DNA of 64,000 nt from an uncultured virus (IMG/VR IMGVR_UViG_3300025141_000074). Taxonomy: Duplodnaviria; Heunggongvirae; Uroviricota; Caudoviricetes. The notes below the pieces were generated by a model. It worked only from the letters and a program-made list of their open reading frames with translations. It had not been told where the DNA came from and did no database searches. The DNA is taken from the IMG/VR virus record IMGVR_UViG_3300025141_000074; one strand, written 5' to 3'. Made by a program: the position numbers and the translations under genes. Shown piece by piece: positions 1-64,000 of the stretch; the first letter of the stretch is position 1; the number at the start of each line of letters is the position of its first letter.

Positions 1-1578
1 GTAGGAAAGATCAAGCCAAAACCGGTCAAGCCCGGAAAACCCGTGACGGGAAAACCGGAGGACGTCCCGGCGATGTTCTACCGCTCACGCGAGGAGATCA
101 TCAAGGGTCCCCCAATCATGAGCGGACAGCAGTGGACGGAGTTTCTTGGAAAACGTGGCATTCGGGAATCGGAAATGATGGACACGTCCATCGGACCGTG
201 GCTGAAGGCCAACAGCGGAAAGCAGGTCTCGAAGGTCGATCTCGTGCGGAAGTTTGATTCGACCGCACCCACGTTCAAGGTGGACATCCTAGGAAAGGAA
301 CACGACATTTCACCGCGATTGAAGGAGATAGTCCAGCGGATGGATCCGCAGGCGTACTCGCCTGAGGCGGGAGGAATCATACGGTTCCTTCAGCAAGGAT
401 CAAAGAATATAGGCGATCACAAGGAGATGCCGAAGTTCCTCGCTAGCACGGATGATCTTTTCGATAAGATGTACGGAATCAAGAACGTGACGTCGGAGGG
501 AATTCCCGCGACTAACGTAAGCGTCCCTTATGAGATAAAACAGCTGATGACGGACATGCTGGGGGCGACTAGAAGGCGCGGAGTCGGAATGGAGAGATCC
601 GCGTTCGTTGACACGCCCAGGTGGGAAACGTCACAGGTTCTTCCTGGAGGGTCAAATTCAAGGGAGATGCTTTTCAGGTGGAAACCGAAGGGTCCGCGTA
701 CGGCGGAGCCGACATACAAATACGCTCATGATTTTGGAGCGGCGAAAGGCGATAACGCGTTCATGCAGTTACGCGTCTCCGATCGAATCGATGAGTACGG
801 AAACAAGTTCATCTTCGTGGAGGAGATTCAGTCCGACATGCACCAGCCGATTTCGGCGGCTTTAAGAAAGATGAGAAAGCTTGAGGCGCAAGGTGACACG
901 AGTTCAGCTGCTTACAAGGAAGCGCTTAAGAAATCGCGCTACGCGCCAAGAAAGGACGTGGAGGTCGCGACGGCTAATTTGGAGCAGATGGCGAACATAC
1001 AAAGACAGATAGAAAGGCTCCTGGCGACGAATCCAAAGTCGGATAAGTTGCAGAAGCTCTACGCGGCGAAAGAGGAGATAAGGGGAATTGAAAAGGCGAA
1101 GGGCGCGGTTGGCGACCACAGCGGCGTTCCTGAAGGTCCTTTCAAGAATTCACAGGATTACATGGAATTCGCAATTAAGTATTTGCTTCGTATGGCAAAA
1201 GATGGTAAATACGACGGTGTGGCTTTTTCAACTCCGGCAATCAAGAACAGGGGATTGCTGCCGGGGGACAAAAGCTACAGGGGGAATCTAGAGGCTTATG
1301 GGCCAATTCTTAACAACGCAATCAAGAAGGTGCGTGCGAAAACAGGCGCCGACTACTTTGAAACGGCAATCCAGTCAACGCACAAGAACAGCACTGAGAA
1401 GGTCTTCTACAACGTGCCGACGCTGATGATCAAGGGAAACCCCAAAGCGGCGGAGAAGATCTCAAAAGGACTTCCGGCGTACAAGGACGGCGGACTGGCA
1501 AAGACGGTTCCGCCTAAAAGCGGACCGGAGCCGTACGGCATTTTGAATGACGTGGTTCCACCACTAGAGGTTACATAA
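1..1578 (+). CDS. Large virion-associated protein, 5'-truncated; polyvalent-protein-like C-terminal region
   Basis: Frame is open from base 1 (VGKIKPKPVKPGKPVTGK...), so the true start is upstream of the window. Contains FVEEIQSD and KDGKYDGVAF motifs and ends in YKDGG...PPKSGP. Stop overlaps the portal ATG. Confidence 0.6.
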   Translation, partial: VGKIKPKPVKPGKPVTGKPEDVPAMFYRSREEIIKGPPIMSGQQWTEFLGKRGIRESEMMDTSIGPWLKANSGKQVSKVDLVRKFDSTAPTFKVDILGKEHDISPRLKEIVQRMDPQAYSPEAGGIIRFLQQGSKNIGDHKEMPKFLASTDDLFDKMYGIKNVTSEGIPATNVSVPYEIKQLMTDMLGATRRRGVGMERSAFVDTPRWETSQVLPGGSNSREMLFRWKPKGPRTAEPTYKYAHDFGAAKGDNAFMQLRVSDRIDEYGNKFIFVEEIQSDMHQPISAALRKMRKLEAQGDTSSAAYKEALKKSRYAPRKDVEVATANLEQMANIQRQIERLLATNPKSDKLQKLYAAKEEIRGIEKAKGAVGDHSGVPEGPFKNSQDYMEFAIKYLLRMAKDGKYDGVAFSTPAIKNRGLLPGDKSYRGNLEAYGPILNNAIKKVRAKTGADYFETAIQSTHKNSTEKVFYNVPTLMIKGNPKAAEKISKGLPAYKDGGLAKTVPPKSGPEPYGILNDVVPPLEVT

Positions 1579-4124
1579 TGGCAAAAAGAAAGAATCCAAA
1601 AAATAACATAGACAAGGCGATGGAGGCATTGCAGGGCGCACTCGACATGGACGGAGTGGGTCAGGAGATACAGCTGCCGGAACAGGTGGTTGATTTCGAA
1701 TCGGACGTTGAATTGACGGAGACACCTGACGGTGGAGCCGAGGTCAATTTCGATCCGAACGCCCCCGTTGATAAGTCACAAATTCCTTTCGACGGAAACC
1801 TCGCGGATTACGTCGATGAGTCAAAGTTAGGCAAATTCTCAAGTGATTTGCTTGCAGCATTCGAAGCGGACAGGGAGTCAAGGAAGGACTGGGAAGACAC
1901 CTACGTCAAAGGACTTGACATGCTCGGTTTCAAATATGAAAACCGAACCCAGCCCTTCGAAGGTGCGTCAGGGGTCGTACATCCTTTATTGGCTGAATCT
2001 GTAACGCAGTTTCAAGCCCAAGCATATAAGGAACTTCTCCCCCCAAGCGGCCCCGTACGTACCCAAGTCATCGGATTGCAGACTCCTGAAATAATGGAGC
2101 AGGCGAAACGAGTGCAGGAATTTATGAATTATCAAATCACGACGGTGATGAAGGAATTTGATCCAGAGATGGATCAGCTTCTTTTCTATCTGCCGTTGGC
2201 CGGCTCAGCGTTCAAGAAGGTCTATTATGACCCAATCTTGGCACGCGCCGTATCCAAGTTCGTAACGGGCGAGGATCTTATTATTAATTATATGGCAACG
2301 GACCTGGAATCTGCAGAACGTGTTACACACATAATAAAGATGAACAACAACGAGCTGCGTAAAATGCAGGTGAGCCAATTTTATCGCGACGTCGAGGTTC
2401 CGACAGGAACCGTCGATCCGTCGGAGGTCACCGAAAAGGTGAATACATTGGAGGGCGTGCAGAAGGAATACGCCTCCGATGATGACGAACATGAAATCCT
2501 GGAGATGCATGTCAACGCTGACGTGCCGGGATTCGAGAATGAAAACGGCATCAAGATGCCGTACATCATCACCATTGACAAGTTTTCACAAATCGTCCTG
2601 TCCATAAGAAGAAACTGGAAGGAAGATGACAAGGACGTTCACAAGACTTCTTATTTTGTACACTACAAGTTCCTCCCAGGACTGGGCTTTTACGGCTTCG
2701 GTCTCATACACATGCTGGGTGGGTTATCGCGAACAGCAACAAGTGTTTTGCGGCAGTTAATTGATGCTGGCACACTCGCGAACCTTCCAGCAGGCTTCAA
2801 GGCGCGTGGAATGCGAATACGCGACCATGACGAGCCATTGCAGCCGGGGGAATTCAGGGACGTGGACGTGACGGGAACTTCCATCAAGGAATCACTCCTT
2901 CCACTTCCTTACAAGGAGCCTTCACAGGTTCTATTCGCTTTACTGGGATTCGCGGTTGACGCGGGAAAATCATTCGCGGCGATCGCCGACATGAAGCTTG
3001 GTGAAGGGAACGAACAGAATCCGGTTGGAACCACACTCGCTTTATTGGAGCGTGGAACTAAAGTCATGAGCGCGATTCACAAGCGCTGCCATTACGCGCA
3101 GAGGGGCGAGTTCGCTCTTCTCGCAAAGGTCTTCCAGCTGTATCTTCCACCGGAATATCCTTATCAGGTTGTAGGTGGGGATAGAAAGATCAAGCAGTCG
3201 GACTTTGATGACCGTGTGGACATCCTGCCGATTTCCGATCCGAACATCTTTTCAATGGCGCAGCGAATCACGCTGGCGCAGCAGCAATTACAACTGGCGA
3301 CAATGGCGCCGCAGCTTCACAATATACGCGAGGCGTATCGAAGAATGTATCAGGCGATGGGGGTTGACAACGTTGACGCCATACTTAAACCTGATCCGGA
3401 GCAGCCGGAACCAACGGGGCCGGCGACTGAGAATGCAATGGCGATGAAGGGAAAAGCCCCTAAGGCGTTTCCGTTCCAGGACCATTCAGCGCACATACAA
3501 GGACACTCTGAATTCATGTTCACGCGCATGGTGCAGATCAATCCGCAGCTTTACTCAATACTGCAGTCGCACATATCAGAGCACATTGCCTTGATGGCGG
3601 GACAGCAGATTCAGGAACAATATAAACAACAGTTTCAACAGCTGCAGCAGGCGATGCAACAGGCGCAGCAGAATCCACAGGCGCAGCAGCAAGTGCAGCA
3701 GATGCAACAACAGATGGAACAGCTGACGAACGAGATGGCGGCGAAACAGGCGCAGCTCGAAGCTAAACTGACCGCGCAACTGTCACAGGATGAAGAGGCG
3801 CGAATGAGCAAGGAGCCTAAGGATCCACTCGTGAAACTGAAGCAGCAGGAAATTGACTTGCGGGCGGCTGAAGTTCAGGCTAAGATGCAGAAAGACATGA
3901 TCATGGATTCAGAGAAGATGGATCTTGAACGTGACAAGCTTGAAACACAGACAAGCATTGACATCATGAAAATGGCGACAGAAACTGATAAGCAGCAAAA
4001 CGCCGAAGCAATGGCTATGATGAAGGAGAACATCATCACTTCCAGAGAGGCAATGAAGGAACAATCAAATGAAAGAATCGCAAAAAACAAGGGAAATGGA
4101 CAGGGCACTAATAAAAATAAGTGA
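1578..4124 (+). CDS. Portal protein (P22-like, long Gln-rich C-terminal coiled coil)
   Basis: 848 aa. Motifs SRKDWEDTYVKGLDMLG, HPLLAESVTQFQA, LPLAGSAFKKVYYD, FLPGLGFYGFGL. Lies upstream of the head genes. Confidence 0.9.
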   Translation: MAKRKNPKNNIDKAMEALQGALDMDGVGQEIQLPEQVVDFESDVELTETPDGGAEVNFDPNAPVDKSQIPFDGNLADYVDESKLGKFSSDLLAAFEADRESRKDWEDTYVKGLDMLGFKYENRTQPFEGASGVVHPLLAESVTQFQAQAYKELLPPSGPVRTQVIGLQTPEIMEQAKRVQEFMNYQITTVMKEFDPEMDQLLFYLPLAGSAFKKVYYDPILARAVSKFVTGEDLIINYMATDLESAERVTHIIKMNNNELRKMQVSQFYRDVEVPTGTVDPSEVTEKVNTLEGVQKEYASDDDEHEILEMHVNADVPGFENENGIKMPYIITIDKFSQIVLSIRRNWKEDDKDVHKTSYFVHYKFLPGLGFYGFGLIHMLGGLSRTATSVLRQLIDAGTLANLPAGFKARGMRIRDHDEPLQPGEFRDVDVTGTSIKESLLPLPYKEPSQVLFALLGFAVDAGKSFAAIADMKLGEGNEQNPVGTTLALLERGTKVMSAIHKRCHYAQRGEFALLAKVFQLYLPPEYPYQVVGGDRKIKQSDFDDRVDILPISDPNIFSMAQRITLAQQQLQLATMAPQLHNIREAYRRMYQAMGVDNVDAILKPDPEQPEPTGPATENAMAMKGKAPKAFPFQDHSAHIQGHSEFMFTRMVQINPQLYSILQSHISEHIALMAGQQIQEQYKQQFQQLQQAMQQAQQNPQAQQQVQQMQQQMEQLTNEMAAKQAQLEAKLTAQLSQDEEARMSKEPKDPLVKLKQQEIDLRAAEVQAKMQKDMIMDSEKMDLERDKLETQTSIDIMKMATETDKQQNAEAMAMMKENIITSREAMKEQSNERIAKNKGNGQGTNKNK

Positions 4125-4347
4125 CAGCATGAAGAAAATTGAGGATCTCGTTCGAAGCGAGATCAAGACTCAGGAAGACTACATGCTCGTGTGCTCGTCA
4201 CTCATGGCGGTCACGCGCAACATGTATGCTGACTCCTTGGGACCGCACGACACGGCAAGAATGTTCCAGGCGGTAGCCGACAGTTTCCACGCCGTTGAGG
4301 AATTCTTAGGTCAATTCAGGCCTGAAGAAAAACCAACCATACATTAG
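4069..4347 (+). CDS. Hypothetical protein
   Basis: ORF following the portal, C-terminus KPTIH. Start may be the later ATG (MDRALIK). Confidence 0.6.
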   Translation: MKESQKTREMDRALIKISDSMKKIEDLVRSEIKTQEDYMLVCSSLMAVTRNMYADSLGPHDTARMFQAVADSFHAVEEFLGQFRPEEKPTIH

Positions 4348-4355
4348 GAGATATC

Positions 4356-4523
4356 ATGCCGTTCAAGTCAGAAAAACAAAGAAAGTACTTATGGGCGAAA
4401 GAGCCTCAGATCGCCGAGAAGTGGACGAAAGAGCATGGAAGCAAGATAGTTAAGAATAAAGGGGGCGTTGTAAGCCCCAAAGGAATGGGACTTCGGTCCA
4501 GATGGCTAAAGGAGGAAAAATAA
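4356..4523 (+). CDS. Small basic protein MPFKSEKQRKYLWAKEPQIAEKW... (55 aa, not in ORF track)
   Basis: AGGAG RBS, ATG 4356, TAA 4521-4523 abutting the next ATG. Contains NKGG. Confidence 0.75.
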   Translation: MPFKSEKQRKYLWAKEPQIAEKWTKEHGSKIVKNKGGVVSPKGMGLRSRWLKEEK

Positions 4524-4724
4524 ATGCCAACAGTAGGAAGTAAAAAGTTTCCCTATACGTCTTCAGGCGTCAAACAGGCGCAGGATTTTGCCAAGAATAC
4601 AGGGCAGAAACTGCAGATGATTAAAAAAGGGGGAAAGGTCAAGAAGCTTAAGAAAGGCGGAAAGACCAAGAGGAAACACCATGGAGGTCGAGTAAGTGGT
4701 GGGATGAAAGATAAACAATGTTAA
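4524..4724 (+). CDS. Small Lys-rich protein with repeated KKGG
   Basis: GGAGG RBS; KKGG twice and HHGG. Confidence 0.7.
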   Translation: MPTVGSKKFPYTSSGVKQAQDFAKNTGQKLQMIKKGGKVKKLKKGGKTKRKHHGGRVSGGMKDKQC

Positions 4725-4737
4725 CAAGGAGGTAGAC

Positions 4738-4872
4738 ATGAATTTATTAAAAGATTTATGGGGACATCTCAAAGAATGGAATGAATGGAAATTGAAGGAC
4801 TGGATAAAAGCCGGAATTTTAGTGGTCATAATTCTTGTTGTCCTTAAAATCATAATTTTACCAGGTGCATAA
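4738..4872 (+). CDS. Small membrane protein (44 aa, not in ORF track)
   Basis: AGGAGG RBS; MNLLKDLWGHLKEWNEWKLKDWIKAGILVVIILVVLKIIILPGA; stop overlaps the next ATG. Confidence 0.7.
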   Translation: MNLLKDLWGHLKEWNEWKLKDWIKAGILVVIILVVLKIIILPGA

Positions 4873-6041
4873 TGGTCACATTCACGGATAGGGACGATAG
4901 AAGATCAGCGCATTTGCGCAATCGAGCTATTCAAAATGCTAACGCAGTAAGGGAACGTCGAGCCACTCTGGAGAACCCGGATTGGCTGATGTCCCGTCCT
5001 GCTGATTGGTATACAGAGCTAGACACTCAAGGAGAGCCAAGTAATTGGAGAGCGGCTAAAAATGTTTTACAACATAGACCGGCTGTTACGACTGATATGA
5101 ATGAACAGCGTAACATGTTTCAAATGTTGGCGAATCAGGCAAAAGGTGGTGACCGTGGCGCACGTCTCATTGATACGAGAGACCTTCCTGCGGGTGCACG
5201 AAGAACGGGGAGAACAATGTTTCAAGACCCCTCTAGGGCCCAAGGTTTCCTTGGCGATGTAGGGTCTTTATTTAGTGGCAATAATAGAGCCGCGGTCTAT
5301 GCAGACGAATACAATCCTTTCCCAAAAGCCGGTTTTGGAAAGGACTGGTATAGGGATCAATTCCCCATTGCCTCCGGACTAGGGTCCTTGATGGAAGGAG
5401 CGGAGAATTTTATTCCAGGTGCTACCTGGGCAAAACAATTTTTACCTAAAAGTAAGAGATTGCCTTTGGAGCGCGATCTTAGCTGGGTTCCGGAAGGTGT
5501 CGGAGAATATGATAAAATTCCTGAAATACCTTTCTTGGAAGACCTGACAGAGACGATTGAAGAGGAGACGATTGACGACCGCATTCCTCGGGGGCCGTTT
5601 CCTCCTGGAATCGCTTATCCTGGTTACAACGCGGATATTACCATTACGGATTTACCACCTGAAACTTTTGAGAAACCAACAGACGAGATATTCAATGAAG
5701 AAGTATTTAATAAAGTATTTACACTTCCAGATCCAACTGGCTTCACTAATTTTCCATATGCGTTTGAGGGACCATGGGATTTATTTAAAGCAGCAAAAGA
5801 AAATATGGAAGAAGGTGAATGGACTGACCAAGAACTTTTAGATCGTTTACTTAAAACAGGGTATTTAATAAATAAAACAGGTGGAGAGGATTTGATTTCT
5901 GACATTAATTTAACCGAAGATGATTTTGAAGGAGTTGCATTCGATTTTGATAAAAATTTAGAAGATCAAGCAGAAGCATTAAATGAAATAGAAAGATTAA
6001 AAAATATTCAGAGGGACAATAATTTGTTGTTTGATATATAA
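4872..6041 (+). CDS. Hypothetical protein with acidic C-terminal half
   Basis: 389-aa ORF, translationally coupled on both sides. Confidence 0.7.
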   Translation: MVTFTDRDDRRSAHLRNRAIQNANAVRERRATLENPDWLMSRPADWYTELDTQGEPSNWRAAKNVLQHRPAVTTDMNEQRNMFQMLANQAKGGDRGARLIDTRDLPAGARRTGRTMFQDPSRAQGFLGDVGSLFSGNNRAAVYADEYNPFPKAGFGKDWYRDQFPIASGLGSLMEGAENFIPGATWAKQFLPKSKRLPLERDLSWVPEGVGEYDKIPEIPFLEDLTETIEEETIDDRIPRGPFPPGIAYPGYNADITITDLPPETFEKPTDEIFNEEVFNKVFTLPDPTGFTNFPYAFEGPWDLFKAAKENMEEGEWTDQELLDRLLKTGYLINKTGGEDLISDINLTEDDFEGVAFDFDKNLEDQAEALNEIERLKNIQRDNNLLFDI

Positions 6042-6829
6042 TGCCAGGTGGATTCGGAACATCAGGACCATGGGGTTCCTCAGGAGACAGTTATGTTGGC
6101 GGTTCATCTCCAAGTAATTCTCCGGGTCATCCTAGTAACAATAATTTTGGATGGGCTCCTCCTAGTAACAATAATTTTGGATGGGGAAATGACCCACAAG
6201 GAGAATTTGGAGATTCCCCCACAGTAATTCAAGAATCTGAAGATGATTATTATGAGGACGATGGTTATTGGGATCCCCCTGTAGGAACTGATCCGCCTAT
6301 AAATTATGTTCCAGGGCAGACTTCTGATGTAGAAGATTTTATAAGCGCATATGGTGGTCTAAGCTATGACTGGGTAGACCCTGATAGTGCTTTTTTTACA
6401 GAAGACATATGGGGTAATCCACTACCGGACCACGGAGACGATTGGTATACTGGTGGGGGATTATGGAATCCTTTTTATGCTGGTGAGGATCCTAACACAG
6501 GACAACCCATCTGGTTAACTGAAAGTCAATTTCATGACATGATGAATTATGGAGAAGGGGGTTTCCCTTGGGAGACTGAGGTTCAGACTGGCGTTGACGG
6601 ACCAGTTGGTCCCAACTGGGGAGGCTGGAGCTGGCCAGGTGGTGGCAATTATGGCGGTTCTATAGCTGATCTAGGTGGGATTATGGCAAGAAGGTGGAAT
6701 ACTTTAATGAAAAACAGGGGAAATTTTAATTCATCAATGCCTGAATATTACGCATCTCTCAAAAACCCCGGACAACCACGAAATCAAGAAATGTTTGAGA
6801 ATATGATGGCGAATATACACAGAGTATGA
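6041..6829 (+). CDS. Gly/Pro/Asp/Trp-rich hypothetical protein
   Basis: 262-aa coupled ORF; low complexity. Confidence 0.7.
   Translation: MPGGFGTSGPWGSSGDSYVGGSSPSNSPGHPSNNNFGWAPPSNNNFGWGNDPQGEFGDSPTVIQESEDDYYEDDGYWDPPVGTDPPINYVPGQTSDVEDFISAYGGLSYDWVDPDSAFFTEDIWGNPLPDHGDDWYTGGGLWNPFYAGEDPNTGQPIWLTESQFHDMMNYGEGGFPWETEVQTGVDGPVGPNWGGWSWPGGGNYGGSIADLGGIMARRWNTLMKNRGNFNSSMPEYYASLKNPGQPRNQEMFENMMANIHRV
6130..6185 (+). repeat. 26-bp in-frame direct repeat, 30-bp period (PSNNNFGW x2)
   Basis: TCCTAGTAACAATAATTTTGGATGGG at 6130 and 6160. Confidence 0.9.
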
Positions 6830-6879
6830 TAAGTGTGAGGAAATATGTATAATAATGGTATAAGGAGTTTAGGATAAAT

Positions 6880-7272
6880 ATGTTACAATTATTAATTAAA
6901 CCATTACTAGGCGTTGCTGGACAAGCGGTTTCCGGTTTCATAGAAACCAAGAAAGCGAAGGCCGAGAACAAGCTCACAGAAATAAAAGCTAATACTAAAT
7001 TGAAACAGCAACAGATCGCCGGCGAAGTATCGTGGGAAGCGTCTGCTGTTGATCAAATGAAGGGAAGCTGGAAAGACGAATTCGTTTTGCTTGCCTTAAT
7101 GATTCCAGCAATTTTGGTCTTCATTCCTGGAATGACAGAACACGTGGAACGAGGCTTTGAGGCACTCCATAAATTGCCGGATTATTATAAGCACCTCTTA
7201 TATTTAAGCTGCAGCGTCAGCATGGGCGTGAGAATGGCTCCTGGTGTTAAAGGATTATTTAAGAAAAAATGA
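6880..7272 (+). CDS. Putative holin (3TM-holin-like membrane protein)
   Basis: N-terminal amphipathic segment, SWKDEF motif followed by a TM helix, basic C-terminus. Confidence 0.55.
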   Translation: MLQLLIKPLLGVAGQAVSGFIETKKAKAENKLTEIKANTKLKQQQIAGEVSWEASAVDQMKGSWKDEFVLLALMIPAILVFIPGMTEHVERGFEALHKLPDYYKHLLYLSCSVSMGVRMAPGVKGLFKKK

Positions 7273-7502
7273 TTTCACCAGAGCGTCTTAGTGCGTGGAG
7301 AATATTTCCACGTTTATTAATTACATTATATGGTGTTGCTTTTTGGCGCACTACAGAGTGGTTTATGCAACTTCCTGATCCGACAAACGCCCAATCGGCC
7401 TTTGTTTCGGTGATTGTAGGTGCAGGAGCAGCATGGTTTGGACTCTATGTGGGAGGAACGAAACATGCAAAAATTATAACTAAAGTGGAAAACAAGGATT
7501 AG
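7269..7502 (+). CDS. Two-TM membrane protein, possibly lysis-associated
   Basis: WRIFPRLL motif and two hydrophobic helices; overlaps the upstream stop. Confidence 0.6.
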   Translation: MISPERLSAWRIFPRLLITLYGVAFWRTTEWFMQLPDPTNAQSAFVSVIVGAGAAWFGLYVGGTKHAKIITKVENKD

Positions 7503-7549
7503 TATTGACAAATACTGGTCTTTAAAGTAAACACCCATAAGGAGAAAAA

Positions 7550-7897
7550 ATGGTTGGAAAAATACACTCAAGACCGGAAGCACGTAAAACACCAGGCAAG
7601 AAATTTGGAACTACTACCTATAAAAAAGGTGGAGTAACAAAAAAAGCTACGGGTGGAAAAATTAAAAAAATGATGGCCGGTGGACCAATGAAACAAGGCT
7701 ATAACGCCAGACTCGATGAGTCATTAGGAGCAAGACATCCAGGAGCTAGCGGTTCTATGGCTGGCAGACGTGCCATGAGTAAAGGCATGGAAACAGCGAT
7801 GGGAAATCCTGCTTATTCAGGAGCTCAAACTATGGCTAAAAAAGGTGGCAAAATTAGTAAAAAAATGCACGGTGGTAAGGTAAAAAAGAAAAAATAG
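7550..7897 (+). CDS. Basic protein with repeated xxGG motifs
   Basis: AGGAG RBS; YKKGG, ATGG, MMAGG, KKGG, MHGG. Confidence 0.75.
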   Translation: MVGKIHSRPEARKTPGKKFGTTTYKKGGVTKKATGGKIKKMMAGGPMKQGYNARLDESLGARHPGASGSMAGRRAMSKGMETAMGNPAYSGAQTMAKKGGKISKKMHGGKVKKKK

Positions 7898-8094
7898 TGG
7901 AAGAAACCAAAGCCATTTATCGGATCTTGAAAAAGATTCGTGGACGACGTGAAGAACTGAAAGAAGTCATTGCAGCCGGATTGCCCAGCTGGGATGAATA
8001 TAACAAAACCGTAGGGGAATTTAAAGCCTACGCAATTATGGAACAGGAAATACAAGACCTGCAGAAAGATTATGACGGAGATACCAGCACGTAG
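7897..8094 (+). CDS. Small head-module hypothetical protein
   Basis: GTG start overlapping the previous stop; immediately upstream of GroES. Confidence 0.65.
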   Translation: MEETKAIYRILKKIRGRREELKEVIAAGLPSWDEYNKTVGEFKAYAIMEQEIQDLQKDYDGDTST

Positions 8095-8569
8095 ATTTGC
8101 CCTCGAAGAAAAAGATTTATCAGAAGAGGCAAACGAAAATAACAAAGTAGCGGAAGACAAAGAAAACCGCTTTCTTAAAAAAATTCAAGCAGAAGCAACA
8201 GACAAAATAGAGCACCTTCCTACCGATAAGGTATTAGAACGTTTACCTGACCCAACTGGATGGAGGCTTCTTATTCTCCCATACAAAGGCCAAGGAAAAA
8301 CAAAGGGTGGAATAATACTGTCTGATGAGACAATAGAGGAGAGGGGATATACAACCGTTACTGGTTTAGTCCTAAAAGTTGGGCCCGATGCCTACAAAGA
8401 TGAAAAGAGATTTCCAGGTGGACCCTGGTGTAAGAAAAATGACTGGATTATATTCGGTCGTTACGCCGGTTCAAGATTTGGAATAGAAGGTGGTGAAGTG
8501 AGAATATTAAATGATGACGAGATAATCGCTGTGGTAAAAGACCCAGAGGATATCTTGCAGTATAAATAA
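8072..8569 (+). CDS. groES: Co-chaperonin GroES (Cpn10) with N-terminal extension
   Basis: PTGWRLLI...KTKGGIIL...VLKVGP...FGRYAG...RILNDDEIIAV matches the Cpn10 pattern. Confidence 0.9.
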   Translation: MTEIPARRFALEEKDLSEEANENNKVAEDKENRFLKKIQAEATDKIEHLPTDKVLERLPDPTGWRLLILPYKGQGKTKGGIILSDETIEERGYTTVTGLVLKVGPDAYKDEKRFPGGPWCKKNDWIIFGRYAGSRFGIEGGEVRILNDDEIIAVVKDPEDILQYK

Positions 8570-8580
8570 CAGGAGGATAT

Positions 8581-9540
8581 ATGCCTGCAGAAACTCAAAC
8601 GAAAGTAGAGCCACAATCAGAAGCAGACGCAAAGATGGTTGACCTTCCATCGGAAGGGACACACATTGATGTGGAGCTTCCCAAACAAACGGAAAAAAGA
8701 GTTAATCCTGATTCAGAACCGGAGGCAGTTGAGACGGAAGTTATAACAGACTCTCAAACAGCTTCTACTGAAGACATGGAGGATTACGGGAAAAAGGTTC
8801 AATCCCGTATTGATAAATTAACAAAGAAATTACGAGAATCAGAAAGACGTGAACAGGCTGCCATTGAGTATGCGCAAGGAGTGCAAACTGATGCACAGAA
8901 AATGCGCTACAAGGCAAAAAGCCTTGATACTGGTTACATTAATGAATTCGCTGGACGTGTTGAAGCACAAACTGAGGAAGCTAAAAAAGCTTTAAAAGCA
9001 GCTGTTGAACTAGGTGATAGTGATGCACAAGTTGATGCACAGCAAAAACTGGCGCGTTTGGCCATTGAGTCAGAGCGTGTCAAGTCAACACAAGCACAAC
9101 GTGAAAGGTTGAAAAAGGAAATGGTGGCACGAGGAGTTAACCCAAATCAGCCCCAAATGCCTAGACAACCACAGTACCAGCAAGCACCACCACCCCCACC
9201 TCCTCCTGATCCAAAGGCGGAAGACTGGGCGGATAAGAACAAGTGGTTTGGTGAAGATGAACCAATGACCTTGACATCTTTCTCAATTCATCGTAAACTG
9301 ATGGAAGAAGGATTTGACCCCACGTCCGATATGTACTATAATGAAATAGACAAACGGATGAAGGATACATTTCCTCATAAGTTTGAACAAGTTTCGCCTA
9401 CTCAAATGGTTGCCTCTGCTAACAGAGGTGGACCCATTAAAGGGCGCCGTGGCACTGTGAGACTCACACCCTCACAAGTAGCTATATCAAAAAAATTAGG
9501 TGTGCCACTAAGCGAATATGCGAAGTACGTGAAGGAGTAG
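8581..9540 (+). CDS. Putative capsid scaffolding protein
   Basis: Acidic N-terminus, coiled coil, poly-Pro linker, C-terminal LTPSQVAISKKLGVPLSEYAK; upstream of the capsid genes. Confidence 0.65.
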   Translation: MPAETQTKVEPQSEADAKMVDLPSEGTHIDVELPKQTEKRVNPDSEPEAVETEVITDSQTASTEDMEDYGKKVQSRIDKLTKKLRESERREQAAIEYAQGVQTDAQKMRYKAKSLDTGYINEFAGRVEAQTEEAKKALKAAVELGDSDAQVDAQQKLARLAIESERVKSTQAQRERLKKEMVARGVNPNQPQMPRQPQYQQAPPPPPPPDPKAEDWADKNKWFGEDEPMTLTSFSIHRKLMEEGFDPTSDMYYNEIDKRMKDTFPHKFEQVSPTQMVASANRGGPIKGRRGTVRLTPSQVAISKKLGVPLSEYAKYVKE

Positions 9541-9544
9541 GCAT

Positions 9545-10021
9545 ATGATTATGAAAACACAAACGAATAATAAACTACCATCACGCGAGTCTGAAACCCG
9601 AGAGAAAGTTTCTCGAAGGAAACCATGGGCTCCGCCGTCACAACTAGACGCACCACCTGCGCCAGCTGGCTTTGTCCATCGCTGGATAAGGGCTGAATCT
9701 GTAGGACAGATGGATCAAAAAAATGTATCCGCTAGACTACGCGAAGGTTGGGAATTTGTCCGAGGGGATCAATATCCTGATACTGAATGGCCCCAAATTG
9801 ATTCAGGTAAATATAATGGTGTTATAGCTGTTGGAGGTTTAATGCTAGCGCGAATTCCTCAGGAAACCGTTAAAGAACGCTCAGCTCATTTTGCACAATT
9901 AACGCAAGATAAAGATGATGCAATCGCCAACGACCCTTTGAAGGATCAACATCCTAGCATGCCCGTACAAAATGAAAGCCGGGCATCTCGCGTAACATTT
10001 GGTGGCAAGAAACCTAATTAA
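9545..10021 (+). CDS. Head-module hypothetical protein
   Basis: WAPPSQLDAPPAPAGFVHRWIR...LREGWEFV; located between scaffold and capsid. Confidence 0.7.
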   Translation: MIMKTQTNNKLPSRESETREKVSRRKPWAPPSQLDAPPAPAGFVHRWIRAESVGQMDQKNVSARLREGWEFVRGDQYPDTEWPQIDSGKYNGVIAVGGLMLARIPQETVKERSAHFAQLTQDKDDAIANDPLKDQHPSMPVQNESRASRVTFGGKKPN

Positions 10022-10099
10022 GTTTCCTCGCACATAAGTTACACAATTTTTACACACTCATGAGGGGTGTGTAATAACAATTTACTATGAGGAAAAATC

Positions 10100-10672
10100 A
10101 TGGCTAATAAAGACGCGCCATTTGGTTTAAGACCTGTAGGGGAATTGGGAAGTGAAATCCAAAATGGTGGAACTTCCAAATATAAAATAGCTTCAGGTGA
10201 AACTGATGTTATTTATAAAGGTGACATTGTACAATTAGAAACTTCTGGTTGTATAACTGTAAGTGGTAATACTACTACATCAAATGTTGGAGTTTTCAAC
10301 GGTTGCTTTTATAATGATCCTACTACTCAAAAACCAACGTGGAAAAATTACTACCCTGGTAGCATTACGCCTACCGTGGGTGATATTGAAGCGTTCGTCT
10401 ATGATGATCCGAATAAACTCTTCATAATTCAAGCTAATGGAACATTGGCGCAAACTGCTGTTGGCGATAACGCTGACCAAGTATATGCTGCCGGTTCCAC
10501 TATCAATGGTCAATCTAAATCTGAGTTAGGATCCGTCGCTGGCGGAACTGCTCAATTAAGAATTGTCAGAATATGTGAAGATCCAGATAATAGCGATATT
10601 TCTAGTGCTAATTCAAATTGGATTGTAAGATTCAATGAGCATCTGTACTACAATAACGCTGCTGGAATTTAA
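10100..10672 (+). CDS. Capsid-associated (decoration/cement-like) protein
   Basis: MANKDAPFGLRP start, beta-rich; directly upstream of the major capsid gene. Confidence 0.6.
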   Translation: MANKDAPFGLRPVGELGSEIQNGGTSKYKIASGETDVIYKGDIVQLETSGCITVSGNTTTSNVGVFNGCFYNDPTTQKPTWKNYYPGSITPTVGDIEAFVYDDPNKLFIIQANGTLAQTAVGDNADQVYAAGSTINGQSKSELGSVAGGTAQLRIVRICEDPDNSDISSANSNWIVRFNEHLYYNNAAGI

Positions 10673-10692
10673 CCTATAGGAGATATTGAACA

Positions 10693-11598
10693 ATGGTAAT
10701 TTCAAGAATGCAATTGGTCAAAGAGCTCGAACCAGGGTTAAATGCACTGTTCGGGTTGGAATACGACCGTTACGAAAATCAAGCGGCAGAAATTTTCAAT
10801 ACTGAAAGTTCTGACCGTGCATTCGAAGAAGAAGTGATGCTTGGTGGTTTTGCCAATGCAGCTGTAAAACCTGAGGGTCAAGGCGTAAGCTACGACGATG
10901 CTCAAGAAACTTACACTGCTAGGTATACCAACGAGACCATTGCTTTGGCTTTTTCGCTGACTGAAGAAGCTGTAGAGGACAACCTTTACGATAAATTAAG
11001 CACTCGATATACAAAAGCATTGGCACGTTCAATGGCTAACACTAAACAAGTAAAAGGAGCGAATATTCTTAATAGAGCATTCAATTCTTCTTACTTAGGT
11101 GGGGATGCAAAGGAGCTTTGCGCTACTGATCACCCAACTCTTAGTGGAAACCAAAAAAACGAATTGTCAACTGCTGCTGACTTGAACGAAACTTCGCTCG
11201 AGCAAGCACTTATCGACATTGCTGATATGAAAGACGAAAGAGGATTAAAAATCGCTCTTAGAGGAATGAAAATGCTTATTCCTGTCAATCTACAATTTGT
11301 TGCTGAAAGGTTAATGAAATCTGCAGGTAGAGTAGGCACTGCTGATAATGATATCAATGCAATCAAATCAATGGGAATGGTACCTGAAGGGTATACTGTA
11401 AATAACTTCCTAACTGATACTGATGCTTGGTTCATTAAAACAGATGCTCCTAATGGACTTAAACACTTCACTAGAGCACCTATTCGAACAGCAATGGAAG
11501 GCGACTTCGATACTGGTAATGTTAGATATAAAGCAAGAGAAAGATACAGCTTCGGTTGGTCTGACTGGCGTGGAATATTTGCTTCACCAGGAGCATAA
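10693..11598 (+). CDS. Major capsid protein
   Basis: ISRMQLVKELEPGLNALFGLEY...KARERYSFGWSDWRG; size and position fit an HK97-fold MCP. Confidence 0.9.
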   Translation: MVISRMQLVKELEPGLNALFGLEYDRYENQAAEIFNTESSDRAFEEEVMLGGFANAAVKPEGQGVSYDDAQETYTARYTNETIALAFSLTEEAVEDNLYDKLSTRYTKALARSMANTKQVKGANILNRAFNSSYLGGDAKELCATDHPTLSGNQKNELSTAADLNETSLEQALIDIADMKDERGLKIALRGMKMLIPVNLQFVAERLMKSAGRVGTADNDINAIKSMGMVPEGYTVNNFLTDTDAWFIKTDAPNGLKHFTRAPIRTAMEGDFDTGNVRYKARERYSFGWSDWRGIFASPGA

Positions 11599-11607
11599 AA
11601 CAATTAA

Positions 11608-11634
11608 GGAAGGGCGAAGTAAGTTCGCCCTTCC
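11608..11634 (+). terminator. 11-bp stem-loop after the capsid gene (no U-tract; terminator or processing/stability hairpin)
   Basis: GGAAGGGCGAA-GTAAG-TTCGCCCTTCC. Confidence 0.55.
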
Positions 11635-11637
11635 AAT

Positions 11638-11705
11638 CCTAGTAAAATAGTTATGCAGACTGGCTAGGCAGACGGTATAGAGACAGCATAACAAAAGGTC
11701 TATAC
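11638..11705 (+). ncRNA. Candidate pseudoknotted cis-regulatory RNA
   Basis: Three interlocking helices: CCTAGT 11638-43/GCTAGG 11663-68; GTTATGC 11650-56/GCATAAC 11686-92; GTATAGA 11675-81/TCTATAC 11699-705. Confidence 0.5.
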
Positions 11706-11720
11706 AACCAAGGAGAAAAC

Positions 11721-12638
11721 ATGAGTAACACGACTTTTTCGGGTCCGGTAAAAACGGGTCCAGTAATTAGCGGAGCCACGTCAGGTGGCTATCGCGGTAA
11801 AGACTTAACAGACACTAACTGGGTATCAAACTCATTAGCTCGTTATTTTCAAGAACCAACAGCGGCAGATACAGACGGTATTTGTGCTTCTCAAACAACT
11901 TCAGCAGCAGCTAATATGAATTTGAATGGAGCTTTAACTGCTACCATTAATGGTAATTCAGTTTATGCACCTTCAGTTTCTGGAACAGCAGGAACTGCTG
12001 ACGGAGCGTGGGCAAGAAAAATTGGCATTACAAGTGATGGCGATGATTCAGGAATCACATTTACCATCACAGGAACAGATGTTAACGGTAAAGCTTTAAG
12101 CGAAACGGTCACAGGACCAAATAGCACAACTGTATATTCTACTAATAGTACAGCCGCTAATTTTAAAACTGTAACTAAAATCGCTACAAGTGCGGCTACC
12201 ACTGGTAATATTACCATTGGAACAGCGGCTGTGGCAGCGGATGTTTATTGCAGAGCGATAGGAACTATTCCTTACCAATCTACCATTACTGGTATTAAGG
12301 TGTGGGTGGCCGAAGCGTTTAATGCTGGAACAGCAGATCCAATGGAAATTGGAAAATCTGATGATCAGGATTATTTAGCAGACATTGCTACTGGCGTTAT
12401 GCGTGCAGTTACAACTACTGGTAATACTGGTGGAGCTGTAACTGTGGATGCTACACAAAATGCAGTTTGGAAAAGTGTAACTCAATCTGAGACTGGTGCA
12501 GACAGCGTTTCTTATAACTCTGATGTACAGGCAGTATTGACTTATACCCCAACTGGAGCATTATCTACAGCTGGGCAAGCATGGATCAAGATTGACTTTA
12601 TGCAAGGCAAGAACCTTGCTTCAGGAGATACTTGGTAA
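11721..12638 (+). CDS. Virion structural protein (Thr/Ala/Gly-rich)
   Basis: MSNTTFSGPV start, AGGAG RBS; follows the MCP. Confidence 0.7.
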   Translation: MSNTTFSGPVKTGPVISGATSGGYRGKDLTDTNWVSNSLARYFQEPTAADTDGICASQTTSAAANMNLNGALTATINGNSVYAPSVSGTAGTADGAWARKIGITSDGDDSGITFTITGTDVNGKALSETVTGPNSTTVYSTNSTAANFKTVTKIATSAATTGNITIGTAAVAADVYCRAIGTIPYQSTITGIKVWVAEAFNAGTADPMEIGKSDDQDYLADIATGVMRAVTTTGNTGGAVTVDATQNAVWKSVTQSETGADSVSYNSDVQAVLTYTPTGALSTAGQAWIKIDFMQGKNLASGDTW

Positions 12639-12652
12639 AATAATATAACCGT

Positions 12653-12676
12653 GAGTGGGGTGTAATGACCCCACTC
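12653..12676 (+). terminator. Intergenic stem-loop
   Basis: GAGTGGGGT-GTAATG-ACCCCACTC followed by TCTT. Confidence 0.5.
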
Positions 12677-12696
12677 TCTTACAAGGGGAATTAATT

Positions 12697-13119
12697 ATGG
12701 CTTTAGTAACAACTTTTGACGGCGGAAGAAAATTCATTAACCATTATACAATTGCAGCTGGCGATGCAGCTACTGCGCAAACTTTAACGATTACTGTTGC
12801 TAATTTAGGCAAGAGTGCCAATAATCAAGCATGTAGTCACTTAACTTTAAATAAAGTTTGGTATAATGTTTTCATGACCGCTAAAGCGGATGCGGTAGAA
12901 TTTCAATGGGATGCTGATACTCAAATACCTTTCCTGATATTAAATGGATACGGGGATTATGATTTTAGCTCTACTGGTGGTTTAACACCTACAGTAGCTA
13001 ATAAGGCAGCTAGTGGATATGATGGAAATATAACCATTTCCAACCCAGCTCGAACTGCTGGTGACACTGTATACGTTCAAATGGAATGGCTTAAACATTA
13101 TGTAGCGATTTCTAGTTAG
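12697..13119 (+). CDS. Virion structural protein
   Basis: Start moved to ATG 12697 (AGGGGA RBS), downstream of the hairpin. Confidence 0.65.
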   Translation: MALVTTFDGGRKFINHYTIAAGDAATAQTLTITVANLGKSANNQACSHLTLNKVWYNVFMTAKADAVEFQWDADTQIPFLILNGYGDYDFSSTGGLTPTVANKAASGYDGNITISNPARTAGDTVYVQMEWLKHYVAISS

Positions 13120-13127
13120 GAGGTTAA

Positions 13128-13880
13128 ATGGCTTATTCAGGCACTAGAACCTTCAATTTAACGATAGAGGAAATCATTGAGGAAGCATTTGAAAGATGTG
13201 GTCTTGAGGTTCGTGCAGGTTATGATTTAAGAACAGCACGGCGTTCCTTGAACTTAATGTTTTCGGAATGGGCCAATCGTGGTCTTAACTTATGGACCAT
13301 TGATTATGCGACGCAAACATTAACCGCCGGGAAGAATTTTTATACTATAGACCAGAAAGTATTTGATATTATTGATGCTGTTATTACTACAACGGCGGGG
13401 GCAACTGCCAATCTCGAAGGAAATAGTGATACGACTGATGTAACTATTACCAAAATTTCTAGAACAGAATATATTAATTTAAGTAGGAAAGAACAAAGTT
13501 CCACTGGTGGAGACGCTCGTCCTACTCAATTTACTTTAATTAATGGACAAGTTACAACCGCTGATGGAAATGACTATGGACGTCCGGAAAATGATATGAC
13601 TTTATTTTTATATCCTAGTCCGGATAAAGCTTATATTCTTAAATATTTTTATATAAATAGAATTCAAGACGCGGGAGCTTATAGTAATTATGCGGATGTT
13701 CCGTATTATTTTCTTCCTTGTTTAATAGCAGGATTAGCTTATTATATAAGCTTAAAAAGAGCTCCTCGTATGACATCCGGTTTAAAGATGATTTATGAAG
13801 AAGAGTTTAAACGAACGGCTGACGCGAATAGAGAAAGAGTCTCTTACCGTGTTAAACCCGCACAGGCATATATACCATAG
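13128..13880 (+). CDS. Putative head-tail adaptor protein
   Basis: IIEEAFERCG...TARRSLNLMFSEWANRGLNLW...GLAYYIS; position after the capsid genes. Confidence 0.6.
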   Translation: MAYSGTRTFNLTIEEIIEEAFERCGLEVRAGYDLRTARRSLNLMFSEWANRGLNLWTIDYATQTLTAGKNFYTIDQKVFDIIDAVITTTAGATANLEGNSDTTDVTITKISRTEYINLSRKEQSSTGGDARPTQFTLINGQVTTADGNDYGRPENDMTLFLYPSPDKAYILKYFYINRIQDAGAYSNYADVPYYFLPCLIAGLAYYISLKRAPRMTSGLKMIYEEEFKRTADANRERVSYRVKPAQAYIP

Positions 13881-13888
13881 GAGGATAT

Positions 13889-13975
13889 ATGATAATTTGT
13901 AAAAAATGTGGTCGTGAATGTGATTGTGGAGACAATTGTCAATGCACTGACTGCGAATGTAAAAAGGAGGAATAA
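13889..13975 (+). CDS. Cys-rich metallothionein-like microprotein (28 aa, not in ORF track)
   Basis: AGGAGG RBS 13879-84; MIICKKCGRECDCGDNCQCTDCECKKEE; TAA overlaps the next ATG. Confidence 0.7.
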   Translation: MIICKKCGRECDCGDNCQCTDCECKKEE

Positions 13976-14229
13976 TGAGTAATCCACATTGGAATAAACA
14001 AACAGCTAATACTCGTGATGCATCTACTAAAAAAATAGGGCATTATGGTAGAGGACAACATGATGCCCCCAAACCCGTTCATGCAGGTGCAGCAACTGAT
14101 AAAGGAAATGCGCCTACAAGTGAAGGAAAGGAATCAGGAGGAACATCATTTAAAATTTCAAAAGGCAAAGTTACTGGGTCTACACAGGGTGTAGGAGCAG
14201 CAAAGAAACAAAAATACACTTGGATATAA
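13975..14229 (+). CDS. Small basic hypothetical protein
   Basis: AGGAGG RBS; coupled ORF. Confidence 0.7.
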   Translation: MSNPHWNKQTANTRDASTKKIGHYGRGQHDAPKPVHAGAATDKGNAPTSEGKESGGTSFKISKGKVTGSTQGVGAAKKQKYTWI

Positions 14230-14232
14230 TGA

Positions 14233-14820
14233 ATGGTCTACGCTAAAGGAAAATATGCAATAGCGATTTCTGATCGAAGTGGACTGGAGTTTCCTTACAA
14301 TGAAATGGTAAAGGAATGGACTGGTGCATGGGTACATACAAGTGAATATGAACCAAAGGCACCTCAGTTAATGCCACATGAGCATTCACCTGATCCTCAA
14401 GTATTGGAACGTCCTAGACCGGCCCGAATTGCACCGGCAGCGTTAATTTCATTACCAATTAATCCTTTTGAAACATATGCTTCAGCATCACAGGTAGTTA
14501 ATGTTCATTCACCATCTCACGGAAGATCTACAGGGGATATTATAAGATTTAGAGGGTCACCTACAGTTTCTCCGGGAACTGGAACTGTAACAAATCCAGT
14601 TGCAGGTTATTCTGACTGTCCAGCAGTGGATGGAATTACAGGAGCAATCCTTTGTGCCGCGGCTGGCTATACAATTACAACTGGAAAATACGTATCCGGA
14701 TCCAGTAATGATTCTGAAGATTGGTATTATTTTTCAACTGGCTCTTCCACAGCCACAACTGGTGGAATTAGTGGAGGGAGTTATCCTGTTTCAGCAGGAC
14801 CTGTAACTATAAGTGCATGA
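14233..14820 (+). CDS. Virion structural protein
   Basis: YAKGKYAIAISDRSGLEFPY...EYEPKAPQL N-terminal domain plus a Ser/Thr/Gly-rich C-terminal domain. Confidence 0.65.
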   Translation: MVYAKGKYAIAISDRSGLEFPYNEMVKEWTGAWVHTSEYEPKAPQLMPHEHSPDPQVLERPRPARIAPAALISLPINPFETYASASQVVNVHSPSHGRSTGDIIRFRGSPTVSPGTGTVTNPVAGYSDCPAVDGITGAILCAAAGYTITTGKYVSGSSNDSEDWYYFSTGSSTATTGGISGGSYPVSAGPVTISA

Positions 14821-15545
14821 CAACATATACTGAATTATTAACACAAATACGAGATTATACAGAAACAACTAGTGATGTTTTATCAGACACTATTGTTAAT
14901 GATTTTATAGAGCATGTTGAAAACAAAATTTTACGGGATTTGGATCTTCCCGTTTTTCGTTCTTATCAATATGCCAATTTTACAGCAAGCAATGGATTTT
15001 TAACATTACCCGGTGGAACAAGCATTACACCCACGGAGTTTTCAATTATAAGAAGTGTTATGATTTATCCCGCAGCCGGAACAGGGGATAGAACATATCT
15101 AGAACAGAGGGATGTGACCTTCATGAATGAATACTGGCCAGATCGTACGGACACAGGAACACCAAAATATTATTCACAATGGGATGATAATACTATATAC
15201 GTAGTCCCAACACCAAGTGCGGCTTTTTATTGTGAAGTAGGATTGACTAAATTACCAACTCGTCTTTCTTCTTCCAATGCTACCACTTGGATAAGCAACA
15301 ACGCACCCGCATTATTATTGTATGGATGCCTTGTTGAAGCTTTCAAATTTTTGAAAGGATCAGCAGAAATGCTGCAAATTTATACTCAATCGTATGAAAC
15401 CGCCTTACAGGAGGTTGCTACGCAACAACAAGGTCGAGGAAGACGTGATGAACATCAAAGTGGCGTTATTAGGGTGCCACGACCATCATTCTTACCTGGA
15501 CATCCAGAACCAGGCCCATCAGGGCCAATAGAAGGAGGACAATAA
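14817..15545 (+). CDS. Putative tail tubular/adaptor protein
   Basis: TYTELLTQIRDY...GTPKYY...VPTP...LLYGCLVEAFKFLK pattern. Confidence 0.6.
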   Translation: MTTYTELLTQIRDYTETTSDVLSDTIVNDFIEHVENKILRDLDLPVFRSYQYANFTASNGFLTLPGGTSITPTEFSIIRSVMIYPAAGTGDRTYLEQRDVTFMNEYWPDRTDTGTPKYYSQWDDNTIYVVPTPSAAFYCEVGLTKLPTRLSSSNATTWISNNAPALLLYGCLVEAFKFLKGSAEMLQIYTQSYETALQEVATQQQGRGRRDEHQSGVIRVPRPSFLPGHPEPGPSGPIEGGQ

Positions 15546-15546
15546 A

Positions 15547-15996
15547 ATGGCAATAGGATCATCTTCAGTTTGCTATAGTTTTATGCAGGAACTTCTCGTC
15601 GCCACACATAATTTTAGTGCGTCGGGTGGAGACCAATTTAAACTTGCTTTATATACCAATTCTGCCACTATTAGTAACGCTAGCACTGCTTATACAACAT
15701 CTGGTGAAACAACTAATACGGCAGGATCAGCTTATTCAGCAGGTGGAGAAAACTTAACAAACGTAGAACCAGCTCTTAAATCAACAGCAACAGCATGTTG
15801 TGATTTTTCTGATCTCACATGGACTTCAGCTTCGTTTACAGCATATGGCGCTCTTATTTATAATAGCACTGATTCAGATAAAGCAGTTTGTGTGTTGAAC
15901 TTTGGTGGTGATAAAACTGCAAGTGCAGGAACATTCACTATCCAGTTCCCAGACTTTACAGCTGCTGCAGCTATTCTAAGATTAGCTAACGCGTAG
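15547..15996 (+). CDS. Tail-associated structural protein
   Basis: FKLALYT...YSAGG...GALIYN...AVCVLNFGGDK. Confidence 0.65.
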   Translation: MAIGSSSVCYSFMQELLVATHNFSASGGDQFKLALYTNSATISNASTAYTTSGETTNTAGSAYSAGGENLTNVEPALKSTATACCDFSDLTWTSASFTAYGALIYNSTDSDKAVCVLNFGGDKTASAGTFTIQFPDFTAAAAILRLANA

Positions 15997-16004
15997 GAGC
16001 ATTA

Positions 16005-16493
16005 ATGGCTTTAGTCTTAAATGACCGCGTCAAGGAGACGACTACCACAACTGGTACGGGAGCATTAACTTTCGCCGGAGCAGTTTCAGGATTTGAAACT
16101 TTTTCAGTGGGTATTGGAAATTCCAATACTACTTACTATGCAATTGCACATTTAACTGCAAATGAATGGGAAGTAGGGCTAGGAACGCTGGCGGGAGATA
16201 GTTCAACTATCACTCGTACGAGCATTATTTCAAGTTCCAACAGTGACGCCGCAGTTGATTTTGCCGCAGGGACGAAGGATGTATTCTGTACGTTTCCAGC
16301 AAGCAAGACAATGGATATGACTTTGACAACCGCAGGGGATATTTTATATGCGTCCTCCGCTAATACACCTGCTAGGTTGGCGAAAGGTTCAGCGTTGGAT
16401 GTTTTAACAATGAACGCAGGAGCGACGGCGCCCGAATGGGCTTCAGGTGGTGTAACCGCAGGCTTTTGCATTGCTATGTCGATTGCCCTCTGA
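16005..16493 (+). CDS. Tail fibre-associated protein
   Basis: DRVKETTTTTGTG...EWEVGLGT...GTKDVFCTFPA; C-terminus IAMSIAL. Confidence 0.65.
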   Translation: MALVLNDRVKETTTTTGTGALTFAGAVSGFETFSVGIGNSNTTYYAIAHLTANEWEVGLGTLAGDSSTITRTSIISSSNSDAAVDFAAGTKDVFCTFPASKTMDMTLTTAGDILYASSANTPARLAKGSALDVLTMNAGATAPEWASGGVTAGFCIAMSIAL

Positions 16494-16513
16494 TATAAGG
16501 AAATAAGGAAAAA

Positions 16514-16849
16514 ATGGCACAAAATTTTAGAAGATATACGGAAAATGCAGTAGGTGCTACACCAGTTGACATACCCAATGGTTCCGACTTTGATACCTAT
16601 GATACAATCATAGGAATTTCAGTTGCCAACATTGTGGGATCAACAATCAACGTGGATGTCTACATTAATGACGGAAGCAATAATATTTATCTCGTGAAAA
16701 CGGCACCCATCCCTAGTGGTGGTGCTCTACAACTATTGGACGGAGGTGCTAAGGTAGTGGTTCAATCCGGTGATCGGATGTATGTCGTATCAGACACGGC
16801 TTCCTCAGCGGATGTGTGGGTTTCAGCCGTTGATGCGATAAGTACGTAA
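16514..16849 (+). CDS. Small beta-rich structural protein
   Basis: Tail module context; similar pattern to 26891..27208. Confidence 0.6.
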   Translation: MAQNFRRYTENAVGATPVDIPNGSDFDTYDTIIGISVANIVGSTINVDVYINDGSNNIYLVKTAPIPSGGALQLLDGGAKVVVQSGDRMYVVSDTASSADVWVSAVDAIST

Positions 16850-16859
16850 GGAGGGTGAG

Positions 16860-18230
16860 ATGTCTTATATTGGCAATTCTCCAGCTTTAAAATATACAAC
16901 CTTTGCGGTTCAACACTTCACAACAAGTGCGACTACAGGTTATACGCTTGACAATGCTGTCACGAATGAGAATGATATACGGCTAGTTATCAATAATGTC
17001 GTTCAACAGCCTGGCGGTTCGTATGCCTATACAGCAGCAGGCACAGTTCTTACACTTTCAGCGGCAACTACAACTTCTGACACAATGTATTGTGTTTTCT
17101 TGGGCAAGGCGGTTCAAACCGTAAACCCAGGTGCAGGATCAGTAGGACTTTCACAACTTTCAGCAACAGGCACGGCTAGTTCAAGTACGTTCCTTCGTGG
17201 CGATAATGCATGGCAAGATCCAGGAGGGGTTGCTTTGGCAACTTCTACAAACAATCAAGTTGTAACTGTAACAGGTGCGGATGCCATTACAGGAGAAACA
17301 AACTTCATATATGATGGAACAATTATAGGTGGTGGAGCAGATGGAGCTAATGCTGATTTAGGAGTTGGACTACATATTAAATCTGCTGATAGTAGTGCAA
17401 GTGCTTCTAGTGCGGCTGATGAATTAGTTTTAGAAAATTCTGGTAATGCTGGAATAACTATTGCAACTGGCACAGGTAATACTGGGGGAATATATTTTGC
17501 TGATAGTGGCTCAAATAATATAGCAAGAATAGAATATGCTCATTCAATTGATAGTTTACAATTTGCTTGTAATCAAGGTGAAGCAATGCGTATTGATAGT
17601 TCAAAAAGATTTCTTTTTGCTACAACTTCGGTTATTGATTCCAATGCCGCATTTAATATTAAAGAATTAACAAATTATCCATTAGCAATTAAAGTAGATG
17701 CAACTGGTAATACAGCACAAATAAATTTTTTTAATGGAAATGGAAATGTTGGTAGTGTCTCAACAAATGCAAGTGCAACAGCTTTTAATACTTCATCAGA
17801 CTATCGTCTTAAAGAAAATATAAGTTACGACTTTGATGCTACTACAAGATTAAAACAATTAAAACCTGCAAGATTTAATTTTAAAACTGACGCAGATACA
17901 ACTGTTGATGGATTTTTAGCACATGAAGTTTCAACCATTGTACCAGAAGCTATAACAGGAAATAAAGACGCAACTGAAACAAAACAGGATGTTGTTTTAA
18001 ATGCAAATGGCACAATGATTTATAATGGAGTGTTAGAACAAGATTACATTGATGGCAAAGCAAATGGTAATTATCCATCTGATAGTACATGGATTGCAGA
18101 AAAAGAAGTTCCTGTTTATCAATCAATAGACCAAGCAAAACTTGTTCCTTTACTGACAAGTGCCTTACAAGAAGCAATAACAAAAATAGAAACTTTAGAA
18201 GCTAGAGTACAAACATTGGAGAACGCATAA
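16860..18230 (+). CDS. Tail fibre/spike with C-terminal intramolecular chaperone (peptidase S74-type)
   Basis: MSYIGNSP start; TSSDYRLKENI cleavage motif; GFLAHEV...LVPLLTSALQE followed by a coiled coil. Confidence 0.85.
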   Translation: MSYIGNSPALKYTTFAVQHFTTSATTGYTLDNAVTNENDIRLVINNVVQQPGGSYAYTAAGTVLTLSAATTTSDTMYCVFLGKAVQTVNPGAGSVGLSQLSATGTASSSTFLRGDNAWQDPGGVALATSTNNQVVTVTGADAITGETNFIYDGTIIGGGADGANADLGVGLHIKSADSSASASSAADELVLENSGNAGITIATGTGNTGGIYFADSGSNNIARIEYAHSIDSLQFACNQGEAMRIDSSKRFLFATTSVIDSNAAFNIKELTNYPLAIKVDATGNTAQINFFNGNGNVGSVSTNASATAFNTSSDYRLKENISYDFDATTRLKQLKPARFNFKTDADTTVDGFLAHEVSTIVPEAITGNKDATETKQDVVLNANGTMIYNGVLEQDYIDGKANGNYPSDSTWIAEKEVPVYQSIDQAKLVPLLTSALQEAITKIETLEARVQTLENA

Positions 18231-19402
18231 TGGCAACAAGCAAGGTAACAAACTTATCCATACTAGATGATGCAGTAAGAACGGCAGGCATACAGGATGC
18301 GGCTGTCACAGCAGCCAAGACTTCTGGTGTTCCTACTTTGTTTAGACCTAATGCAAAGCCATTAATTATAAATGGTAATATGGCTGTGGCTCAAAGAGGT
18401 ACTTCTGCTACTGGTAAAACTGCTACTGGTTATTATGTTTGTGATAGATGGAATTTAGCAATATCAAGTTCTGGTACTTGGACTATTTCCCAAGATACAG
18501 ATGTACCAAGTGGTTATGGTTTTTTAACTTCAACTAAATATGATTGTACAACAGCAGATGGCTCATTAGGTGCATCTGATTATATATTACATAAACAAAG
18601 TATTGAAGGTCAAAATTTACAGTTACTTAAAAAAGGTACTGCTAATGCAGAAAAGGTTACAATATCATTTTGGGTTAAAGCAACTAAAACTGGAACAAAC
18701 ATTTTAGAATTATATGATAACACTAATAACAGACAAGTTTCACAATCATACACAATATCATCAACTGATACTTGGGAAAAGAAAGTGGTTAATTTTCCAG
18801 CAGATACTTCTGGTGCTTTAGCTAATAATAATGGTGGTGCTTTAAATGTTCAATTTTATTTAGGTGCAGGTAGTAATTTTACTAGTGGCACATTACAAGA
18901 AACTTGGGCTAGTTATGTAAATGCAAATAGAGCAGTAGGACAAGTTAATCATGCTGATAGCACATCAAATGATTTTTGGATTACAGCAATACAACTAGAA
19001 GTAGGCGAATATACTTCTTCTACTCTACCACCTTTTCAACATGAAAGTTATGGAGATAATTTAGCTAGGTGTCAAAGATATTTTTTAAATTACATAGAGG
19101 GTAATGAAAAAATTGTAGGTATGACAGCATCATATACTTCAGGTACAGTTGTATTGATGCATAATTTTCCAACAACAATGAGGATAGCACCTGCTTTAGA
19201 AATAGCTACTGGAAGTAGTTATTATCAACATGGACAAGCTAATTCAGTAGAGGCTATTACAGGAAGTGCCATATCTATTGATAGAGCTACACTTAATGGC
19301 ACTCAACTATTACTTACTTCTATGAGTGCTAATGAAGGTGATGCAGGATTTATATATACAGGTAGTTCTTCATCTAAAATATCATATACATCGGAGTTAT
19401 AA
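18230..19402 (+). CDS. Tail fibre protein with carbohydrate-binding-like domain
   Basis: LIINGNMAVAQRG...DRW...QLEVGE...F.HESYGDNLARCQRYF pattern. Confidence 0.75.
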   Translation: MATSKVTNLSILDDAVRTAGIQDAAVTAAKTSGVPTLFRPNAKPLIINGNMAVAQRGTSATGKTATGYYVCDRWNLAISSSGTWTISQDTDVPSGYGFLTSTKYDCTTADGSLGASDYILHKQSIEGQNLQLLKKGTANAEKVTISFWVKATKTGTNILELYDNTNNRQVSQSYTISSTDTWEKKVVNFPADTSGALANNNGGALNVQFYLGAGSNFTSGTLQETWASYVNANRAVGQVNHADSTSNDFWITAIQLEVGEYTSSTLPPFQHESYGDNLARCQRYFLNYIEGNEKIVGMTASYTSGTVVLMHNFPTTMRIAPALEIATGSSYYQHGQANSVEAITGSAISIDRATLNGTQLLLTSMSANEGDAGFIYTGSSSSKISYTSEL

Positions 19403-19590
19403 TGTTTGAAAATTGTACTTTAAAATATGTTGCAAGAGATGGGATTAATGTTTCTATTTCTGTAATTTACCCAGAAGATAATAATGGAACTACAAAAAAA
19501 TTATCAGTACCAACTAATGAAGATAACACAGACTATCAAAATATTCTTCAATGGGTAGCAGATGGTAATACAATAGAGGAGGCTGATTAA
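19402..19590 (+). CDS. Putative tail fibre chaperone
   Basis: VPTNEDNTDYQNILQWVADGNTIEEAD; directly after a fibre gene. Confidence 0.6.
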   Translation: MFENCTLKYVARDGINVSISVIYPEDNNGTTKKLSVPTNEDNTDYQNILQWVADGNTIEEAD

Positions 19591-20039
19591 TGCCATACGT
19601 AGGACGCGATTTAGACATAGGGAGTAGGAAGATCCTCGCAGTGAGTGGATCAACACCTGCAACAACCTATACCCTTCAGTATGATTCTGTGGACTACCAT
19701 CCGTCAGCGGCGCAGAACTTGATTCTGAGCATTTCAGGTGTTATTCAAGCACCAGGAACGGCGTACACTGTTTCAGGAGCGACATTGGATTTCGGCGGAG
19801 TTTCCGTTGCATCGGGTGACATTGATTTTATTGTTGCGATGGGCGAAAACGTTGATGTTGGGACCCCCTCGGATGGGACGGTAACAGTTGATAAACTGTC
19901 CGCAACATATTATAGTGAAAACCCAGTAACTTACAGCACGCTCACGATGAACGCCAGCAAGAATGGCTTGATTGCAGGGCCTGTCAGCTTTACGGGAACG
20001 GTAACAATTCCTTCGGGATCAACATTGGTAATAGTATAA
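19590..20039 (+). CDS. Tail fibre-associated protein
   Basis: MPYVGR start; SISGVIQAPGTAYTVSG is similar to the 16860 N-terminus. Confidence 0.65.
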   Translation: MPYVGRDLDIGSRKILAVSGSTPATTYTLQYDSVDYHPSAAQNLILSISGVIQAPGTAYTVSGATLDFGGVSVASGDIDFIVAMGENVDVGTPSDGTVTVDKLSATYYSENPVTYSTLTMNASKNGLIAGPVSFTGTVTIPSGSTLVIV

Positions 20040-20648
20040 ATGAGTAAAGTAAACGTCAACGCAATAGAGCCTAGTACAGGAACCGACATCACGTTGGGAG
20101 CGTCAGGCGATACGGTAAGCATACCTTCGGGTGTGACATTAAGTACAGGTAGTGCAATCGCTACAGCTTCTCTTGGAAGTGGAACAGCAAGCTCTAGTAC
20201 TTTTTTAAGAGGTGACTCTACTTGGGCGAGTGCTGGTGGAACTAACTCTGGAAAATTTATGGTTTATGATGCTTCTGTTACTGTTGCAGATGCAACTAAT
20301 ACGATTGTTACAGGATGGTCTGAAACGTATGATGTAGATAATTATTTTGCTAGTGATAAATATACTCCAACTGTTGCAGGATATTATTATCTTGCCGCAA
20401 CTGCTCGTGCAAATAATATAGGTGCAACTGCAAGGTTTATTATAGGTATTCGTAAAAATGGTGCGGCTTTACCTTTAGGTGGCTATGATGCTGAAACAAA
20501 TATAGTAGCTTCTAGTTATCCAACTGTTAGTAATAGTGCCATAGTTTATGCAGATGGTGATGATTACTTTGAGGTAAATCTTTATCAAAATAGTGGTGGC
20601 TCTACAGCTCTTTTTGATGTTGGTTTTTGGGGGTTTAAATTAATATAA
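20040..20648 (+). CDS. Tail fibre module with C1q/TNF-like head (paralog 1)
   Basis: KYTPTVAGYYY...IRKNG...DYFEV...FWGFKLI. Confidence 0.65.
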   Translation: MSKVNVNAIEPSTGTDITLGASGDTVSIPSGVTLSTGSAIATASLGSGTASSSTFLRGDSTWASAGGTNSGKFMVYDASVTVADATNTIVTGWSETYDVDNYFASDKYTPTVAGYYYLAATARANNIGATARFIIGIRKNGAALPLGGYDAETNIVASSYPTVSNSAIVYADGDDYFEVNLYQNSGGSTALFDVGFWGFKLI

Positions 20649-20672
20649 CATGATTTTAAAAGGAATTAATTA

Positions 20673-20792
20673 ATGGCAAGCACGATACAAGTAGACAAGG
20701 TTACTATTACAGGTTATCATAATTATGGCTCTGATAGAGATTTTAATGGTACTTTTTCATACTTTGCTGGATATAAACTGATAGGAATATAA
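20673..20792 (+). pseudogene. Internally deleted remnant of a C1q-like tail module (39 aa)
   Basis: MASTIQVDK (identical to the 21766 start) fused in frame to ...SYFAGYKLIGI, a family-type C-terminus. Confidence 0.7.
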
Positions 20793-20821
20793 ATGGCTAA
20801 CAATTTTAAAAGGAGGTCTAA

Positions 20822-21151
20822 ATGGCACAGTTATCAACTAAGGTAAAAGCGTACGTGGAGGCGGCGGGCAAGACCGTTGACTTTACAAGTGACGTTCTCC
20901 TTCAGGATGACTCCGACGGCAAAGGACCGTACATCAAGGAATGGAATATCGCGGGGCTTGCACAGCCTAGTGATGCCGACCTTGCCGTACACGAAGCCGC
21001 AGGGGATGTTACTGAAGTGAACAACGTCGTGAGAAGCACGCGCAAAACAGCTTATGGTGATATTGGCGATCAGCTTGATGAGATATTTAAGGATATCGAC
21101 GCGTGGAAAACACGTATTCAAGGGATCAAAGATGCAAACCCAAAGAGTTAA
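20822..21151 (+). CDS. XkdW-like tail fibre chaperone
   Basis: LLQDDSDGKGPYIKEWN...RKTAYGDIGDQLD...IKDANPK. Confidence 0.65.
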   Translation: MAQLSTKVKAYVEAAGKTVDFTSDVLLQDDSDGKGPYIKEWNIAGLAQPSDADLAVHEAAGDVTEVNNVVRSTRKTAYGDIGDQLDEIFKDIDAWKTRIQGIKDANPKS

Positions 21152-21161
21152 GGAGTAAAAA

Positions 21162-21746
21162 GTGAGTAAAATATTTGTTGATCAGGTAGATCCAAAGACA
21201 GCTACCACGCTAACGCTTGGCACGTCAGGTGATACGGTAACAGTACCATCAGGTGCGACCTTTAATGTGGCTGGAACTATGCAAAGTGGCGGAGTTGCTG
21301 TAGCTAACACTCCTGCTTTTGATGCATATATGTCAGCAGTTCAAGATGTTACAGATAATGCAAATACAAAAGTTGTGGTTAATACAGAAGTTTATGATTC
21401 AGATGGTTGTTATGACAACAGCACAAATTATAGATTTACTCCAACTACCGCAGGAAAATATTATGTTTATGGTGCTGTTACATCATTAACAGATGCTTCA
21501 CAAACAAAAGAAGCTAGGGCTATGATTTATAAAAATGGAGCTGCTTTAAGAAGTGCAACTATCGACCCAAGAGATAATTATGGGTATATGAATAGTAATT
21601 TTGTTTCAGCAATAATAGATATGGATGGCTCGTCTGATTATGTTGAGCTTTATGGAGTAACAAACAAACAGGGTGGAACTGATTGTAAATTTACAAATTT
21701 ACATTATCAAGCAACATATTTCGGAGCATATAGGATTATAACATGA
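21162..21746 (+). CDS. Tail fibre module with C1q/TNF-like head (paralog 2)
   Basis: ANTPAF...RFTPTTAGKYYV...IYKNG...DYVELY...YFGAYRIIT. Confidence 0.7.
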   Translation: MSKIFVDQVDPKTATTLTLGTSGDTVTVPSGATFNVAGTMQSGGVAVANTPAFDAYMSAVQDVTDNANTKVVVNTEVYDSDGCYDNSTNYRFTPTTAGKYYVYGAVTSLTDASQTKEARAMIYKNGAALRSATIDPRDNYGYMNSNFVSAIIDMDGSSDYVELYGVTNKQGGTDCKFTNLHYQATYFGAYRIIT

Positions 21747-21765
21747 TTTTAAAAGGAATTAATTA

Positions 21766-22326
21766 ATGGCAAGCACGATACAAGTAGACAAGATACAGGA
21801 TACGGGTGGCAATACTATTTTGCAATCTGACGGAAGTGGCACGGCCACTACCACATTGCCTGTAGGATTTGGAGGAACAGGCGCTACCACTTTGGCGGGC
21901 GCTGGGTTAGCTAATACTCCAGCTTTTAGAGTAACACTTTCTGGGGACCAAAGCATAAGTAGTGAAACTGCTACTAAAGTAACTTGGGACACAGAAAGTT
22001 TTGATACAGATAATGCTTTTGCCTCCAATAAGTTTACTGTGCCAGCAGGAGAGGGTGGTAAATATTTTTTCTTTCATAAAATTTTTTATGATGATGTGGA
22101 TGATGGAGAATATGTTCAACTTCGACTTTATAAAAATGGCTCTGAACAGAATATCTTTAGATCACAAAGATATGGCTCAAAAGCTACTGCAAATATGTAT
22201 ATGCAAGCTAGTGCTGTTTTAACTTTAGTTGCAACAGATTATATTGAAACTTATGTTTATGCGAATGCGGCTGGGGATCTCAATTCCTTATACTGCACAT
22301 TAACAGGATACAAATTAATAGGATAA
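21766..22326 (+). CDS. Tail fibre module with C1q/TNF-like head (paralog 3)
   Basis: ANTPAF...KFTVPAGEGGKYFF...LYKNG...DYIETY...GYKLIG. Confidence 0.7.
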   Translation: MASTIQVDKIQDTGGNTILQSDGSGTATTTLPVGFGGTGATTLAGAGLANTPAFRVTLSGDQSISSETATKVTWDTESFDTDNAFASNKFTVPAGEGGKYFFFHKIFYDDVDDGEYVQLRLYKNGSEQNIFRSQRYGSKATANMYMQASAVLTLVATDYIETYVYANAAGDLNSLYCTLTGYKLIG

Positions 22327-22327
22327 C

Positions 22328-22879
22328 ATGGCACTGACAACGGTTAAAAACGCAGGACTCGCAGGATCAATAGATCTGACAGCCAAGGTGACTGGTGCAC
22401 TGCCTGCAGCTAATGGTGGTACAGGTGCTACAAGTTATGCACCTGGTAAGGTTTTGCAGGTGGTTAATGTAGTAAACGGAACAGTTGATTCAACAACTAG
22501 TTCAACTTTAGCAGACACTTCATTAACACTTAATATAACCCCAAGTGCAACTTCAAGTACAATTTTAGCGGTTGTTAAAATTAATGGAGTTTATGTTAGC
22601 CATGAAGATACATCATTAGATTTAGCACTTTTTAGAGATAGTACTCAAATAGTAGATTTTGGTGGCACAGTTGGTCTTGTTACTAGTAACACAACAAACG
22701 ATAGTGGACAAACAGGTGATGGAATAACATATTTAGATAGTCCTTCATCTACATCACAATTAACTTACAAAGTAAAATTTGCTAGTTCAGACAACACAAC
22801 CCAAATACAGATTAATAATTACATAAGAGGTAGCATTAGACCAAAGAGTTCTATTACCTTAATGGAGATTTCAGCATGA
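22328..22879 (+). CDS. Tail fibre module
   Basis: GKVLQVV...ITPSATSSTIL...LDSPSSTSQLTYKV...SSITLMEISA. Confidence 0.7.
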   Translation: MALTTVKNAGLAGSIDLTAKVTGALPAANGGTGATSYAPGKVLQVVNVVNGTVDSTTSSTLADTSLTLNITPSATSSTILAVVKINGVYVSHEDTSLDLALFRDSTQIVDFGGTVGLVTSNTTNDSGQTGDGITYLDSPSSTSQLTYKVKFASSDNTTQIQINNYIRGSIRPKSSITLMEISA

Positions 22880-23049
22880 CCGATATAAAAGATAGAAAAA
22901 GTGTAATTAAAGCTATACTTATATTAAATTCAAATGCTAAAGTTGTTGTAAGAGGAGATGACAATTTAGATACTTGTGAAATAGATTGGCTTGAAGGAAC
23001 AACACCAATATCTAAAGAAGATATTAAAATAGAATGGGATAAACTATAA
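22876..23049 (+). CDS. Small tail-fibre chaperone-like protein (57 aa, not in ORF track)
   Basis: ATGA overlap with the previous stop; IKAILILNSNAKVVVRG...IDWLEGTTPISKEDIK. Confidence 0.6.
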   Translation: MTDIKDRKSVIKAILILNSNAKVVVRGDDNLDTCEIDWLEGTTPISKEDIKIEWDKL

Positions 23050-23104
23050 TGGCTTTCGGTGCAGGAGCGATTGATAAAATAACTTCCTTATATAAGGAGG
23101 CTTA

Positions 23105-23773
23105 ATGACTTTCGCTGCGTCATCATTCGGTGAGCGCGCTTTCGCCGAGGACATCTCGCAGCACGCTGTTGTAGCCCTAACGGGCGAGCAGGCTAATTTC
23201 GCCCTAGGGACCGCACAGATTCTTGGGCATGCAACTGTAGAACCAGGTGGCCTTGCTGCATCGTTCGCGGTTGGAAGTGCCACAATTGACATTTCCATCA
23301 CGGTCGCGCCAAGCGGATTACCAACTGAGTTCTCCCTTGGAACGACAACTGTAACTGGAACGGCATTGGTAACGCCAACGGGACTTCTTATTGAATCGTC
23401 CCTTGGAACCGTCACTGTCACCGGAACGGCGCTCGTGGAACCAAGCGGACTTGAGGCAACCTTTACCGTGGGAGATTCCACGGTTACAGGAACGGCGTTG
23501 GTGACACCAACAGGAGTTTCCTCGACATTTGCCGTTGGAACTGTTACACTTGTGTGGACAATAGTTCCGACTGGAGTCCAGGCGGAATTTGGAATGGGAA
23601 CGGTTACCGTAACTGGTACCGCGAAAGTTATACCAACGGGAGTTGAAGTGGCAGCCGCTGTTGGAGCACTTAAACTGACGATCTGGAACGGAGTTCCGGA
23701 TACAGGTGGAGGTTCATGGAGCGTGGTTGATGATTCAAACACCTCAACATGGATTGAAGTGAATACAGGTTAG
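23105..23773 (+). CDS. Tail structural protein with ~22-aa repeats
   Basis: Repeated (V)TPTG...(S/F)LGTVTVTGTA units; AGGAGG RBS. Confidence 0.7.
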   Translation: MTFAASSFGERAFAEDISQHAVVALTGEQANFALGTAQILGHATVEPGGLAASFAVGSATIDISITVAPSGLPTEFSLGTTTVTGTALVTPTGLLIESSLGTVTVTGTALVEPSGLEATFTVGDSTVTGTALVTPTGVSSTFAVGTVTLVWTIVPTGVQAEFGMGTVTVTGTAKVIPTGVEVAAAVGALKLTIWNGVPDTGGGSWSVVDDSNTSTWIEVNTG

Positions 23774-23781
23774 GAGGATAC

Positions 23782-24822
23782 ATGGCCGATACGACGATAT
23801 TACAACTTAACAAGCTTACAACGGGTTCCCACTCCGGAACGTGGGGTGACCTGACCAATGACAACATGAGCAAGATTGATACCTCCATCAAGGGGTACAC
23901 AGCTGTTGCTGTCGCAAGCACAACACAAACACTCACGACAGGATCGGCTGGAACAGGAAATCAAATCAACACTGCTTCCTTCAAGTTTACAGGAACACTT
24001 AGTGGAAATTCGAACATCGTTTGTCCGGCGCAGCCAACATGGTATTTTGTGGATGACGCAACAAGCAGAACAGGAAATAACTGGACTTTAACCTTCAAGC
24101 CATCCGGCGGGACAGGTGTATTACTGGTTAATAACGCGAAGCATGTTCTTTACACCGACGGTTCAACAATGTTTGATGTTGGCGCGGACATGGGAAATAT
24201 ACTCGCCAACGGAACACTTACCGCTAATAATGCTGTTAGTTTTGATCCTGTAAATGCAACGGCTGCATCGACAGCTTTTACATTCAACAATTCCGAAGGG
24301 GATTATGACGCACGCTTTGCGGGTGATAGTGAAACCAACCTTTTATTTATTGACGCCAGCACAGACCGTGTGGGTATAAAAACAGATAGTCCAGCCGATG
24401 ACTTTCATGTGGCTGGAACGGTCAAGGTTACAGGTGCTTCTGATTTTGACGGTGCAGGGTTTGTATGGAATGACTCCGCGGCGTCATTGGATTTTAGACT
24501 GGAAAGTGGTGGTTCCAACCCCCAACCAAATATGTTTATTGTGGATGGTTCAGCGGATAAGATTGGAATTGGCACGGCAACACCAGCGGATGCCCGTCTT
24601 GAGATTAACCAAAAGGAATCAGCAGGCGCTATTGCCTGTCTCGCATTGGATCAGGATGATGAAGATAAACAATTTATTTATTTTGACGGAACAACAGCTA
24701 CTGATAGTTCAACAAATGTTTCTACTTCAGCCGATTCAGGTGGGACTAAAAACGGAGCTATTTTAGTTAATGTTAATGGAATAGGAGCTTGTTGGATTAG
24801 AGTTTACGATTCAGCAGTATAG
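23782..24822 (+). CDS. Tail fibre/baseplate-associated protein
   Basis: GSHSGTWGDLTNDN N-terminus; LFIDASTDRVGI and MFIVDGSADKIGIGTATP repeats. Confidence 0.7.
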   Translation: MADTTILQLNKLTTGSHSGTWGDLTNDNMSKIDTSIKGYTAVAVASTTQTLTTGSAGTGNQINTASFKFTGTLSGNSNIVCPAQPTWYFVDDATSRTGNNWTLTFKPSGGTGVLLVNNAKHVLYTDGSTMFDVGADMGNILANGTLTANNAVSFDPVNATAASTAFTFNNSEGDYDARFAGDSETNLLFIDASTDRVGIKTDSPADDFHVAGTVKVTGASDFDGAGFVWNDSAASLDFRLESGGSNPQPNMFIVDGSADKIGIGTATPADARLEINQKESAGAIACLALDQDDEDKQFIYFDGTTATDSSTNVSTSADSGGTKNGAILVNVNGIGACWIRVYDSAV

Positions 24823-24830
24823 GAGTTTAA

Positions 24831-26720
24831 ATGCCTCTTGTAGATATGCCTTTCACACCTGGAGTAGACAAGCAGGACACCCCCACGGGTGCTGAAGGAA
24901 GATGGATTGATTCAGACAACATACGTTTTCGCTATGGTCTTCCGGAAAAGATTGGAGGATGGGAAAAGGTAACGAGTGATGCCCTTGTTGGCGCCGCACG
25001 CGGAATTCATGCATGGTCCTCATTGGACGGATCACCCTACACCTCAATAGGAACAAACAAGAAACTTTATGTTTATGTTGACAGTGAATGGGCCGATATA
25101 ACACCAATCCGTGCTTCAGGAACGGGAAACATTACAAATTTTACTACAATAGACACATCAACGAACGTGGTTGTCCATGACGCAACACACGGCGCAAGGG
25201 AAGGTGACTTTGTCACCATTTCAGGAGTCTCAGGAACGGTCAATGGAATTGTAGCAGCGAACCTCGAAGGAGAATTCGAGATTACTGCCTTAGGTGATAC
25301 AGCATCGCCGCCCACGGACCAAACAAACAAGTATCAAATAACAGCAAAGGCCGCGGCAACAAGCACAGGAGCTGCAGGTGAAACAGCTAACGCTGCGTAT
25401 CAAATTAACACTGACCCTCCTGTATCCACAGCAGGATATGGATGGGGTGCAGGAACATGGGGTGCTAGCACCTGGGGAACTTCGCGTGCAGGATTAACAG
25501 GCGTGGAAGCCGTTCAATTGGATTCAGGAAAATGGTCACTCGATAACTGGGGGGAAGACATGATTGCCCAGCAGTTAAATGGTGGTCTTTATTACTGGGA
25601 TACATCCGTTGGAACTGGGACACGCGCAACATCAACAACCGTATCAGCTGCTCCTACTAAAAGTTTATTTACTATTGTGTCCGGTACTGACCGACATGTA
25701 GTATGTTTTGGAACAGAGACTACCATAGGTAGTACAGGCACACAGGATAATATGTTTATTAGGTGGTGTGATCAAGAAAATGTTAATGATTGGACTCCTA
25801 GTACAACTAACACGGCTGGTTCACAAAGACTGACGGATGGTAGTTCATTGATATCCGCTAAGCGTTCACGTGGTGCGGTTCTTATCTGGAGTGATACAGC
25901 AATGTACCAGATGCAATTGGTTGGAGCACCTTTCACATTTGGTTTCTCTCAACTAGGCGCTAACTGTGGTGCCGCAGGATTAAATTCTACCATTGATGTC
26001 AATGGAACATCTTTCTGGATGGGAAAAGATTCTTTCTTTATGTTTGATGGTTCCGTGCAGAAATTAAGATGCGCAGTAGAGGATTATGTATTTAAGGATA
26101 TTTCAGAAGGTAGCCAGCGTGATACTTTCGCGGCCAACAACGGTGAATTTAATGAAGTCACATGGTTCTATCCATCATCCGGTTCTTCTGTTATTAATCG
26201 TTGCGTAACTTATAATTACGCAGACCAAGTATGGTATGTAGGAACCTTAAACAGATCCAGTTGGATTGATAAGGGAATTTATTCCTATCCGTACGCAACA
26301 ACATATGATTCAAGTGACACAACTGCAACGATCAGCACGATTACAGGGTTGACAGCAGGAAGAGCATACATGTATAGCCAGGAGTTTGGATCGAATGCGG
26401 AAGGTGCGGCGATAACAGCTTACGTGGAGTCAGGGGATTTTGTTATTCCACAGGCTGGGGAATATCTTATGTCAATAAAAAGATTTATTCCTGATTTCAA
26501 AAATTTAACAGGAACAGTAAATGTTACATTAAAATTTAGAGACTATCCTACGTCAACGCAAAACACCATTGGACCTTTTGCCGTAACGACTTCAACAACT
26601 AAAGTTGATACACGCGCACGCGGACGACAGGGTGCGCTTCGTGTAGAAAGTTCAGCGATAGATGACGCATGGCGTTTTGGCACATACCGTGCTGAAATTA
26701 GACAAGACGGGAGAAGATAA
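24831..26720 (+). CDS. Tail stabilisation/nozzle protein (P22 gp10 / tail tubular B-like)
   Basis: 629 aa; RFRYGLPEKIGGW, WSLDNWGED, FIRWCDQE, EVTWFYPS, DTRARGRQ; precedes the putative ejection genes. Confidence 0.7.
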   Translation: MPLVDMPFTPGVDKQDTPTGAEGRWIDSDNIRFRYGLPEKIGGWEKVTSDALVGAARGIHAWSSLDGSPYTSIGTNKKLYVYVDSEWADITPIRASGTGNITNFTTIDTSTNVVVHDATHGAREGDFVTISGVSGTVNGIVAANLEGEFEITALGDTASPPTDQTNKYQITAKAAATSTGAAGETANAAYQINTDPPVSTAGYGWGAGTWGASTWGTSRAGLTGVEAVQLDSGKWSLDNWGEDMIAQQLNGGLYYWDTSVGTGTRATSTTVSAAPTKSLFTIVSGTDRHVVCFGTETTIGSTGTQDNMFIRWCDQENVNDWTPSTTNTAGSQRLTDGSSLISAKRSRGAVLIWSDTAMYQMQLVGAPFTFGFSQLGANCGAAGLNSTIDVNGTSFWMGKDSFFMFDGSVQKLRCAVEDYVFKDISEGSQRDTFAANNGEFNEVTWFYPSSGSSVINRCVTYNYADQVWYVGTLNRSSWIDKGIYSYPYATTYDSSDTTATISTITGLTAGRAYMYSQEFGSNAEGAAITAYVESGDFVIPQAGEYLMSIKRFIPDFKNLTGTVNVTLKFRDYPTSTQNTIGPFAVTTSTTKVDTRARGRQGALRVESSAIDDAWRFGTYRAEIRQDGRR

Positions 26721-26890
26721 TGGCACAGATTGCAATACCACGTTTACCACAAGCACCACTAGAATATGACCCATCACAGATTAACCAGTTAATCAACACC
26801 ATTGATTTGTTAATACAAGTATTAAACACTTCCTATACACCGGAGCAATTACGCGCCGAAGAGGAAGCAATGGCATGGTATTTAGGATAA
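26720..26890 (+). CDS. Small hypothetical protein (56 aa, not in ORF track)
   Basis: MAQIAIPRLPQAPLEYDPSQINQL...; coupled on both sides. Confidence 0.7.
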   Translation: MAQIAIPRLPQAPLEYDPSQINQLINTIDLLIQVLNTSYTPEQLRAEEEAMAWYLG

Positions 26891-27208
26891 ATGGCTAACA
26901 GTTATAAAAAAGTTATGACAACGCTTACGAGCACTGGTGACTCTACAATTTATACAGTGCCATCCGTCACGACTACATTGGTTAAGACGGCGTGGGCCTA
27001 TAATAATTCAGGTGGATCAGCCATAATTACCCTAAAAGTTAATTCCACTGCGCTGAGCACCAATTCAGCAGTGGCTGATAAAGCCACGGAATCTTTCTTT
27101 TATTTGGCTTCCAGTGACATTGGGGTACTTGAAGAGGGGGATATCTTGAAAATTAATACTAATGTACAGCCAGTGAATATCTATCTGGCTCTATTGGAGA
27201 TTTCATAA
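26891..27208 (+). CDS. Small beta-rich structural protein
   Basis: TIYTVPS...VLEEGDILKI...LLEIS. Confidence 0.65.
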   Translation: MANSYKKVMTTLTSTGDSTIYTVPSVTTTLVKTAWAYNNSGGSAIITLKVNSTALSTNSAVADKATESFFYLASSDIGVLEEGDILKINTNVQPVNIYLALLEIS

Positions 27209-27248
27209 TGGTTGATAACAAAGAAAAAACTTGCTATAAGGAGAGATT

Positions 27249-27497
27249 ATGCCTATAAAAGATGACGGAGTAGTAGAATACGTGGAGATCAACGGGGAGA
27301 AAGTTCCCAAGATTGTGGTCCCTGCGGAAATCACTATTACCAACACGTTAACAGGCAAGGAATACGGATCAGCGAAGGAAGCTGATGATGATGTTGCCAA
27401 TCCTGCAACTGCCACGAAGTCAGAGCACATAAGACAAGACGTAGTAATCAAGGCAGCTATTCACGAAATACTACAGGGTAACGCAGGGAAAATATAA
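27249..27497 (+). CDS. Hypothetical protein
   Basis: AGGAG RBS; possible promoter TTGATA 27212-N17-TATAAG 27235. Confidence 0.7.
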   Translation: MPIKDDGVVEYVEINGEKVPKIVVPAEITITNTLTGKEYGSAKEADDDVANPATATKSEHIRQDVVIKAAIHEILQGNAGKI

Positions 27498-28522
27498 TGG
27501 TAAACACGGATATCTATAAACAAGCCTTCGACACTATGAAAGGAACTGGAATATCCAGTTTAGGACCATCTTATGCACCAACATTTACGCCTAATATAGT
27601 ATCTAATCCATGGGATGTTATTGACGATGTATCACAGTCTTATGATGTATCGTTTCCAACGAGAGAAATGGCAGATAGATTTGATTATGGTTATGGACAA
27701 ATGGTTGGGCACATGACAAATCCAGATGGATCTATAGATCCATGGAGATATAGAGACAACGATTATCATGTAAATCCAGATATTTTTGCAAATATATATG
27801 GTGGTGGACCAGATGGCCCTCATAATAGAGGCGCACGACTTGTTGCTGAGCAATTTAATAATCCTAGTATAACTGAAAATTTTGATTACGTTGGACCACA
27901 ACAAGATTTATTAAAGATGATTGCATGGAATAATGCCATGAATGCAGGAGAAATAGATGTAGATGAAATGTATTTAGATGAAGGAACCATGGATACTTAT
28001 AGTCCTGACTTATACATGACACAAGAAGAACAAGTAAAAAAATTACGAGAATCAGGTGATATTTATCAGGCTCTTATAGCCGATCAAATGGAAAAGTATG
28101 GAAGGGGTAATCCTTATGTGCAAAATTTAAGTGGTACATATGATAATTTCTTTGGAGAAACTTTTGGTATGGATGAAGATCAAGTAGGTCTAAGAGATGT
28201 AAACAGAGGGTATGCATTAGCTTATGCGGATTCTCCTATGACATCTCCAATAAATCAAATTTATCCTGATGAACAATTTTTACCTTCACCATACACTCCA
28301 CCTTCAAATAGACCACCAGCTGGTTATGATGATTTGGTAAATTATACTCAAACATGGCAAACAATAGCTGAGCGACTTGGAATAGAGGCAGCTAACGAAT
28401 GGTTAGCAAAGGAACAATCTACCGACAAAGCTCATCTTGGAAATTATGATTTATATCATCTTATGGGCAATGGCTATACGCTAGAAGAAGCTCAACAACT
28501 ACTTGAAACACAATTAGGATAA
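27497..28522 (+). CDS. Acidic Tyr/Asp-rich hypothetical protein
   Basis: 341-aa coupled ORF with GISSL near the N-terminus. Confidence 0.7.
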   Translation: MVNTDIYKQAFDTMKGTGISSLGPSYAPTFTPNIVSNPWDVIDDVSQSYDVSFPTREMADRFDYGYGQMVGHMTNPDGSIDPWRYRDNDYHVNPDIFANIYGGGPDGPHNRGARLVAEQFNNPSITENFDYVGPQQDLLKMIAWNNAMNAGEIDVDEMYLDEGTMDTYSPDLYMTQEEQVKKLRESGDIYQALIADQMEKYGRGNPYVQNLSGTYDNFFGETFGMDEDQVGLRDVNRGYALAYADSPMTSPINQIYPDEQFLPSPYTPPSNRPPAGYDDLVNYTQTWQTIAERLGIEAANEWLAKEQSTDKAHLGNYDLYHLMGNGYTLEEAQQLLETQLG

Positions 28523-28523
28523 T

Positions 28524-29660
28524 ATGGGCTGGCTAGACAAAGGTTTTAAAAACATAATTAAAGGCGGAAAGGACATACTATCAGGTCCTGCAGGAATCAT
28601 GCTACTTAGTGCGGCGGCACCGTGGCTCTCTGCCAGTTTAGGAACTGGTGCTACAGGGTCGATGTTAGGTAAATTAAGAGCAAGTAAATATGGAGCTCTT
28701 CTTAAGTCACCATGGGTCAAGAACGCCTTAACAAACGCGGCAATGCAAGGTGGAATCGCAACGCTTACAGGATCAAAACATCCATGGAAATCGATGGGTT
28801 ATGCGGCGCTTGGATCAATGCCATTTACGGCACTACAATCCGCACAAGCAGCGAGTGCTTATAATAAAATACCCGGATTAAAAGGAGCTGATAAAAAAAG
28901 CTGGTACGATTTTGCCTTAGGTGATTTTGGCGATAGTGTATCAATTGCTGGAGATCCAGTGACCAAATATACACAAGGAAAAGAAATGATTCCTGAGTAT
29001 GATATGAGTCACGCGGCAGAATTTATGGGCCCTACAGGTTATACAGAAGGAGCTGCTGTAGGTCCACCTAGAGTATCTACATATTTTCCTCCTAAACAAA
29101 CTGCAGACTTAGCGAAAGCAGGAGTTGATATGTCTTACTTCACGAATCCAGGAGCTTCAGAAGCAGCTTTAACCAATCCTGGTTTATCGGGACTAGCATC
29201 TGCTTTAACAGGAGACCTCGACTTAATGGCGACATCCGTTCCACAAATTACAGGAATGTATGGCGGAAGAATGACCGAGGAAGAGCAATGGCTCGCAGGA
29301 AAAGAAAAACAAATAAGACTATGGGCGTTCCAGCACGGAATTCCATACGAGGAAGCAAAGGAGATATGGAAAGACGGATACCGTAATCCATACTACGAAA
29401 CCAGAACACCAAAAGACTATAACTTCCAATTCAACAAAGGCGGAAGTGTTCCATACAAGGATGACTACACCGCAGGTGGAAGCGCCGTGGGCCCAGGAAC
29501 TGGGACATCGGATTCCATTCGACCTGTGGCATTATCCGACGGTGAATTCGTATTCACCGAGGAAGCAACAAACAATTTTCCAGGAGGGCATGAAGGACTT
29601 TATTCATTAATGAATTCACTTGATCCCAATTCGGAACGACCAGAGGAGGCGAGAGTTTAA
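28524..29660 (+). CDS. Putative DNA-ejection/pilot protein
   Basis: Gly/Ala-rich hydrophobic N-terminus; C-terminal GGSAVGPGTGTSDSI...LSDGEFVFT motif. Confidence 0.6.
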   Translation: MGWLDKGFKNIIKGGKDILSGPAGIMLLSAAAPWLSASLGTGATGSMLGKLRASKYGALLKSPWVKNALTNAAMQGGIATLTGSKHPWKSMGYAALGSMPFTALQSAQAASAYNKIPGLKGADKKSWYDFALGDFGDSVSIAGDPVTKYTQGKEMIPEYDMSHAAEFMGPTGYTEGAAVGPPRVSTYFPPKQTADLAKAGVDMSYFTNPGASEAALTNPGLSGLASALTGDLDLMATSVPQITGMYGGRMTEEEQWLAGKEKQIRLWAFQHGIPYEEAKEIWKDGYRNPYYETRTPKDYNFQFNKGGSVPYKDDYTAGGSAVGPGTGTSDSIRPVALSDGEFVFTEEATNNFPGGHEGLYSLMNSLDPNSERPEEARV

Positions 29661-30364
29661 TGGTAGATACGGGTAACTATCCAACGGGAACAACCGTAGG
29701 AACACAGACAAGCGGAATGTCTCCGGAGATGGAGGCGAAATTTTTATGGTACTTGGACCAGGTTGTCGCGAACATGAATGAACCTCATGCCGGACAGGGT
29801 CCAATAGAGGCGCAACAGGTTGTAGGATTTACGGACGCACAAAACCAAGCGATGGAATCCGCCATGGATCCGGAAGGATGGAAGAAATATCTTAATCAAT
29901 ACCAGGACTATGTAACAAAAGGAATTACCGATCAGTTTGATCAGTCAATCAACCAAGCCAACTTAGGTGCGGTTGGCAAAGGAGCTTTCGGGGGAGAGCG
30001 AAATCAACTGTTTACGGGAATACTTGAGGGAGAAAAAGGACGAGCCGTAGGAGAATCACTCGCGGCAGGATATGGACAGGCACATGACATGTGGGGAAAA
30101 GGAATTGCCCAACAGATGGGTGTCGGTTCAGTACAGCAGCAACAGCAACAGCAACAATCTGATGCAAACTATCAAGCGTACTTGCAAAACCGTATGGATC
30201 CGTGGCAACGCCTAGGATACATTGGTGACGCATTTTCAGGAACGCCGTCTGGGCAAATGGCAATGACGATGGGAACCTCTCCCGTCAGCAATCCTCTGTC
30301 ACAGGCATTGGGTGCTGGCTTAGGCATAATGGGAGCAGGAATCGCATCGGGCTACATGACCTAG
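29660..30364 (+). CDS. Putative DNA-ejection protein
   Basis: Gln-rich, GAFGGER motif, hydrophobic Gly-rich C-terminus. Confidence 0.55.
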   Translation: MVDTGNYPTGTTVGTQTSGMSPEMEAKFLWYLDQVVANMNEPHAGQGPIEAQQVVGFTDAQNQAMESAMDPEGWKKYLNQYQDYVTKGITDQFDQSINQANLGAVGKGAFGGERNQLFTGILEGEKGRAVGESLAAGYGQAHDMWGKGIAQQMGVGSVQQQQQQQQSDANYQAYLQNRMDPWQRLGYIGDAFSGTPSGQMAMTMGTSPVSNPLSQALGAGLGIMGAGIASGYMT

Positions 30365-30372
30365 GAGGCACG

Positions 30373-32409
30373 GTGGTTACAGGAATAGCAAAACTTCTTT
30401 TACAACAGGGTTTAAAACAGGGATCTAAACGGTTCGCGCAACCTCTGCGTGGAGCTTACAAAAACAATCCTTATTTTAAAAACTATGCAGACATGATGAC
30501 TGGCCAACAAGGCTGGAAAAAAGGTTCAGCTTCATGGTTTGGCACTGGACTCGCTATAGATGAAGTTTCTGATTTATTGCCGGAAAGAGTACAAGAAGAT
30601 ACAATCATTACCGCAGAAGATTTGGCACCACCTGAATTTCCTAAAGATGATTTAGTGGACATGCCACCGGAGGTAATTAAAAACCCAGAAGTTATTCCTC
30701 TACCCGATAAAAAAGACACAGCGAATGAAAAAATTCTTGAGGAAGAAAAACAATTAAAAAACGACGCACTCTCGGCCAATGGAAACCAAGTTCAAAGTGA
30801 CCAAGCGACAGTAGACGCCACAAACAATCCTAATTCAGCAACCATCGAAAGTGATTCCGTTAACCGCGTGAAGGCTTACAAGGATGTTGTTCGCCAGTTC
30901 CTAGGAACAGGTGATAAAGGAATGCGTATGCAAAAAGGTGCACTCCTTATGCAAGTGGGTGGCATGCTTATGGCAGGCAAGTCTGATGATCCAGGTGTCA
31001 AGGGATTTGTTGACATCATTGGACAGACAGCGATGCAAACAGCACCAATGCTGTTCCAGATGGGCGTCGAGCAAGGAAAATCAGAAAGAGAAATAGGACA
31101 AGCTGCATTGCAAATGTACATGCAGGATGTACAGGATGACAGCAAACGTACAGGTGACTTTGTTGGTGTGTGGGCAAATGAATATGAAAGAACAGGAGAT
31201 GGTGGAATCGCTTATGATAGATTTACAGGTGCCCCTATAGTAAAAAACAGAAGACTGGTGGGACAGTACCGTGCCAACAGCGATGAAATGAATTACTTCA
31301 TGGACGAAAACAATACACTAGGAATTCCATTTTATACTTTCCAACCATCATCCGGCACAGCAGCTGGGATGACGGGGATGTCAGCACAGGGTGATACATC
31401 TTCCATGATGATAACGGATGCTGGTAAGGATGCAATGTTGCGTTCAGCGAACTATATTAACTCTGCTATTAATTCCATGGCGGATAGTATTCTTCCAATG
31501 ATGATTGAGAACAGAGACCTCATTGGTGTAAGAGGGTGGGTAACAAGAAAATTTGGACCATCAGCTTACGCTGCCACGGAAATAGCCAATGGGTTTAAGG
31601 CAGCCTTTGGACCTAATTCAGTTTCACAAATAACAGATAATGACTTTGTTGTTAACAGATCAAGCAAGCTTGGTGAATATTATGAATCACTTACACCAGG
31701 AAGCACTTTAGGAAATGAATATGATCAAGGTGATCCTAAAGGATTCGGAATGACATATGGTGTTCTTGAAAATGCAACTCCAGGAGAGTTTATTAAAATT
31801 GGAGGGGAAGACTACGCAGTGTATGTAGATACAAAAGGAAAATATGATGTGAAAGGTGGGCGTTACCTAACTCGTGGTTCACTAGAAAAAATGTTATTCG
31901 ATCCTCGAAGAGGTGAGCTTCAAATCTTTGAAACAACTCTTGGTTTAGCGCTCGCAAGAAAACGTCAACCTACTGGACGTATGTTAGCAGACGTTCTTCG
32001 AAGATCATTTGAAGAAACAAAAACGACAGATTTATTTGGAAGGGCTAACATGCCCCAGGTTGTTATTGGAAACTACGTTAAACTTTATAAAGAATTATAT
32101 GAAGGAATGTCTAGTCAACTTGATACGGCAGGATTTATTCCTAATGAAGAAGCGCGTCAAAACCAATACCAAAAAGTCAGTGAATTGTATACAATTCCAG
32201 GCGCACAAAACATGGCTAATATATATTATGACTTACGTAGAAATGATCCTTCCTATTCTACTTACAGTTTTGATATACCAGGACCAGGAATAGAATCATT
32301 CTCTTCTTTCATGGGGGGAAACACATCAGTTATAACCGCTGACACCCAGCAAACAAACAAAAACATTGGGGATGCTTTTGATTACTGGACTAACTTATTG
32401 GATCAATAA
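30373..32409 (+). CDS. Putative internal virion/ejection protein
   Basis: 678 aa; position in the operon; ALLMQVGGMLMAGKS segment. Confidence 0.55.
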   Translation: MVTGIAKLLLQQGLKQGSKRFAQPLRGAYKNNPYFKNYADMMTGQQGWKKGSASWFGTGLAIDEVSDLLPERVQEDTIITAEDLAPPEFPKDDLVDMPPEVIKNPEVIPLPDKKDTANEKILEEEKQLKNDALSANGNQVQSDQATVDATNNPNSATIESDSVNRVKAYKDVVRQFLGTGDKGMRMQKGALLMQVGGMLMAGKSDDPGVKGFVDIIGQTAMQTAPMLFQMGVEQGKSEREIGQAALQMYMQDVQDDSKRTGDFVGVWANEYERTGDGGIAYDRFTGAPIVKNRRLVGQYRANSDEMNYFMDENNTLGIPFYTFQPSSGTAAGMTGMSAQGDTSSMMITDAGKDAMLRSANYINSAINSMADSILPMMIENRDLIGVRGWVTRKFGPSAYAATEIANGFKAAFGPNSVSQITDNDFVVNRSSKLGEYYESLTPGSTLGNEYDQGDPKGFGMTYGVLENATPGEFIKIGGEDYAVYVDTKGKYDVKGGRYLTRGSLEKMLFDPRRGELQIFETTLGLALARKRQPTGRMLADVLRRSFEETKTTDLFGRANMPQVVIGNYVKLYKELYEGMSSQLDTAGFIPNEEARQNQYQKVSELYTIPGAQNMANIYYDLRRNDPSYSTYSFDIPGPGIESFSSFMGGNTSVITADTQQTNKNIGDAFDYWTNLLDQ

Positions 32410-35400
32410 TGGCAGATAGAATAAAACAATATCAACAAAGCGTCTTTGACACTATGCCCGAGGACCAAGGACCAGCGGATAAAAAATTTGTTGACACTTC
32501 GTCAACAGGCATACCTATTACCCAAGCTCAAAAAATTATAGGACAGAATCAATTTCTAGCGACGGACACACTAATAGCACCTTTCCAAAAACTTGGTAAC
32601 ATGGCAATTCCATTTGCGTCTCCTTTCGGTAAAAGCAACCCGTGGTTGATGAGCCAGGAAGACAAAAAGATTCAAGAATCACGTGAAGTTAATTCTGCTG
32701 CTTATGTTAAAAGAAAAGAAAACGTAAAAGATCAACTTGCCACGATATTTGATAAGGCACAGAAAAGATATGAAGAAACAGGTGATACAAAGTATCAACA
32801 GATGGCTCTTCAAGCAAAGACTGACATCCTCGCAGCTTCAGGTTTAACTGATGCTGATTTCCTACCCGTCGGTGCTGATACGTACCGACTCTATGATGAG
32901 TTTGGTTTGTTTACAAACGAACCTAATCCTTATCCAATGGTTGAAGCAGGCATGCATTTCGGAGCTGGATTGAAAGGAAGTCTTTACGGATGGAATGGTG
33001 GACTGATTAAAAAATTTGCTAAAGGTGCAGGAAAAGGATTTATTAAAGGAAAAGGTGGATGGTTAGGACGTGTTGTAAGTAGTGTTGTTCATGGCGCCGT
33101 TGCCGTGGGTGCAGCTGACTTTGGATATGAAATGATTCTGGATGCAATGAACCGTGCAGGGAAAGCGAAGGCTTTTCTTTCCATGCCAAAAGCACAAAGA
33201 AATAAAGTTGTTGATGATTCCATCTCACCTTGGCTGGATAAAGCCTTGCAGGTGGGAGTGGATCCTCTTCTGGAAAAATTACCTGAGCGTTTGACGTTTG
33301 GTGATGAAGGAATTAACAGGCCAGAACTAGGAAGCTTTTCAGACCTTACTCCACACAGATTCAATCCTTTCAAAGCGGAAGGAAAACCTACACGTATCGC
33401 TAACGCAGTGGATGCGGCAATGGTAGACGCTGCCATTAGTACAGCTTTCTTTGGCATTCGACCGGCTTATATGGGCTTCAAGAAATTTGGTGGATGGTTA
33501 GGTGGCATGAAAACAACACCTCCAGGTGCAGCAAGTAGCGTCTATAAAGGAAAGGACGCAGCGACAAAAGAATTATATGAGGATTTTGGAACGGAAACAG
33601 GGGAAGAATTGGTGGCAGCTGAAAAAGCACTACAAAAATTTGATCCAGAAGAAGGTATGTTCATTGGAACAAAGGGGCGCGCAATCGTTCCGTGGGGTGG
33701 AAAAACTTTCCTCCCTGTAAAAGAAACAGTTCAAATGAATATTCCATTCATTGGAAAAGCATTAACACGTTTGGCAAATTCCAAAGCATTCAACTGGCTA
33801 GGGCCTAAATCCAACAGGTCAGATGAGTGGTTACCACCACTGGAAACAATTCCAGGAACAACTCTTCCACGATTTGCTGTATCAGGTAGACCATACATGG
33901 ATGTTTATATTGCGATGATGTCGCGTGTACCATTTGTTGGTAGACCAATCCAAGCAACACTACAAGTAGCAGGTGAAGCACAAAAAATAAGAATGATGGA
34001 AATGATTGGTCGCTTTGCACCGTATGTAGAAACAGCGGAAATGGGAGTGGACTATATTAAACTTGCTAACAAGCAGGCGCAAGGATTCAGGAAAGTGGCG
34101 CAGCAATATGATCAACAAATTTTAGACGCTGCAAAATCAGCAGGTGCGATTGTTGATGATGCATCACTGGTTCAAACAGCAAAAAACATTGTCTTTAACA
34201 ATCAAAAAAGAGGAGCATTAAGTTCTGAATTTTCAAACTTCTTACAGAAAAATATTCTCAAGCCACCGCAAGGATGGACACCTGGCACAACTCTCTTGAC
34301 ACCAGGAAAAAGAACCGTGGGTGACATGTACAAATTAAAACGTCTCATGGATAGTGGCTATGAACGATGGTCTAAGAGTCCAGAGGTTGGATCAATTTAT
34401 GATGATATTAATTCAATCTACAAAGCATTCGAGACGGACATTGGAAGTCTGAACAACACACCTTTCTCCAATGTGACTAAACTGTGGACGGAATATGAAA
34501 ATTTCCTTTCCAAAGGAATGCTTATCTGGGGAACAGATGCAGGCAAGCAGTTAGGAAACGTTAAAAGATTTGGATGGAACGTGGCCCTTGAGACACCACA
34601 GAAAGCAACGGACATGTCCAAGAACTTATGGAATACGTTAGCGAAATCAACTGACACAGGTGCTTTCGTTGAAAGCAACCTTACGGCATTAAGAAACATC
34701 GTGGGTGATAAAGCCTACAACAAAGGACTAGGACACTACCTTGCCAATACTTTTAAAAACTCAATGAAGAATGTGGAAGGTATTGAATACTTTGATTCAA
34801 AGGTTATCAGTAAAGCCCTAGGAATAGGACAAGCTGGATCCCCTCTTCAAACACTTTTCAAAAAGGCATTACCTGGCCCAACAGTAACAGAATTTAAAAT
34901 ATTTAATCCTAAAACACGACAAATGGAAAATTGGTATGATGATTTGTGGGGTAAGATTGATCCAAGCATTCCAAAAGATCATATTAAGGCTTACAACAGT
35001 CGTCTTCCTACGTACAAGGATTTTGAAAACCTATCAAAGGTTCTCGATCGAACGTTCAAGCATGGCATGCCATCAATGAGCACGTTCCTTGCACGTTCAG
35101 CCGTGCTCCAAGGACCAGGAGGTGCGCTTAAGTCAAGTTCACCAATGGGAAATGTAGTGGCGGCGTTAGGAACCGCAGCTGCGGCACAGAGTAGTGCAAT
35201 ACTTGCATTAGTTCCTTTCTTTGGCATGCGTTTTGCCGGTAGAGTTTTTGCATCCCCTATTACAATGCGTAACTGGACAAATGCAATGGATGATACACTA
35301 CCAACACAGATTAGGGTTCGAAACATGTTGCGTTTGTTCCAGGAAATGCCTGATGAATATGAAGAATGGACTGTAACCATACAGGATATGGAAGAAGCCA

Positions 35401-35846
35401 ACAGGAATCAAAACTTAAGAAACCAAAACAAAAATTCAATCAAGGATATTGCTGATACCATTATGAATCAGGCACCCCAAGTACTACAGAATGTGGACCA
35501 AATGACACCGGAGGTTTTAAAAAGACCTATTGGTGACTCACTGGGCATTACAGGACGAGAACAGCCAGCTCCTCCAGTGGAATATGATGACAGTACTTAT
35601 TCCACAGGACAGACAACAGGTTCATCCATCACGAACAGCGGTGTAATGAATTCACAGGCTGCGGGACAATTATATACAGGCAATACAGATGCTGCACTAG
35701 CAAGTCAGTACGGAGGAATGAATCAAGGTGGAGTCGTCAGCGACCTCAACCCAGTGATGGGGAACGACGGAAAGTTTACGACACCACAAAAAGGAATACA
35801 GGACAATCCTTTCCTTAAACAAGCGAAGGATAAGGGAGTTATATAA
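32409..35846 (+). CDS. Large putative internal virion/ejection protein
   Basis: 1145 aa, helical with hydrophobic patches; last of the large structural genes; MNQGG near the C-terminus. Confidence 0.55.
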   Translation: MADRIKQYQQSVFDTMPEDQGPADKKFVDTSSTGIPITQAQKIIGQNQFLATDTLIAPFQKLGNMAIPFASPFGKSNPWLMSQEDKKIQESREVNSAAYVKRKENVKDQLATIFDKAQKRYEETGDTKYQQMALQAKTDILAASGLTDADFLPVGADTYRLYDEFGLFTNEPNPYPMVEAGMHFGAGLKGSLYGWNGGLIKKFAKGAGKGFIKGKGGWLGRVVSSVVHGAVAVGAADFGYEMILDAMNRAGKAKAFLSMPKAQRNKVVDDSISPWLDKALQVGVDPLLEKLPERLTFGDEGINRPELGSFSDLTPHRFNPFKAEGKPTRIANAVDAAMVDAAISTAFFGIRPAYMGFKKFGGWLGGMKTTPPGAASSVYKGKDAATKELYEDFGTETGEELVAAEKALQKFDPEEGMFIGTKGRAIVPWGGKTFLPVKETVQMNIPFIGKALTRLANSKAFNWLGPKSNRSDEWLPPLETIPGTTLPRFAVSGRPYMDVYIAMMSRVPFVGRPIQATLQVAGEAQKIRMMEMIGRFAPYVETAEMGVDYIKLANKQAQGFRKVAQQYDQQILDAAKSAGAIVDDASLVQTAKNIVFNNQKRGALSSEFSNFLQKNILKPPQGWTPGTTLLTPGKRTVGDMYKLKRLMDSGYERWSKSPEVGSIYDDINSIYKAFETDIGSLNNTPFSNVTKLWTEYENFLSKGMLIWGTDAGKQLGNVKRFGWNVALETPQKATDMSKNLWNTLAKSTDTGAFVESNLTALRNIVGDKAYNKGLGHYLANTFKNSMKNVEGIEYFDSKVISKALGIGQAGSPLQTLFKKALPGPTVTEFKIFNPKTRQMENWYDDLWGKIDPSIPKDHIKAYNSRLPTYKDFENLSKVLDRTFKHGMPSMSTFLARSAVLQGPGGALKSSSPMGNVVAALGTAAAAQSSAILALVPFFGMRFAGRVFASPITMRNWTNAMDDTLPTQIRVRNMLRLFQEMPDEYEEWTVTIQDMEEANRNQNLRNQNKNSIKDIADTIMNQAPQVLQNVDQMTPEVLKRPIGDSLGITGREQPAPPVEYDDSTYSTGQTTGSSITNSGVMNSQAAGQLYTGNTDAALASQYGGMNQGGVVSDLNPVMGNDGKFTTPQKGIQDNPFLKQAKDKGVI

Positions 35847-36043
35847 TGGAAGGAGAAAAAATGGCACAGAACCGTGAAGATATTATTAAGATTAATGGTG
35901 AATTAAAACTGATTAACCAGAAGCTGGACAATCATATTCACCATCTTTCTGAAAAGATTGATACGATCTTCAAGATTGTGTGGACAGTCTCATTCGGAGT
36001 GCTGGGTTTAATTCTCAAGGCAATTTATACGGCGATGATGTAA
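35846..36043 (+). CDS. Small coiled-coil plus TM protein, possible holin
   Basis: C-terminal TM helix; coupled to the lysozyme gene. Confidence 0.5.
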   Translation: MEGEKMAQNREDIIKINGELKLINQKLDNHIHHLSEKIDTIFKIVWTVSFGVLGLILKAIYTAMM

Positions 36044-36477
36044 TGAACTACGATAAATTATTAGAGTCAGTAAAAAAACACGAAGGGTTCAAGGACCATG
36101 TGTATCTGGACTCACTTTCCAAACGCACCGTGGGCTACGGCCACCTCTGCGTGGAGGACCACTGGGAAGACGGAAAAACATACGACCAGGAATATCTGGA
36201 AGACATACTAGAAAAAGATTTACAGTCAGCAATTGATCAGACACATGACATGTGTAAGGACCTAAAGATTTCAGATGATGCGAAGACTATTATCTGTGAA
36301 ATGATTTTTCAGCTTGGGGGGAGAGGAGTTTCCAAGTTTAGAAAAATGTGGGTGGCGCTTCAAGAGGATCCACCAAATTATTTTGAAGCGCACGTCCAAA
36401 TGCTGGATTCAAAATGGGCCAAACAGACATCTGCGCGCGCCCATGAGATGGCAGAACAAATGCAGAACGCAGGATAA
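36043..36477 (+). CDS. Lysozyme (GH24, T4-lysozyme-like)
   Basis: KHEGFKDHVYLDSLSKRTVGYGHL (E-x8-D-x5-T catalytic pattern), MLDSKWAKQT. Start moved to ATG 36043. Confidence 0.85.
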   Translation: MNYDKLLESVKKHEGFKDHVYLDSLSKRTVGYGHLCVEDHWEDGKTYDQEYLEDILEKDLQSAIDQTHDMCKDLKISDDAKTIICEMIFQLGGRGVSKFRKMWVALQEDPPNYFEAHVQMLDSKWAKQTSARAHEMAEQMQNAG

Positions 36478-36480
36478 GAT

Positions 36481-37269
36481 ATGGAAGATATAGATTCAAA
36501 ATTAAATCAACTACAGGATTTTCTCAATCAGGATTTAATCACGCAGGAAGATTTTGATAAAAAATACTCTAGTTTATATGATAGATTCACGACTGAAACC
36601 ACTCCGGCCATGAAAAGTTACGCTGAATATCAACAAATGAGAGATGAGCTTATTAATAATATTATACCTATGTTTAATAAATCGGCAGCCGATGTTGGAA
36701 ACATAGATCCAATTGGAACTGATACTTTGGGAGAAATGAAGGAGTATGTAAATTCCATTACAGGACCGGAACTGGAGAAGGTTTACAATAAAATGGTAAA
36801 GACTCTAACTCTAAATACGCAGTGGGGTGAACTTTCTCGACCGTGGGTTAATCCAAAAGGAATTGAGACAATTATTGCTGAAGGTAAAGGATTGACGGAA
36901 GCACAATTAATGCCCGACTTATGGACAGCTTTACGTAAAGCACCGGGTGATATGATTAAACCACCGATGTTTGAAACCTATGATACAAACCAGCCATGGA
37001 AACCACATCTGAATTTAACCCCAAGGTATTTAACTGAATTAACGGGCAATTACTCTAATATACATGAAACACCTCTATTCAATGATGATAGAGTTGATGT
37101 AGGATATAGTAATATGGACCAAATCCACCATCCCACAAATGAATCAAATATTGGAAATTGGACACCAAAACCTCAAGGACCTCCAGGACAACCAATTAAT
37201 GGTCCTCATATTGGATATGAGTCCAGTGGAATCACATCACTACAACCAAACCCACACGGAGGATGGTAA
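36481..37269 (+). CDS. Hypothetical protein
   Basis: 262-aa ORF; C-terminal SGITSL. Confidence 0.7.
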   Translation: MEDIDSKLNQLQDFLNQDLITQEDFDKKYSSLYDRFTTETTPAMKSYAEYQQMRDELINNIIPMFNKSAADVGNIDPIGTDTLGEMKEYVNSITGPELEKVYNKMVKTLTLNTQWGELSRPWVNPKGIETIIAEGKGLTEAQLMPDLWTALRKAPGDMIKPPMFETYDTNQPWKPHLNLTPRYLTELTGNYSNIHETPLFNDDRVDVGYSNMDQIHHPTNESNIGNWTPKPQGPPGQPINGPHIGYESSGITSLQPNPHGGW

Positions 37270-37787
37270 TGTACGGAATACTTAGTCAACTAGCTAAAAA
37301 AATGGGACGCCCAGCAATGAAGCGTGTCCTTAATATTATTAAACAATACCCAGAAGCACGTCCGGTGAAAACAATAAAGTCTGAAGGGCTCCCTTACTAT
37401 GGCGCCACTGAGGAATCACGACTTGGTGCTGCGGAACATTTAGCGGAAGGCGCATCACGTTGGCTGGATCCACATCCAGGGACCTTCATGAACTATGTTC
37501 GCGGAAAGGTGAACAATGACCCGCAAAGATTTAAAAAAGTTTCGGATTTCTTCCGTGCCAATCCGGATAAAAGAAAAACAATGGATGACTGGTACCAGGA
37601 GATGGGATCCGAAGGATGGTGGGGTCGAAGTTTCCTTGACGACATGATTGATGAAGCGGAAACAACGGCGATGTCCCTTGAGGATCTCGCAGCTGCGGAG
37701 CTCTCACGTGTCGGTAAAAAACCCTATTCAACATCAGGAATCAACCGTTATCTGACCAAAGAATATAAAGACTTGCTGGGGGACTAA
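37263..37787 (+). CDS. Hypothetical protein with amphipathic N-terminus
   Basis: MYGILSQLAKKMG start resembles the next two genes. Confidence 0.7.
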   Translation: MVMYGILSQLAKKMGRPAMKRVLNIIKQYPEARPVKTIKSEGLPYYGATEESRLGAAEHLAEGASRWLDPHPGTFMNYVRGKVNNDPQRFKKVSDFFRANPDKRKTMDDWYQEMGSEGWWGRSFLDDMIDEAETTAMSLEDLAAAELSRVGKKPYSTSGINRYLTKEYKDLLGD

Positions 37788-38521
37788 TGTATAAAGGAAT
37801 AGCAAATTTATTAGCTAAACTAGCATTAAAAAGAGCTGGAGTGAAAATGACTCGTTTAGATGGGTCAATGAGGAATCTTCCAATTAAATTAGATAATGAG
37901 GCTTTGCCACCTCCTGATGTATTAAAATTTTTATTACCGCAGGCAAAAGATTTAACTGGTATGCCATTTTTTCCACCTAAAGGAGGTGTGACACCTGCTA
38001 TGTTTAAACAATTCAAAAAACATGACTATAGCAAACATCCAGCTATAAGAGCTTTAATGAAGGACACATACAGCGGAAAAATTAGAAATATATTTAGAGG
38101 AGAAACTATGTTTCCTGATAAAAAACTTATTTCTGAAGCTGGATTATCAGTAGGTAAAAAACCAGGTACCTGGTGGAGTACTTCACCATGGGAATCAGCT
38201 GATTATGCGATACGCCCAAGTAAAGGAATCATGGGAGCATCTATTAATAATCCAGGTGTTATGAGAAGAATTCCAATGAATAGAAAATTAGAAGATTTAC
38301 CCGAAGGTTTTATTAGGGGAAAATCACCTACTCATATTCATCCAACACAGGCAGCTATAGATGATTCAAAAATTTCTATGGTTTATTCTGTTGTAAGTAG
38401 ATTAAGAGACATGGGATGGAGTAAAGCGCAAATTTTTAAATACGTGCGAATGATAATGAACAAGAAAAACGCAGCCGGAAAGCGCGACTGGATGCTATAT
38501 AATCGTGGCGGAATGGTATAA
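37787..38521 (+). CDS. Putative ADP-ribosyltransferase-fold protein (paralog A)
   Basis: IFRGE...WWSTSPWESADYA...NPGVMRRIP; C-terminal RLRDMGWSKAQIFKY and YNRGGMV. Confidence 0.5.
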   Translation: MYKGIANLLAKLALKRAGVKMTRLDGSMRNLPIKLDNEALPPPDVLKFLLPQAKDLTGMPFFPPKGGVTPAMFKQFKKHDYSKHPAIRALMKDTYSGKIRNIFRGETMFPDKKLISEAGLSVGKKPGTWWSTSPWESADYAIRPSKGIMGASINNPGVMRRIPMNRKLEDLPEGFIRGKSPTHIHPTQAAIDDSKISMVYSVVSRLRDMGWSKAQIFKYVRMIMNKKNAAGKRDWMLYNRGGMV

Positions 38522-39198
38522 TGTGGGGAGGACTCGCATCACTGCTGGCCAAGCTGGCTGCTAAACAAGCGGCTAAAAAATCTAAAGGCCTTTCATCATT
38601 AGGTAAAACATTCCCTAGACACCTGAGGACTAAACCCAGGACTAATCTATCAGATCTAAAAAATGTTTTAACAAAACATATAACTAAACATAATCCAATA
38701 GACATGGGCTCAGACGTAGCAGCGGCAAGAGCCGACCCTAAATATCAAATGATTGGTGGGGGTATCGAGGGAGGTGGTCCATCAATTTATCGTGGAACAA
38801 CTCTTGTCGATGATCCGGCTAAAATTTCCACCAAAAAACAAATGAATGTATTAAGAGATGATGAAAAATTCTTTACTAATGATCCAATAGAAGCTGCGCA
38901 TCATGCATATGCACACCAGACTCCAGACAATCCTGCTATCATTTTAAGAATGCCGACGGAAGAGGCCAACATACGCATACCAAAAACAAAAACTGGAAGA
39001 AATATACTAGTAGGAAGTCATAAAGTTGTATCCAATGCGAAAGAAGCTGAGATACCTTATCTAATGAATATTATAATGAGACTTAAGAAAATGGGATGGA
39101 GTGACGCTCATATTTTTAAGTATATGAAGCACCTGTATAAAGACCCAAGACCTAAAAAGATATTTAACACTGGCGGAATCGTTTCACTTATGCTATAA
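38521..39198 (+). CDS. Putative ADP-ribosyltransferase-fold protein (paralog B)
   Basis: IYRGT...FFTNDPIEAAHHA...NPAIILRMP; C-terminal RLKKMGWSDAHIFKY and FNTGGIVSLML. Confidence 0.5.
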   Translation: MWGGLASLLAKLAAKQAAKKSKGLSSLGKTFPRHLRTKPRTNLSDLKNVLTKHITKHNPIDMGSDVAAARADPKYQMIGGGIEGGGPSIYRGTTLVDDPAKISTKKQMNVLRDDEKFFTNDPIEAAHHAYAHQTPDNPAIILRMPTEEANIRIPKTKTGRNILVGSHKVVSNAKEAEIPYLMNIIMRLKKMGWSDAHIFKYMKHLYKDPRPKKIFNTGGIVSLML

Positions 39199-39204
39199 TA
39201 CCAC

Positions 39205-39873
39205 GTGCAAATAATTAAGAAATATAATTACGCAGAACTTACACGACAGGATGGAGATGCAAGGTTATACCTTACACCCGATGGTGAAAGCTTACCGTCC
39301 GTTACAACTGTTTTAAATAAAACAAAAGATAAAGCGTTTTTAAAAAAATGGCGTGCCCGTGTAGGAGAGGCTGCTGCAGAGAAAATCATCAAGGATTCTG
39401 CCCAGATTGGAACCGCACTCCACCTATATATAGAACGTTTAGTGAACGGAGAACAATACAAGGATCTTACCAAAATAGGCATACAAGCAGAAAAAATGGC
39501 GCAAAAGATAATAGATGAGGCGTTTAGTGACATTACAGAAATATGGGGATCGGAAGTGCACCTTTATTATCCTGGCAAATATGCAGGGACCACGGACATG
39601 ATTGGCGTCTACAAAGGACGCCCTACAATTATTGATTTCAAGCAGACTAACAGGCCCAAGAAGCGTGAATGGATACAAGATTACTTAATGCAGCTTTCAG
39701 CATACGCCATGGCCCATAACAAACTCTTTGGAACGGACATAGACCAGGGTGTCATTCTCATGTGCTCACGTGATCTGACATTTCAGCGTTTTGAATTGCT
39801 TGGTGAAAAGTTTAACCGTGCAGGTGATACCTTCATGAAAAAACTTGATTTTTATTTAGATTCCCTTATATAA
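39205..39873 (+). CDS. PD-(D/E)XK exonuclease
   Basis: LPSVTTVL, GTALH, YAGTTD, IIDFKQT, QLSAYAMA. Confidence 0.85.
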   Translation: MQIIKKYNYAELTRQDGDARLYLTPDGESLPSVTTVLNKTKDKAFLKKWRARVGEAAAEKIIKDSAQIGTALHLYIERLVNGEQYKDLTKIGIQAEKMAQKIIDEAFSDITEIWGSEVHLYYPGKYAGTTDMIGVYKGRPTIIDFKQTNRPKKREWIQDYLMQLSAYAMAHNKLFGTDIDQGVILMCSRDLTFQRFELLGEKFNRAGDTFMKKLDFYLDSLI

Positions 39874-39927
39874 TACATACAGGATGCCATAATGGGTCCT
39901 ACAATCTTGCTTTAATAGGAGGTTTAT
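39844..39927 (+). promoter_or_regulatory. RpoH (sigma32)-type promoter and ROSE-like leader of hsp20
   Basis: CTTG 39844-N17-CTTATAT 39865; hairpin AGGATGCC...GGGTCCT 39881-39900; TTGCT 39907-11 opposite AGGAGG 39917-22. Confidence 0.6.
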
Positions 39928-40335
39928 ATGAATGAATTAGAGCTAATACGTAACCATTTTCTTGGTTTTCACAATGACTTTTTTAATAGTTTTAGAAAAG
40001 TATCAACTTATCCACCATACAACATAAAAGAAAAGGATGACTTAGGTGTCATTGAATTTGCTGTAGCCGGGTTCGCTGAGAAAGATTTGAAAGTTGAAGT
40101 TAAAGAGAATACTTTAAGTATTCATGGATGCAAAGATAAAGAAGCATCACTAATGACTACAGAAGATTTTTGGCATAAAGGAATTTCTGACAGGAGTTTC
40201 ACCAAAAAATTTCAATTACATAAACATATTGTAGTTGATAATGCTGAACTGAAAGATGGATTACTTAAGGTTTCTTACCACAGGGATATACCTGAGGCTG
40301 AAAAACCTAAACAAATAAAAATTAAATCCAAGTAG
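39928..40335 (+). CDS. hsp20: Small heat-shock protein (Hsp20/IbpA family)
   Basis: YPPYNI, IEFAVAGF, HKGISDRSF, AELKDGLL, IPEAEKPKQIKI. Confidence 0.92.
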   Translation: MNELELIRNHFLGFHNDFFNSFRKVSTYPPYNIKEKDDLGVIEFAVAGFAEKDLKVEVKENTLSIHGCKDKEASLMTTEDFWHKGISDRSFTKKFQLHKHIVVDNAELKDGLLKVSYHRDIPEAEKPKQIKIKSK

Positions 40336-41755
40336 AAAGTTCTTCACCGCTAATTTCTTTAGCGATGTTAACTTTATTCCGAAGGGACTTAATGATTTTA
40401 TCATCCACAGTCCCTTTGGCTACTAGATCTATATAGAGTACCGCATTCTTTTGCCCTATACGATGGGCACGGTCTTCTGACTGTATTCTTTTCTCCAGAT
40501 CATAATTGTTTGAATAATAAATCACTGTGCTTGCAGCAGTTAATGTGATTCCATAGCCACCCGTCTGGGTGTTTCCTATAAAGAAACGTATGGAAGTCTT
40601 TCCCTGGAAAGCATTAATGCACGTTTGCCGGTCTTCTTGAAGTGTGGCACCATAATAAGTACAACAAGAACTGGAGCCATATTCTTCTGAAATGGCTTTT
40701 TCTATTCGTTTAATGTCGTGGATATAGTTGGCCCAGATAATTACTTTCCCTGTCGTCTCCCCTAGAATCTGCATCAATTCATCAAGTCTATTATTTTTAA
40801 GGTCCAGTGTGTCACCACCATCCGTTTTCATATGCCCACATGTTATCTGGTGCAATCTAATTAATTGTGTCAAAACATTGACAGCTGTAAGTGAATGCCC
40901 TTGTAGTACAGCCATAGCATTTGATTTCATGTCCTTGTATGCCACTTGCTGTTCATCCGTTAATTCTACTTCCCGTCTTGTATATACCTTATCTGGTAGG
41001 TCAAGGCAGTCTTTCTTCAATATACGGTATGAGTGTGGTGATACAAGTTGCCCTAATTGTGACAAATTCTTAAATTTTACAATCTTCTGGTACTTGTGTG
41101 TTCCACCTGCGGCATTCGCTGTAATGACCACGGCGTACCGGGTTCTAAAGGCATAATAACTTTGTTGACCCAGTATTTCTGGATCAAGGAAATCCATCTG
41201 TGCCCATAGATCCATGGGGGATTGTGTCACTGGCGATCCCGTCATTATACGTCTGTACTTAGTCTCTTTAGCGAGTGATAAAATATTCTTTGTTCTTTTT
41301 GCTTGGGGATTTTTAATGGTTGTGCTTTCATCCACAATCATCATCGCTTTACCAATTAAAAATAATTTGGCAAATTCCAATCCTTTTTTAGTGGAAAATG
41401 CTTCCACGTTCATGACCATAATTTTTAATCTATAGTCATTCAAATCCATTATGTTTTTTAATTGTGCTCTGTATTTCGCACTCGTGGATGGTTTCCATGC
41501 CAATACATTCTTTTCAATGTAGTCAGGAACATGGGTAGGAATTTCCAAATCTACCCAGTTCATATACGCACCTTTAGGGGCAACCACTAGTAAGCGGTCT
41601 ATTTTGCCTCGATTATAAAGTATGCATGCATTATCCAATGCTATTTTAGTTTTTCCTGTACCCATTTCCGCAAAGATAGCAAAGGCTTCTTTATTCCAAC
41701 ATTTTTTTAAGGCATCTTTTTGATGCTCATATGGCTCTGTTTTAAATTTATACAT
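40322..41755 (-). CDS. SNF2-family (SF2) helicase
   Basis: EMGTGKT, VDEST, MTGSP, GGYGITLTAA, QSEDRAHRIGQ. Confidence 0.92.
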   Translation of the reverse strand: MYKFKTEPYEHQKDALKKCWNKEAFAIFAEMGTGKTKIALDNACILYNRGKIDRLLVVAPKGAYMNWVDLEIPTHVPDYIEKNVLAWKPSTSAKYRAQLKNIMDLNDYRLKIMVMNVEAFSTKKGLEFAKLFLIGKAMMIVDESTTIKNPQAKRTKNILSLAKETKYRRIMTGSPVTQSPMDLWAQMDFLDPEILGQQSYYAFRTRYAVVITANAAGGTHKYQKIVKFKNLSQLGQLVSPHSYRILKKDCLDLPDKVYTRREVELTDEQQVAYKDMKSNAMAVLQGHSLTAVNVLTQLIRLHQITCGHMKTDGGDTLDLKNNRLDELMQILGETTGKVIIWANYIHDIKRIEKAISEEYGSSSCCTYYGATLQEDRQTCINAFQGKTSIRFFIGNTQTGGYGITLTAASTVIYYSNNYDLEKRIQSEDRAHRIGQKNAVLYIDLVAKGTVDDKIIKSLRNKVNIAKEISGEELSTWI

Positions 41756-41771
41756 TTTTATTTCTTAATTC

Positions 41772-41800
41772 TTGCATTACATTATATACTATGTTATAAT
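41772..41800 (+). promoter_or_regulatory. sigma70-type promoter of the replication operon
   Basis: TTGCAT 41772-N17-TATAAT 41795 with extended TG. Confidence 0.7.
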
Positions 41801-41831
41801 ACAAATCAAGAAATAAAAAGGAGAAATAAAT

Positions 41832-42281
41832 ATGACTTTATTATATAGTCCAACTAAAATACATTGGAAAGATTATGAAGGAATGTCTGTACCTAATTTA
41901 GGTATGAAATGGTCATTAGAGTTAACTTTTGTTCAAGACTTAGAGGAAGCTGATATGTTTGATCATTTTTTAATTAATAAATCAAAACCAATTACTAATT
42001 ATCCAGAAGTAGTGGAAGATCCGAAAGGGGGTCCTGTTCCCGGAGATGAGGAAGAAAGATATACTGATTTTTTAGATTTTCGTCCTGGATTAAGAATTAA
42101 GGAAGATTGGTTTTTTAAACAACCAGAATATTACACTCAATCATGGGAAATAGTAAAACATGAAATTTTGGATTTAAAAGAAATTAAAAAAAATTATGTT
42201 TCATTTTTTCGTAATATAAAAGGATTTTCTAAAGAAGATCAACAAAAAATAAGTACGCAATTAAGTGAAATCCATGATTAA
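41832..42281 (+). CDS. Hypothetical protein (AT-rich)
   Basis: AGGAG RBS; first gene after the promoter. Confidence 0.7.
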   Translation: MTLLYSPTKIHWKDYEGMSVPNLGMKWSLELTFVQDLEEADMFDHFLINKSKPITNYPEVVEDPKGGPVPGDEEERYTDFLDFRPGLRIKEDWFFKQPEYYTQSWEIVKHEILDLKEIKKNYVSFFRNIKGFSKEDQQKISTQLSEIHD

Positions 42282-42452
42282 GTGGTATACAAAAACTGTT
42301 AAAAAAATTAGATGGGATACAGATATTATAAGTCCTATCATTAAAAAAATTATATGTACAGCCTACAAAAAAGGTTTTGATGGTATTTCTGTTCGCTCGT
42401 CCACAAGAATAGATAGTAGGGGTAGGAAAATATTATTTATTGAGGAGATTAA

Positions 42453-42758
42453 ATGACAGTTTATGTATTACAGGAAATGGGTAGGAATGTTCGTTCAGCT
42501 GAAAAGTTTGGCGATTTAAAAGTATGTCTTCCGGACAATAAACAAATAATTTTATCATCTGGGCCCTTGGCTTTTAAGTTACAACAAGTATTAAAAGATT
42601 TTAATGATAATGACTACTTGCTTTTAATGGGAGATCCTGCTATAATAGCACTTGCTGGCGCGATTGTTAGCGATATTAATAATAGAAAGTTCAAAGTTCT
42701 AAAATGGGACCGCGATGAGAAAAGATACTACGATATAGAAATAGATTTGAGAGGATAA
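42453..42758 (+). CDS. Replication-module hypothetical protein
   Basis: VYVLQE...AEKFG...DYLLLMGDP...LKWDR. Confidence 0.75.
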   Translation: MTVYVLQEMGRNVRSAEKFGDLKVCLPDNKQIILSSGPLAFKLQQVLKDFNDNDYLLLMGDPAIIALAGAIVSDINNRKFKVLKWDRDEKRYYDIEIDLRG

Positions 42759-42759
42759 T

Positions 42760-43308
42760 ATGAATAACTTATTAAAACAAATGCAACAAGATGCTGGCGC
42801 CACGGCCCAGGACAACATGGGTAAGATTGGTGCAGTAGCAAATGATATTGCTGATACGGATAAAGAAATCAGTGATATGGAAGATCAATTAAAAAAGAAA
42901 AAAGATTACAAAAAACATTTATCAGAAAATGTATTACCTAACCTTTTTGCAGAGGTGGGATTATCAGAATTAAAACTAGCAGATGGCAGGCATCTTAAAG
43001 TAGGCAACTATTATGGAGCATCCATAAAAGAAGCTAAAAAAGAGGCAGCATTTGAATGGTTTAGGAACAACGGATTTGGGGATCTAATCAAAAACCAAAT
43101 CTCTTGTAGCTTTGGACGGGATGAAGATGAGAAAGCTAGAAGATTGAATAATGCTTTGAGTGAAAAGGGTTATGCAACTTCGCAACGCGAGTGGGTCGAA
43201 CCCTCCACCCTTCGCGCATTTATACGTGAGCAACATGAAGCAGGTAGACAACTGCCTATGGATTTGTTAGGAGCTTACGTAGGACAAAAAACAACGATTA
43301 AAGAATAA
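42760..43308 (+). CDS. Replication-module protein with N-terminal coiled coil
   Basis: GLSELKLADG, AFEWFRNNGFGDLIKN, VEPSTLRAFIRE. Confidence 0.75.
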   Translation: MNNLLKQMQQDAGATAQDNMGKIGAVANDIADTDKEISDMEDQLKKKKDYKKHLSENVLPNLFAEVGLSELKLADGRHLKVGNYYGASIKEAKKEAAFEWFRNNGFGDLIKNQISCSFGRDEDEKARRLNNALSEKGYATSQREWVEPSTLRAFIREQHEAGRQLPMDLLGAYVGQKTTIKE

Positions 43309-43322
43309 AGGAGAAAAGCCCT

Positions 43323-44129
43323 ATGGCACAGACTAAAGCAGTTGCGAAAGCAGCGAAGTTAGATCTAGCAGTTCTTGCTAGTGATTCAAAAAATGCAAGT
43401 GGATTTGGTAATCTTGATTTATCAAGAGATATTGCTATCCCTTACATTAATATACTACAAACAACTAGCCCTCAGCTTAATCCAGCGAAAGCGGAATATG
43501 TTGAAGGAGCAAAAGTGGGACAGTTTTATAATACTGTTTCGCAAGAAGTCAGCGAGTCACTCAATGTGATTCCTGTCCTTTATCAACTACGATATGTGGA
43601 ATGGAAACCACGTGAATCCGGTGGCGGATTTGTGGAAGCACATGATGCCGACAGTGGTATTCTTTCTAAAACTAAACGTGATCAAATGACATTTAAAGAT
43701 GTGTTAGAAAATGGCAACTATATTGCCACTACGGCATATCATTATGTCTTGGTTCAAGGAACTGATGGTAATTGGTCACAAGCCGTTATCAGCATGACCT
43801 CTACTCAATTAAAAAAGAGTAGACGTTGGAATAGCTTAATGCTAACCCAAAAAGTTTCTGGTCCATCGGGAAGTTTTACCCCACCTACTTACGCAATGAT
43901 CTATAAACTTACTACAGTTAGTGAGTCTAATGATCGTGGAAGTTGGTTTGGTTATCAAGTTGAGAAAGCTGGACAGGTAGAAGACGCTGACATTTATAAT
44001 GAAGCGAAATCATTTTCAACCGCAGCATCAAGAGGAGATGTAGAAGCTAAACCTACTGTTGAAGGGGAACCTGTAAAAGAGGCTCCAAAATCAAACAGCG
44101 CAGAAAGCGACGAAGACATACCGTTTTAA
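43323..44129 (+). CDS. Putative single-stranded DNA-binding protein
   Basis: Acidic tail ending SDEDIPF; upstream of the primase. Confidence 0.6.
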   Translation: MAQTKAVAKAAKLDLAVLASDSKNASGFGNLDLSRDIAIPYINILQTTSPQLNPAKAEYVEGAKVGQFYNTVSQEVSESLNVIPVLYQLRYVEWKPRESGGGFVEAHDADSGILSKTKRDQMTFKDVLENGNYIATTAYHYVLVQGTDGNWSQAVISMTSTQLKKSRRWNSLMLTQKVSGPSGSFTPPTYAMIYKLTTVSESNDRGSWFGYQVEKAGQVEDADIYNEAKSFSTAASRGDVEAKPTVEGEPVKEAPKSNSAESDEDIPF

Positions 44130-44156
44130 GGTAAGTTTTTGTAACCTGGAGGTTTA

Positions 44157-45647
44157 GTGGAAGAATTCAAAAATATATTTGAAGGTCTCGACGTAGCTTA
44201 TGGTCAGCACCAATCCGAAGGGAAACGTGCTGACGGTAAGGAGGAAGGGAAGTCTTACATTGTTAAAAAAATTGTTACGGATAATTTATGGCAGTCTCAT
44301 TTGGCTGGTGAAGGTCCTTCTTTGGGTATTATTCCTATCATGGCTGATAACACATCCCGATGGGGTTGTATTGATATTGATACTTATCCTATTGATTATC
44401 GTAAAATAATAAACAGTATCAGAAAATTAAAAATACCATTAGTTCCCTGCCGATCAAAAAGCGGGGGGCTTCATTTATTCTTATTTTTTAAAAACCCAGT
44501 ATCCGCCAAATTAATACGAGAGAAATTACGAGAGGTTGCCTCAGGTCTAGGATATTCTTCCGTCGAAGTATTTCCCAAACAATCGACAATACTAATAGAA
44601 AAAGGGGACTTAGGAAATTTTTTAAATCTTCCTTATTATAACGCCAAAAATACAACAAGATATGCTTACAAAGATGATGGAACCGCCGCAACATTGCGCG
44701 AGTTCATATCCTTATATAATAAATATTCAGTGGCCGGTACCGACGAAGTTGCAATCCAGGTATCCGGTGACGTCATAAAGGATGGGCCACCGTGTCTACA
44801 ACAATTATGCACGCAGGGATTTTCAGAAGGAGGAAGGAACAATGGACTCTTTAACATTGGTGTTTACTTAAGAAAATTTGATGCCGATAATTGGAAGACT
44901 TTGTTGGAAGAATATAACAGAAATTATATGGCACCGCCCTTAGCGGCGCAGGAAGTTATTATTGTTCAAAAACAATTAGAGAAAAAAGATTATAATTATA
45001 GATGCAAAGAGCCACCTATTAATTCCTACTGCAATGCTAAAGTATGTAGAGGACGTAAGTACGGTATAGGAAATGGTAGTGCGGCATTAGAATTTAGTGC
45101 GTTAACCAAATTACAGACAGACCCACCAGTGTGGTTTTTGGATGTAGGTGACACGCGAATGGAATTACAAACAGAGGAGTTACAGATACAAACAAAGTTT
45201 CAAAAGAAATGTATGAATTCTTTGGACACGATGCCTCCTCTAGTAAAACAGTCAGTATGGCAGGAAATAATTGAAAGGCTAATGAATAACCTTATCAAGA
45301 TTCCTGTTTCTGATGATGGGTCCTTGGCCGGTCAATTTGAAGCTTTCCTCCAGGAGTTTTGTACTGATCGCGCCCAGGCCTTAAATCGAGATGAATTATT
45401 ATTACGAAAACCCTGGACAGAGGAAGGAACTACTTGGTTTCGGTTAAAGGACTTACAGGATTATTTAACGAGAAATAAGTTTACCTATTTTAACACGGGG
45501 CAATTAGTCCAAGCTTTGAGACATCTTAAAGGTAAAAGTGAAAAATATAATTTAAAAGGCAGGACAGTTCGTGTGTGGGGTGTGCCTGCATACCAAACAC
45601 AGGATTCAGCTTTTGATATAAAGGAGATTGATAGTGCCCCATTCTAA
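44157..45647 (+). CDS. AEP-type primase with PriCT-like domain
   Basis: WGCIDID (DxD), RSKSGGLH, GNFLNLPY, GPPCLQ, GGRNNGLF. Confidence 0.8.
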   Translation: MEEFKNIFEGLDVAYGQHQSEGKRADGKEEGKSYIVKKIVTDNLWQSHLAGEGPSLGIIPIMADNTSRWGCIDIDTYPIDYRKIINSIRKLKIPLVPCRSKSGGLHLFLFFKNPVSAKLIREKLREVASGLGYSSVEVFPKQSTILIEKGDLGNFLNLPYYNAKNTTRYAYKDDGTAATLREFISLYNKYSVAGTDEVAIQVSGDVIKDGPPCLQQLCTQGFSEGGRNNGLFNIGVYLRKFDADNWKTLLEEYNRNYMAPPLAAQEVIIVQKQLEKKDYNYRCKEPPINSYCNAKVCRGRKYGIGNGSAALEFSALTKLQTDPPVWFLDVGDTRMELQTEELQIQTKFQKKCMNSLDTMPPLVKQSVWQEIIERLMNNLIKIPVSDDGSLAGQFEAFLQEFCTDRAQALNRDELLLRKPWTEEGTTWFRLKDLQDYLTRNKFTYFNTGQLVQALRHLKGKSEKYNLKGRTVRVWGVPAYQTQDSAFDIKEIDSAPF

Positions 45648-46056
45648 TTTTAAATACGGAGACAGAAGAAAAGATGGATATGTGTGGGTTGGATTGAGAT
45701 ATAGCCGAGGGAAAAGAAAAGATGGAACTTATCCAAATGATTGGCGTAGCCCACAGTCTTTTGAAAAGAAAAATGAAGCAGGGAGAAAATATAAAAAGAA
45801 AATATATAATTTAATTAGCAAAATGGCGAATGATGAAAAGATAAAACATGGATGTTACCATTGTGGTTATAATAAAGATCCTGTGGCATTGGATTTTCAT
45901 CACATTAATAGAGCTAATAAGATTAGAAATGTATCAAGTCATTGGAGAACAAGCATGGTACAATTTAAAAAAATGAAAGAAGAATGGAAAAAATGTATGG
46001 TTCTGTGTGCTAATTGTCATAGACTAGAGGAGAAAAGGATTAGAAATGAAAACTAA
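45628..46056 (+). CDS. HNH endonuclease
   Basis: CYHCG...LDFHH...CMVLCANCHR. Confidence 0.85.
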   Translation: MIVPHSNFKYGDRRKDGYVWVGLRYSRGKRKDGTYPNDWRSPQSFEKKNEAGRKYKKKIYNLISKMANDEKIKHGCYHCGYNKDPVALDFHHINRANKIRNVSSHWRTSMVQFKKMKEEWKKCMVLCANCHRLEEKRIRNEN

Positions 46057-47545
46057 AATAATATTAGGACCTCCTGGTACAGGGAAAACGCACAACTTAT
46101 TAAATTTGGTTGAACAAGAATTAGCGAAAGGTACACCACCGGACCGTATCGCCTTCGTGGCTTTTACAAAGAAAGCGGCTAGTGAAGCGAGGGACCGGGC
46201 TACAAAGAAGTTTGATTTAGAAGAACAACATTTACCTTATTTTAGAACATTGCATTCATTTGCCTTTCATCAGTTAGGATTAACAAAATCAGAAGTAATG
46301 TCACGTGATAATTATAAAGAGTTTGCGCAGTCATTCGGCATGGATCTAGGATCAGTATCTGATGGTGTAGATTCCGGTGGAGTATTTACAGTTGATAACC
46401 AGCTCCTATCAGAGGTTAATTTATCACGAATGAAATGTATGGATTTAGAACAACATTATAATGATTCTAATTTAGATGTATCTTGGCACGCACTACTCAG
46501 AGCTCAACGTTCACTTGAAGAATTTAAAAAGAAAAAAGAAGTATTAGATTTTACAGACATGATAGAAATGTACATTGAATCAGGAATGATTCCGAAATTA
46601 GATATAGTTTTTGTTGATGAAGCACAGGATTTATGCGCCCTACAGTGGCGTATGGTACATAAAATTTGTCAAAACGCCAAACAAGTGTACGTAAGCGGTG
46701 ATGATGATCAAGCTATTTACCGTTGGGCTGGTGCAGATGTAGAACATTTAATTGGTTTGGATGGTGAAAGACAAGTCTTACAACAGTCTTATAGATGCGC
46801 ACGCCTTATACAAAATTGTTCACAAGGAATTATAGGTAGGGTTCAAAATAGAATTAATAAAACATGGCATGGTACAAACACTAGAGGATTAGTGCAATAC
46901 CATTCTTACCCCGACAGTGTAGATATACGCGATGAGAATTGGCTTATCATGGCACGAACCAATTATTTACTCGATGAAATAGAACGCGACATAAGATTAC
47001 AAGGATTATTTTATAAAAGAAATAATCGTTTGCCTATATCGCAGAAATTATTAAATGCTACAGCTTCTTGGAAAAAATTAAATCAAGGTGAGCATATAGA
47101 ATTACCAGAAGTGAAAACTATTTATTCTTATATGTCATCAGAAATAGGAATAGAACGCGGTCACAAAGGTTTAAAAACAGCTGATAAAGAAAATTATGAA
47201 CTAGAAGATTTAGTTAAGAATCATGGATTACTTGTAGGAGGAAGACCGTGGGATGTAGCTTTTGATAAGGTAGGAACGCGTGATAAAGAATTTTTACGGT
47301 CTATTGAAATGAGAAACAAGGATTTTGTAAAATCAGATCCAAAGATTCATTTAAGCACGATTCATGGTGCTAAAGGAGGAGAAGCAGACAAAGTTATGTT
47401 GCTGACAGACTTATCAAGAAAGTCACAGGAAGCAATGGAAAAAGATTCAGATGATGAATGCCGTGTATTTTATGTAGCAGCTACACGTGCTCGTAATGAG
47501 CTACACATAGTACAACCACAAAGACAGGGAGGGTTCATAATATGA
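46046..47545 (+). CDS. UvrD/Rep-like SF1 helicase
   Basis: GPPGTGKT, AFTKKAA, VDEAQD, GDDDQAIY, STIHGAKGGE, YVAATRA. Confidence 0.92.
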   Translation: MKTKIILGPPGTGKTHNLLNLVEQELAKGTPPDRIAFVAFTKKAASEARDRATKKFDLEEQHLPYFRTLHSFAFHQLGLTKSEVMSRDNYKEFAQSFGMDLGSVSDGVDSGGVFTVDNQLLSEVNLSRMKCMDLEQHYNDSNLDVSWHALLRAQRSLEEFKKKKEVLDFTDMIEMYIESGMIPKLDIVFVDEAQDLCALQWRMVHKICQNAKQVYVSGDDDQAIYRWAGADVEHLIGLDGERQVLQQSYRCARLIQNCSQGIIGRVQNRINKTWHGTNTRGLVQYHSYPDSVDIRDENWLIMARTNYLLDEIERDIRLQGLFYKRNNRLPISQKLLNATASWKKLNQGEHIELPEVKTIYSYMSSEIGIERGHKGLKTADKENYELEDLVKNHGLLVGGRPWDVAFDKVGTRDKEFLRSIEMRNKDFVKSDPKIHLSTIHGAKGGEADKVMLLTDLSRKSQEAMEKDSDDECRVFYVAATRARNELHIVQPQRQGGFII

Positions 47546-47835
47546 CCAAAGAAGAAATATTAGCTGAAGCTAGTAGAATAATATCCAGAGATAGAAATTT
47601 ATCTCATGGAGATGCATTCAAGAATCATGCAGAGATTGCAGAGTTTTGGAATTTGTTTTTAGATGATAAGTTACGACCTATGGCTGATATTACAGCTAAA
47701 GACGTGGCAATTATGATGATATTATTAAAAATTTCACGTTCCAATCAGGGAAAGAAATTTAACTTGGATAATTTTGTTGACATGGCGGGTTATTCAGCGA
47801 TTGCAGGAGAAATTGGTGACTCAGGATCTTTTTAA
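47542..47835 (+). CDS. DUF6378-like all-alpha nucleotide pyrophosphohydrolase-like protein
   Basis: RNLSHGD...IAEFW...VAIMMILLKISR...DNFVDMAGY. Confidence 0.65.
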   Translation: MTKEEILAEASRIISRDRNLSHGDAFKNHAEIAEFWNLFLDDKLRPMADITAKDVAIMMILLKISRSNQGKKFNLDNFVDMAGYSAIAGEIGDSGSF

Positions 47836-49660
47836 AACAGTAAATTCCAATTGGGTTGCACCCACGGAATTTCCTAAACTTGAAGGCAAAGTAGCAGTAG
47901 ATCTAGAGACGTGTGATCCACACTTAATCAAGGAAGGACCAGGATGGCCACGTAAGCGTGGTTATGTCATTGGCATCGCTATAGCGAATGCCTCTTTTAA
48001 AGGATACTATCCTATTGCTCACTCTGGTGGGGGGAACATGGACGAAAAGAAAGTTATTAAGTATGTTAAGTCCATATGTGAAGACGCTTTCATAGAGAAA
48101 TTGTTTCACAATGCGCAATACGATATTGGTTGGCTTTCCACCCTTGGAATAGAAGTTAAGGGAAGAGTTCATGACACCATGGTAGCTGCGGCACTCATAG
48201 ATGAGAATAGATTCTCCTATACATTAAACAGCATTGTGCATGAATATCTAGGAGAGTTTAAGAATGAACAAAAGCTTAAGGAAGCGGCTGACGCCTTTGG
48301 CGTTGATCCCAAGAATGAAATGTACAAGTTGCCATCCACCTTTGTGGGTGAGTACGCTGAAGCGGATGCTGATCTGACATACAAGTTGCATGAAAAATTA
48401 TCATGGGAAATTGTCAAGGATAATCTTACAACGGTATATGATCTGGAATGCAATCTTATTCATGTAATTTACAGAATGACCAAGACGGGTGTGAGATTTG
48501 ATCAATATAAATGCGTGAGTCTTAATGACAAATTTAAAAATAAAGAAAAAAAATTAATGAAAAGGATTAAGGATCTAACCGGACTTAATATAGAGATATG
48601 GGCAGCAGCATCCATCTCGAAAGCTTTTGATGCGTTGAACCTACCCTATGAAAGAACGGAAAAGACCAATGCTCCTTCCTTTACGAAGATGTTCCTTACG
48701 GACCATCCACATGAGTTACCTCGGTTAATTATGCAGGCGAGGGAATTGAACAAATTAAGGGGAACCTTCCTGCATGGGTTATTAAATCACAACAATGACG
48801 GGAGGATACATGCTCACATTAACCAAATTAGGTCTGACAGTGGAGGTACTGTCACTGGTCGCTTTTCTTATAATCATCCTAATTTACAGCAGATTCCGAG
48901 TAGGGGTCAATTCGCGAAAGACATTAGGAAACTTTTCATCCCGGAAAGTGGGAAGTACTGGCTCAAAGCGGACTACTCGCAACAAGAGCCCAGGTTACTT
49001 ACACACTGGGCAAGACTCGTCGACCAACCCGGTGCTAGGGAAGTACAGGAAGCATATCATAAAACGGACCTCGACTTTCACCAACAAACAGCCGAAATGG
49101 CAGGTGTGGAGAGACGTCTTGCGAAGACTATCGGACTAGGTGTCATGTATGGCATGGGCTATAATAAATTAGCGCGTGACTTGGACCTTGAACCACAGGA
49201 AGCAAAGAAAATGCTTACTGATTTCCGTGCACGTGTACCCTTTATGCAAGGAATGCTCGAAGCAGTTATGAATAGGGCCAATTCTAAGGGTGTTATTCGT
49301 ACATTGCTTGGACGTAAATGTAGGTTTGATTTATGGGAACCAACACAATGGGGTGTTCACAAGGCACTCCCGCTGAATCAAGCAAAGGTGGAATATGGTG
49401 ATGCTATTAAAAGAGCATATACTTACAAGGCATTAAATAGATTGATTCAAGGCTCAGCTGCGGATCAAACCAAGAAAGCCATGGTTGATGTATATGAACA
49501 ATTAAATCTCATTCCTCACATCCAGGTACATGATGAACTTAACTGTTCTGTAACAGATGAAAATGAAGGAAAGAAAGTAAAGGAAGTAATGGAAACTTGC
49601 GTGGAACTTGAGGTTCCATCAAAGGTCGACATCAATGTAGGAGAAAGTTGGGGCGAATGA
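47816..49660 (+). CDS. polA: Family A DNA polymerase with 3'-5' exonuclease
   Basis: DLET, HNAQYD, TGRFS..PNLQQIP, DYSQQEPR, KTIGLGVMYG, IQGSAAD, VHDEL. Start moved to GTG 47816 after AGGAG. Confidence 0.95.
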   Translation: MTQDLFKTVNSNWVAPTEFPKLEGKVAVDLETCDPHLIKEGPGWPRKRGYVIGIAIANASFKGYYPIAHSGGGNMDEKKVIKYVKSICEDAFIEKLFHNAQYDIGWLSTLGIEVKGRVHDTMVAAALIDENRFSYTLNSIVHEYLGEFKNEQKLKEAADAFGVDPKNEMYKLPSTFVGEYAEADADLTYKLHEKLSWEIVKDNLTTVYDLECNLIHVIYRMTKTGVRFDQYKCVSLNDKFKNKEKKLMKRIKDLTGLNIEIWAAASISKAFDALNLPYERTEKTNAPSFTKMFLTDHPHELPRLIMQARELNKLRGTFLHGLLNHNNDGRIHAHINQIRSDSGGTVTGRFSYNHPNLQQIPSRGQFAKDIRKLFIPESGKYWLKADYSQQEPRLLTHWARLVDQPGAREVQEAYHKTDLDFHQQTAEMAGVERRLAKTIGLGVMYGMGYNKLARDLDLEPQEAKKMLTDFRARVPFMQGMLEAVMNRANSKGVIRTLLGRKCRFDLWEPTQWGVHKALPLNQAKVEYGDAIKRAYTYKALNRLIQGSAADQTKKAMVDVYEQLNLIPHIQVHDELNCSVTDENEGKKVKEVMETCVELEVPSKVDINVGESWGE

Positions 49661-50178
49661 GTTGGTTATGTGCAGTGTTATTAATATGTGTACCTTTCAA
49701 GCCAGAAATGGATTACACCAACAATGAGGAATTCATTGAGGATATTACAGCGTGTACGTTGCATTTGAATTCAATGGAAGAGGATCACAACAGGATTCCA
49801 GTAAATTTAGTGATAGCACAAGCCATTCATGAATCGGAATGGGGACATTCCAGGTTTGCAACAATTGGTAACAATTTGTTAGGGATCCGCACTTTTGACT
49901 CAGCCGATGACCAAATGAAGCCGCTTAATATACCTAATGCTAGCTGGGGGCTTAGGATCTTTGAGACTAAATGCGAATCCATATCTTACTATATTGATTT
50001 ACTTAATAATAACCATCATTATAGAGACTTTAGAGAGGAGCGATTAACCCAGTATATCAGCGACATAGTGGACCTTGAATCTTTGGCTAGGACACTTGCA
50101 ATTTATGCCGAAGATGTATATTATACGCAAAAAATCACCAAAACATTAAAACAATTAGAGGCCTATGACAGAGATTAG
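49657..50178 (+). CDS. Glucosaminidase-domain (GH73/Bax-like) protein
   Basis: IAQAIHESEWGHSRFATIGNNLLGI...YAEDVYY; hydrophobic N-terminus. Confidence 0.8.
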   Translation: MSWLCAVLLICVPFKPEMDYTNNEEFIEDITACTLHLNSMEEDHNRIPVNLVIAQAIHESEWGHSRFATIGNNLLGIRTFDSADDQMKPLNIPNASWGLRIFETKCESISYYIDLLNNNHHYRDFREERLTQYISDIVDLESLARTLAIYAEDVYYTQKITKTLKQLEAYDRD

Positions 50179-51274
50179 AAAACCCGGGTACCGTGAACAA
50201 GGAAAGAAACGTGTAGCAGCGAACAAGCCTATTGCGGGAGTTAAGCCAGGTTTTGCTATTAACCCGGAGCAGATGGAATATGAAAGAAGAAAACTTTTGG
50301 AAGAAATGTCTACAAAACTTACGCCTAATAGAAAGACGCTTAATACAATGGCAGCAGTTGCGGCAACACAAGAGCCAGAGTATTTTGATGAAGAAGGAAA
50401 GAAAAGAGAGCCAACGATGCGTGTATTATCACTCGGGGCAGGGGTTCAGTCATCCTGTTTGGCACTCATGGCGCAAGAAGGACTGACAAAACACAAACCA
50501 GATTACATGATATTTGCCGATACTGGATGGGAACCTTCCTTCGTGTATGAGCATGTAGAATACTTAAAGAAAGCAATAACGATCTGTCCACTCATTACTG
50601 TAGAACGTGGTAATATCCGTGAGGATCTTATCCGCGCAGCGAACCCCATTAAAGGGTCAAATGAGGAGCATAAATCTTTCGCCGGACGTGTACCAAATCC
50701 ACCACTATTTGCTGCACGTCCTGGTGGAAAGGTTGGAATGTTATACCGTCAATGCACCCATGACTATAAAGTTATTCCTATTCAAAAAAAGATGAGGGAA
50801 TTACTTGGCATAAAACCAAGACACCGTGTTAAAAAAGGACAGTTAGTAGAACAATGGATTGGTATATCCACCGATGAAGCAATGCGCATGAAGAAGGCGC
50901 GGATGCCATGGCTTACATCAAGATGGCCATTAATTGAAATGAAAATGTCACGTGCTGATTGCCTGCAATGGTACCGTGATATAAAAAAACACCCTATGCC
51001 TGGCAAATCGTCGTGCATAGGGTGCCCTTACCACCATAATGATCAGTGGAAAAACATGCAGAAGAATTATCCAAAGGACTGGGATGATGCGTGTGAAGTT
51101 GATGACAAGATCAGGCATGGATTAAAGAACACACCAGCAGAACTATTTCTTCATAAGTCAGCGAAGCCGCTTAGAAGTATAAATTTCCTTGAGCCAAAGA
51201 AACAACAAAGTTTATTTGGAGAAACGTTTGATGAAGAATTTTCAGATGAATGTGAGGGACTTTGTGGAGTATGA
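50165..51274 (+). CDS. PAPS-reductase/DndC-like PP-loop protein with Cys clusters
   Basis: SLGAGVQSS (variant PP-loop), FADTGWE, RQCT, WIGISTDE, SSCIGCPYH, ECEGLCGV. Confidence 0.75.
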   Translation: MTEIRKPGYREQGKKRVAANKPIAGVKPGFAINPEQMEYERRKLLEEMSTKLTPNRKTLNTMAAVAATQEPEYFDEEGKKREPTMRVLSLGAGVQSSCLALMAQEGLTKHKPDYMIFADTGWEPSFVYEHVEYLKKAITICPLITVERGNIREDLIRAANPIKGSNEEHKSFAGRVPNPPLFAARPGGKVGMLYRQCTHDYKVIPIQKKMRELLGIKPRHRVKKGQLVEQWIGISTDEAMRMKKARMPWLTSRWPLIEMKMSRADCLQWYRDIKKHPMPGKSSCIGCPYHHNDQWKNMQKNYPKDWDDACEVDDKIRHGLKNTPAELFLHKSAKPLRSINFLEPKKQQSLFGETFDEEFSDECEGLCGV

Positions 51275-51449
51275 TAAAAGCACCGTGCGCCCAGGACCAG
51301 AATTTAAGTGTACACAATGTGGTAGATGGTTTAAAAAATTATTATATTGGACAAGTAAAAAGTTTAATCCGGAACAAAAGTATGATATAATGATGCTATG
51401 CGGACCGAAATGTTCATTAAAATCATATGGCGAAAGTAGGATTAAGTAA
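51189..51449 (+). CDS. Small Zn-finger protein (start uncertain)
   Basis: CTQC...CGPKC. Confidence 0.55.
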   Translation: MSQRNNKVYLEKRLMKNFQMNVRDFVEYDKSTVRPGPEFKCTQCGRWFKKLLYWTSKKFNPEQKYDIMMLCGPKCSLKSYGESRIK

Positions 51450-51503
51450 ACATAAAGGCCGACGAAAGTTAGGCAAGAAAAAGAGAAAGAAGAGGTCATC
51501 AAA

Positions 51504-52148
51504 ATGGCGCAAGAAAAAGACGGGAAAGTAGTAATAGCGAAGATTCCAATTCAGGATACACGCCTGTTCTACAAGAACTATGATAATTATTCCAATCTCA
51601 ACAACTTGTTGATGACGGAGATAGAGAAGGAAAAGAAAAAGGATCCTAAAGGATTAGAGGCAACCAATCCAGGTTGCTGGAGAAGTATGTTCAAGTACCA
51701 GTGTGAAAAGGAACTGATGAAACCAATTGGAATTATTCTTTCCGCCTGGACGGATCACTACTTGCCAGGAAAGGTCGTGGATGCACAAATAACCTACTGG
51801 ACAAATGTTAACGAGCCAGGTGGGGCCAACATCTTTCACACTCACTACCGTGCGGATGCGGACCTATCCGGTGTCTATTACGTGAAGGGACACGGAACCG
51901 GAGTCATTCGTTTTGCGACGCATGAGCAGATGTACAAGATGATTCCTGTACACATGCCACACGCCAACATGATTGGACACAATCCAACGGACGGTGACAT
52001 ACTGTGCTTTCCATCCTATATATTGCATGATGTGGTACCTAATCCATCGAAGGGACAGCGAATTTCAATTGCGTTCAACGTGAAATTTGCCATCAAGGAA
52101 AAGGATAATGTGGTTCCCTTGACTAAAAAAGTGGAAGAGGGCAAATGA
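51504..52148 (+). CDS. 2OG-Fe(II) oxygenase (TIGR02466-like)
   Basis: WTNVNEPG...HTH...LSGVYYV...FPSYILHDV.PN...RISIAFN. Confidence 0.85.
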   Translation: MAQEKDGKVVIAKIPIQDTRLFYKNYDNYSNLNNLLMTEIEKEKKKDPKGLEATNPGCWRSMFKYQCEKELMKPIGIILSAWTDHYLPGKVVDAQITYWTNVNEPGGANIFHTHYRADADLSGVYYVKGHGTGVIRFATHEQMYKMIPVHMPHANMIGHNPTDGDILCFPSYILHDVVPNPSKGQRISIAFNVKFAIKEKDNVVPLTKKVEEGK

Positions 52149-52384
52149 TGGACGTTTGGGACCCAGGAGAGGAAACGACGGTATTCCGCCAAATAAAAAA
52201 GCTCATATCTCGCTCCTATCGGGGTTTAAAAGGTTGGGTGGTGTGTTTGTACCCGGGTAATTTAGTGTTTTTGGCCAAAGACTGGTTCTATTCACTATGT
52301 GAGCATTATGGTGGGGCCATCAGCTGCTGGGCATGGCAAAAGCGTTGGAGTAAACAAAATAGAAAGAGATACAAGCATGGTTAA
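52145..52384 (+). CDS. Hypothetical protein
   Basis: Coupled ORF; ISCWAWQKRW. Confidence 0.55.
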   Translation: MMDVWDPGEETTVFRQIKKLISRSYRGLKGWVVCLYPGNLVFLAKDWFYSLCEHYGGAISCWAWQKRWSKQNRKRYKHG

Positions 52385-52694
52385 AATGGAATGGAAGCAA
52401 GAAGACTTAGAGCTTGCTGGTGAACTAATTAAGAATCATACAGCAACTGAAGTTGGAAAAATTTTTAACAAATCTAAAAACGCTATCCTTGGTGTTCTTT
52501 ATCGAGAGAAAATAAAAAATGGTTATGTGCCAGCTCCTGATTCTCCATATTCAAAAGCACGGATGAGAAATAGATTCAAGAGTGATCCGGCATTGGGTGA
52601 AATGAAATGCTACATATGTTCAACGACTTTTACCAGGTCCGGACGATTTGATCGCTTCTGTTATGAATGTAGAAGGACGGGACGAGTTGCGTGA
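52377..52694 (+). CDS. GcrA-like HTH regulator with C-terminal Zn finger
   Basis: MEWKQEDL...TATEVGKIFNKSKNAILGVLYR resembles the GcrA N-terminal domain; CYIC...CYEC. Confidence 0.6.
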   Translation: MVKMEWKQEDLELAGELIKNHTATEVGKIFNKSKNAILGVLYREKIKNGYVPAPDSPYSKARMRNRFKSDPALGEMKCYICSTTFTRSGRFDRFCYECRRTGRVA

Positions 52695-53092
52695 TAGAAA
52701 GGAAGTTAGATAAATATGTACAAGTACTTAACAACATTGATGACGCTCAAGATAAATTTGTTTGGATTATGGATTTTGGAAAAAATTCCAAGCCAATGGA
52801 AGACGAAAACAGGACTAGATATTTTGAAGTTCCAGGCTGTCAATCACAGACGTGGTTGGTACCGCATTTTATTGATGATAAAATATATTTTACTGCTGAT
52901 TCAGCTGCACTTATATCTAAGGGCATGGTCTGTATCATTGCGGATGTGTACAGTGGATCTACGGCCCAGGACATAAATGATTTTGATCAGAGAGAATTTG
53001 AAAAAATGAATCTTAATACATTATTAACACCAGGTAGAAATAATGGTGTTAATAGTATGTTAAAAAAAATTAAATATTATGCTACAGAATAA
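52691..53092 (+). CDS. sufE: SufE-family sulfur acceptor protein
   Basis: VPGCQSQTWL, ADSAALISKG, LLTPGRNNG. Confidence 0.88.
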   Translation: MIERKLDKYVQVLNNIDDAQDKFVWIMDFGKNSKPMEDENRTRYFEVPGCQSQTWLVPHFIDDKIYFTADSAALISKGMVCIIADVYSGSTAQDINDFDQREFEKMNLNTLLTPGRNNGVNSMLKKIKYYATE

Positions 53093-53190
53093 ATCAATAT
53101 GCTTACATGGTTGCTTAGAGCTTATATTATATGGTCTATCTGTTTAGATGCTAGTATAATTACAGGACTTTTATATTATTTCTTTATTCG

Positions 53191-53496
53191 TTAATCCCAT
53201 TTAGCTTTAGCACGAAGTGACCATCTTTCAAACGCTGCTGCATCTATATCTTTTTTAATTAATTTAGCACCAGCTGGTACTTCATTATAGAGCGCCATTA
53301 CTTCACCATCTTCTATATGTACAATACCAGGACCACAAAAAGCATCTTTGTCATATCCTGTATTTTTCTTTTTAAGTAATCGTACTTCTTTCATACATTT
53401 AGATAATGACTCCATAGGAATATATTGTGTCATTTGAGTTTCTTGGTCATTCATATTACCAAACATAAACATTAAAATTACACTAATTACTTCCAT
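53191..53496 (-). CDS. Hypothetical protein with hydrophobic N-terminus
   Basis: Part of a coupled minus-strand operon. Confidence 0.65.
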   Translation of the reverse strand: MEVISVILMFMFGNMNDQETQMTQYIPMESLSKCMKEVRLLKKKNTGYDKDAFCGPGIVHIEDGEVMALYNEVPAGAKLIKKDIDAAAFERWSLRAKAKWD

Positions 53497-53890
53497 TTGC
53501 TTCCCTCAATTTATCTTTTAATTTCTCCACGTCATTAAGCAAGCGTTCTATATCATGCTGTGCCCTCTTTATATTTACGGAATTACTCATCATTGACTCC
53601 ATATCTTCCATCATGGATTCTAATTGAGAACTAAGAAATTCTATAAGGAGGTCCTGCTGAGCATCCGCGGGTAGAGCACCTAATTCACCACGTGGCCATT
53701 TTATTCTAAATTCTGTGTTTGCGGTGAGATCGGCTTCCATAAGCGTACTTCGCGTCTCAACATTGTTAAGTCTTTCTTGTATTCCGAAAAAGGCGTAGAC
53801 GCCAATTCCGACTGCTGCGAGTATTGATAAAAGGTTACGCATAGGCATAGAAATAGCAGTCTTATCACTTACATCCATCCTGTCAGTCAT
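53483..53890 (-). CDS. TM-anchored coiled-coil protein
   Basis: N-terminal TM followed by heptad repeats. Confidence 0.7.
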   Translation of the reverse strand: MTDRMDVSDKTAISMPMRNLLSILAAVGIGVYAFFGIQERLNNVETRSTLMEADLTANTEFRIKWPRGELGALPADAQQDLLIEFLSSQLESMMEDMESMMSNSVNIKRAQHDIERLLNDVEKLKDKLREANGSN

Positions 53891-54235
53891 TTAGTCTCCG
53901 TAGGAGTAGGAGCCACCCTTGGTTTGATTCTGTTGCATCATATCAGTTGAATCATTTAAGAGATTAAACAGCTGCTTGTGCTGGTCCATGATCTCCTTGT
54001 CTTTCTTATTTCCCTGTCTTAAATCTTTCTTGATCTGCTTCACGTCCACCATGAGATTCTCCAGGTCTATTTTCATCTTGACCTGATTCTCGATGACGTC
54101 TTTCTTATTCTCTTCTTCAAAGCTCTTGTACATTTGATCCACCCGCGAATCGAGTTTGCTCACGTACCATATGACTGCCACGCCCTGAATCAGCACAAAT
54201 GCCACAACGGCGAATGATATCTTAAGTCCATTCAT
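53891..54235 (-). CDS. TM-anchored coiled-coil protein
   Basis: N-terminal TM followed by heptad repeats. Confidence 0.7.
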   Translation of the reverse strand: MNGLKISFAVVAFVLIQGVAVIWYVSKLDSRVDQMYKSFEEENKKDVIENQVKMKIDLENLMVDVKQIKKDLRQGNKKDKEIMDQHKQLFNLLNDSTDMMQQNQTKGGSYSYGD

Positions 54236-54280
54236 CTAATCATCCTATCACAATCAGCGCCAACAGTAAAATGATATATC

Positions 54281-54514
54281 TCATGCCCCAATGGGCTTAG
54301 GCATTCCTGTGATAGGGAATGAGTCAAAAGGTATACAAAAAGCCTCCGTTTTAAGGGAAAGCTTGTATTCCGGTGGTTTTGCCGCATATGCTTCCCTGTA
54401 ACCATCGCGTGCCACTACACACTGCTCTTCCGTTGGGTAGATAAGTGCGTTGTATTTAACGGATGGTTGATTAGGGGAAGACAATAGCATTACCAGTAGC
54501 CATATCTTAACCAT
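54281..54514 (-). CDS. Small secreted-type protein with two Cys
   Basis: MVKIWLLVMLL...EEQC...AFCIP. Confidence 0.65.
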   Translation of the reverse strand: MVKIWLLVMLLSSPNQPSVKYNALIYPTEEQCVVARDGYREAYAAKPPEYKLSLKTEAFCIPFDSFPITGMPKPIGA

Positions 54515-54770
54515 TTATTTTCCTCGTAAATATGTTTTATGAGGTTGATATTTTAACCATTTTCTGAATTTATACCAGATATTTCTGATTCTTCGTGCCA
54601 TTGTTGTCCTATTAAAAAGGGGACCCTCCCGCAACGAATGCGCGAAAAGAGTCCACCGAGATGAAATGAAGTTGAGAACTATTATATACTTGACAAGTTG
54701 TTTCAACGCAAGAAATAACTTATTTTTTACTTGACACGGTTTTTGGCTGATTTCCGGGATAATTATTTAC

Positions 54771-54799
54771 TTGATATATCCCATAATTTACTGTATAAT
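54771..54799 (+). promoter_or_regulatory. sigma70-type promoter
   Basis: TTGATA 54771-N17-TATAAT 54794. Confidence 0.7.
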
Positions 54800-54841
54800 A
54801 TGGGCAACAAAGAAAGAATAATATTTGCAAATATTATTTCC

Positions 54842-55000
54842 TTCTGGCTGAACAACAAGTGCAAAGTTGTAAAGCAATGGCTCCGGGGGATATGTCCAAA
54901 TGGATGAAGGACTGGGGTTAGGTACTGAGTACCGTTATCATTTGAAAGGATGATTTGCCGGGAAAGGTTGGGGGTGCGTTCATCCAAGACCCTCGGAGGC
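54842..55000 (+). ncRNA. Candidate structured leader RNA (~160 nt)
   Basis: GC-rich island with six or more helices, a GAAA tetraloop, and 8-bp TGGATGAA/TTCATCCA pairing; ends at the GGAGG RBS. Confidence 0.6.
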
Positions 55001-55006
55001 TTTGTT

Positions 55007-55273
55007 ATGAAATGGAATGAGATGTTAAAAGATATGTTAAGTTTAAAAAAGTTTGATGAATGGCTGAACAAGTCACACAGGGGCCACCGAATCTCCTACT
55101 ACAGGGGATTCATCTTTGCGCCGAATGAGCAGAAGCTATCACCCACGCTTGACTTCAAGCGCGTGGAAAAGCTAGCCAAGCACGTACGCAAAGCCTTCAA
55201 CAACCACCTCGTTACACTGGTACAAAAGAAGCATGATAATTTTGATTATGAATACATTGCGGTGCGTCTATGA
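55007..55273 (+). CDS. Hypothetical protein
   Basis: GGAGG 54995-99, ATG 55007; ISYYRG...LVQKK...YEYIAVR. Confidence 0.7.
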   Translation: MKWNEMLKDMLSLKKFDEWLNKSHRGHRISYYRGFIFAPNEQKLSPTLDFKRVEKLAKHVRKAFNNHLVTLVQKKHDNFDYEYIAVRL

Positions 55274-55528
55274 TCTGGGCCATCATTTCATTTTTTATCA
55301 TCCCCATTAAGATCGTCATTGCATTATGGATAGTATACCATCTTTACATGTGGGTATTGGGCATATGAGCACAGGATATAATCTAAACGGGGCTAACAGT
55401 TCCAGGCAGCCTCCACGAAGAGTGAAGGAGTTGGATAGCCAACGACATAATCCAATTTTCACCAAACCTACGTTTAAGAAAAGACACAATAGGAGTGGGA
55501 AGGTAAAATTTATACAAATAAGGAACAC

Positions 55529-55723
55529 ATGAGTTTATATAAGAGATTAATAAAAGAAAAAGACCGTCTTGGAAAAAAAGCACTGCGCTTTCCGCAGACG
55601 GACAAAGAGTTGCTCGACCGTAAACGATGGGAGAGAATTTATATAATTCTCACCCGCCGTTACGAATACGAAAGAGAGTCCTTTGAGAATGAACTTCGAG
55701 GATCACCGGAACACAATAGCTAG
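55529..55723 (+). CDS. Small basic hypothetical protein
   Basis: AAGGA RBS; coupled ORF. Confidence 0.55.
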   Translation: MSLYKRLIKEKDRLGKKALRFPQTDKELLDRKRWERIYIILTRRYEYERESFENELRGSPEHNS

Positions 55724-55731
55724 GAGGTAAC

Positions 55732-55890
55732 ATGGCTAAAACACTACTACAAAAAATCAAGGCACAGCTTGCTAAACTAGAGAAGCTGCACGAAAAGGAA
55801 AATGATGTTGTTGAAAAGATCAATGATATTATTGAGGAAGAAGAAAACAAGGATGAGGAAAATGATTTTGATTGGGAGGGTACAGATTAA
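55732..55890 (+). CDS. Small protein with acidic tail (52 aa, not in ORF track)
   Basis: AGGAGGT RBS; MAKTLLQKIKAQLAKLEKLHEKEND...EEEENKDEENDFDWEGTD. Confidence 0.7.
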   Translation: MAKTLLQKIKAQLAKLEKLHEKENDVVEKINDIIEEEENKDEENDFDWEGTD

Positions 55891-56097
55891 TGGACCCCGC
55901 AACATTCGCCCTTGTGTTCTTCGGAACGCTTTGGATAGTGGGCATGCTTGGTGATTAAGATTTCCAAGTATCCCGCAAAGGTTGGGTATGGCAAGCTTCA
56001 TGGATTGTGGTATGAATACTGGAATGACATGAGCTGGCGTCCCACGCTTAAAACGAAAATTATCTTGTTTTTTAAAAGAATAAGGAGAAAGTAGAAT

Positions 56098-56427
56098 ATG
56101 AATAATTACATGTCAAAAAACGAATTAGCTGAATCGCTTGGGATTAGTCTTGCAACGATTAATCGCAAACTAAAAGAAATTCCTCATGTAAAAATGGGGG
56201 GTGTCCAACAAAGTAGGGTATTATTTGATCCTGAAAAGATTAAGAAATATCTTAAAAAATTTGAAGTTAACCTACCCATGGATAAAAAAGATTCGGAACG
56301 TGATTTGAGTTGGGCACAAAATTTTTGGCCTTACCATGACAAAGAAGGCACGATAGTCTTTCTTAACGAAGTGAATCCAAATAACAAGCGTGATCAACAG
56401 CAATGGGGCAGAATTTTAGATGGTTGA
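56098..56427 (+). CDS. Excisionase/AlpA-like winged HTH DNA-binding protein
   Basis: YMSKNELAESLGISLATINR...IPHVKMGG...RVLFD. Confidence 0.7.
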   Translation: MNNYMSKNELAESLGISLATINRKLKEIPHVKMGGVQQSRVLFDPEKIKKYLKKFEVNLPMDKKDSERDLSWAQNFWPYHDKEGTIVFLNEVNPNNKRDQQQWGRILDG

Positions 56428-56608
56428 CACAACAAGATACAAAAGCGTAGCGATAAAGATTCCCTACTATGACGCATTGGTGCGCATGGGGGAGAGCATG
56501 CACCGTGGGCCGGGACAAGAAATGATGCATTTAATTGAGAAGGAATCTGTCCAGAGAGGAATGAAAATAAGAAATGAAAGAATTAGAAAAAGTAAGAAAA
56601 GAGATTAA
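56420..56608 (+). CDS. Small ribbon-helix-helix-like protein
   Basis: DTTRYKSVAIKIPYYDALVRM. Confidence 0.5.
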   Translation: MVDTTRYKSVAIKIPYYDALVRMGESMHRGPGQEMMHLIEKESVQRGMKIRNERIRKSKKRD

Positions 56609-56849
56609 GGCTGTTCTTATAGAAGGGGAGCAGAACAATGAAGCATTCCACTGGCTTGTTGACAAGCTAGGGATGATTCGCATGTATGAGCAAGGGCTAC
56701 CCATTCACATGGTTCTTGGAATCATTGATGAATGGATGGAGGATGTAGAGGAGCGAAACCGTGTTAAAGCATTGGAAGGATTTGATGAAAGGCATATTCA
56801 AAAAACCTACGCAAGTGTACAAACAAGATGGGACGCACGCAACAACTAG
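56574..56849 (+). CDS. Hypothetical protein
   Basis: Coupled ORF. Confidence 0.6.
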   Translation: MKELEKVRKEIKAVLIEGEQNNEAFHWLVDKLGMIRMYEQGLPIHMVLGIIDEWMEDVEERNRVKALEGFDERHIQKTYASVQTRWDARNN

Positions 56850-56850
56850 A

Positions 56851-57129
56851 ATGGATATTAATTCTGTTCCTATGGTGCGTATTCACTGGGTTGATGCCCG
56901 TGATACGGAAACTGGTTGGCTGGATATCAAGGATATCCTCAAGGCCCCACTTGCAAACTGCATGGAGGTTGGCTGGATGATGGTGAATAATGACGAGAAG
57001 GTCGTGATCATGCGCTCGTGGTGCAAGGACAAGGATGACAACAGCGGTGGTGGTGTAACAGCTATACCCAGTGGTTGGGTAAAGAAAATAGAATATTTGA
57101 GTGTGGGACATGCAGACGTACGAAATTAA
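56851..57129 (+). CDS. Phage hypothetical protein
   Basis: VRIHWVDA...GW...VGW...AIPSGWVKKI. Start moved to ATG 56851. Confidence 0.7.
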   Translation: MDINSVPMVRIHWVDARDTETGWLDIKDILKAPLANCMEVGWMMVNNDEKVVIMRSWCKDKDDNSGGGVTAIPSGWVKKIEYLSVGHADVRN

Positions 57130-57499
57130 CTTATGGCAAAATAAAAAGGTTATCGAGAAGGTAGTCAAGCAGTTTGAGGGTGATGAGAAGGTGCTGGAAT
57201 TTATCAAGAACAATTTTGATAAGGATGAGGAATTACCTAGACTGGACCGCGAAAAAGGATATCTTCGTCCTAAAAAGAGTGATATAATAATTACATGGTC
57301 AAAAGTAGCTACTTATGTTCGCAAAAATGCACCAAAGAGACTGGGTCTCAATGAGCAGGAAGAGGAGCTTAAGGATACATTGGATAAGTCAATTACCCAG
57401 GAGACTATTAATGAATGGGGTAAAAATGAGATGTTTAGGCAAGTAAGAAAGCATTATTGGGGTCACCCCAATGCAAAAGGACAAGAAGATATTAGATAA
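57110..57499 (+). CDS. Hypothetical protein
   Basis: Overlapping ORF in the same operon. Confidence 0.6.
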   Translation: MQTYEINLWQNKKVIEKVVKQFEGDEKVLEFIKNNFDKDEELPRLDREKGYLRPKKSDIIITWSKVATYVRKNAPKRLGLNEQEEELKDTLDKSITQETINEWGKNEMFRQVRKHYWGHPNAKGQEDIR

Positions 57500-57515
57500 G
57501 CGACTAGGATGGACG

Positions 57516-57743
57516 ATGAAAAAGAACACGAAGAAGGAAGGATTGACACCCAAGCAAAAATGGGTGTTTGAGGCCATCAAGGACTTCATTCAACAGAATG
57601 GACATTCACCCTCTTATGAGGAGATCAAGCAGCTGATGGGGGTACGCTCCAAGAGTAATGTGCATGCATATGTGCATAGATTAGCGACACGTGGATGGAT
57701 AGGATTTGGAAATGGCAGAAATCGGTCAATTTACATTTTATAA
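57516..57743 (+). CDS. LexA-type DNA-binding domain protein (no peptidase domain)
   Basis: LTPKQKWVFEAIKDFIQQNGHSPSYEEI...GVRSKSNVHAYVHRLATRGWI...RSI. Confidence 0.8.
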   Translation: MKKNTKKEGLTPKQKWVFEAIKDFIQQNGHSPSYEEIKQLMGVRSKSNVHAYVHRLATRGWIGFGNGRNRSIYIL

Positions 57744-57958
57744 GGGGTCACCATAGTGATATATTTGCTCAAAAGTTTTTTTTATTTACGTACCGGGGAT
57801 GAAACTGGTGCCACAGTGACACATTTACTGATTAAGCTATATAAATCAATCATTTATTGTGTGGCACCTATGTGTCACTACTCTAGACGACGCAAGGCGC
57901 TTTTTTGTTTTTTACAAAACAAAATGAGTAAAAATATAACTATACCAGGGGTTTACAA

Positions 57959-58636
57959 GTGGTAGATGAACGATTGAAAGGTGCCACAAGTGGTGCCACA
58001 AATGTGGTCAAAAAGAGGCAATGGATTCCAGGTGAAAAGGGCCATGGACGCCCAGGAGTTCCTGGAAGTGGTGGAGCTAAACACCATCCACTCAGGGCTG
58101 ATGGATTGACTGACAAGCAACAGATCTTTGTTAAGATATTTACAGAGAATGAAGGTAGGATGACACCCACTGAATGTGCTAGGCAAGCTGGTTATGCTGA
58201 AGGATCGGCGAGTATAACTGCATCTGTTTTATTAAATGGTAAAAGATACCCTAAGGTGGTAGAAGCTATCCTCGCACGACGTGCTGAGATGGAAAAGACG
58301 CATGAGGTTAAACTAAATAAACATGTACAGGAATTGGCTAGGCTGCGTGAAAGGGCTCTTAATGAGAAGTCTTATTCTGCTGCTGTTAATGCTGAGCGCT
58401 TGCGAGGGCAAGCTGCGGGATTGTACATCGATAGAAAAGAAATTCGAACGGGTTCAATTGACAGTATGTCTAGAGAGGACGTTTTAAACAAGTTAAAGGA
58501 AATAGGATTAGATGGAAAATTTAAAAAGGAAGGCAATCAAACTGTCCTTTCGGTCGAAGAGAAATCCAGTAGCGATGGAGCTGAAGACATCACCGAAATA
58601 CAAACAGAGGATAGTGAAAGACAAGACAAAGTATGA
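57959..58636 (+). CDS. terS: Terminase small subunit
   Basis: LTDKQQIFV...TECARQAGYA...ASVLL; AAVNAERLRGQAAGLY. Confidence 0.8.
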   Translation: MVDERLKGATSGATNVVKKRQWIPGEKGHGRPGVPGSGGAKHHPLRADGLTDKQQIFVKIFTENEGRMTPTECARQAGYAEGSASITASVLLNGKRYPKVVEAILARRAEMEKTHEVKLNKHVQELARLRERALNEKSYSAAVNAERLRGQAAGLYIDRKEIRTGSIDSMSREDVLNKLKEIGLDGKFKKEGNQTVLSVEEKSSSDGAEDITEIQTEDSERQDKV

Positions 58637-59040
58637 CCGTAAAACCGGAAACAAACTTTTGGAAGAGTTTAAAGACATTATTAGACGGTGGTGACTATAT
58701 TGTTTCACGCCTTGAATCATATGTCACACCGGGTTTTCCCGATTGCATAATATTTCACAATGTTACAGGATTCTTCACAGTTGAATTAAAGATAGTTCAA
58801 CCTAATAATAAAATACACCTCTCTCCCTTCCAAATTTCCTGGAATTCACGTCATGCGATAGCAGGAGCCCATTCTTACATCTTAGTTAACCTACCCCTCA
58901 AGGGTACGGTTAAACTGTTTCACGGGTGTAAAACAAAGGAACTAGGGCATAGCACCGTGGACCAAGTGCCCGGGTTATACGAGGGAAGGCTCGAGGACCT
59001 AGATTGGCTTAAACTCCCAAACTCCTGCAAAAACCCTTAA
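58633..59040 (+). CDS. PD-(D/E)XK nuclease, Holliday-junction-resolvase-like
   Basis: ETNFW...RLES..TPGFPD...VELK...LSPFQISW. Confidence 0.75.
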   Translation: MTVKPETNFWKSLKTLLDGGDYIVSRLESYVTPGFPDCIIFHNVTGFFTVELKIVQPNNKIHLSPFQISWNSRHAIAGAHSYILVNLPLKGTVKLFHGCKTKELGHSTVDQVPGLYEGRLEDLDWLKLPNSCKNP

Positions 59041-59222
59041 ACCTCACTATATGGGCCGTGGATCCTGTGGTCCGGGCGCCCGGCGCGCAGCTTCTTCCTG
59101 TCAAGTTCAAACTCCGAAACTCCATAGGGGAAGCCAAAATCCTTAAATGATAATACAGGGTCAGGATCCTGGATGCCCGGGGCGCAGCTGGAGTGCGTCA
59201 GGAAAAAAGTTCAAATGAGCTG

Positions 59223-59251
59223 TTGCATTGTGGATAACTTTATGTTATAAT
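59223..59251 (+). promoter_or_regulatory. sigma70-type promoter with a DnaA box in its spacer
   Basis: TTGCAT 59223-N17-TATAAT 59246 with extended TG; TGTGGATAA at 59229-37. Confidence 0.75.
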
Positions 59252-59351
59252 AAGGGTAGAAATAGAGTATTTATAAGCGCAAGTATACTTGGTCTGTTTG
59301 TATGGTTAAAAGCCCGTACTCTATTTCTTATAAATAGAAATGGAGCAAAAT

Positions 59352-59564
59352 ATGGTTGTAGATGATACAATAAGCCAAGCACTCAATAGGATTGCTGATG
59401 GCATAGAAGAAAGTAATGCATTATTAGATAGGATTGCGAATCATTATGATGGGGTTGTTCCCATTATGACACGCAATCAAAAGAGAGCTGAAGCGTTAGC
59501 CGAGGAGCAAGAGCAAACTTTTGCACAAGGTATAAAGAACATCTTTAGTCCTCAAGAGCATTAA
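59352..59564 (+). CDS. Small coiled-coil hypothetical protein
   Basis: GGAG RBS, ATG 59352; ALNRIADGIEESNALLDRIANHY. Confidence 0.7.
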   Translation: MVVDDTISQALNRIADGIEESNALLDRIANHYDGVVPIMTRNQKRAEALAEEQEQTFAQGIKNIFSPQEH

Positions 59565-59887
59565 ACTCCTAAACTCCCATAGGTTATCTATAAGTAAAAA
59601 TTGTGGATAACCTGTGGATAATTTGGGCACCGGGGGCGCTGCGCGCTGACGCAAACTCCCGTTAAAAAACATAAGGCTTTCTGCCGTTTTGTGCGAGCTT
59701 CATTGTTCCCACCGGGCGCGCCCGGGATTTCCGTGGAGCGATGAGCTTTGGAAAATAAGAATGGCTGATTTGCTTGTGTCCCGGGCCTTAAATAAATACG
59801 CCTGGACCCTGAATACCTGTTGACCTTCCAGGAAGCAGGTGGTAAAGATGGTATTTAAACGAAGAGATGGGAAGAAAGAGAAAGAAA

Positions 59888-59980
59888 ATGGCGCATTTAA
59901 TAGGTATTTTAATACTCGGAACCGTGAAGGTTGCAGCTGGAGCTGCAGTCATTTGGATCCTCGTGCAGCTGCTGGGGTGA
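59888..59980 (+). CDS. 30-aa hydrophobic membrane peptide (not in ORF track)
   Basis: MAHLIGILILGTVKVAAGAAVIWILVQLLG after a purine-rich leader. Confidence 0.5.
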   Translation: MAHLIGILILGTVKVAAGAAVIWILVQLLG

Positions 59981-60120
59981 TGTAAACTCCCGTAAACTCC
60001 CTTAACCTCACTAAACTGCAAATGTTTGGTCTTTGGTTTCGGGCACCGGGCGCGCCCGGGTGGAGTGGCGATGGAGATGAGACTTGGTCAAAGTTATCCA
60101 CAAGAAAAAGAAAGATTGGG

Positions 60121-60149
60121 TTGAGATGAATTACATTTGATGATATAAT
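60121..60149 (+). promoter_or_regulatory. sigma70-type promoter
   Basis: TTGAGA 60121-N17-TATAAT 60144; DnaA box at 60094-60102. Confidence 0.7.
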
Positions 60150-60153
60150 GATG

Positions 60154-60322
60154 ATATGTGTTGGTAGCCACACATATAAAAAAGGACTACCAGTCTAAGC
60201 TGAGGAGAACCCAGTGAACGCTTATGCGTACGGAAGTGTATAAGGGCTTCCATAAGCAACATAGTTGCCAGACGCTAGACAAGATGAGGCAAGATAAACG
60301 GAGTTATTCGGCTCTTGCCTCA
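60154..60322 (+). ncRNA. Candidate small structured RNA (~165 nt)
   Basis: Directly follows a near-consensus promoter; several helices; ends in a 10-bp stem TGAGGCAAGA/TCTTGCCTCA; no convincing ORF. Confidence 0.5.
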
Positions 60323-60334
60323 CAAACTCCCTTG

Positions 60335-60450
60335 CAAACTCCTATTCCAATCTAATTGCCCATTAATACGAATCAGTTCCCGGGCGCGCACAAACTCCCA
60401 CAAACTCCTATTCCAATCTAATTGCCTATTAATACGAATCAGTTCCCGGG
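60335..60450 (+). repeat. 50-bp tandem duplication, 66-bp period, 1 mismatch
   Basis: CAAACTCCTATTCCAATCTAATTGCCYATTAATACGAATCAGTTCCCGGG at 60335 and 60401. Confidence 0.95.
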
Positions 60451-60491
60451 GGCGCCTGTCTTCAGGCACGGCAGTTCAGATTATTAGGCAT

Positions 60492-60522
60492 AAAAAAAGG
60501 GCGAACATTGTTCGCCCTTCTT
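60492..60522 (-). terminator. Rho-independent terminator for 60541..60828
   Basis: AAAAAAAGGGCGAAC-ATT-GTTCGCCCTT; the A-run gives a U-tract on the minus strand. Confidence 0.8.
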
Positions 60523-60540
60523 ATAACTATGTGGATAGGT

Positions 60541-60828
60541 TTACATAGTTAAACCCATTCTTTTCAAGATGTATCCAACATCACCTTGCAGTCTTTTAAT
60601 CAAGTCAAGTCTTGCCTCCTTATCTTCTGCAACCCACTCAACGAGTGAGTTCATTAGTACACCACTAATTAGTTTCCAATCCATACTGTCTTTTGCAGGA
60701 ACTTTACTAATCAGTTGTTCCAAGTCTCCAATACTTGCTTGGTCTTTGGAGTATTCTATTACTTCCTTCATTACAGGAGTAATATCAACGTTGTTGATTG
60801 ATTTCGTAGTAGTTAAATCGTTTGGCAT
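60541..60828 (-). CDS. Hypothetical protein
   Basis: AAAGGA RBS, own terminator, DnaA boxes upstream. Confidence 0.7.
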   Translation of the reverse strand: MPNDLTTTKSINNVDITPVMKEVIEYSKDQASIGDLEQLISKVPAKDSMDWKLISGVLMNSLVEWVAEDKEARLDLIKRLQGDVGYILKRMGLTM

Positions 60829-61137
60829 AATTACCTATCCTTTCTATTTCTAATTAATAGATATCATGCATCATCAACCATTGATATAGCTAAATGCAAT
60901 TAGTTGTGGATAACTATTGTCAATAGCTAATAGTAGTAAGTTGTGGATAACCTGTGGATAACTGCGCCCGGGCTCTTATTGCGGCTCACTCCGTTCGCCG
61001 CCCGGTCCAGACTCCCAAACTGCGAGGGGGGAACCCCCCTTTCGACTTACCTCCTCTAGAATTTTGCGAAGGCAAGATTGAGAGTGACAATCACCCCAAA
61101 AAACGTTATGACTCTTATTTGTAAAAATTTTTAAAAA

Positions 61138-62598
61138 ATGGAAACAGTTTCGAATTTAGAATCCCTCGATACAAACACGCTCAAGCTACTTTTAAGAAAT
61201 GAGCTTGCAAGAAAGCAAGAAGCCTCCCAGGCAGATTTTTTAAAATTTGTGAAAGTTGTTTGGCCAGACTTCATCGAAGGAAAACATCACAAAATTTATG
61301 CGGAGAAATTGAACCGTATAGCAAATGGGGACCTAAAAAGGCTTATTGTCAATATGCCTCCTCGTCATACAAAATCAGAATTTGCTTCACACCTCTTTCC
61401 GGCCTTTTATATGGGCCGTCACCCAAAAGCCAAATTAATTCAGACAACACATACTGGGGAATTAGCCATTCGCTTTGGACGTAAGGCCAAGAACATGATA
61501 GAGTCCTCGGATTATGAAAAAGTTTTTCCAGATGTCAGGTTGGCAGCCGATTCAAAAGCTGCTGGACGTTGGGAGTCTAATCATGGTGGTGAGTATTTTG
61601 CTGCTGGTGTGGGTGGTGCTATCACTGGGCGTGGTGCTGATCTCCTTATTATTGATGATCCTCATTCGGAACAAGATGCTCTTTCACCACACGTTTTGGA
61701 GCAACATTACGAGTGGTACACTTCTGGTCCTCGTCAGCGTTTACAGCCAGGAGGCGCTATAGTTCTTGTTATGACAAGATGGTCTGTCAAAGACCTCACT
61801 GGTAAATTGCTCGAGGCCCAAGGAAAAAGTGAAATGTCGGACGAGTGGGAGATCGTGGAATTTCCTGCCATTATAAAAGATAAACCCATGTGGGGAAATT
61901 TCTGGACCATGGACGGATTGCAAGGCGTCAAGGCTTCCATCCCACTAACCAAGTGGCAAGCACAATGGATGCAGCAGCCTACTTCCGAGGAAGGTGCACT
62001 TATAAAACGTGAGTGGTGGCAGATATGGGAAGAGGAAAAGATTCCTCAATTGGAATTTATTATTCAGTCCTATGACACAGCATTCTCCAAAAAAGAAACA
62101 GCCGATTATTCAGCGATTACGACGTGGGGCATATTTGACCCCGACAACGGAAAGGGAAAGGCCCTTATCCTGTTGGATGCGAAGCGTGATCGGTGGAATT
62201 TTCCGGAGCTAAAAAAGGAGGCCATGGACCAATTTAAGTACTGGGAACCGGAGATGGTTATTGTGGAAGCGAAGGCTTCTGGGCTACCATTAACTCATGA
62301 GTTGCAAAAGATGGGAATACCTGTTATAAATTTTACACCCTCAAAAGGAAACGATAAACATTCGAGGGTAAACAGCGTGGCTCCACTATTCGAAGCAGGA
62401 GCCGTTTGGGCGCCCAAAAAAGATTTCGCTGAAGAGGTTATCGAAGAATGCGCAGCATTCCCTTTCGGCGACAATGATGACTACGTGGATTCTACCACGC
62501 AGGCCTTGATGAAATATAGACAAGGCTACCACGTTATGCTAAAAGATGACTTTGAAGATGAGCCAAGTGCTGAAACCGCGGGGAGGGTTTACTACTAA
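61138..62598 (+). CDS. terL: Terminase large subunit
   Basis: NMPPRHTKS (Walker A), LLIIDDPH (Walker B), SYDTA, IVEAKASG, DDYVDST nuclease motif. Confidence 0.95.
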   Translation: METVSNLESLDTNTLKLLLRNELARKQEASQADFLKFVKVVWPDFIEGKHHKIYAEKLNRIANGDLKRLIVNMPPRHTKSEFASHLFPAFYMGRHPKAKLIQTTHTGELAIRFGRKAKNMIESSDYEKVFPDVRLAADSKAAGRWESNHGGEYFAAGVGGAITGRGADLLIIDDPHSEQDALSPHVLEQHYEWYTSGPRQRLQPGGAIVLVMTRWSVKDLTGKLLEAQGKSEMSDEWEIVEFPAIIKDKPMWGNFWTMDGLQGVKASIPLTKWQAQWMQQPTSEEGALIKREWWQIWEEEKIPQLEFIIQSYDTAFSKKETADYSAITTWGIFDPDNGKGKALILLDAKRDRWNFPELKKEAMDQFKYWEPEMVIVEAKASGLPLTHELQKMGIPVINFTPSKGNDKHSRVNSVAPLFEAGAVWAPKKDFAEEVIEECAAFPFGDNDDYVDSTTQALMKYRQGYHVMLKDDFEDEPSAETAGRVYY

Positions 62599-63578
62599 TG
62601 GCAGATTATACAGTATTAGAAAACGCATCGGAAAGAGAACCTAGAACATGGTGGAAGGACCCTTTATTTTATAAAGGACTTGGACAATTTCTTCCCACTG
62701 TAGGAAAAGATTATTGGAATACCGCCATGTCGTCAGCTGGGGGTGTATCTGATTTTATTCCTGGACTTAACCTACTTAATCCTGGGGAATTTTTCATAAA
62801 TAGAATGTTCAGGGATGAAGAGGCGATGGAGTCAGACCCAACGTTCGATATAGTCTCTGACAGAGAAATTAAAAAAATTAAAAATGACCCTTATTATGGT
62901 CCTCTCTTAGAGGATATGATGGCTGAAGGGGTAACGGAAGATGATGCGATTTTTATGTTTAAAGCGGCTCCATTCATGAGCCAAGATCCTAACGAATCGT
63001 GGCTTGACTGGGCAATGGATGGGCCAGCGTGGAAAGAACGCGCAAAGGCGTTTCCATATGTTGGTGGTGATATGTTACAGATGATTGGAAATGAAATATT
63101 TCAGCCAAGTTTGGTTGATGATTTTAATCCGTACGCGGAAGGTTTTGGAAAAGCGCGTATGTGGGCCAACATCGCTCCTCAAGTTGCCAATATGTATTTT
63201 ACACGAGGAACTGGCGCACCTATAGTAGGGGTGTCAACTTTGATGAATAAGCTTTCTCCAAAACTTAGAAAAACAATTCAACAAGGATTACCTGTGACTA
63301 CAGGTGCACCTAATAAGTGGTCAAAGTTTGGAAGAAACATGGTCCTTCAAGCACCAACTAATCCTCTTAATCCTTGGGGCATGAATTTTTCAGCAGAAGC
63401 GGCTGAGCCAAGTAATATTTCAGATTCATGGGATCGCGACCCAGTAGTATTTGATTCTTATATGCAAGACAAATTAAACAATTATAGCCCACCAAAGCCA
63501 AAACCAAAACCTAAACCAAGAATAGGAATTGGATTTGGCGACGGCCCAACACATTGGGGCGGCGGGGATATTGAGTAA
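62598..63578 (+). CDS. Hypothetical protein
   Basis: 326-aa ORF coupled to terL; (PK)n run near the C-terminus. Confidence 0.7.
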   Translation: MADYTVLENASEREPRTWWKDPLFYKGLGQFLPTVGKDYWNTAMSSAGGVSDFIPGLNLLNPGEFFINRMFRDEEAMESDPTFDIVSDREIKKIKNDPYYGPLLEDMMAEGVTEDDAIFMFKAAPFMSQDPNESWLDWAMDGPAWKERAKAFPYVGGDMLQMIGNEIFQPSLVDDFNPYAEGFGKARMWANIAPQVANMYFTRGTGAPIVGVSTLMNKLSPKLRKTIQQGLPVTTGAPNKWSKFGRNMVLQAPTNPLNPWGMNFSAEAAEPSNISDSWDRDPVVFDSYMQDKLNNYSPPKPKPKPKPRIGIGFGDGPTHWGGGDIE

Positions 63579-63615
63579 TGGACCAAGGACCTTGGAACGA
63601 GTTTGAGGGCTAGGG

Positions 63616-64000
63616 ATGGCCATTTGGATCAACATAGCATTAGCAATCCCCAAGGTATTAAGGGCGGTTTCTAAGAAGGGAATAGATAAGAGCACTATAA
63701 AAGGATTGGTCAGAAAACAGCTTTCCGAACAGCCGGAATTCGCCAATAATTATTCGTCATTTTTTAAAAAAAGAGTGGATCCTGTAACGGGAAAACCAAC
63801 TACTACCCAAGGATCTAATTATTCCACAACTTTTGATGATGCATGGAATTCTGATGTAGTTACAGCTGAATTAAAAAAATTAGGAATTAAGAGAGCCTAT
63901 AGTGGTAAAGTCACTGGAGTATTGGGCGGAGAAAAAGGGGTTGATAAAGCGACAGGAAAAATAATTCGTGCCCATTCCGAAGCATCCAAAAAGAAATTTT
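63616..64000 (+). CDS. 3'-truncated ORF (not in ORF track)
   Basis: ATG 63616, MAIWINIALAIPKVLRAVSKKG..., open to the window end. Confidence 0.65.
   Translation, partial: MAIWINIALAIPKVLRAVSKKGIDKSTIKGLVRKQLSEQPEFANNYSSFFKKRVDPVTGKPTTTQGSNYSTTFDDAWNSDVVTAELKKLGIKRAYSGKVTGVLGGEKGVDKATGKIIRAHSEASKKKF

What the first reader, a model, noticed from the sequence alone, without database searches (positions are those of the whole stretch)
54842..55009. Complex leader RNA with two alternative folds, one masking the RBS
Seen: a GC-rich island ~40 nt after a strong promoter. Fold A is a multibranch closed by TTCTGGC 54842-48/GCCGGGA 54957-63. It contains ACAAC/GTTGT (54852-70), GGCTCCGG/CTGGGGTT (54879-919), GGTAC/GTACC (54921-33) and ATCATTT-GAAA-GGATGAT (54937-54). 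A 3' hairpin GGGGGT 54970-75/ACCCTC 54989-94 follows, and its loop TTCATCCA (54979-86) is the exact complement of TGGATGAA (54901-08), giving a pseudoknot. In fold B, CTCCGGGGG 54881-89 pairs with CCCTCGGAG 54990-98 and covers the GGAGG RBS of the ATG at 55007. I cannot match it to a known riboswitch or ribozyme class. Inference: a novel riboswitch-like element, ribozyme or standalone phage ncRNA heading the small-gene operon.
Basis: partly seen in the sequence, partly recalled or inferred. Interest (0 to 1): 0.75.

Follow-up and report, generated by a model that had tools for sequence, protein, structure and literature searches.

The report
New pelagiphage double-pseudoknot RNA family
The flagged stretch is a real, strongly conserved folded RNA that sits at the very start of transcripts in many ocean phages related to phages of SAR11 bacteria; it matches no known RNA family, folds differently from the first proposal, and its job is still unknown.

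Summary
The element is real and far beyond chance, but the fold is not the one proposed. Window 54806-55006 (+) lies directly after an 11-of-12 sigma-70 promoter. A covariance model finds it in 79 of 80 long loci. It is also in cultured Pelagibacter phage HTVC008M and in phage 023Pt_psg01.

On 70 representatives, 93.8% of cells pair, against 72.6% when shuffled. The supported fold is a closing helix P1 interrupted by hairpin P0, then P2, P3/P3a, P4, P4b/P5 and P6. Two pseudoknots cross it: P2 loop with the strand after P5, and P6 loop with the P5 3' strand. The second competes with P5.

GGAGG is the 3' strand of P1. Rfam 15 has no match, and the element is non-coding.

Best reading (0.45): an autonomous, promoter-linked structured RNA module shared among several pelagiphage-like lineages. 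Main rival (0.3): a riboswitch-like cis leader.

The parts
54771..54799 (+). sigma-70-type promoter (TTGATA, 17 nt, TATAAT); the inferred transcript start is near 54806
   Evidence: 11 of 12 matches. A match of at least 10 of 12 lies at the equivalent place in 31 of 62 unique related loci, against 2.4% of control windows. The transcript start is inferred, not measured.
54806..54812 (+). P1a 5' strand (AACAAAG), pairs with 55000-55006
   Evidence: Found in the MFE fold. It covaries by eye, e.g. ACGAAAG/CTTTCGT and TTTCGGA/TCCGAAA. The flank duplex is -6.1 kcal/mol for own pairs against -2.5 for swapped pairs, over 59 unique loci.
54816..54839 (+). P0 hairpin (10 bp, loop TGCA 54826-29) inserted between P1a and P1b
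   Evidence: A hairpin of -4 kcal/mol or better lies at this place in 51 of 59 unique loci. The loop holds TGCA in 74 of 82 cases and another self-complementary tetramer in 7.
54840..54844 (+). P1b 5' strand (CCTTC), pairs with GGAGG 54995-54999
   Evidence: 99.7% of cells paired, 5 of 5 pairs with changes on both sides (e.g. columns 3/178: CG 31, GC 28, UA 8).
54847..54875 (+). P2 hairpin: 54847-49/54873-75 and 54852-56/54866-70, with a GA/AA internal loop and a 9-nt loop at 54857-65
   Evidence: 100% paired but invariant. It was part of the search motif, so this is not independent evidence.
54861..54865 (+). PK1 5' strand (GCAAA in the P2 loop), pairs with TTTGC 54954-58
   Evidence: 99.4% paired, 5 of 5 pairs compensatory. 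An unbiased partner scan finds this partner in 67-68 of 70 sequences. It is also kept in subfamily C as AAGCG/CGCTT.
54878..54920 (+). P3 (54878-86/54912-20) enclosing P3a (54894-97/54902-05, loop AAAT) and the conserved strands TATG and TGA(A/G)G
   Evidence: P3 is 93.3% paired with 9 of 9 pairs compensatory. P3a has 3 pairs compensatory (e.g. UA 32, GC 31).
54923..54931 (+). P4 mini-hairpin (TAC/GTA, loop TGA)
   Evidence: 81.9% paired, no covariation. The nucleotides are conserved, so the helix is unproven.
54932..54961 (+). P4b (54932-34/54959-61) closing P5 (54937-43/54948-54 or a slipped register) and the PK1 3' strand 54954-58
   Evidence: P4b is 92.3% paired with 3 of 3 pairs compensatory. 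A P5 hairpin is predicted in nearly all of 70 sequences.
54962..54969 (+). conserved single-stranded linker G-AAAGGTTG
   Evidence: Invariant or nearly invariant columns.
54970..54994 (+). P6 hairpin (54970-74/54990-94). Its loop TCATCC 54980-85 forms PK2 with GGATGA 54948-53
   Evidence: P6 is 100% paired with 2 pairs compensatory. For PK2, 60 of 70 sequences have at least 5 contiguous pairs; the observed mean is 5.77 against 4.69 +/- 0.11 permuted, with 0 of 1000 permutations as high. It covaries in subfamily C as CTTGG/CCAAG, GTTGG/CCAAC and ATTGG/CCAAT.
54995..55006 (+). 3' strands of P1b (GGAGG) and P1a (CTTTGTT), ending at the ATG of 55007
55007..55273 (+). first downstream ORF (88 aa, no known family). 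Its true start may be ATG 55022 or 55034
   Evidence: Homologues begin at the residues that follow 55034.

Best explanation
SHOWN. Window 54806-55006 encodes one member of an undescribed, widespread family of phage RNAs.
- It starts at or next to +1 of a consensus sigma-70 promoter.
- It folds into a closed globular structure. P1 joins the transcript's 5' end to the 3' end of the element, and P0 branches off P1.
- A core of about 165 nt follows (P2, P3/P3a, P4, P4b/P5, P6), tied together by two pseudoknots.
- One strand, GGATGA(T) 54948-54, has two conserved, mutually exclusive partners: the P5 5' strand and the P6 loop.
- The same promoter-plus-RNA module occurs in at least four unrelated phage lineages whose nearest cultured relatives all infect SAR11 (Pelagibacter). 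It is present or absent among close relatives.

INFERRED (about 0.45). The RNA is an autonomous functional unit, in effect an 'RNA moron', whose function does not depend on the gene behind it.
- Host RNA polymerase makes it early.
- It folds with both ends paired, and so is protected.
- It acts by binding something through its conserved unpaired core. That could be a host factor, a small molecule or another copy of itself. The P5/PK2 exchange would be its conformational switch.
- In this window, its closing helix also buries GGAGG and abuts ATG 55007. Translation from that ATG would therefore need unfolding or processing. This is a lineage-specific side effect rather than the family's purpose.
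For: Family and structure.
- at least 120 plus 18 motif hits; 79 of 80 long loci confirmed by the model, one copy each.
- 93.8% paired against 72.6% shuffled and 34-45% when slid; 30 of 48 pairs compensatory.
- Searches support the two pseudoknots.
- stops in all three forward frames in 66 of 70 sequences, and lengths are not multiples of 3.

Autonomy.
- In subfamily C, 7 of 15 loci, and the annotated record of phage 023Pt_psg01, have an opposite-strand ORF ending 3-4 nt after the RNA. Five of the seven have no co-oriented ORF of 50 aa or more within 470 nt; the other two (L254, L246) have a 51-aa co-oriented ORF 216 nt downstream.
- 6 of 59 unique loci have a new consensus promoter between the RNA and the next gene.
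- One locus (L113) has an intrinsic terminator right after the RNA.
- Downstream genes are heterogeneous: an 88-aa unknown family in 19 loci, a 294-aa unknown in 9, gp32-type SSB in 7, gp2.5-type SSB in 7, plus peroxiredoxin, an HTH protein and others.
- Close relatives keep the same promoter and gene without the RNA (L008, L009).

Lineages.
- HTVC008M, a T4-like phage, carries the RNA.
- The window's large terminase is 64% identical to HTVC027P.
- The L030-type primase is 79.5% identical to HTVC115P.
- The L045-type polymerase is 47.7% identical to HTVC033P.

Expression.
- Contigs of 159, 180 and 170 nt from RNA libraries of three studies lie wholly inside the element and start at 54818-54820. 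This shows presence in RNA libraries and gives a weak hint of a discrete species.
Against: - In 66 of 70 evaluable loci of the main subfamilies, a co-oriented ORF of 50 aa or more starts within 150 nt, as expected of a cis leader. Phage genomes are dense and co-oriented anyway, which weakens this point.
- No terminator-like site lies within 110 nt downstream in 0 of 59 unique loci, so most copies are not classical stand-alone genes.
- No partner, ligand, target or catalytic activity is known.
- Contigs cannot give strand, ends or abundance, and no DNA run was laid beside them.
- A riboswitch driving antisense read-through could also explain the convergent copies. That precedent is recalled, not tested here.
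- The host assignment rests on protein similarity to cultured pelagiphages. The RNA itself was found in only one cultured phage.
Confidence: 0.45

Rival explanations
1. It is a cis-acting riboswitch-like leader. The conserved core is an aptamer for an unknown ligand or factor. Binding shifts the P5/PK2 balance and stabilises P1, which controls the downstream genes. Control would act by RBS occlusion in the window's lineage, and by read-through or antisense transcription elsewhere.
For: - It lies in the 5' UTR, co-oriented with a gene within 150 nt, in 66 of 70 loci.
- It is a P1-closed multi-helix junction with pseudoknots, invariant unpaired nucleotides and variable peripheral stems.
- It has conserved, mutually exclusive pairings.
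- In the window, the P1 3' strand is GGAGG followed by CTTTGTT, then the ATG.
- In relatives such as L032 and L033, the P1a 3' strand could alternatively pair with an A-rich region at the RBS (by eye).
Against: - No conserved expression platform: 0 of 59 loci have a terminator-like site within 110 nt.
- Many lineages have a free Shine-Dalgarno sequence beyond P1.
- The regulated genes share no theme.
- Some copies face convergent genes (7 of 15 in subfamily C), and 6 of 59 have an intervening promoter.
- P1 uses the very 5' end of the transcript in all subfamilies. In my recollection that is more typical of stable RNAs.
Confidence: 0.3
2. It is a self-cleaving or otherwise catalytic RNA that processes the 5' end of early transcripts. 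For example, it could release itself and leave an mRNA with a changed 5' end.
For: - It is a compact double-pseudoknot fold with invariant junction nucleotides.
- It has phage-borne, patchy, cross-lineage distribution without gene association. By recollection, this resembles several self-cleaving classes.
- Short contigs in RNA libraries are confined to the element (a weak hint).
Against: - No match to any Rfam ribozyme family.
- No conserved cleavage-site signature could be identified.
- Contig ends differ (54974, 54994, 55000) and cannot define RNA ends.
Confidence: 0.1
3. It is a processive antitermination RNA that modifies RNA polymerase and acts in cis, working like the put RNAs of phage HK022. 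The nascent RNA would bind the polymerase that made it and carry it through terminators of the long co-oriented operon.
For: - It is always promoter-proximal.
- In the window, almost all genes lie on the + strand downstream of this promoter.
- A terminator directly after the RNA in L113 would fit a promoter-RNA-terminator order.
Against: - The architecture is far larger and different from the two stem-loops recalled for put.
- Convergent copies lead into no operon.
- Some copies are followed by a fresh promoter.
- It is also present in a T4-like phage, upstream of a single SSB gene.
Confidence: 0.07
4. It is a passive 5' stabiliser: a stable structure that pairs the 5' end and protects early mRNAs from 5'-end-dependent decay.
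For: - P1a pairs the first nucleotides of the transcript.
- The P0 hairpin sits at the 5' end in 51 of 59 loci.
Against: - A simple hairpin would be enough for that. It does not explain 165 nt of covarying helices, two pseudoknots and invariant unpaired nucleotides.
- It does not explain copies with no downstream gene.
Confidence: 0.05
5. One reading: fold A, closed by TTCTGGC/GCCGGGA with an 8-bp pseudoknot 54901-08/54979-86, alternates with fold B, which masks the RBS.
For: All these pairings are possible in the window's own sequence. The 8-bp pseudoknot recurs in the window-like and AGTCA-loop clades; 25 of 70 sequences have at least 5 contiguous pairs.
Against: The pairings score no better than shuffled or permuted controls: 67.1% against 66.7%, 51.3% against 50.8%, and 4.49 against 4.39 with 253 of 1000 permutations as high. 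The strands involved are claimed by P1b, P3, P4b and PK1, which do covary.
Confidence: 0.03

Closest known systems
Orphan large structured RNAs from metagenomes and phages (IMES-1 to -4, GOLLD, ROOL, HEARO, raiA; names recalled, membership tested through Rfam)
   Same: It was found only by comparative analysis. It has a complex covarying fold. It is marine and/or phage-borne, and is present in marine RNA libraries. Its function is unknown.
   Different: No match to any of the 4227 Rfam 15 models, either at gathering score over the whole window or at E up to 10 on the + strand of 54600-55200. It is smaller (about 200 nt) than GOLLD or ROOL. It is tied to +1 of a sigma-70 promoter.
Riboswitch aptamers with a P1-closed junction and pseudoknots (generic class; glmS ribozyme as a size and double-pseudoknot analogue, recalled)
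   Same: It has 5' UTR placement in most copies, a P1 closing helix, pseudoknots, invariant junction nucleotides, variable peripheral stems and mutually exclusive helices.
   Different: It has no ligand, no conserved expression platform and no gene theme. Some copies have no downstream gene. It has no sequence or structure match in Rfam.
Translational operator of T4 gene 32 (a 5' pseudoknot followed by an A/U-rich leader; recalled)
   Same: In HTVC008M and 7 IMG/VR loci the RNA lies upstream of a gp32-type SSB gene, separated by a 68-101 nt A/U-rich spacer.
   Different: It is a 165-nt multi-helix fold, not a small H-type pseudoknot. Most copies, including the window's, are not next to an SSB gene.
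HK022 put RNA / lambda nut sites (promoter-proximal cis-acting antitermination RNAs; recalled)
   Same: It lies immediately downstream of early promoters, in the direction of long operons.
   Different: The size and architecture differ. Some copies are convergent or followed by a new promoter. No antitermination was tested.
manA and wcaG RNA motifs of marine phages (recalled; both are Rfam families)
   Same: They are structured RNAs in 5' regions of marine phage genes.
   Different: No Rfam match. The hosts differ: cyanophages there, pelagiphage-like contigs here.

Membership tests
Any Rfam 15 family (4227 models, including known riboswitches, ribozymes, IMES, GOLLD, ROOL, manA, wcaG, 6S, tmRNA) | Covariance-model score at or above the family's gathering score | tested here: not met
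   0 matches in the whole window; at E up to 10 there are only two matches, both on the minus strand (SNORA40 at 17.6 bits against a threshold of 51; mir-703 at 15.5 against 88). Both are chance-level.
Riboswitch (generic) | Conserved structured aptamer with covariation | tested here: met
   93.8% paired, 30 of 48 pairs compensatory, and two pseudoknots.
Riboswitch (generic) | Consistently upstream of, and co-transcribed with, the genes it controls | tested here: inconclusive
   66 of 70 loci have a co-oriented ORF within 150 nt. However, 7 of 15 subfamily C loci are convergent, and 6 of 59 have an intervening promoter.
Riboswitch (generic) | Expression platform whose structure excludes part of the aptamer (terminator or RBS sequestration) | tested here: inconclusive
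   In the window, P1 covers GGAGG and abuts the ATG. There are 0 of 59 terminator-like sites within 110 nt. The P5/PK2 competition lies inside the core.
Riboswitch (generic) | Specific ligand binding | not testable with these tools
   This needs in-line probing, ITC or a similar method.
Self-cleaving ribozyme | Site-specific self-scission | not testable with these tools
   Only contigs were available; they cannot define ends.
HK022 put-type antiterminator RNA | Two adjacent stem-loops of about 70 nt just downstream of an early promoter, acting in cis on the transcribing polymerase (recalled definition) | tested here: not met
   Promoter proximity is met. The architecture is a 165-nt multi-helix double pseudoknot. 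Some copies lead into no operon.
T4 gene 32 operator | Lies in the leader of the phage SSB gene | tested here: not met
   Met only for subfamily B: HTVC008M and 7 of 80 loci. The window's copy precedes an 88-aa unknown protein.
The new family itself (model R1) | Full-length match to the covariance model built from 70 homologues | tested here: met
   window 54838-55001, 153.6 bits, E 3.6e-35; it is the single hit in 64 kb. The window sequence was in the training alignment, so the match is partly by construction. Independent members score 72-165 bits.

The most novel reading that the evidence does not exclude
This is a phage 'RNA moron': a promoter-plus-RNA cassette traded among the ocean's most abundant phages. 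It makes a globular double-pseudoknot RNA that self-associates through the self-complementary P0 loop, and acts in trans during SAR11 infection as an RNA-only or RNA-host complex. It could be a sponge for a host factor or signalling molecule, or a new ribozyme. The evidence for self-association is the P0 loop tetramer: TGCA in 74 of 82 cases, with all 7 interpretable exceptions carrying another palindromic tetramer, including TTGCAA changed to TTCGAA.
Probability: 0.2. Interest if true: 0.9.

Novelty: new variant of a known kind. Interest (0 to 1): 0.8.

Why it matters
- Phages of SAR11 are among the most numerous biological entities in the sea. Here one structured RNA is shared by a T4-like myovirus and at least three unrelated podovirus-like lineages whose nearest cultured relatives are pelagiphages.
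- It is driven by a consensus promoter and is present in marine RNA libraries.
- Such cross-lineage, patchy distribution is what one expects of an accessory device aimed at the common host.
- The fold has unusually clean comparative support: two pseudoknots with every pair compensatory.
- It has a built-in pair of exclusive helices, so it is a good candidate for structure determination and ligand or partner hunting.
- It is present in a cultured phage-host pair (HTVC008M and Pelagibacter HTCC1062), so the open question of what it does is directly testable.
- It also corrects an annotation: a 'hypothetical protein' in HTVC008M overlaps the promoter and the RNA.

Tried and rejected
- **Rfam:** no match at gathering score or at E up to 10.
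- **blastn against cultured phages:** the 801-nt region gave nothing. The core alone gave only a weak HTVC008M hit (E = 6), which the model then confirmed. Cores of three other subfamilies gave nothing.
- **Own assembly:** not held. The nearest record, G001, has no match.
- **Host genomes:** the genome-contig scan gave one real copy on a 9.7-kb MAG contig and one chance hit inside a Pseudidiomarina coding region. No taxonomy was returned, so there is no host evidence from that route. SAR11 genomes could not be searched for a host homologue.
- **Model R1 against cultured phages:** negative in HTVC027P, HTVC023P, DSL-LC04, HTVC115P, HTVC033P and HTVC104P.
the closing helix, 8-bp pseudoknot and fold B are rejected by covariation.
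- **P0 as a DNA operator palindrome:** only 13 of 76 regions have a spacer-free perfect palindrome of half-length 6 or more, and the stems use G.U pairs. It is therefore read as an RNA hairpin.
- **A fifth P3a pair (54898/54901):** rejected, because it would leave a 2-nt loop.
- **Terminator scan:** none within 110 nt in 59 loci.
- **RNA-library contigs:** none covered the promoter or the downstream gene. As the tool warns, a part without cover proves nothing.
- **First gene product:** Pfam, PHROGs and the Atlas gave no function.
- **Literature:** five searches and passages of three papers gave no description of this RNA. Subscription papers and supplements were not seen.
- **Earlier findings of this scan:** none.
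Full report
**Observation.**
- A TTGATA-17-TATAAT promoter at 54771-54799 scores 11 of 12. The region as a whole has no excess of promoter-like sites (13 found, 15.2 expected), so only this site's score stands out.
- GC rises from about 0.31 to 0.49 over 54875-55024.
- On its own the sequence folds only modestly better than shuffles: -61.1 kcal/mol, z = -2.76, with 4 of 200 shuffles as good. The case therefore rests on homologues.

**Homologues.**
- The 88-aa protein behind the element has 23 IMG/VR loci. I gave 17 of these to the covariance model. Eight carry a full-length copy of the RNA and one (L003) a deleted remnant.
- L008 and L009 have the same promoter joined directly to the gene. L011 has a different, shorter element. 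The other five (L016, L017, L018, L023, L025) gave no match; three of these (L016, L017, L025) hold only a short stretch upstream of the gene.
- Of 112 usable copies I kept 70 representatives below 96% identity.
- A variant motif finds 18 more loci, which I call subfamily C. Seventeen of the 18 match the model.
- Of 80 loci fetched again with long flanks, 79 have exactly one model hit. The 80th is a false motif hit.
- The window has a single copy: 54838-55001, 153.6 bits.

**The supported fold.** I used a MAFFT alignment, which is not fitted to any structure (A3: 70 sequences, 180 columns).
- 93.8% of cells form standard pairs, against 72.6% after shuffling partners and 34-45% when partners are slid by 1-3 columns. 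Thirty of 48 pairs change on both sides.
- P1b: 54840-44/54995-99, 99.7% paired, 5 of 5 pairs compensatory.
- P2: 54847-49/54873-75 and 54852-56/54866-70. It is invariant, but it was the search motif, so this says nothing.
- P3: 54878-86/54912-20, 9 of 9 pairs compensatory.
- P3a: 54894-97/54902-05.
- P4: 54923-25/54929-31. It is conserved but shows no covariation.
- P4b: 54932-34/54959-61, 3 of 3 pairs compensatory.
- P5: a hairpin present in nearly all sequences, in varying register.
- P6: 54970-74/54990-94.
- Outside the core, AACAAAG 54806-12 pairs with CTTTGTT 55000-06 (P1a). The equivalent flanks give -6.1 kcal/mol for own pairs against -2.5 for swapped pairs over 59 unique loci.
- Hairpin P0 (54816-39) sits between P1a and P1b in 51 of 59 loci.
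- P1 therefore joins the first nucleotides of the inferred transcript to the last nucleotides before ATG 55007.

**Two pseudoknots.**
- PK1 pairs GCAAA 54861-65 in the P2 loop with TTTGC 54954-58, the strand between P5 and P4b. It is 99.4% paired, and all five pairs are compensatory.
- An unbiased scan for partners of the P2 loop finds this site in 67-68 of 70 sequences. PK1 persists as AAGCG/CGCTT in subfamily C.
- PK2 pairs the P6 loop TCATCC 54980-85 with GGATGA 54948-53. Sixty of 70 sequences have at least 5 contiguous pairs. The observed mean run is 5.77, against 4.69 +/- 0.11 when loops are permuted among sequences; 0 of 1000 permutations reach it.
- In subfamily C, PK2 covaries as CTTGG/CCAAG, GTTGG/CCAAC, ATTGG/CCAAT and CTGG/CCAG.
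- GGATGA is also the 3' strand of P5, so P5 and PK2 exclude each other. Both are conserved, which gives a genuine two-state element inside the core.

- The closing helix plus 8-bp pseudoknot give 67.1% paired against 66.7% shuffled.
- The 8-bp pseudoknot partner gives a mean run of 4.49 against 4.39 permuted, with 253 of 1000 permutations as high. It recurs only in clades where the conserved TGGATGA-like strand happens to resemble the P5 3' strand.
- Fold B gives 51.3% against 50.8%.
- GGAGG is indeed covered, but by P1b. In relatives this strand becomes GGTAG, GATAG, TACTC or GAGAG, with matching changes opposite.
- In several GGAGG-bearing relatives the next start codon is too far away for GGAGG to serve as its Shine-Dalgarno sequence.
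- Homologues of the first protein begin at the residues after ATG 55034, so the start at 55007 is itself uncertain.

**Not coding, not known.**
- 66 of 70 cores have stops in all three forward frames, and their lengths vary from 155 to 170 nt without period 3.
- Rfam 15 gives nothing at gathering score in the window. At E up to 10 it gives only two chance-level minus-strand matches.
- Five full-text searches and passages of three papers turned up no description. Subscription journals and supplements were not visible.

**Whose RNA.**
- The window is a phage genome. It has a capsid gene, small and large terminase subunits, a family A DNA polymerase, a UvrD helicase, an AEP primase, SufE and a 2OG-Fe(II) oxygenase. 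Almost all of its genes lie on the + strand.
- Its large terminase is closest to Pelagibacter phages HTVC027P (64%) and HTVC023P (56%).
- The RNA is present in cultured Pelagibacter phage HTVC008M, a T4-like myovirus. It lies at 5056-5220 (128.8 bits), after a TTGACA-17-TATAAT promoter and upstream of the gp32-type SSB gene. It overlaps an annotated 56-aa hypothetical CDS.
- It is also present in phage 023Pt_psg01 (78.5 bits).
- It was not found in HTVC027P, HTVC023P, DSL-LC04, HTVC115P, HTVC033P or HTVC104P.
- Two other subfamilies sit on contigs whose replication proteins are closest to HTVC115P (primase, 79.5%) and HTVC033P (polymerase, 47.7%).
- The family therefore crosses at least four phage lineages whose nearest cultured kin infect SAR11, and it comes and goes among close relatives.

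**Context.**
- A promoter match of at least 10 of 12 lies at a fixed distance upstream in 31 of 62 unique loci, against 2.4% of control windows.
- In 66 of 70 evaluable loci of the main subfamilies, a co-oriented ORF of 50 aa or more starts within 150 nt.
- That gene varies. It is the window's 88-aa family in 19 loci, an unknown 294-aa protein followed by a Cas4-like exonuclease in 9, a gp32-type SSB in 7, and a gp2.5-type SSB followed by primase-helicase in 7. Others include a peroxiredoxin and an HTH protein.
- Six of 59 unique loci have a fresh consensus promoter between the RNA and the gene, and none has a terminator-like site within 110 nt. One short-flank locus (L113) does have an intrinsic terminator right after the RNA.
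- In subfamily C, 7 of 15 loci and the annotated 023Pt_psg01 record show the RNA converging on an opposite-strand ORF that ends 3-4 nt after it. Five of the seven have no co-oriented ORF of 50 aa or more within 470 nt; the other two have a 51-aa co-oriented ORF 216 nt downstream.

**Expression.**
- Sixteen RNA-library runs from marine samples hold part of the stretch.
- Contigs of four runs from four studies were laid on it. Whole contigs of 159, 180 and 170 nt lie inside the element (54818-54974, 54820-55000, 54820-54994), one of them identical to the window.
- This shows presence in RNA libraries. Three studies' contigs start within 3 nt of each other, without loose ends, which is only a weak hint of a discrete species. 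The start lies inside the P0 inverted repeat, where assemblers may break.
- Contigs give no strand or true ends, and no DNA run was compared.

**Mechanism.**
- What is shown is a closed, globular, double-pseudoknot RNA made from +1 of a strong promoter. It has a conserved internal switch (P5 against PK2), and it travels as a module among phages related to pelagiphages.
- My best inference (0.45) is an autonomous RNA whose function does not depend on the gene behind it. The reasons are that it can face a convergent gene, can be followed by a new promoter or a terminator, precedes unrelated genes, pairs its own 5' and 3' ends, and is swapped in and out between an unchanged promoter and gene.
- Its conserved unpaired core suggests that it binds a host factor, a small molecule or itself.
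- In the window, P1 also buries GGAGG and abuts ATG 55007. This would hold back translation from that codon unless the RNA is unfolded or cut off.
- The main rival (0.3) is a riboswitch-like leader. That fits the 5' UTR placement and the switch, and could cover convergent copies through antisense read-through.
- Lesser rivals are a ribozyme (0.1), a put-like antiterminator (0.07) and a passive 5' stabiliser (0.05).

**An added lead.** The P0 loop carries TGCA in 74 of 82 unique cases. All 7 interpretable exceptions carry another self-complementary tetramer: GATC, TCGA (as TTCGAA where TTGCAA is usual), CATG or TATA. This is what a kissing-loop homodimer would select for. It is untested.

**Limits.**
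- The alignments were seeded by an exact motif in P2, so divergent members are under-sampled and P2 is uninformative.
- Sequences are related, so shuffle counts are not probabilities. The slid controls and the many pair types carry the argument.
- The transcript start, the RNA ends, strand-specific expression, the host and any activity are all inferred.

Noticed in passing
window 54826-54829 (P0 loop) and equivalents in L026-L145, L148, L239-L256: The apical loop of P0 always holds a self-complementary tetramer. It is TGCA in 74 of 82 unique cases, GATC in 2, TCGA in 2 (TTCGAA in place of TTGCAA), CATG in 2 and TATA in 1. This may be a kissing-loop dimerisation site.
   Followed up: partly
L148 1435-1605 (KC465899.1 4993-5163): The annotated 56-aa 'hypothetical protein' AGE60342.1 of Pelagibacter phage HTVC008M overlaps the promoter and the first two thirds of the RNA. 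It is probably not a gene.
   Followed up: partly
L236 1663-2065 (HTVC115P, between gp22 and the SSB gene): A different GC-richer, apparently structured element occupies the place where sister contigs carry this RNA. It includes a hairpin with a TTGCAA loop, and is followed by a consensus promoter. Model R1 does not match it.
   Followed up: partly
L011-L013, about 160 nt upstream of the protein match at 1501 (roughly 1340-1490); L016 1-70: Sister phages carry a shorter, different hairpin element between the same promoter and the same gene. It shares the short strings ATGTCC and AAGGTTGG with the RNA and may be a reduced derivative.
   Followed up: no
L009, L020, L021, L022 and L039, about 130 nt upstream of the RNA promoter: Relatives carry TGTGGATAA, which matches the DnaA-box consensus as I recall it. 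The window has TTGACAAGT at the equivalent place (54690-98). The divergent intergenic region 54515-54805 also holds three promoter-like repeats. It may be a replication origin or control region.
   Followed up: no
window 55007, 55022, 55034: There are three in-frame ATGs. Homologues of the 88-aa protein begin at the residues encoded after 55034, so the annotated-style start at 55007, and the 54950 ORF extension, are doubtful.
   Followed up: partly
L044 and L062, flanks of the RNA: P1a is extended to a perfect 19-bp duplex (TAGATTAGGTAACCATATG with its complement). This is long enough to resemble an RNase III substrate; that resemblance is recalled and untested.
   Followed up: no
window 57471-57743: A 90-aa protein consists only of a LexA-type DNA-binding domain (Pfam E 5e-15). 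It lies in the small-gene operon headed by the RNA, and an HTH protein lies at 56098-56427.
   Followed up: no
window 51504-53092: Auxiliary-type genes lie just upstream of the divergent region: a 2OG-Fe(II) oxygenase (51504-52148) and a SufE-like protein (52691-53092).
   Followed up: no
window 54624-54650 (minus strand): A terminator-like hairpin with a T-run lies on the minus strand inside the intergenic region, upstream of the leftward genes' start. Its role is unclear.
   Followed up: no

What the first reader, a model, noticed from the sequence alone, without database searches (positions are those of the whole stretch)
59011..60456. Repeat-delimited array of mini expression cassettes between terS and terL
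Seen: seven copies of a two-part motif, AAACTCC (usually doubled) followed 44-60 bp later by a GC-rich CCG(3-5)CGC element. In two copies the GC element is the perfect palindrome CCGGGCGCGCCCGG (59712, 60046). The inner sequence differs between units. The motif starts exactly where each passenger ends: it overlaps the stop of the 70-aa ORF (TAA 59562-64; AAACTCC 59563), starts 4 bp after the stop of the 30-aa peptide (59980; 59984), and 2 bp after the last hairpin of the candidate RNA (60322; 60324). The layout is repeats, promoter+ORF, repeats, peptide, repeat, promoter+RNA, repeats. Units 6 and 7 are a near-identical tandem duplication. Inference: the repeats may be recombination or protein-binding sites defining exchangeable gene cassettes, conceptually like integron attC sites or T4-type PeSL modules but with no integrase. 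The adjacent resolvase-like nuclease (58633..59040) could be involved. Alternatively they are terminase/terminus signals, like the short repeats flanking T7 termini. I know of no description of this motif.
Basis: partly seen in the sequence, partly recalled or inferred. Interest (0 to 1): 0.85.

Follow-up and report, generated by a model that had tools for sequence, protein, structure and literature searches.

The report
Repeat-spaced early-gene island of marine phages
A group of abundant ocean viruses keeps the genes it probably switches on first in a small island, where repeated DNA spacers separate tiny genes and interchangeable RNA hairpins, and those hairpins may be an undescribed toolkit for taking over the host cell.

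Summary
The repeat is real and not chance. All 13 plus-strand AAACTCC of the 64-kb window lie in 59011-60408, forming seven units with a CCGG element about 55 bp downstream. The window is an HTVC023P-type marine phage, and the unit is conserved in 73 non-redundant relatives, only in the nuclease-terL interval (990 copies inside, 19 in flanks).

In the cultured relative HTVC027P, all six genes labelled early lie in this interval.

It is not an integron-like system: order is fixed in 73 of 73, only six protein families recur, and mosaic breakpoints avoid the units and favour promoters and RNA junctions. Whole cassettes are occasionally lost or gained at unit/promoter blocks, as with T4 PeSLs.

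Best reading: the units are separators (terminators or insulators, some DnaA-bound) of an immediate-early island. Genome-end/packaging and origin roles remain open. The most novel part is the RNA array: invariant loops on covarying stems that move between slots and between phage lineages.

The parts
57959..58636 (+). terminase small subunit (left boundary)
   Evidence: PF03592 E 2.9e-6, phrog_51
58633..59040 (+). 135-aa putative nuclease; its 3' end overlaps unit 1
Evidence: phrog_2165 E 2e-12 (PHROG label 'DNA helicase'), no Pfam hit; homologs in HTVC027P, 023Pt_psg01, DSL-LC04.
59011..59088 (+). unit 1 (heptamers 59011, 59019; GC element 59072)
59109..59185 (+). unit 2 (heptamers 59109, 59117; GC element 59176)
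59223..59251 (+). promoter P1, sigma-70 type (-35 59223, 17-bp spacer, -10 59246), with a perfect DnaA box (59229-59237) inside the spacer
   Evidence: same layout in many relatives; predicted only
59258..59328 (+). stem-loop module in the P1 leader, absent from the closest relative L001
   Evidence: fold z -2.9; arms I23; deletion in L001 and in a contig of run X17
59352..59564 (+). ORF70, amphipathic-helix protein with conserved HY..VVP.M; unknown function
   Evidence: 65 of 73 relatives; alignment A3; no Pfam, PHROG or cultured-phage hit; PDB hits only to designed coiled coils
59563..59644 (+). unit 3, containing a tandem pair of DnaA boxes (59602, 59613)
   Evidence: 127 of 492 units in relatives hold a perfect box
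59653..59726 (+). unit 4 with the 14-bp palindrome at 59712
59820..59848 (+). probable promoter P2, degenerate here; TTGACA-17-TATATT in relatives
   Evidence: relatives L014, L088, L137, L143, L146, L147; in the window by eye only, not found or 44
59888..59980 (+). 30-aa single-pass membrane peptide
   Evidence: profile hit in 64 of 73; a slot of similar size in most of the rest
59984..60060 (+). unit 5 with the 14-bp palindrome at 60046
60094..60149 (+). DnaA box (60094) and promoter P3 (-35 60121, -10 60144; 11 of 12 consensus, extended TG)
60155..60322 (+). non-coding RNA built of modules: pseudoknot-like element (about 60158-60192), multi-hairpin junction, terminal hairpin A (60286-60321)
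   Evidence: fold z -3.0; hairpin A in 58 of 73 loci, 8 of 13 pairs with two-sided changes; no Rfam match; the pseudoknot is by eye only
60324..60455 (+). units 6 and 7, a recent tandem duplication (single in L001)
60491..60525 (.). hairpin with a U-tract on the minus strand: intrinsic terminator of the reverse operon, probably also a backstop for plus-strand transcripts
   Evidence: I9; related hairpin in 60 loci (family A4)
60541..60828 (-). ORF95, all-helical protein, universal in the clade; unknown function
   Evidence: 73 of 73; low-confidence model, best Z 5.2
60890..60971 (.). three DnaA boxes (60905, 60942, 60953) and an inverted GC element (60964), upstream of the reverse operon
   Evidence: the tandem pair is shared by 38 of 41 loci
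61138..62598 (+). terminase large subunit (right boundary)
   Evidence: phrog_38, TIGR01630; 64-66% to HTVC027P and 023Pt_psg01

Best explanation
The interval is the immediate-early (host-takeover) island of an HTVC023P-type phage, and the repeats are its cis-acting separators. Shown: each of three plus-strand cassettes is a sigma-70-type promoter plus a small protein or RNA; clusters of 1-4 units lie between the end of one passenger and the next promoter; DnaA boxes sit in a quarter of the units and beside or inside the promoters. Inferred: after entry, host RNA polymerase transcribes the cassettes strongly. The units end or insulate each transcript, most likely as factor-dependent terminators (a C-rich, G-poor loading stretch right after the stop, and a GC-rich pause element about 56 nt on; Rho is my guess), otherwise as DNA-bound roadblocks. 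Host DnaA tunes the promoters and is titrated as phage DNA multiplies. Ordinary homologous recombination between repeated unit/promoter blocks now and then deletes or duplicates a cassette, as with T4 PeSLs, while faster turnover swaps RNA stem-loop modules through short shared stems and leaders.
For: Unit confined to the interval and to the sense strand: 990 + copies against 22 - copies in 187 kb, and 19 + copies in 319 kb of flank. Starts at passenger ends. 492 of 513 units have the GC element; modal heptamer-to-CCGG distance 56. The terminator scan found no intrinsic terminator after ORF70, the peptide or the RNA (it also missed the 60491 hairpin, so it is insensitive). G is scarce for about 20 nt after the heptamer (C 2419 vs G 1635). 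Promoters with 17-bp spacing are conserved. In HTVC027P the six genes labelled Early in Table S3 of PMC12753301, gp34-gp39, lie between terS (gp29) and terL (gp40); five of them average 150,000-240,000 TPM at their peak. There, period-7 repeats lie at the 3' ends of reverse-strand genes and directly before their promoters, so they are inverted with the cassettes. The lineage of L010 (terL 64%) has a CTCC...CCNGG unit at similar spacing. Fixed order and breakpoint distribution.
Against: No expression, termination or binding data exist for this phage; the one RNA run gave 10 small contigs and shows nothing. The exact heptamer is more conserved than the degenerate Rho sites I recall, and the C-over-G skew is modest. 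DnaA boxes inside units point to a double-stranded-DNA role. HTVC027P has no perfect DnaA box in the 9 kb examined, no such repeats before its strongest operon gp35-39, and shares no detectable ORF70 or ORF95, so 'early' is inferred from position only; homology of its repeat to AAACTCC is a guess. A finer test shows 3-4-fold peaks of tract ends at heptamer edges and just after the GC element, so units are not free of exchange. The host is unknown.
Confidence: 0.5

Rival explanations
1. Genome-end signals. The physical end or pac site lies in the island; TerS (or another phage protein) binds the heptamer/CCGG units and DnaA boxes act during DNA entry, as proposed for the T5 first-step region. 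Early promoters sit here because this end enters first.
For: Position between terS and terL; every lineage examined has its own repeat in this interval; unit period 80-100 bp; T5 has paired DnaA boxes among repeats and palindromes in its terminal repeat (bioRxiv 10.1101/866236). Early regions next to terminase genes in T7 and SPO1 are recalled, not checked.
Against: The TerS recognition helix varies widely while the heptamer stays, and near-identical TerS N-termini go with heptamer purity from 0.43 (L113) to 1.0 (L132). The HTVC027P repeats follow cassette orientation, not the terS-terL direction. Contig ends are spread over the whole interval, which is uninformative. SPP1 pac overlaps terS itself (PMC6316719).
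Confidence: 0.22
2. DnaA-assisted origin of replication, or DnaA sink. The heptamers are binding or priming sites for a phage initiator or the primase-polymerase; DnaA opens the DNA or is sequestered so that host initiation stops.
For: 461 perfect DnaA boxes inside against 3 outside, often as head-to-tail pairs; the window encodes its own PolA, UvrD helicase and AEP primase; the heptamer is strand-specific.
Against: Units are tied to stop codons and promoters rather than forming one origin block; no conserved DnaA-trio or unwinding element by eye; no initiator among the 28 proteins scanned; three cultured relatives have no perfect box in the region.
Confidence: 0.17
3. Dedicated cassette-exchange system: the units are recombination sites acted on by the adjacent nuclease or another recombinase.
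For: Cassette loss (8 of 73) and gain (at least 4 of 73) between unit clusters; unit number 4-12 per locus; palindromic GC cores; short divergent patches right after the GC element in window vs L001.
Against: Fixed order 73 of 73; six protein families; tract ends depleted in units, ratio 0.45-0.80 at three thresholds; cassettes carry their own promoters; units lack a conserved fold (mean z -0.75 sense, -0.47 antisense); no recombinase among 28 proteins scanned.
Confidence: 0.08

Closest known systems
PeSL elements of T4-type phages RB49/phi1 (PMC2839356)
   Same: Repeated intergenic modules tied to sigma-70 early promoters in a plastic region; passengers lost or gained by recombination between repeats; no integrase.
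   Different: PeSLs carry an intrinsic stem-loop terminator and are spread over hyperplastic regions with many ORFans. Here the unit is a heptamer pair plus a CCGG element with no U-tract, includes DnaA boxes, sits in one 2-4 kb island with fixed order, and much of the cargo is RNA.
T5 first-step-transfer repeat regions / injection stop signal (bioRxiv 10.1101/866236)
   Same: Paired DnaA boxes among direct repeats and palindromes, next to the earliest genes; repeats better conserved than the ORFs.
   Different: Box pairs are 2 bp apart here, 3 bp in T5; no large inverted repeats; no evidence that the island is in a terminal repeat or that entry is two-step.
T7/T3 short repeats at the termini; SPO1 host-takeover module (both recalled)
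   Same: Heptamer arrays or repeated promoter modules with small early genes near terminase genes.
   Different: Termini unknown here; bipartite unit, DnaA boxes and RNA arrays are not part of those systems as I recall them.
Integron attC cassette arrays (features recalled)
   Same: Repeats with conserved ends and a variable middle flank short passengers.
   Different: No integrase nearby, no hairpin fold, own promoters, fixed order, closed cargo pool.
Phage RNA decoys such as pseudo-ToxI and RNA anti-CRISPRs; CsrB/Rsm sponges (recalled)
   Same: Short structured RNA units expressed early that could mimic host protein ligands.
   Different: Here the units are many different motifs in changing combinations, with no Rfam match and no known target.

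Membership tests
Integron/attC | Adjacent IntI tyrosine recombinase | tested here: not met
   No recombinase family among 28 proteins from 37787-62595 scanned against Pfam; the other ORFs of the window were not scanned
Integron/attC | Site folds into a single-strand hairpin | tested here: not met
   120 sampled units: mean z -0.75 (+) and -0.47 (-); z below -2 in 19% and 17%
Integron/attC | Promoterless cassettes, variable order, open pool | tested here: not met
   Own promoters; same order in 73 of 73; 6 recurrent families
PeSL | Repeated sigma-70 early promoter | tested here: met
   TTGnnn-17-TATAAT/TATATT behind unit clusters; activity not shown
PeSL | Stem-loop that is an intrinsic terminator | tested here: not met
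   No hairpin plus U-tract at the units (insensitive scan)
PeSL | Passenger indels bounded by the repeats | tested here: met
   ORF70 loss, and L133/L135, L137, L147 gains; a minority of all changes
PeSL | Mini-circles formed between repeats | not testable with these tools
   Only contigs could be laid
T5 iss-like region | Paired DnaA boxes among repeats and palindromes | tested here: met
T5 iss-like region | Located in a terminal repeat; stops injection | not testable with these tools
   No read-end data; no termini in the passages read
pac / terminal short repeats | Recognised by TerS | tested here: inconclusive
   No covariation of the TerS helix with the heptamer; binding not tested
Iteron/DnaA origin | DnaA boxes plus direct repeats | tested here: met
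Iteron/DnaA origin | Cognate initiator and unwinding element | tested here: inconclusive
   None recognised among 28 proteins; unwinding element judged by eye only
Rho-dependent terminator | C-rich, G-poor unstructured stretch after the stop, release site downstream | tested here: inconclusive
   Position and skew fit; 3' ends and Rho dependence not testable
Rfam RNA families | Match at gathering score | tested here: not met
   Window interval: best 27.2 bits against a cut-off of 57, at the terminator; 20 loci: 0 matches

The most novel reading that the evidence does not exclude
The island is a combinatorial RNA toolkit. The earliest promoters of these very abundant marine phages make arrays of short structured RNAs whose invariant loops, carried on freely covarying stems, are decoys or inhibitors of distinct host proteins (defence or regulation). 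Modules are traded between slots and across phage lineages. The AAACTCC/CCGG units are an undescribed bipartite terminator/insulator, and DnaA boxes tie island output to the replication state of the host.
Probability: 0.35. Interest if true: 0.87.

Novelty: new variant of a known kind. Interest (0 to 1): 0.68.

Why it matters
HTVC023P-type phages are reported as the most abundant known phage group in most marine viromes analysed (bioRxiv 10.1101/2019.12.14.876532), and their early genes have no known function (PMC12753301). This locus points to where host takeover is probably encoded and shows a layer that gene-based annotation misses: many non-coding RNA modules under evident selection, a DnaA-box cluster strictly confined to the island, and a lineage-specific spacer motif. 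A cultured relative with a host exists (HTVC027P), so transcript ends, termini and RNA-binding partners can be tested directly. It also explains why assemblies of these phages often break here.

Tried and rejected
Rfam: nothing. Earlier scan findings: nothing. RNA payloads against cultured phages and ORF95/ORF70 against cultured phages: no match. ESM Atlas: only unnamed viral clusters. ORF95 fold: pLDDT 66, best Z 5.2, uninformative. Termini and expression: only contigs, no read ends; the RNA run gave 10 records at low depth; contig ends of partial loci were spread evenly. Host: the unit pattern in genome contigs gave 5 hits, two phage-type contigs in one MAG and three single hits without phage markers; host targets of the RNA loops could not be searched. 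Antisense reading of hairpin A: disfavoured, because its apical part covaries as a stem with a tetraloop. CsrA-sponge reading: weak, because GGA changes to GGT in 4 of 31 variants. The loop's GGAGTT is complementary to the heptamer; noted, not tested. DnaA-trio origin motif: fits the window at 60930-60940 by eye, not conserved. A 10-bp phasing between heptamer and DnaA box is explained by the 11-bp box pair. Two automatic module finders were too coarse; the explicit indel list returned 0 events, probably from too strict a filter, and was replaced; one search crashed after its first results and was finished. Literature searches listed no description of this motif. Three of the supplementary files of PMC10690425 (viral candidate RNAs) were not searched, so hairpin A may be listed there.

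Full report
OBSERVATION. AAACTCC occurs 13 times on the + strand of the window, all in 59011-60408, and the seven CCG(3-5)CGC elements follow 44-60 bp after the last heptamer of each unit. A second-order Markov model expects 0.135 heptamers in the interval. The palindromes, the unit 6/7 duplication and the abutment to stops are as stated.

WHAT THE PHAGE IS. TerL is 64-66% identical to HTVC027P and 023Pt_psg01, 60% to DSL-LC04 and 56% to HTVC023P, and the upstream 135-aa ORF has homologs in three of these. The window is therefore an HTVC023P-type marine phage with its own PolA, UvrD helicase and AEP primase. The host is unknown: the unit pattern hit only 5 genome contigs, two of them phage-type contigs in one MAG.

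CONSERVATION. Among loci L001-L349, 113 hold a complete nuclease-terL interval with terL at 72% or more; they reduce to 73 non-redundant ones. These hold 990 plus-strand heptamers in 187 kb against 19 in 319 kb of flank, and 461 perfect DnaA boxes against 3. Two further loci with terL at 63-67% also carry the motif; the other 11 complete loci below 72% do not. Of 129 new loci found with the unit pattern, 118 carry a marker gene of the island; 8 are short viral fragments and 3 are lone bacterial hits. There are 513 units, 4-12 per locus; 492 have a CCGGG/CCCGG element; the heptamer is usually doubled at 8 nt; adjacent units repeat every 80-100 bp. The modal distance from the last heptamer to CCGG is 56 bp. 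127 of 492 units hold a DnaA box, 112 of them units inside a cluster.

ANATOMY. The layout is: units, P1, ORF70; units, P2, membrane peptide; unit, P3, optional W-rich 45-58-aa ORF, RNA hairpins; units; terminator; a reverse operon with ORF95; a DnaA pair; terL. Promoters are TTGnnn-17-TATAAT/TATATT, and in many loci a DnaA box lies inside the P1 spacer. Units start within 8 nt of the passenger end in 41 of 65 (ORF70), 38 of 64 (peptide) and 32 of 57 (hairpin A) cases; where hairpin A is farther away, another hairpin usually intervenes.

TEST OF THE CASSETTE IDEA. The order is the same in 73 of 73; the peptide was missed by the profile in 9, most with a slot of similar size. Six protein families recur: ORF95 73, ORF70 65, peptide 64, a 90-aa beta-barrel 53, W-rich 31, a 58-aa membrane protein 13. 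Whole-cassette changes exist: ORF70 with its promoter is missing in 8 loci, and the remaining upstream units in L045 match both flanking clusters of L089; L133, L135, L137 and L147 carry extra promoter+hairpin cassettes. In the near-identical pair L133/L135 the junction is a 29-nt block with the DnaA box just after the GC element. The ORF95 operon is inverted in 10 of 73. Overall, ends of near-identical tracts are depleted in units (39 vs 63 expected) and enriched in promoter zones (82 vs 27) and leaders/RNA (48 vs 33); the depletion holds at three thresholds, the leader enrichment at two of three. A finer test finds 3-4-fold peaks at heptamer edges and after the GC element but about 40-fold peaks at the edges of hairpin A; edges of any conserved motif produce such peaks, and relatives are not independent. 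Between the window and L001 (terL 98.8%) the large differences are four hairpin-module changes, one extra DnaA pair and the unit 6/7 duplication.

THE RNA LAYER. The P1 leader, the P3 payload and the reverse-operon leader hold stem-loops whose apical 20-45 nt are constant while the stems change. Hairpin A is in 58 of 73 loci; module C is in 14 of the other 15 and never together with A. In 31 chosen variants of hairpin A (of 38 collected), 95% of cells pair and 8 of 13 pairs change on both sides, above all 500 shuffles and all slid controls. Three of 13 modules tested occur in two different slots. Module C was found 78 times in viral contigs, 38 of them with no AAACTCC within 400 nt, on compensating stems, in other lineages including loci directly before a terL. 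None matches Rfam. Function is unknown; protein decoys are my inference from the internal structure.

EARLY REGION. In Table S3 of PMC12753301 the HTVC027P genes labelled Early are gp34-gp39, all between terS (gp29) and terL (gp40) (the text places gp34 in an extra cluster). Other lineages have different repeats in the same interval. In HTVC027P, period-7 repeats lie at the 3' ends of reverse-strand genes and directly before their promoters; L010 has a CTCC...CCNGG unit at similar spacing. Against a simple transfer: HTVC027P shares neither ORF70 nor ORF95 and has no perfect DnaA box there.

MECHANISM. Shown: position, strand, spacing, conservation, fixed order, modular RNA. Inferred: early expression, termination or insulation at the units, DnaA regulation or titration, recombination as a by-product. 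I give this 0.5 (about 0.3 for a Rho-type RNA signal, 0.2 for a DNA-bound factor), genome-end/packaging 0.22, origin or DnaA sink as the main role 0.17, and a dedicated exchange system 0.08. TerS does not covary with the heptamer, and units have no conserved fold. Termini could not be mapped.

COMPARISON. It works most like PeSLs (PMC2839356) but lacks their terminator hairpin; it shares paired DnaA boxes with the T5 first-step region (bioRxiv 10.1101/866236); it fails the attC tests. T7, SPO1, Rho-site, attC and RNA-decoy features are recalled and come from no call.

PAPERS SEEN. PMC9599517: passages; no mention of DnaA or intergenic repeats in the main text. 10.1101/2019.12.14.876532: passages. 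PMC12753301: abstract, section 12, rows of Tables S2 and S3. 10.1101/866236 and PMC2839356: abstract and passages. PMC6316719 and PMC11598899: passages. PMC10690425: supplement search only, three files not searched. Eight searches listed no description of the motif; subscription papers and preprint supplements were not covered.

VERDICT. A real, clade-wide, apparently undescribed regulatory scaffold of a probable immediate-early island; not an integron analogue; with an unexpected modular RNA cargo. New variant of a known kind; interest 0.68.

Noticed in passing
L104:5224-5490 (-) and relatives; absent from the window: A 90-aa protein in the ORF95 operon of 53 of 73 relatives folds confidently (pLDDT 92) as a small beta-barrel like phage WYL/DUF2693 proteins, with weak Sm/Hfq-type PDB matches; a possible RNA-binding partner of the hairpins.
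   Followed up: partly
window 57471-57743 and 56098-56427: A stand-alone LexA DNA-binding domain (E 5e-15; homologs in 182 loci) and an Xis/MerR-type HTH protein just upstream of terS: candidate binders of the units.
   Followed up: partly
L351, L390, L407: Other phage lineages carry much longer promoter-driven arrays of RNA hairpins, several hundred bases, that share module C.
   Followed up: no
L004-L009; L010; L160-L162: Lineage-specific repeats in the same interval: C5-TTCG-G5 hairpins with flanking repeats; CTCCATT units; period-7 arrays in HTVC027P; other short repeats in 023Pt_psg01 and HTVC023P.
   Followed up: partly
window 59258-59328 and 60286-60321: Summed contig depth in the bins holding these two hairpins is about 1,100-2,100 in runs X1 and X3, against about 40-260 in neighbouring island bins: the modules are probably shared by many co-occurring genomes.
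   Followed up: no
L451, L452: Two contigs of a MAG labelled Planctomycetaceae carry this phage island with terS, nuclease and terL homologs; probably phage contigs binned into the MAG, not evidence of host.
   Followed up: partly
L045 and 30 other loci: The W-rich 45-58-aa ORF behind P3 often contains an in-frame perfect DnaA box and a further promoter-like site at its 3' end.
   Followed up: no
L137; L074, L080: Extra genes inserted between the island and terL, outside the units.
   Followed up: no
window 39928-53092: Auxiliary genes: HSP20, 2OG-Fe(II) oxygenase, SufE, glucosaminidase; the PolA scores 289 bits to DpoZ, below its cut-off of 500.
   Followed up: no
window 60299-60304 vs 60325-60330: The loop of hairpin A (GGAGTT) and the Shine-Dalgarno region of many ORF70 homologs are complementary to the heptamer that follows; a pairing or pseudoknot is possible.
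   Followed up: no

Follow-up and report, generated by a model that had tools for sequence, protein, structure and literature searches.

Perfect DnaA boxes at promoter-like sequences between the terminase genes of an uncultured phage: candidate operator-like sites for host DnaA

The window analysed here is a stretch of 64,000 nucleotides, corresponding to positions 1-64000 of a full phage record of 65,059 bases. Between its two terminase genes (terS and terL) lies a gene-poor stretch of 2 kb, to which the DnaA boxes described below are confined. The features of this interval are the following.

57959..58636, plus strand: small terminase subunit (Terminase_2), the left border of the box region
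59011..60460, plus strand: strand-specific repeat units (AAACTCC, 35-55 variable bases, CCGGGCGC-type palindrome)
59223..59251, plus strand: P1, sigma-70-type promoter-like sequence TTGCAT-17 bp-TATAAT with a TG extended -10, read from the sequence
59340..59564, plus strand: 74-aa phage-only protein (P0002 family) downstream of P1, predicted single long helix
59602..59621, minus strand: tandem pair A, two perfect boxes in the same orientation with a 2-bp gap (motif and repeat search)
60094..60102, plus strand: perfect DnaA box tied to P2, 18 bp upstream of its -35
60121..60149, plus strand: P2, TTGAGA-17 bp-TATAAT with TG (promoter-element scan)
60157..60525, plus strand: predicted short non-coding transcript from P2 (hairpin, two repeat units, terminator)
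60286-60321: conserved hairpin inside the predicted P2 transcript, with a 9-bp stem and an invariant 18-nt loop
60491-60525: bidirectional intrinsic terminator, the end of the predicted P2 transcript
60530..60538, minus strand: 8/9 box CTATCCACA, the sole one-mismatch site inside the interval, just past the stop codon of the minus-strand gene
60541..60828, minus strand: 95-aa phage-only helical protein (P0001 family), divergent from TerL
60905..60961, minus strand: three perfect boxes (single box 60905-60913; tandem pair B, 60942-60961)
61138..62598, plus strand: large terminase subunit (TerL), the right border of the box region

A motif search on both strands of the window found seven perfect TTATCCACA sites, all within 59229-60961: on the minus strand at 59229, 59602, 59613, 60905, 60942 and 60953, and on the plus strand at 60094. 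These sites are real and non-random. Dinucleotide shuffles give a chance expectation of 0.59 +/- 0.78 perfect sites per window, with a maximum of three in any shuffle and seven or more in 0 of 100; by arithmetic from the shuffle mean, about 0.016 sites are expected in 1.73 kb, and the seven found are far above chance. No further perfect site occurs in the whole 65,059-bp record. One-mismatch sites are not enriched over the window (27 found, 21 expected), and the cluster is made up of perfect high-affinity consensus sites, not of graded weak ones. The tandem boxes are co-oriented with an 11-bp phasing and a 2-bp gap inside each pair, and the 21-mer formed by such a pair, TTGTGGATAACCTGTGGATAA, is present twice (59601-59621 and 60941-60961). 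A preliminary description of this DNA had counted seven perfect boxes and one 8/9 box in ~1.75 kb, had placed the tandem pair at these two positions and had noticed no boxes elsewhere in the window; the motif search bears this out on each point. The consensus box is the one bound by E. coli DnaA.

The boxes are interleaved with promoter-like sequences and repeats. The first nine bases of the P1 spacer are the box 59229-59237 (TGTGGATAA on the top strand), and P2 is among four sigma-70-type matches scoring 11/12 in the genome. The boxes at 60905-60961 precede both the minus-strand gene and, by 177-233 bp, TerL, and are followed by GC-rich CTGCGCCCGGG. Tandem pair A sits in a repeat unit, with an AAACTCC pair on one side and a GC-rich palindrome on the other, and is faced by a degenerate inverted box, TTATCTATA, at 59584. 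The AAACTCC motif occurs in 13 copies, mostly paired, and several repeat units contain DnaA boxes or decayed boxes. One unit (59561-59650) folds better than shuffles (z = -5.3) by way of the inverted degenerate box; the units were nevertheless dropped as RNA structures, since three of four folded no better than shuffles. The segment from pair B to TerL (60960-61060) gives a folding z of -1.5, and the hairpin at 60286-60321 shows compensatory changes at 4 of its 9 stem pairs. T7/T3-promoter-like strings inside the repeat units (ctcactata, taatacgaatca and ttaacctcactaaa) were considered and set aside; no single-subunit RNA polymerase turned up in the Pfam and PHROGs searches of the large ORFs. 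Rfam gave sub-threshold matches at the terminator only, no tRNA genes were found, and a megablast of the region against cultured phages returned no match. The P0001 and P0002 proteins fall in no Pfam or PHROG family and correspond in the Atlas to virus-only hypothetical clusters; the structure model of P0001 is of low confidence (pLDDT 67, pTM 0.37), and that of P0002 is one long helix.

When the comparison is limited to relatives with TerL at least 83% identical and at least 1.9 kb of upstream DNA, 13 of 13 carry 3-10 perfect boxes in the 2.7 kb preceding TerL, and all 13 keep a perfect or near-perfect pair at the position of pair B. In five longer contigs every perfect box belongs to one cluster of at most ~2.4 kb (9/9, 10/10, 5/5, 1/1 and 3/3), which, by offsets, is made of the same boxes as those upstream of TerL. 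The genome-wide count and the count in relatives, both proposed in the preliminary description, thus give an exclusive cluster shared by the close relatives. Box number varies by genome, with seven in the window, nine in L003 (99% TerL identity) and ten in L004, the pairs being duplicated, and metagenome contigs contain joints between repeat units. Two more distant relatives, HTVC027P and 023Pt_psg01, have 0 perfect boxes genome-wide and no 8/9 cluster near TerL; their identity to the window phage is 33% and 41%, respectively, for the primase and 34% and 42% for the SF1 helicase. DNA of the phage is present in marine metagenome runs from many studies, and RNA-library contigs cover pieces of 58988-59661 and 60604-60779, without information on transcript starts, ends or levels.

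The position of the boxes relative to the promoter elements is itself conserved. In an ungapped alignment of 11 distinct sequences (mean identity 63%), the box lies exactly 18 bp upstream of a P2-type -35 in 11 of 11, and the only invariant columns are the nine box positions, the TTG of the -35 and the TA of the -10; the spacings are 18 and 17 bp. The P1-type arrangement, in which the box directly follows the -35 within a 17-bp spacer, is found in the window, in L003 and L016 and at further homologue loci, and also in a clade with 66% TerL identity (L005 and L008; TTGACT, box, TATAAA). On the minus strand, boxes overlap the -35, and 5 of 10 aligned relatives show an 18-bp distance between the box end TCCACA and TATAAT; in the window itself the -10 of this promoter is a poor one (TATCAA). 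No recognisable promoter accompanies tandem pair A or the duplicated pairs of L003 and L004. A general rule of a box 18 bp from the -35 was dropped, being absent from 100 unrelated viral and 119 bacterial loci with the 21-mer. The sites of the phage thus qualify as TTATCCACA boxes by their exact 9-bp match, their above-chance frequency and their conservation as invariant columns, and they lie over or beside the -35 and -10 at conserved distances, as boxes of DnaA-regulated promoters do. A perfect box is found within 130 nt upstream of 16 of the 19 distinct P0002 homologues, in two different geometries, which indicates that rearrangement has not parted these genes from the boxes; for P0001, only 10 of 21 homologues have a box within 300 nt upstream. 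The phage repeats differ by clade (CCGGGCGC-type in the window clade, CCCCCCTTCGGGGGG in the 66%-TerL clade) and the 9-mer is constant, a pattern in keeping with a conserved host reader.

Neither Bac_DnaA nor Bac_DnaA_C domains were found in the six frames of the phage. Judged from its sequence, the cluster would be bound by DnaA and, because the phage has no DnaA homologue, by that of the host. No RNA polymerase homologue was found in the window phage with Pfam and PHROGs on the large ORFs, and a six-frame search for a single-subunit RNA polymerase, weak since its control matched nowhere, found none. The promoter-like sequences would be early promoters used by the host RNA polymerase. In the cultured relative HTVC027P, which depends on the host RNA polymerase, the genes classed as Early include gp35 and gp38, which lie directly upstream of TerL and have the highest TPM; TerL is classed as Late (PMC12753301, Tables S2/S3). 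This phage has early genes at the equivalent place, yet no boxes, and DnaA control is therefore not essential to the early programme of the family.

DnaA is an established activator or repressor of transcription (PMC8203912), and we give about even chances to the reading in which the early region of the phage has host DnaA as a transcription factor and is probably repressed by it, the boxes being conserved operator-like sites. A box in the P1 spacer or over the minus-strand -35 would stand in the way of polymerase, P2, which would drive the small hairpin RNA, would be modulated by its invariant box at about -62 to -54, and the tandem boxes, 11 bp apart, could nucleate a DnaA oligomer; the net effect would be that the hairpin RNA and the two small phage-only proteins are expressed according to the level of free DnaA. 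For P2, activation and repression are not distinguishable from sequence, and repression is most probably the overall outcome. The bacterial promoters known to be regulated by DnaA, as described in PMC8203912 (dnaA autoregulation among them), likewise carry a consensus 9-mer inside, over or just upstream of sigma-70-type elements, with repression or activation possible; the present case differs in that promoter-like sequences of a lytic phage stand before phage-only small genes and a small RNA, that the arrangement is conserved clade-wide, and that regulation is deduced from sequence. The preliminary description had offered three functions for the cluster, namely an early origin, a DnaA sponge and a sensor linking phage transcription to the host cell cycle: the transcriptional sensor is now favoured by the fixed promoter geometry and by the early-expressed counterpart in HTVC027P, and the origin is weakened.

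An origin of phage replication that depends on, or is assisted by, DnaA is the alternative that survives best, and we consider it unlikely. It would lie especially at 60905-60961, with DnaA opening the DNA or recruiting host DnaB, the AAACTCC repeats serving as iterons and nearby promoters activating the origin by transcription. No DnaB-type helicase was found in the window phage, which is in keeping with such recruitment, and the preliminary description was right that the phage otherwise encodes its own primase, helicases and PolA, assigned here by profile search.

40322-41755, minus strand: SNF2 helicase
44157-45647: AEP primase
46046-47545: SF1 helicase
47774-49660: PolA

Several properties of the cluster speak for an origin: the boxes point the same way at an 11-bp phasing, the group of three to five co-oriented boxes at 60905-60961 adjoins a 100-bp stretch of 73% A+T (top 2-3% of windows), the strand-specific repeats are iteron-like, and a strong promoter and a structured RNA are close by. 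The 21-mer is moreover a common unit of bacterial arrays, with ~260 stretches in species genomes, often of 7-26 boxes per 3 kb. In iteron replicons that carry host DnaA boxes (P1 oriR, F, pSC101 and RK2), boxes, including tandem ones, are similarly placed beside short direct repeats and A+T-rich DNA. However, no Rep-type initiator was found among the phage genes. Three boxes fall within 57 bp beside the 73% A+T DNA, and the full set is scattered over 1.75 kb as four groups, each linked to a promoter or a repeat unit. HTVC027P and 023Pt_psg01, furthermore, keep the primase and the SF1 helicase but have 0 boxes, so that the boxes are not retained with the replisome. The genome reaches its highest A+T content and lowest duplex stability at 41.7-42.3 kb, next to the replication genes, and the GC-skew inflection proposed as a check in the preliminary description is lacking at the cluster, the cumulative skew rising throughout the region (a weak test, nearly all genes being on one strand). 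A DnaA-trio-like sequence, TAGTAGTAAG, beside pair B in the window was dropped, as relatives read ATGCAATTAG or similar. In lambda, DnaA stimulates at pR/ori-lambda the transcription needed for origin activation; there too a phage uses the host initiator at a promoter, but lambda is temperate, has its own O and P initiator proteins and differs from the window phage in box number and geometry.

A second alternative, distinctly improbable in our estimate, is that the boxes act on DnaA and not through it, as a sink or a datA- or DARS-like element: the multiplying phage genome would titrate or inactivate DnaA and so stop new rounds of host replication. Small chromosomal clusters such as datA and DARS do modulate DnaA, and they resemble the phage cluster as small groups of high-affinity boxes outside the origin. 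The uniformly perfect consensus, the quick change of copy number by pair duplication (7 in the window, 9 in L003, 10 in L004) and the joints between repeat units in metagenome contigs would all suit titration, and the varying box number among close relatives (3-10) fits a dosage role as well as it fits promoter control. A sink has no need of fixed promoter spacing, however, and the benefit to a lytic phage is not evident. The datA locus of E. coli is also defined by an IHF site between essential boxes, whereas the IHF consensus WATCAANNNNTTR (that of E. coli, from general knowledge) is absent from 58.6-61.1 kb, the nearest match being at 57844; the phage region thus departs from a datA locus.

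We regard as very improbable a genome-end function of the kind proposed for T5, in which DnaA would tether incoming DNA to the membrane or bring it to a halt there, or would aid terminase at a pac site in the terS-terL interval. The location of the cluster suits this idea, as do similar arrays in the non-coding DNA of four cultured phages: five perfect boxes in ~100 bp in the T7-like P483, between the packaging genes and gene 0.3; an array beside A2/A1 in the T5-like Vibrio phage Luma; an array near a genome end in a Litunavirus; and one in non-coding DNA of Lactococcus phage LW81. In Davison's account, T5-like phages have eight paired DnaA boxes in the terminal repeat, within its non-coding injection-stop region, where membrane-bound DnaA was proposed as the injection stop (Davison 2020, 10.1101/866236). 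Both are lytic phages with conserved, perfect or near-perfect paired boxes of putative function in repeat- and palindrome-rich non-coding DNA beside the earliest genes. The T5 pairs, however, are 3 bp apart, in inverted repeats and within a known terminal repeat, whereas those of the window are co-oriented with a 2-bp gap and several of its boxes are promoter-locked. The contig breaks off within a gene and shows no terminal repeat; the T5 model, too, is a proposal, and a genome-end role leaves the fixed promoter geometry unexplained. Least probable of all is that the 9-mer is read by a protein other than DnaA, such as a phage LexA-type protein or another host factor, with a coincidental match to the consensus: the phage does encode a stand-alone LexA_DNA_bind protein (57471-57743) and an HTH protein (56098-56427), but conservation ends exactly at the borders of the 9-mer, the same 9-mer recurs in clades with different repeat motifs and as perfect 9/9 matches 3-10 times per relative, and arrays with the identical 21-mer pair occur in bacteria of many phyla.

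DnaA-box arrays are a known but little-studied element of phages, T5-like, T7-like and other cultured ones among them; in a literature search no report of DnaA boxes in this phage group came up, and a term search of two HTVC023P-type papers returned no mention of DnaA. Beyond the reading of host DnaA as a regulator of the early promoters, we tentatively raise a wider proposal, possible though by no means probable: an abundant lytic marine phage lineage may have wired its first genes (the small hairpin RNA and the two small proteins) to the host initiator, setting its early programme by free DnaA as a gauge of host replication and growth state or as a timer after loss of the host chromosome, and the arrays in early or terminal non-coding DNA of T5-like, T7-like, N4-like and cyanobacterial phages may reflect the same strategy. 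Nearly all bacteria have DnaA, and its level signals a cell's readiness for replication. If the proposal is true, it would give a virus that lacks an RNA polymerase of its own and known early regulators a simple means of timing or conditioning its early genes, and it would account for the unexplained box arrays that recur in several phage families.

We consider it about an even call that host DnaA would bind the box cluster between the terminase genes terS and terL, and would act there as a transcription factor on the phage early region. Perfect TTATCCACA sites number exactly seven in the window, against a dinucleotide-shuffle expectation of 0.59 +/- 0.78 per window (maximum 3). One-mismatch sites are not enriched over the whole window (27 observed vs 21 expected). 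The 21-mer TTGTGGATAACCTGTGGATAA, which contains a tandem box pair, has two copies (59601-59621 with pair A, 59602-59621; 60941-60961 with pair B, 60942-60961). The parent virus record is one sequence of 65,059 bases, of which the window covers 1-64000, and no perfect box occurs in the remainder. Seven perfect boxes with one 8/9 box, a tandem pair present twice and no perfect box elsewhere had been reported in a preliminary description, and the site count and the motif count over the full record bear this out. The features of the region are as follows.

59229, 59602, 59613, 60905, 60942 and 60953, minus strand: perfect DnaA boxes, exact match to TTATCCACA
60094, plus strand: perfect DnaA box, exact match to TTATCCACA
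60530: 8/9 box CTATCCACA, the sole 8/9 site within the interval
57471-57743: stand-alone LexA-type DNA-binding protein, 90 aa (Pfam E = 5e-15), without peptidase domain
57959-59040: small terminase gene and a small ORF, left flank of the box region
59888-59980: 30-codon ORF encoding the hydrophobic peptide MAHLIGILILGTVKVAAGAAVIWILVQLLG
60286-60321: conserved hairpin (within 60157-60525), 9-bp stem and 18-base loop
60491-60525: bidirectional intrinsic terminator, end of the predicted P2 transcript
from 61138: large terminase gene, right flank of the box region

The boxes sit in a 2-kb gene-poor stretch from the terS-side genes (57959-59040) to terL (61138), in a genome whose genes nearly all run rightward. 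The small ORF beside terS appears PD-(D/E)XK-like from its sequence, and its PHROGs assignment is helicase. The window phage is a podovirus-like marine phage, with TerL relatives in 023Pt_psg01 (65%), the Pelagibacter phages HTVC027P (64%) and HTVC023P (56%), and DSL-LC04; its DNA is present in marine metagenome runs of many studies. The genome is nearly complete (95%, tool figure) but not closed: the record (63616-65059 and 1-42) terminates inside an ORF without end overlap, and its ends differ from the physical ends. A phage-encoded primase, helicases and PolA, as described earlier, were indeed found (AEP primase, SF1 and SNF2 helicases, PolA), together with an exonuclease. Six-frame searches of the phage returned neither a DnaA domain nor a DnaB-type helicase, and no T7-type RNA polymerase was found, the control of one of the polymerase searches being uninformative.

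Conservation in related phages, proposed earlier as a check, is evident among close relatives. In a survey of 80 TerL-related IMG/VR loci, TerL is at least 83% identical in 16; all 13 of these with at least 1.9 kb upstream of TerL have 3-10 perfect boxes within 2.7 kb upstream, and the other three, with just 67-606 bases there, include one locus with one perfect box. In five longer close-relative contigs every perfect box falls in a single cluster of at most about 2.4 kb (9/9, 10/10, 5/5, 1/1 and 3/3), and, by their offsets, these are the same boxes upstream of TerL. One or two boxes are retained upstream of TerL in the 64-66% TerL clade, and loci at 60% or below mostly have none. Perfect boxes are absent from the whole genomes of HTVC027P, 023Pt_psg01 and two complete IMG/VR relatives, whose 13-kb TerL loci also lack any cluster of 8/9 sites. 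The cluster is therefore lineage-specific and stably retained.

Box-free relatives with a shared primase and helicase, HTVC027P and 023Pt_psg01, are the foremost counterpoint to a DnaA-dependent phage replication origin at the cluster, which we regard as unlikely. Co-oriented, phased boxes beside 73% A+T DNA, iteron-like repeats and a phage without DnaB-type helicase would suit an origin; however, the boxes are dispersed, the GC-skew inflection that had been suggested as a check is absent from the cluster, and the DNA at 41.7-42.3 kb is more A+T-rich. This last stretch (41700-42300), where the genome is richest in A+T and least stable, separates the divergent SNF2 helicase gene from the replication module and is an alternative origin candidate.

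The boxes are accompanied by phage-specific repeats. The motif AAACTCC has 13 plus-strand copies, strand-specific and mostly in pairs, all within 59011-60402, and CCGGGCGC palindromes number eight in the region vs none elsewhere. Each repeat unit (59011-60460) comprises two AAACTCC copies, 35-55 variable bases and a CCGGGCGC(G)CCCGG palindrome, and begins at the stop codon of a small gene; three of the four units tested fold, as RNA, no better than shuffles. The units are kept in close relatives, and the clade with about 66% TerL identity has other GC hairpin repeats (CCCCCCTTCGGGGGG) instead, while the box 9-mer is constant across clades. The LexA-type protein, whose gene lies 1.3 kb upstream, is a candidate binder of these repeats. 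T7/T3-promoter-like strings (ctcactata, ttaacctcactaaa, taatacgaatca) also occur in the units (59040-59060, 60005-60020, 60362-60378, 60428-60444), and no single-subunit RNA polymerase gene to match them was found in the phage. Metagenome contigs across 59025-60963 join distinct repeat units or box pairs (e.g. 59625 to 60937, 59035 to 59702), indicating natural variants by gain or loss of units. The same box, AAACTCC and CCGGGCGC signature is borne by a 9.8-kb contig in a bacterial MAG bin (titled Planctomycetaceae bacterium TMED10), probably a phage contig in the wrong bin and therefore uninformative on the host.

Several boxes are placed at fixed distances from promoter elements. P2 (60121-60149) is among four 11/12 sigma-70-type matches genome-wide: the box at 60094, on the plus strand, lies exactly 18 bp ahead of TTGAGA-17 bp-TATAAT with a TG extension. 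An ungapped alignment of 11 distinct relatives has a mean identity of 63%; invariance in it is confined to the nine box positions, the -35 TTG and the -10 TA, and the 18 bases separating box and -35 vary freely. This pattern is the phylogenetic footprint of a unit made up of box and promoter, in which the box is predicted at about -62 to -54. P1 (59223-59251) reads TTGCAT, box, eight bases and TATAAT with a TG extension, and the box therefore occupies the start of the 17-bp spacer; this arrangement recurs in L003, L016 and several other loci, and with TTGACT and TATAAA in the 66% clade (L005, L008). On the minus strand, the TCCACA end of the box closest to the minus-strand gene lies exactly 18 bp before TATAAT in five of ten aligned relatives, so that the box would overlap the -35, with the tandem pair just upstream; the window's own -10 is weak (TATCAA). 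No recognisable promoter was found at pair A or at some extra pairs of relatives, which lie within repeat units. Among the three options first put forward (origin, sponge or sensor), it is the link to transcription that this geometry favours, the origin being countered by the box-free relatives. The fixed geometry is left unaccounted for if the boxes are a DnaA sink or a datA/DARS-like element, a doubtful reading to which every site being a perfect box and the fast-changing copy number lend something, and against which stands the lack of an IHF site in the region.

No conserved ORF follows P2 over the approximately 340 bases up to the terminator, and the predicted whole transcript folds more stably than shuffles (z = -3.8). 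Across 17 distinct sequences the loop of its hairpin does not vary; 98% of cells pair, with compensatory changes in four of nine pairs. On four of five measures only 0-1 of 500 shuffles match the observed value (11/500 on the count of further pair types), and no Rfam family was matched. The loop contains CGGAGUU, complementary to AACUCCG of the repeats that follow, and the hairpin is a possible small regulatory RNA or nut/put-like element. P1 sits 5' of the gene for a 74-aa protein (P0002), for which 16 of 19 distinct homologues show a perfect box no more than 130 nt upstream, in P1 or P2 geometry; the remaining three are truncated or preceded by a longer leader. For the 95-aa minus-strand protein (P0001), a box lies within 300 nt upstream in 10 of 21 homologues, and in L047, L064, L068, L078 and L050 a different ORF begins beside the tandem pair. 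Both are virus-only families without annotation, modelled as a single long helix (P0002) and a low-confidence helical bundle (P0001). A tiny membrane-peptide ORF similar to that at 59888-59980 occurs in L076, L077 and L082, with a perfect box exactly between ribosome-binding site and ATG.

A phage literature search on DnaA boxes gave one directly relevant text, a preprint on T5-like phages that describes eight boxes, arranged as pairs, in their non-coding injection-stop region and proposes a membrane-anchoring model (Davison, 10.1101/866236); another paper gives an Ori-Finder prediction in the legend of a figure, and a term search of two papers on HTVC023P-type phages turned up neither DnaA nor promoters nor origins for the group. 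Pair B, compared with cultured phages by short BLAST, matched 425 records at least in part, and we describe four of these. The T7-like Escherichia phage P483 has five perfect boxes in about 100 bp of unannotated non-coding DNA from the packaging genes to gene 0.3 (L329 2495-2597); Lactococcus phage LW81 has seven in 360 bp, likewise unannotated and non-coding (L332 2475-2838), four of them about 20-21 bp apart; the T5-like Vibrio phage Luma has one plus two consensus variants (TGTGCATAA, TGTGTATAA) in non-coding DNA adjoining A2/A1; and a Litunavirus has one near a genome end. P483 and LW81 are cultured lytic phages with dense perfect-box arrays. An estimated 310 IMG/VR stretches carry the exact 21-mer, and about a quarter of the 126 loci listed bear this clade's motifs. 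The arrays in cultured phages and the position between terS and terL would agree with a genome-end role as proposed for T5, which is improbable here.

Least probable is that a protein other than DnaA reads the 9-mer, given its constancy despite clade-specific repeats, a pattern that fits a conserved host reader, and given that the identical 21-mer pair is common in box arrays of bacteria across many phyla, with some 260 stretches that frequently have 7-26 boxes in 3 kb. Co-oriented sites with a 2-bp gap have the spacing of the E. coli oriC array for DnaA oligomer growth. In bacteria, DnaA is an established promoter activator or repressor (PMC8203912). In HTVC027P, TerL is immediately preceded, on its own strand, by genes gp35-gp39; among six genes looked up in its transcriptome, gp35 and gp38 are Early with very high TPM and TerL is Late, and this phage, without its own RNA polymerase, depends on the host enzyme (PMC12753301, Tables S2/S3).

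If host DnaA does regulate the early region, a box within the spacer or over the -35 would block RNA polymerase. The P0002 gene occurs with either geometry, which makes the same sign probable for the box at -58 as well. In that case, a rise in free DnaA would lower the output of hairpin RNA and small proteins, and scarcity of DnaA would raise it. The arrays in cultured phages and the T5-like boxes make this a known but unexplained kind of feature; the new element is that boxes here are coupled, in a conserved and base-exact manner, to promoter elements and a constant set of early products.
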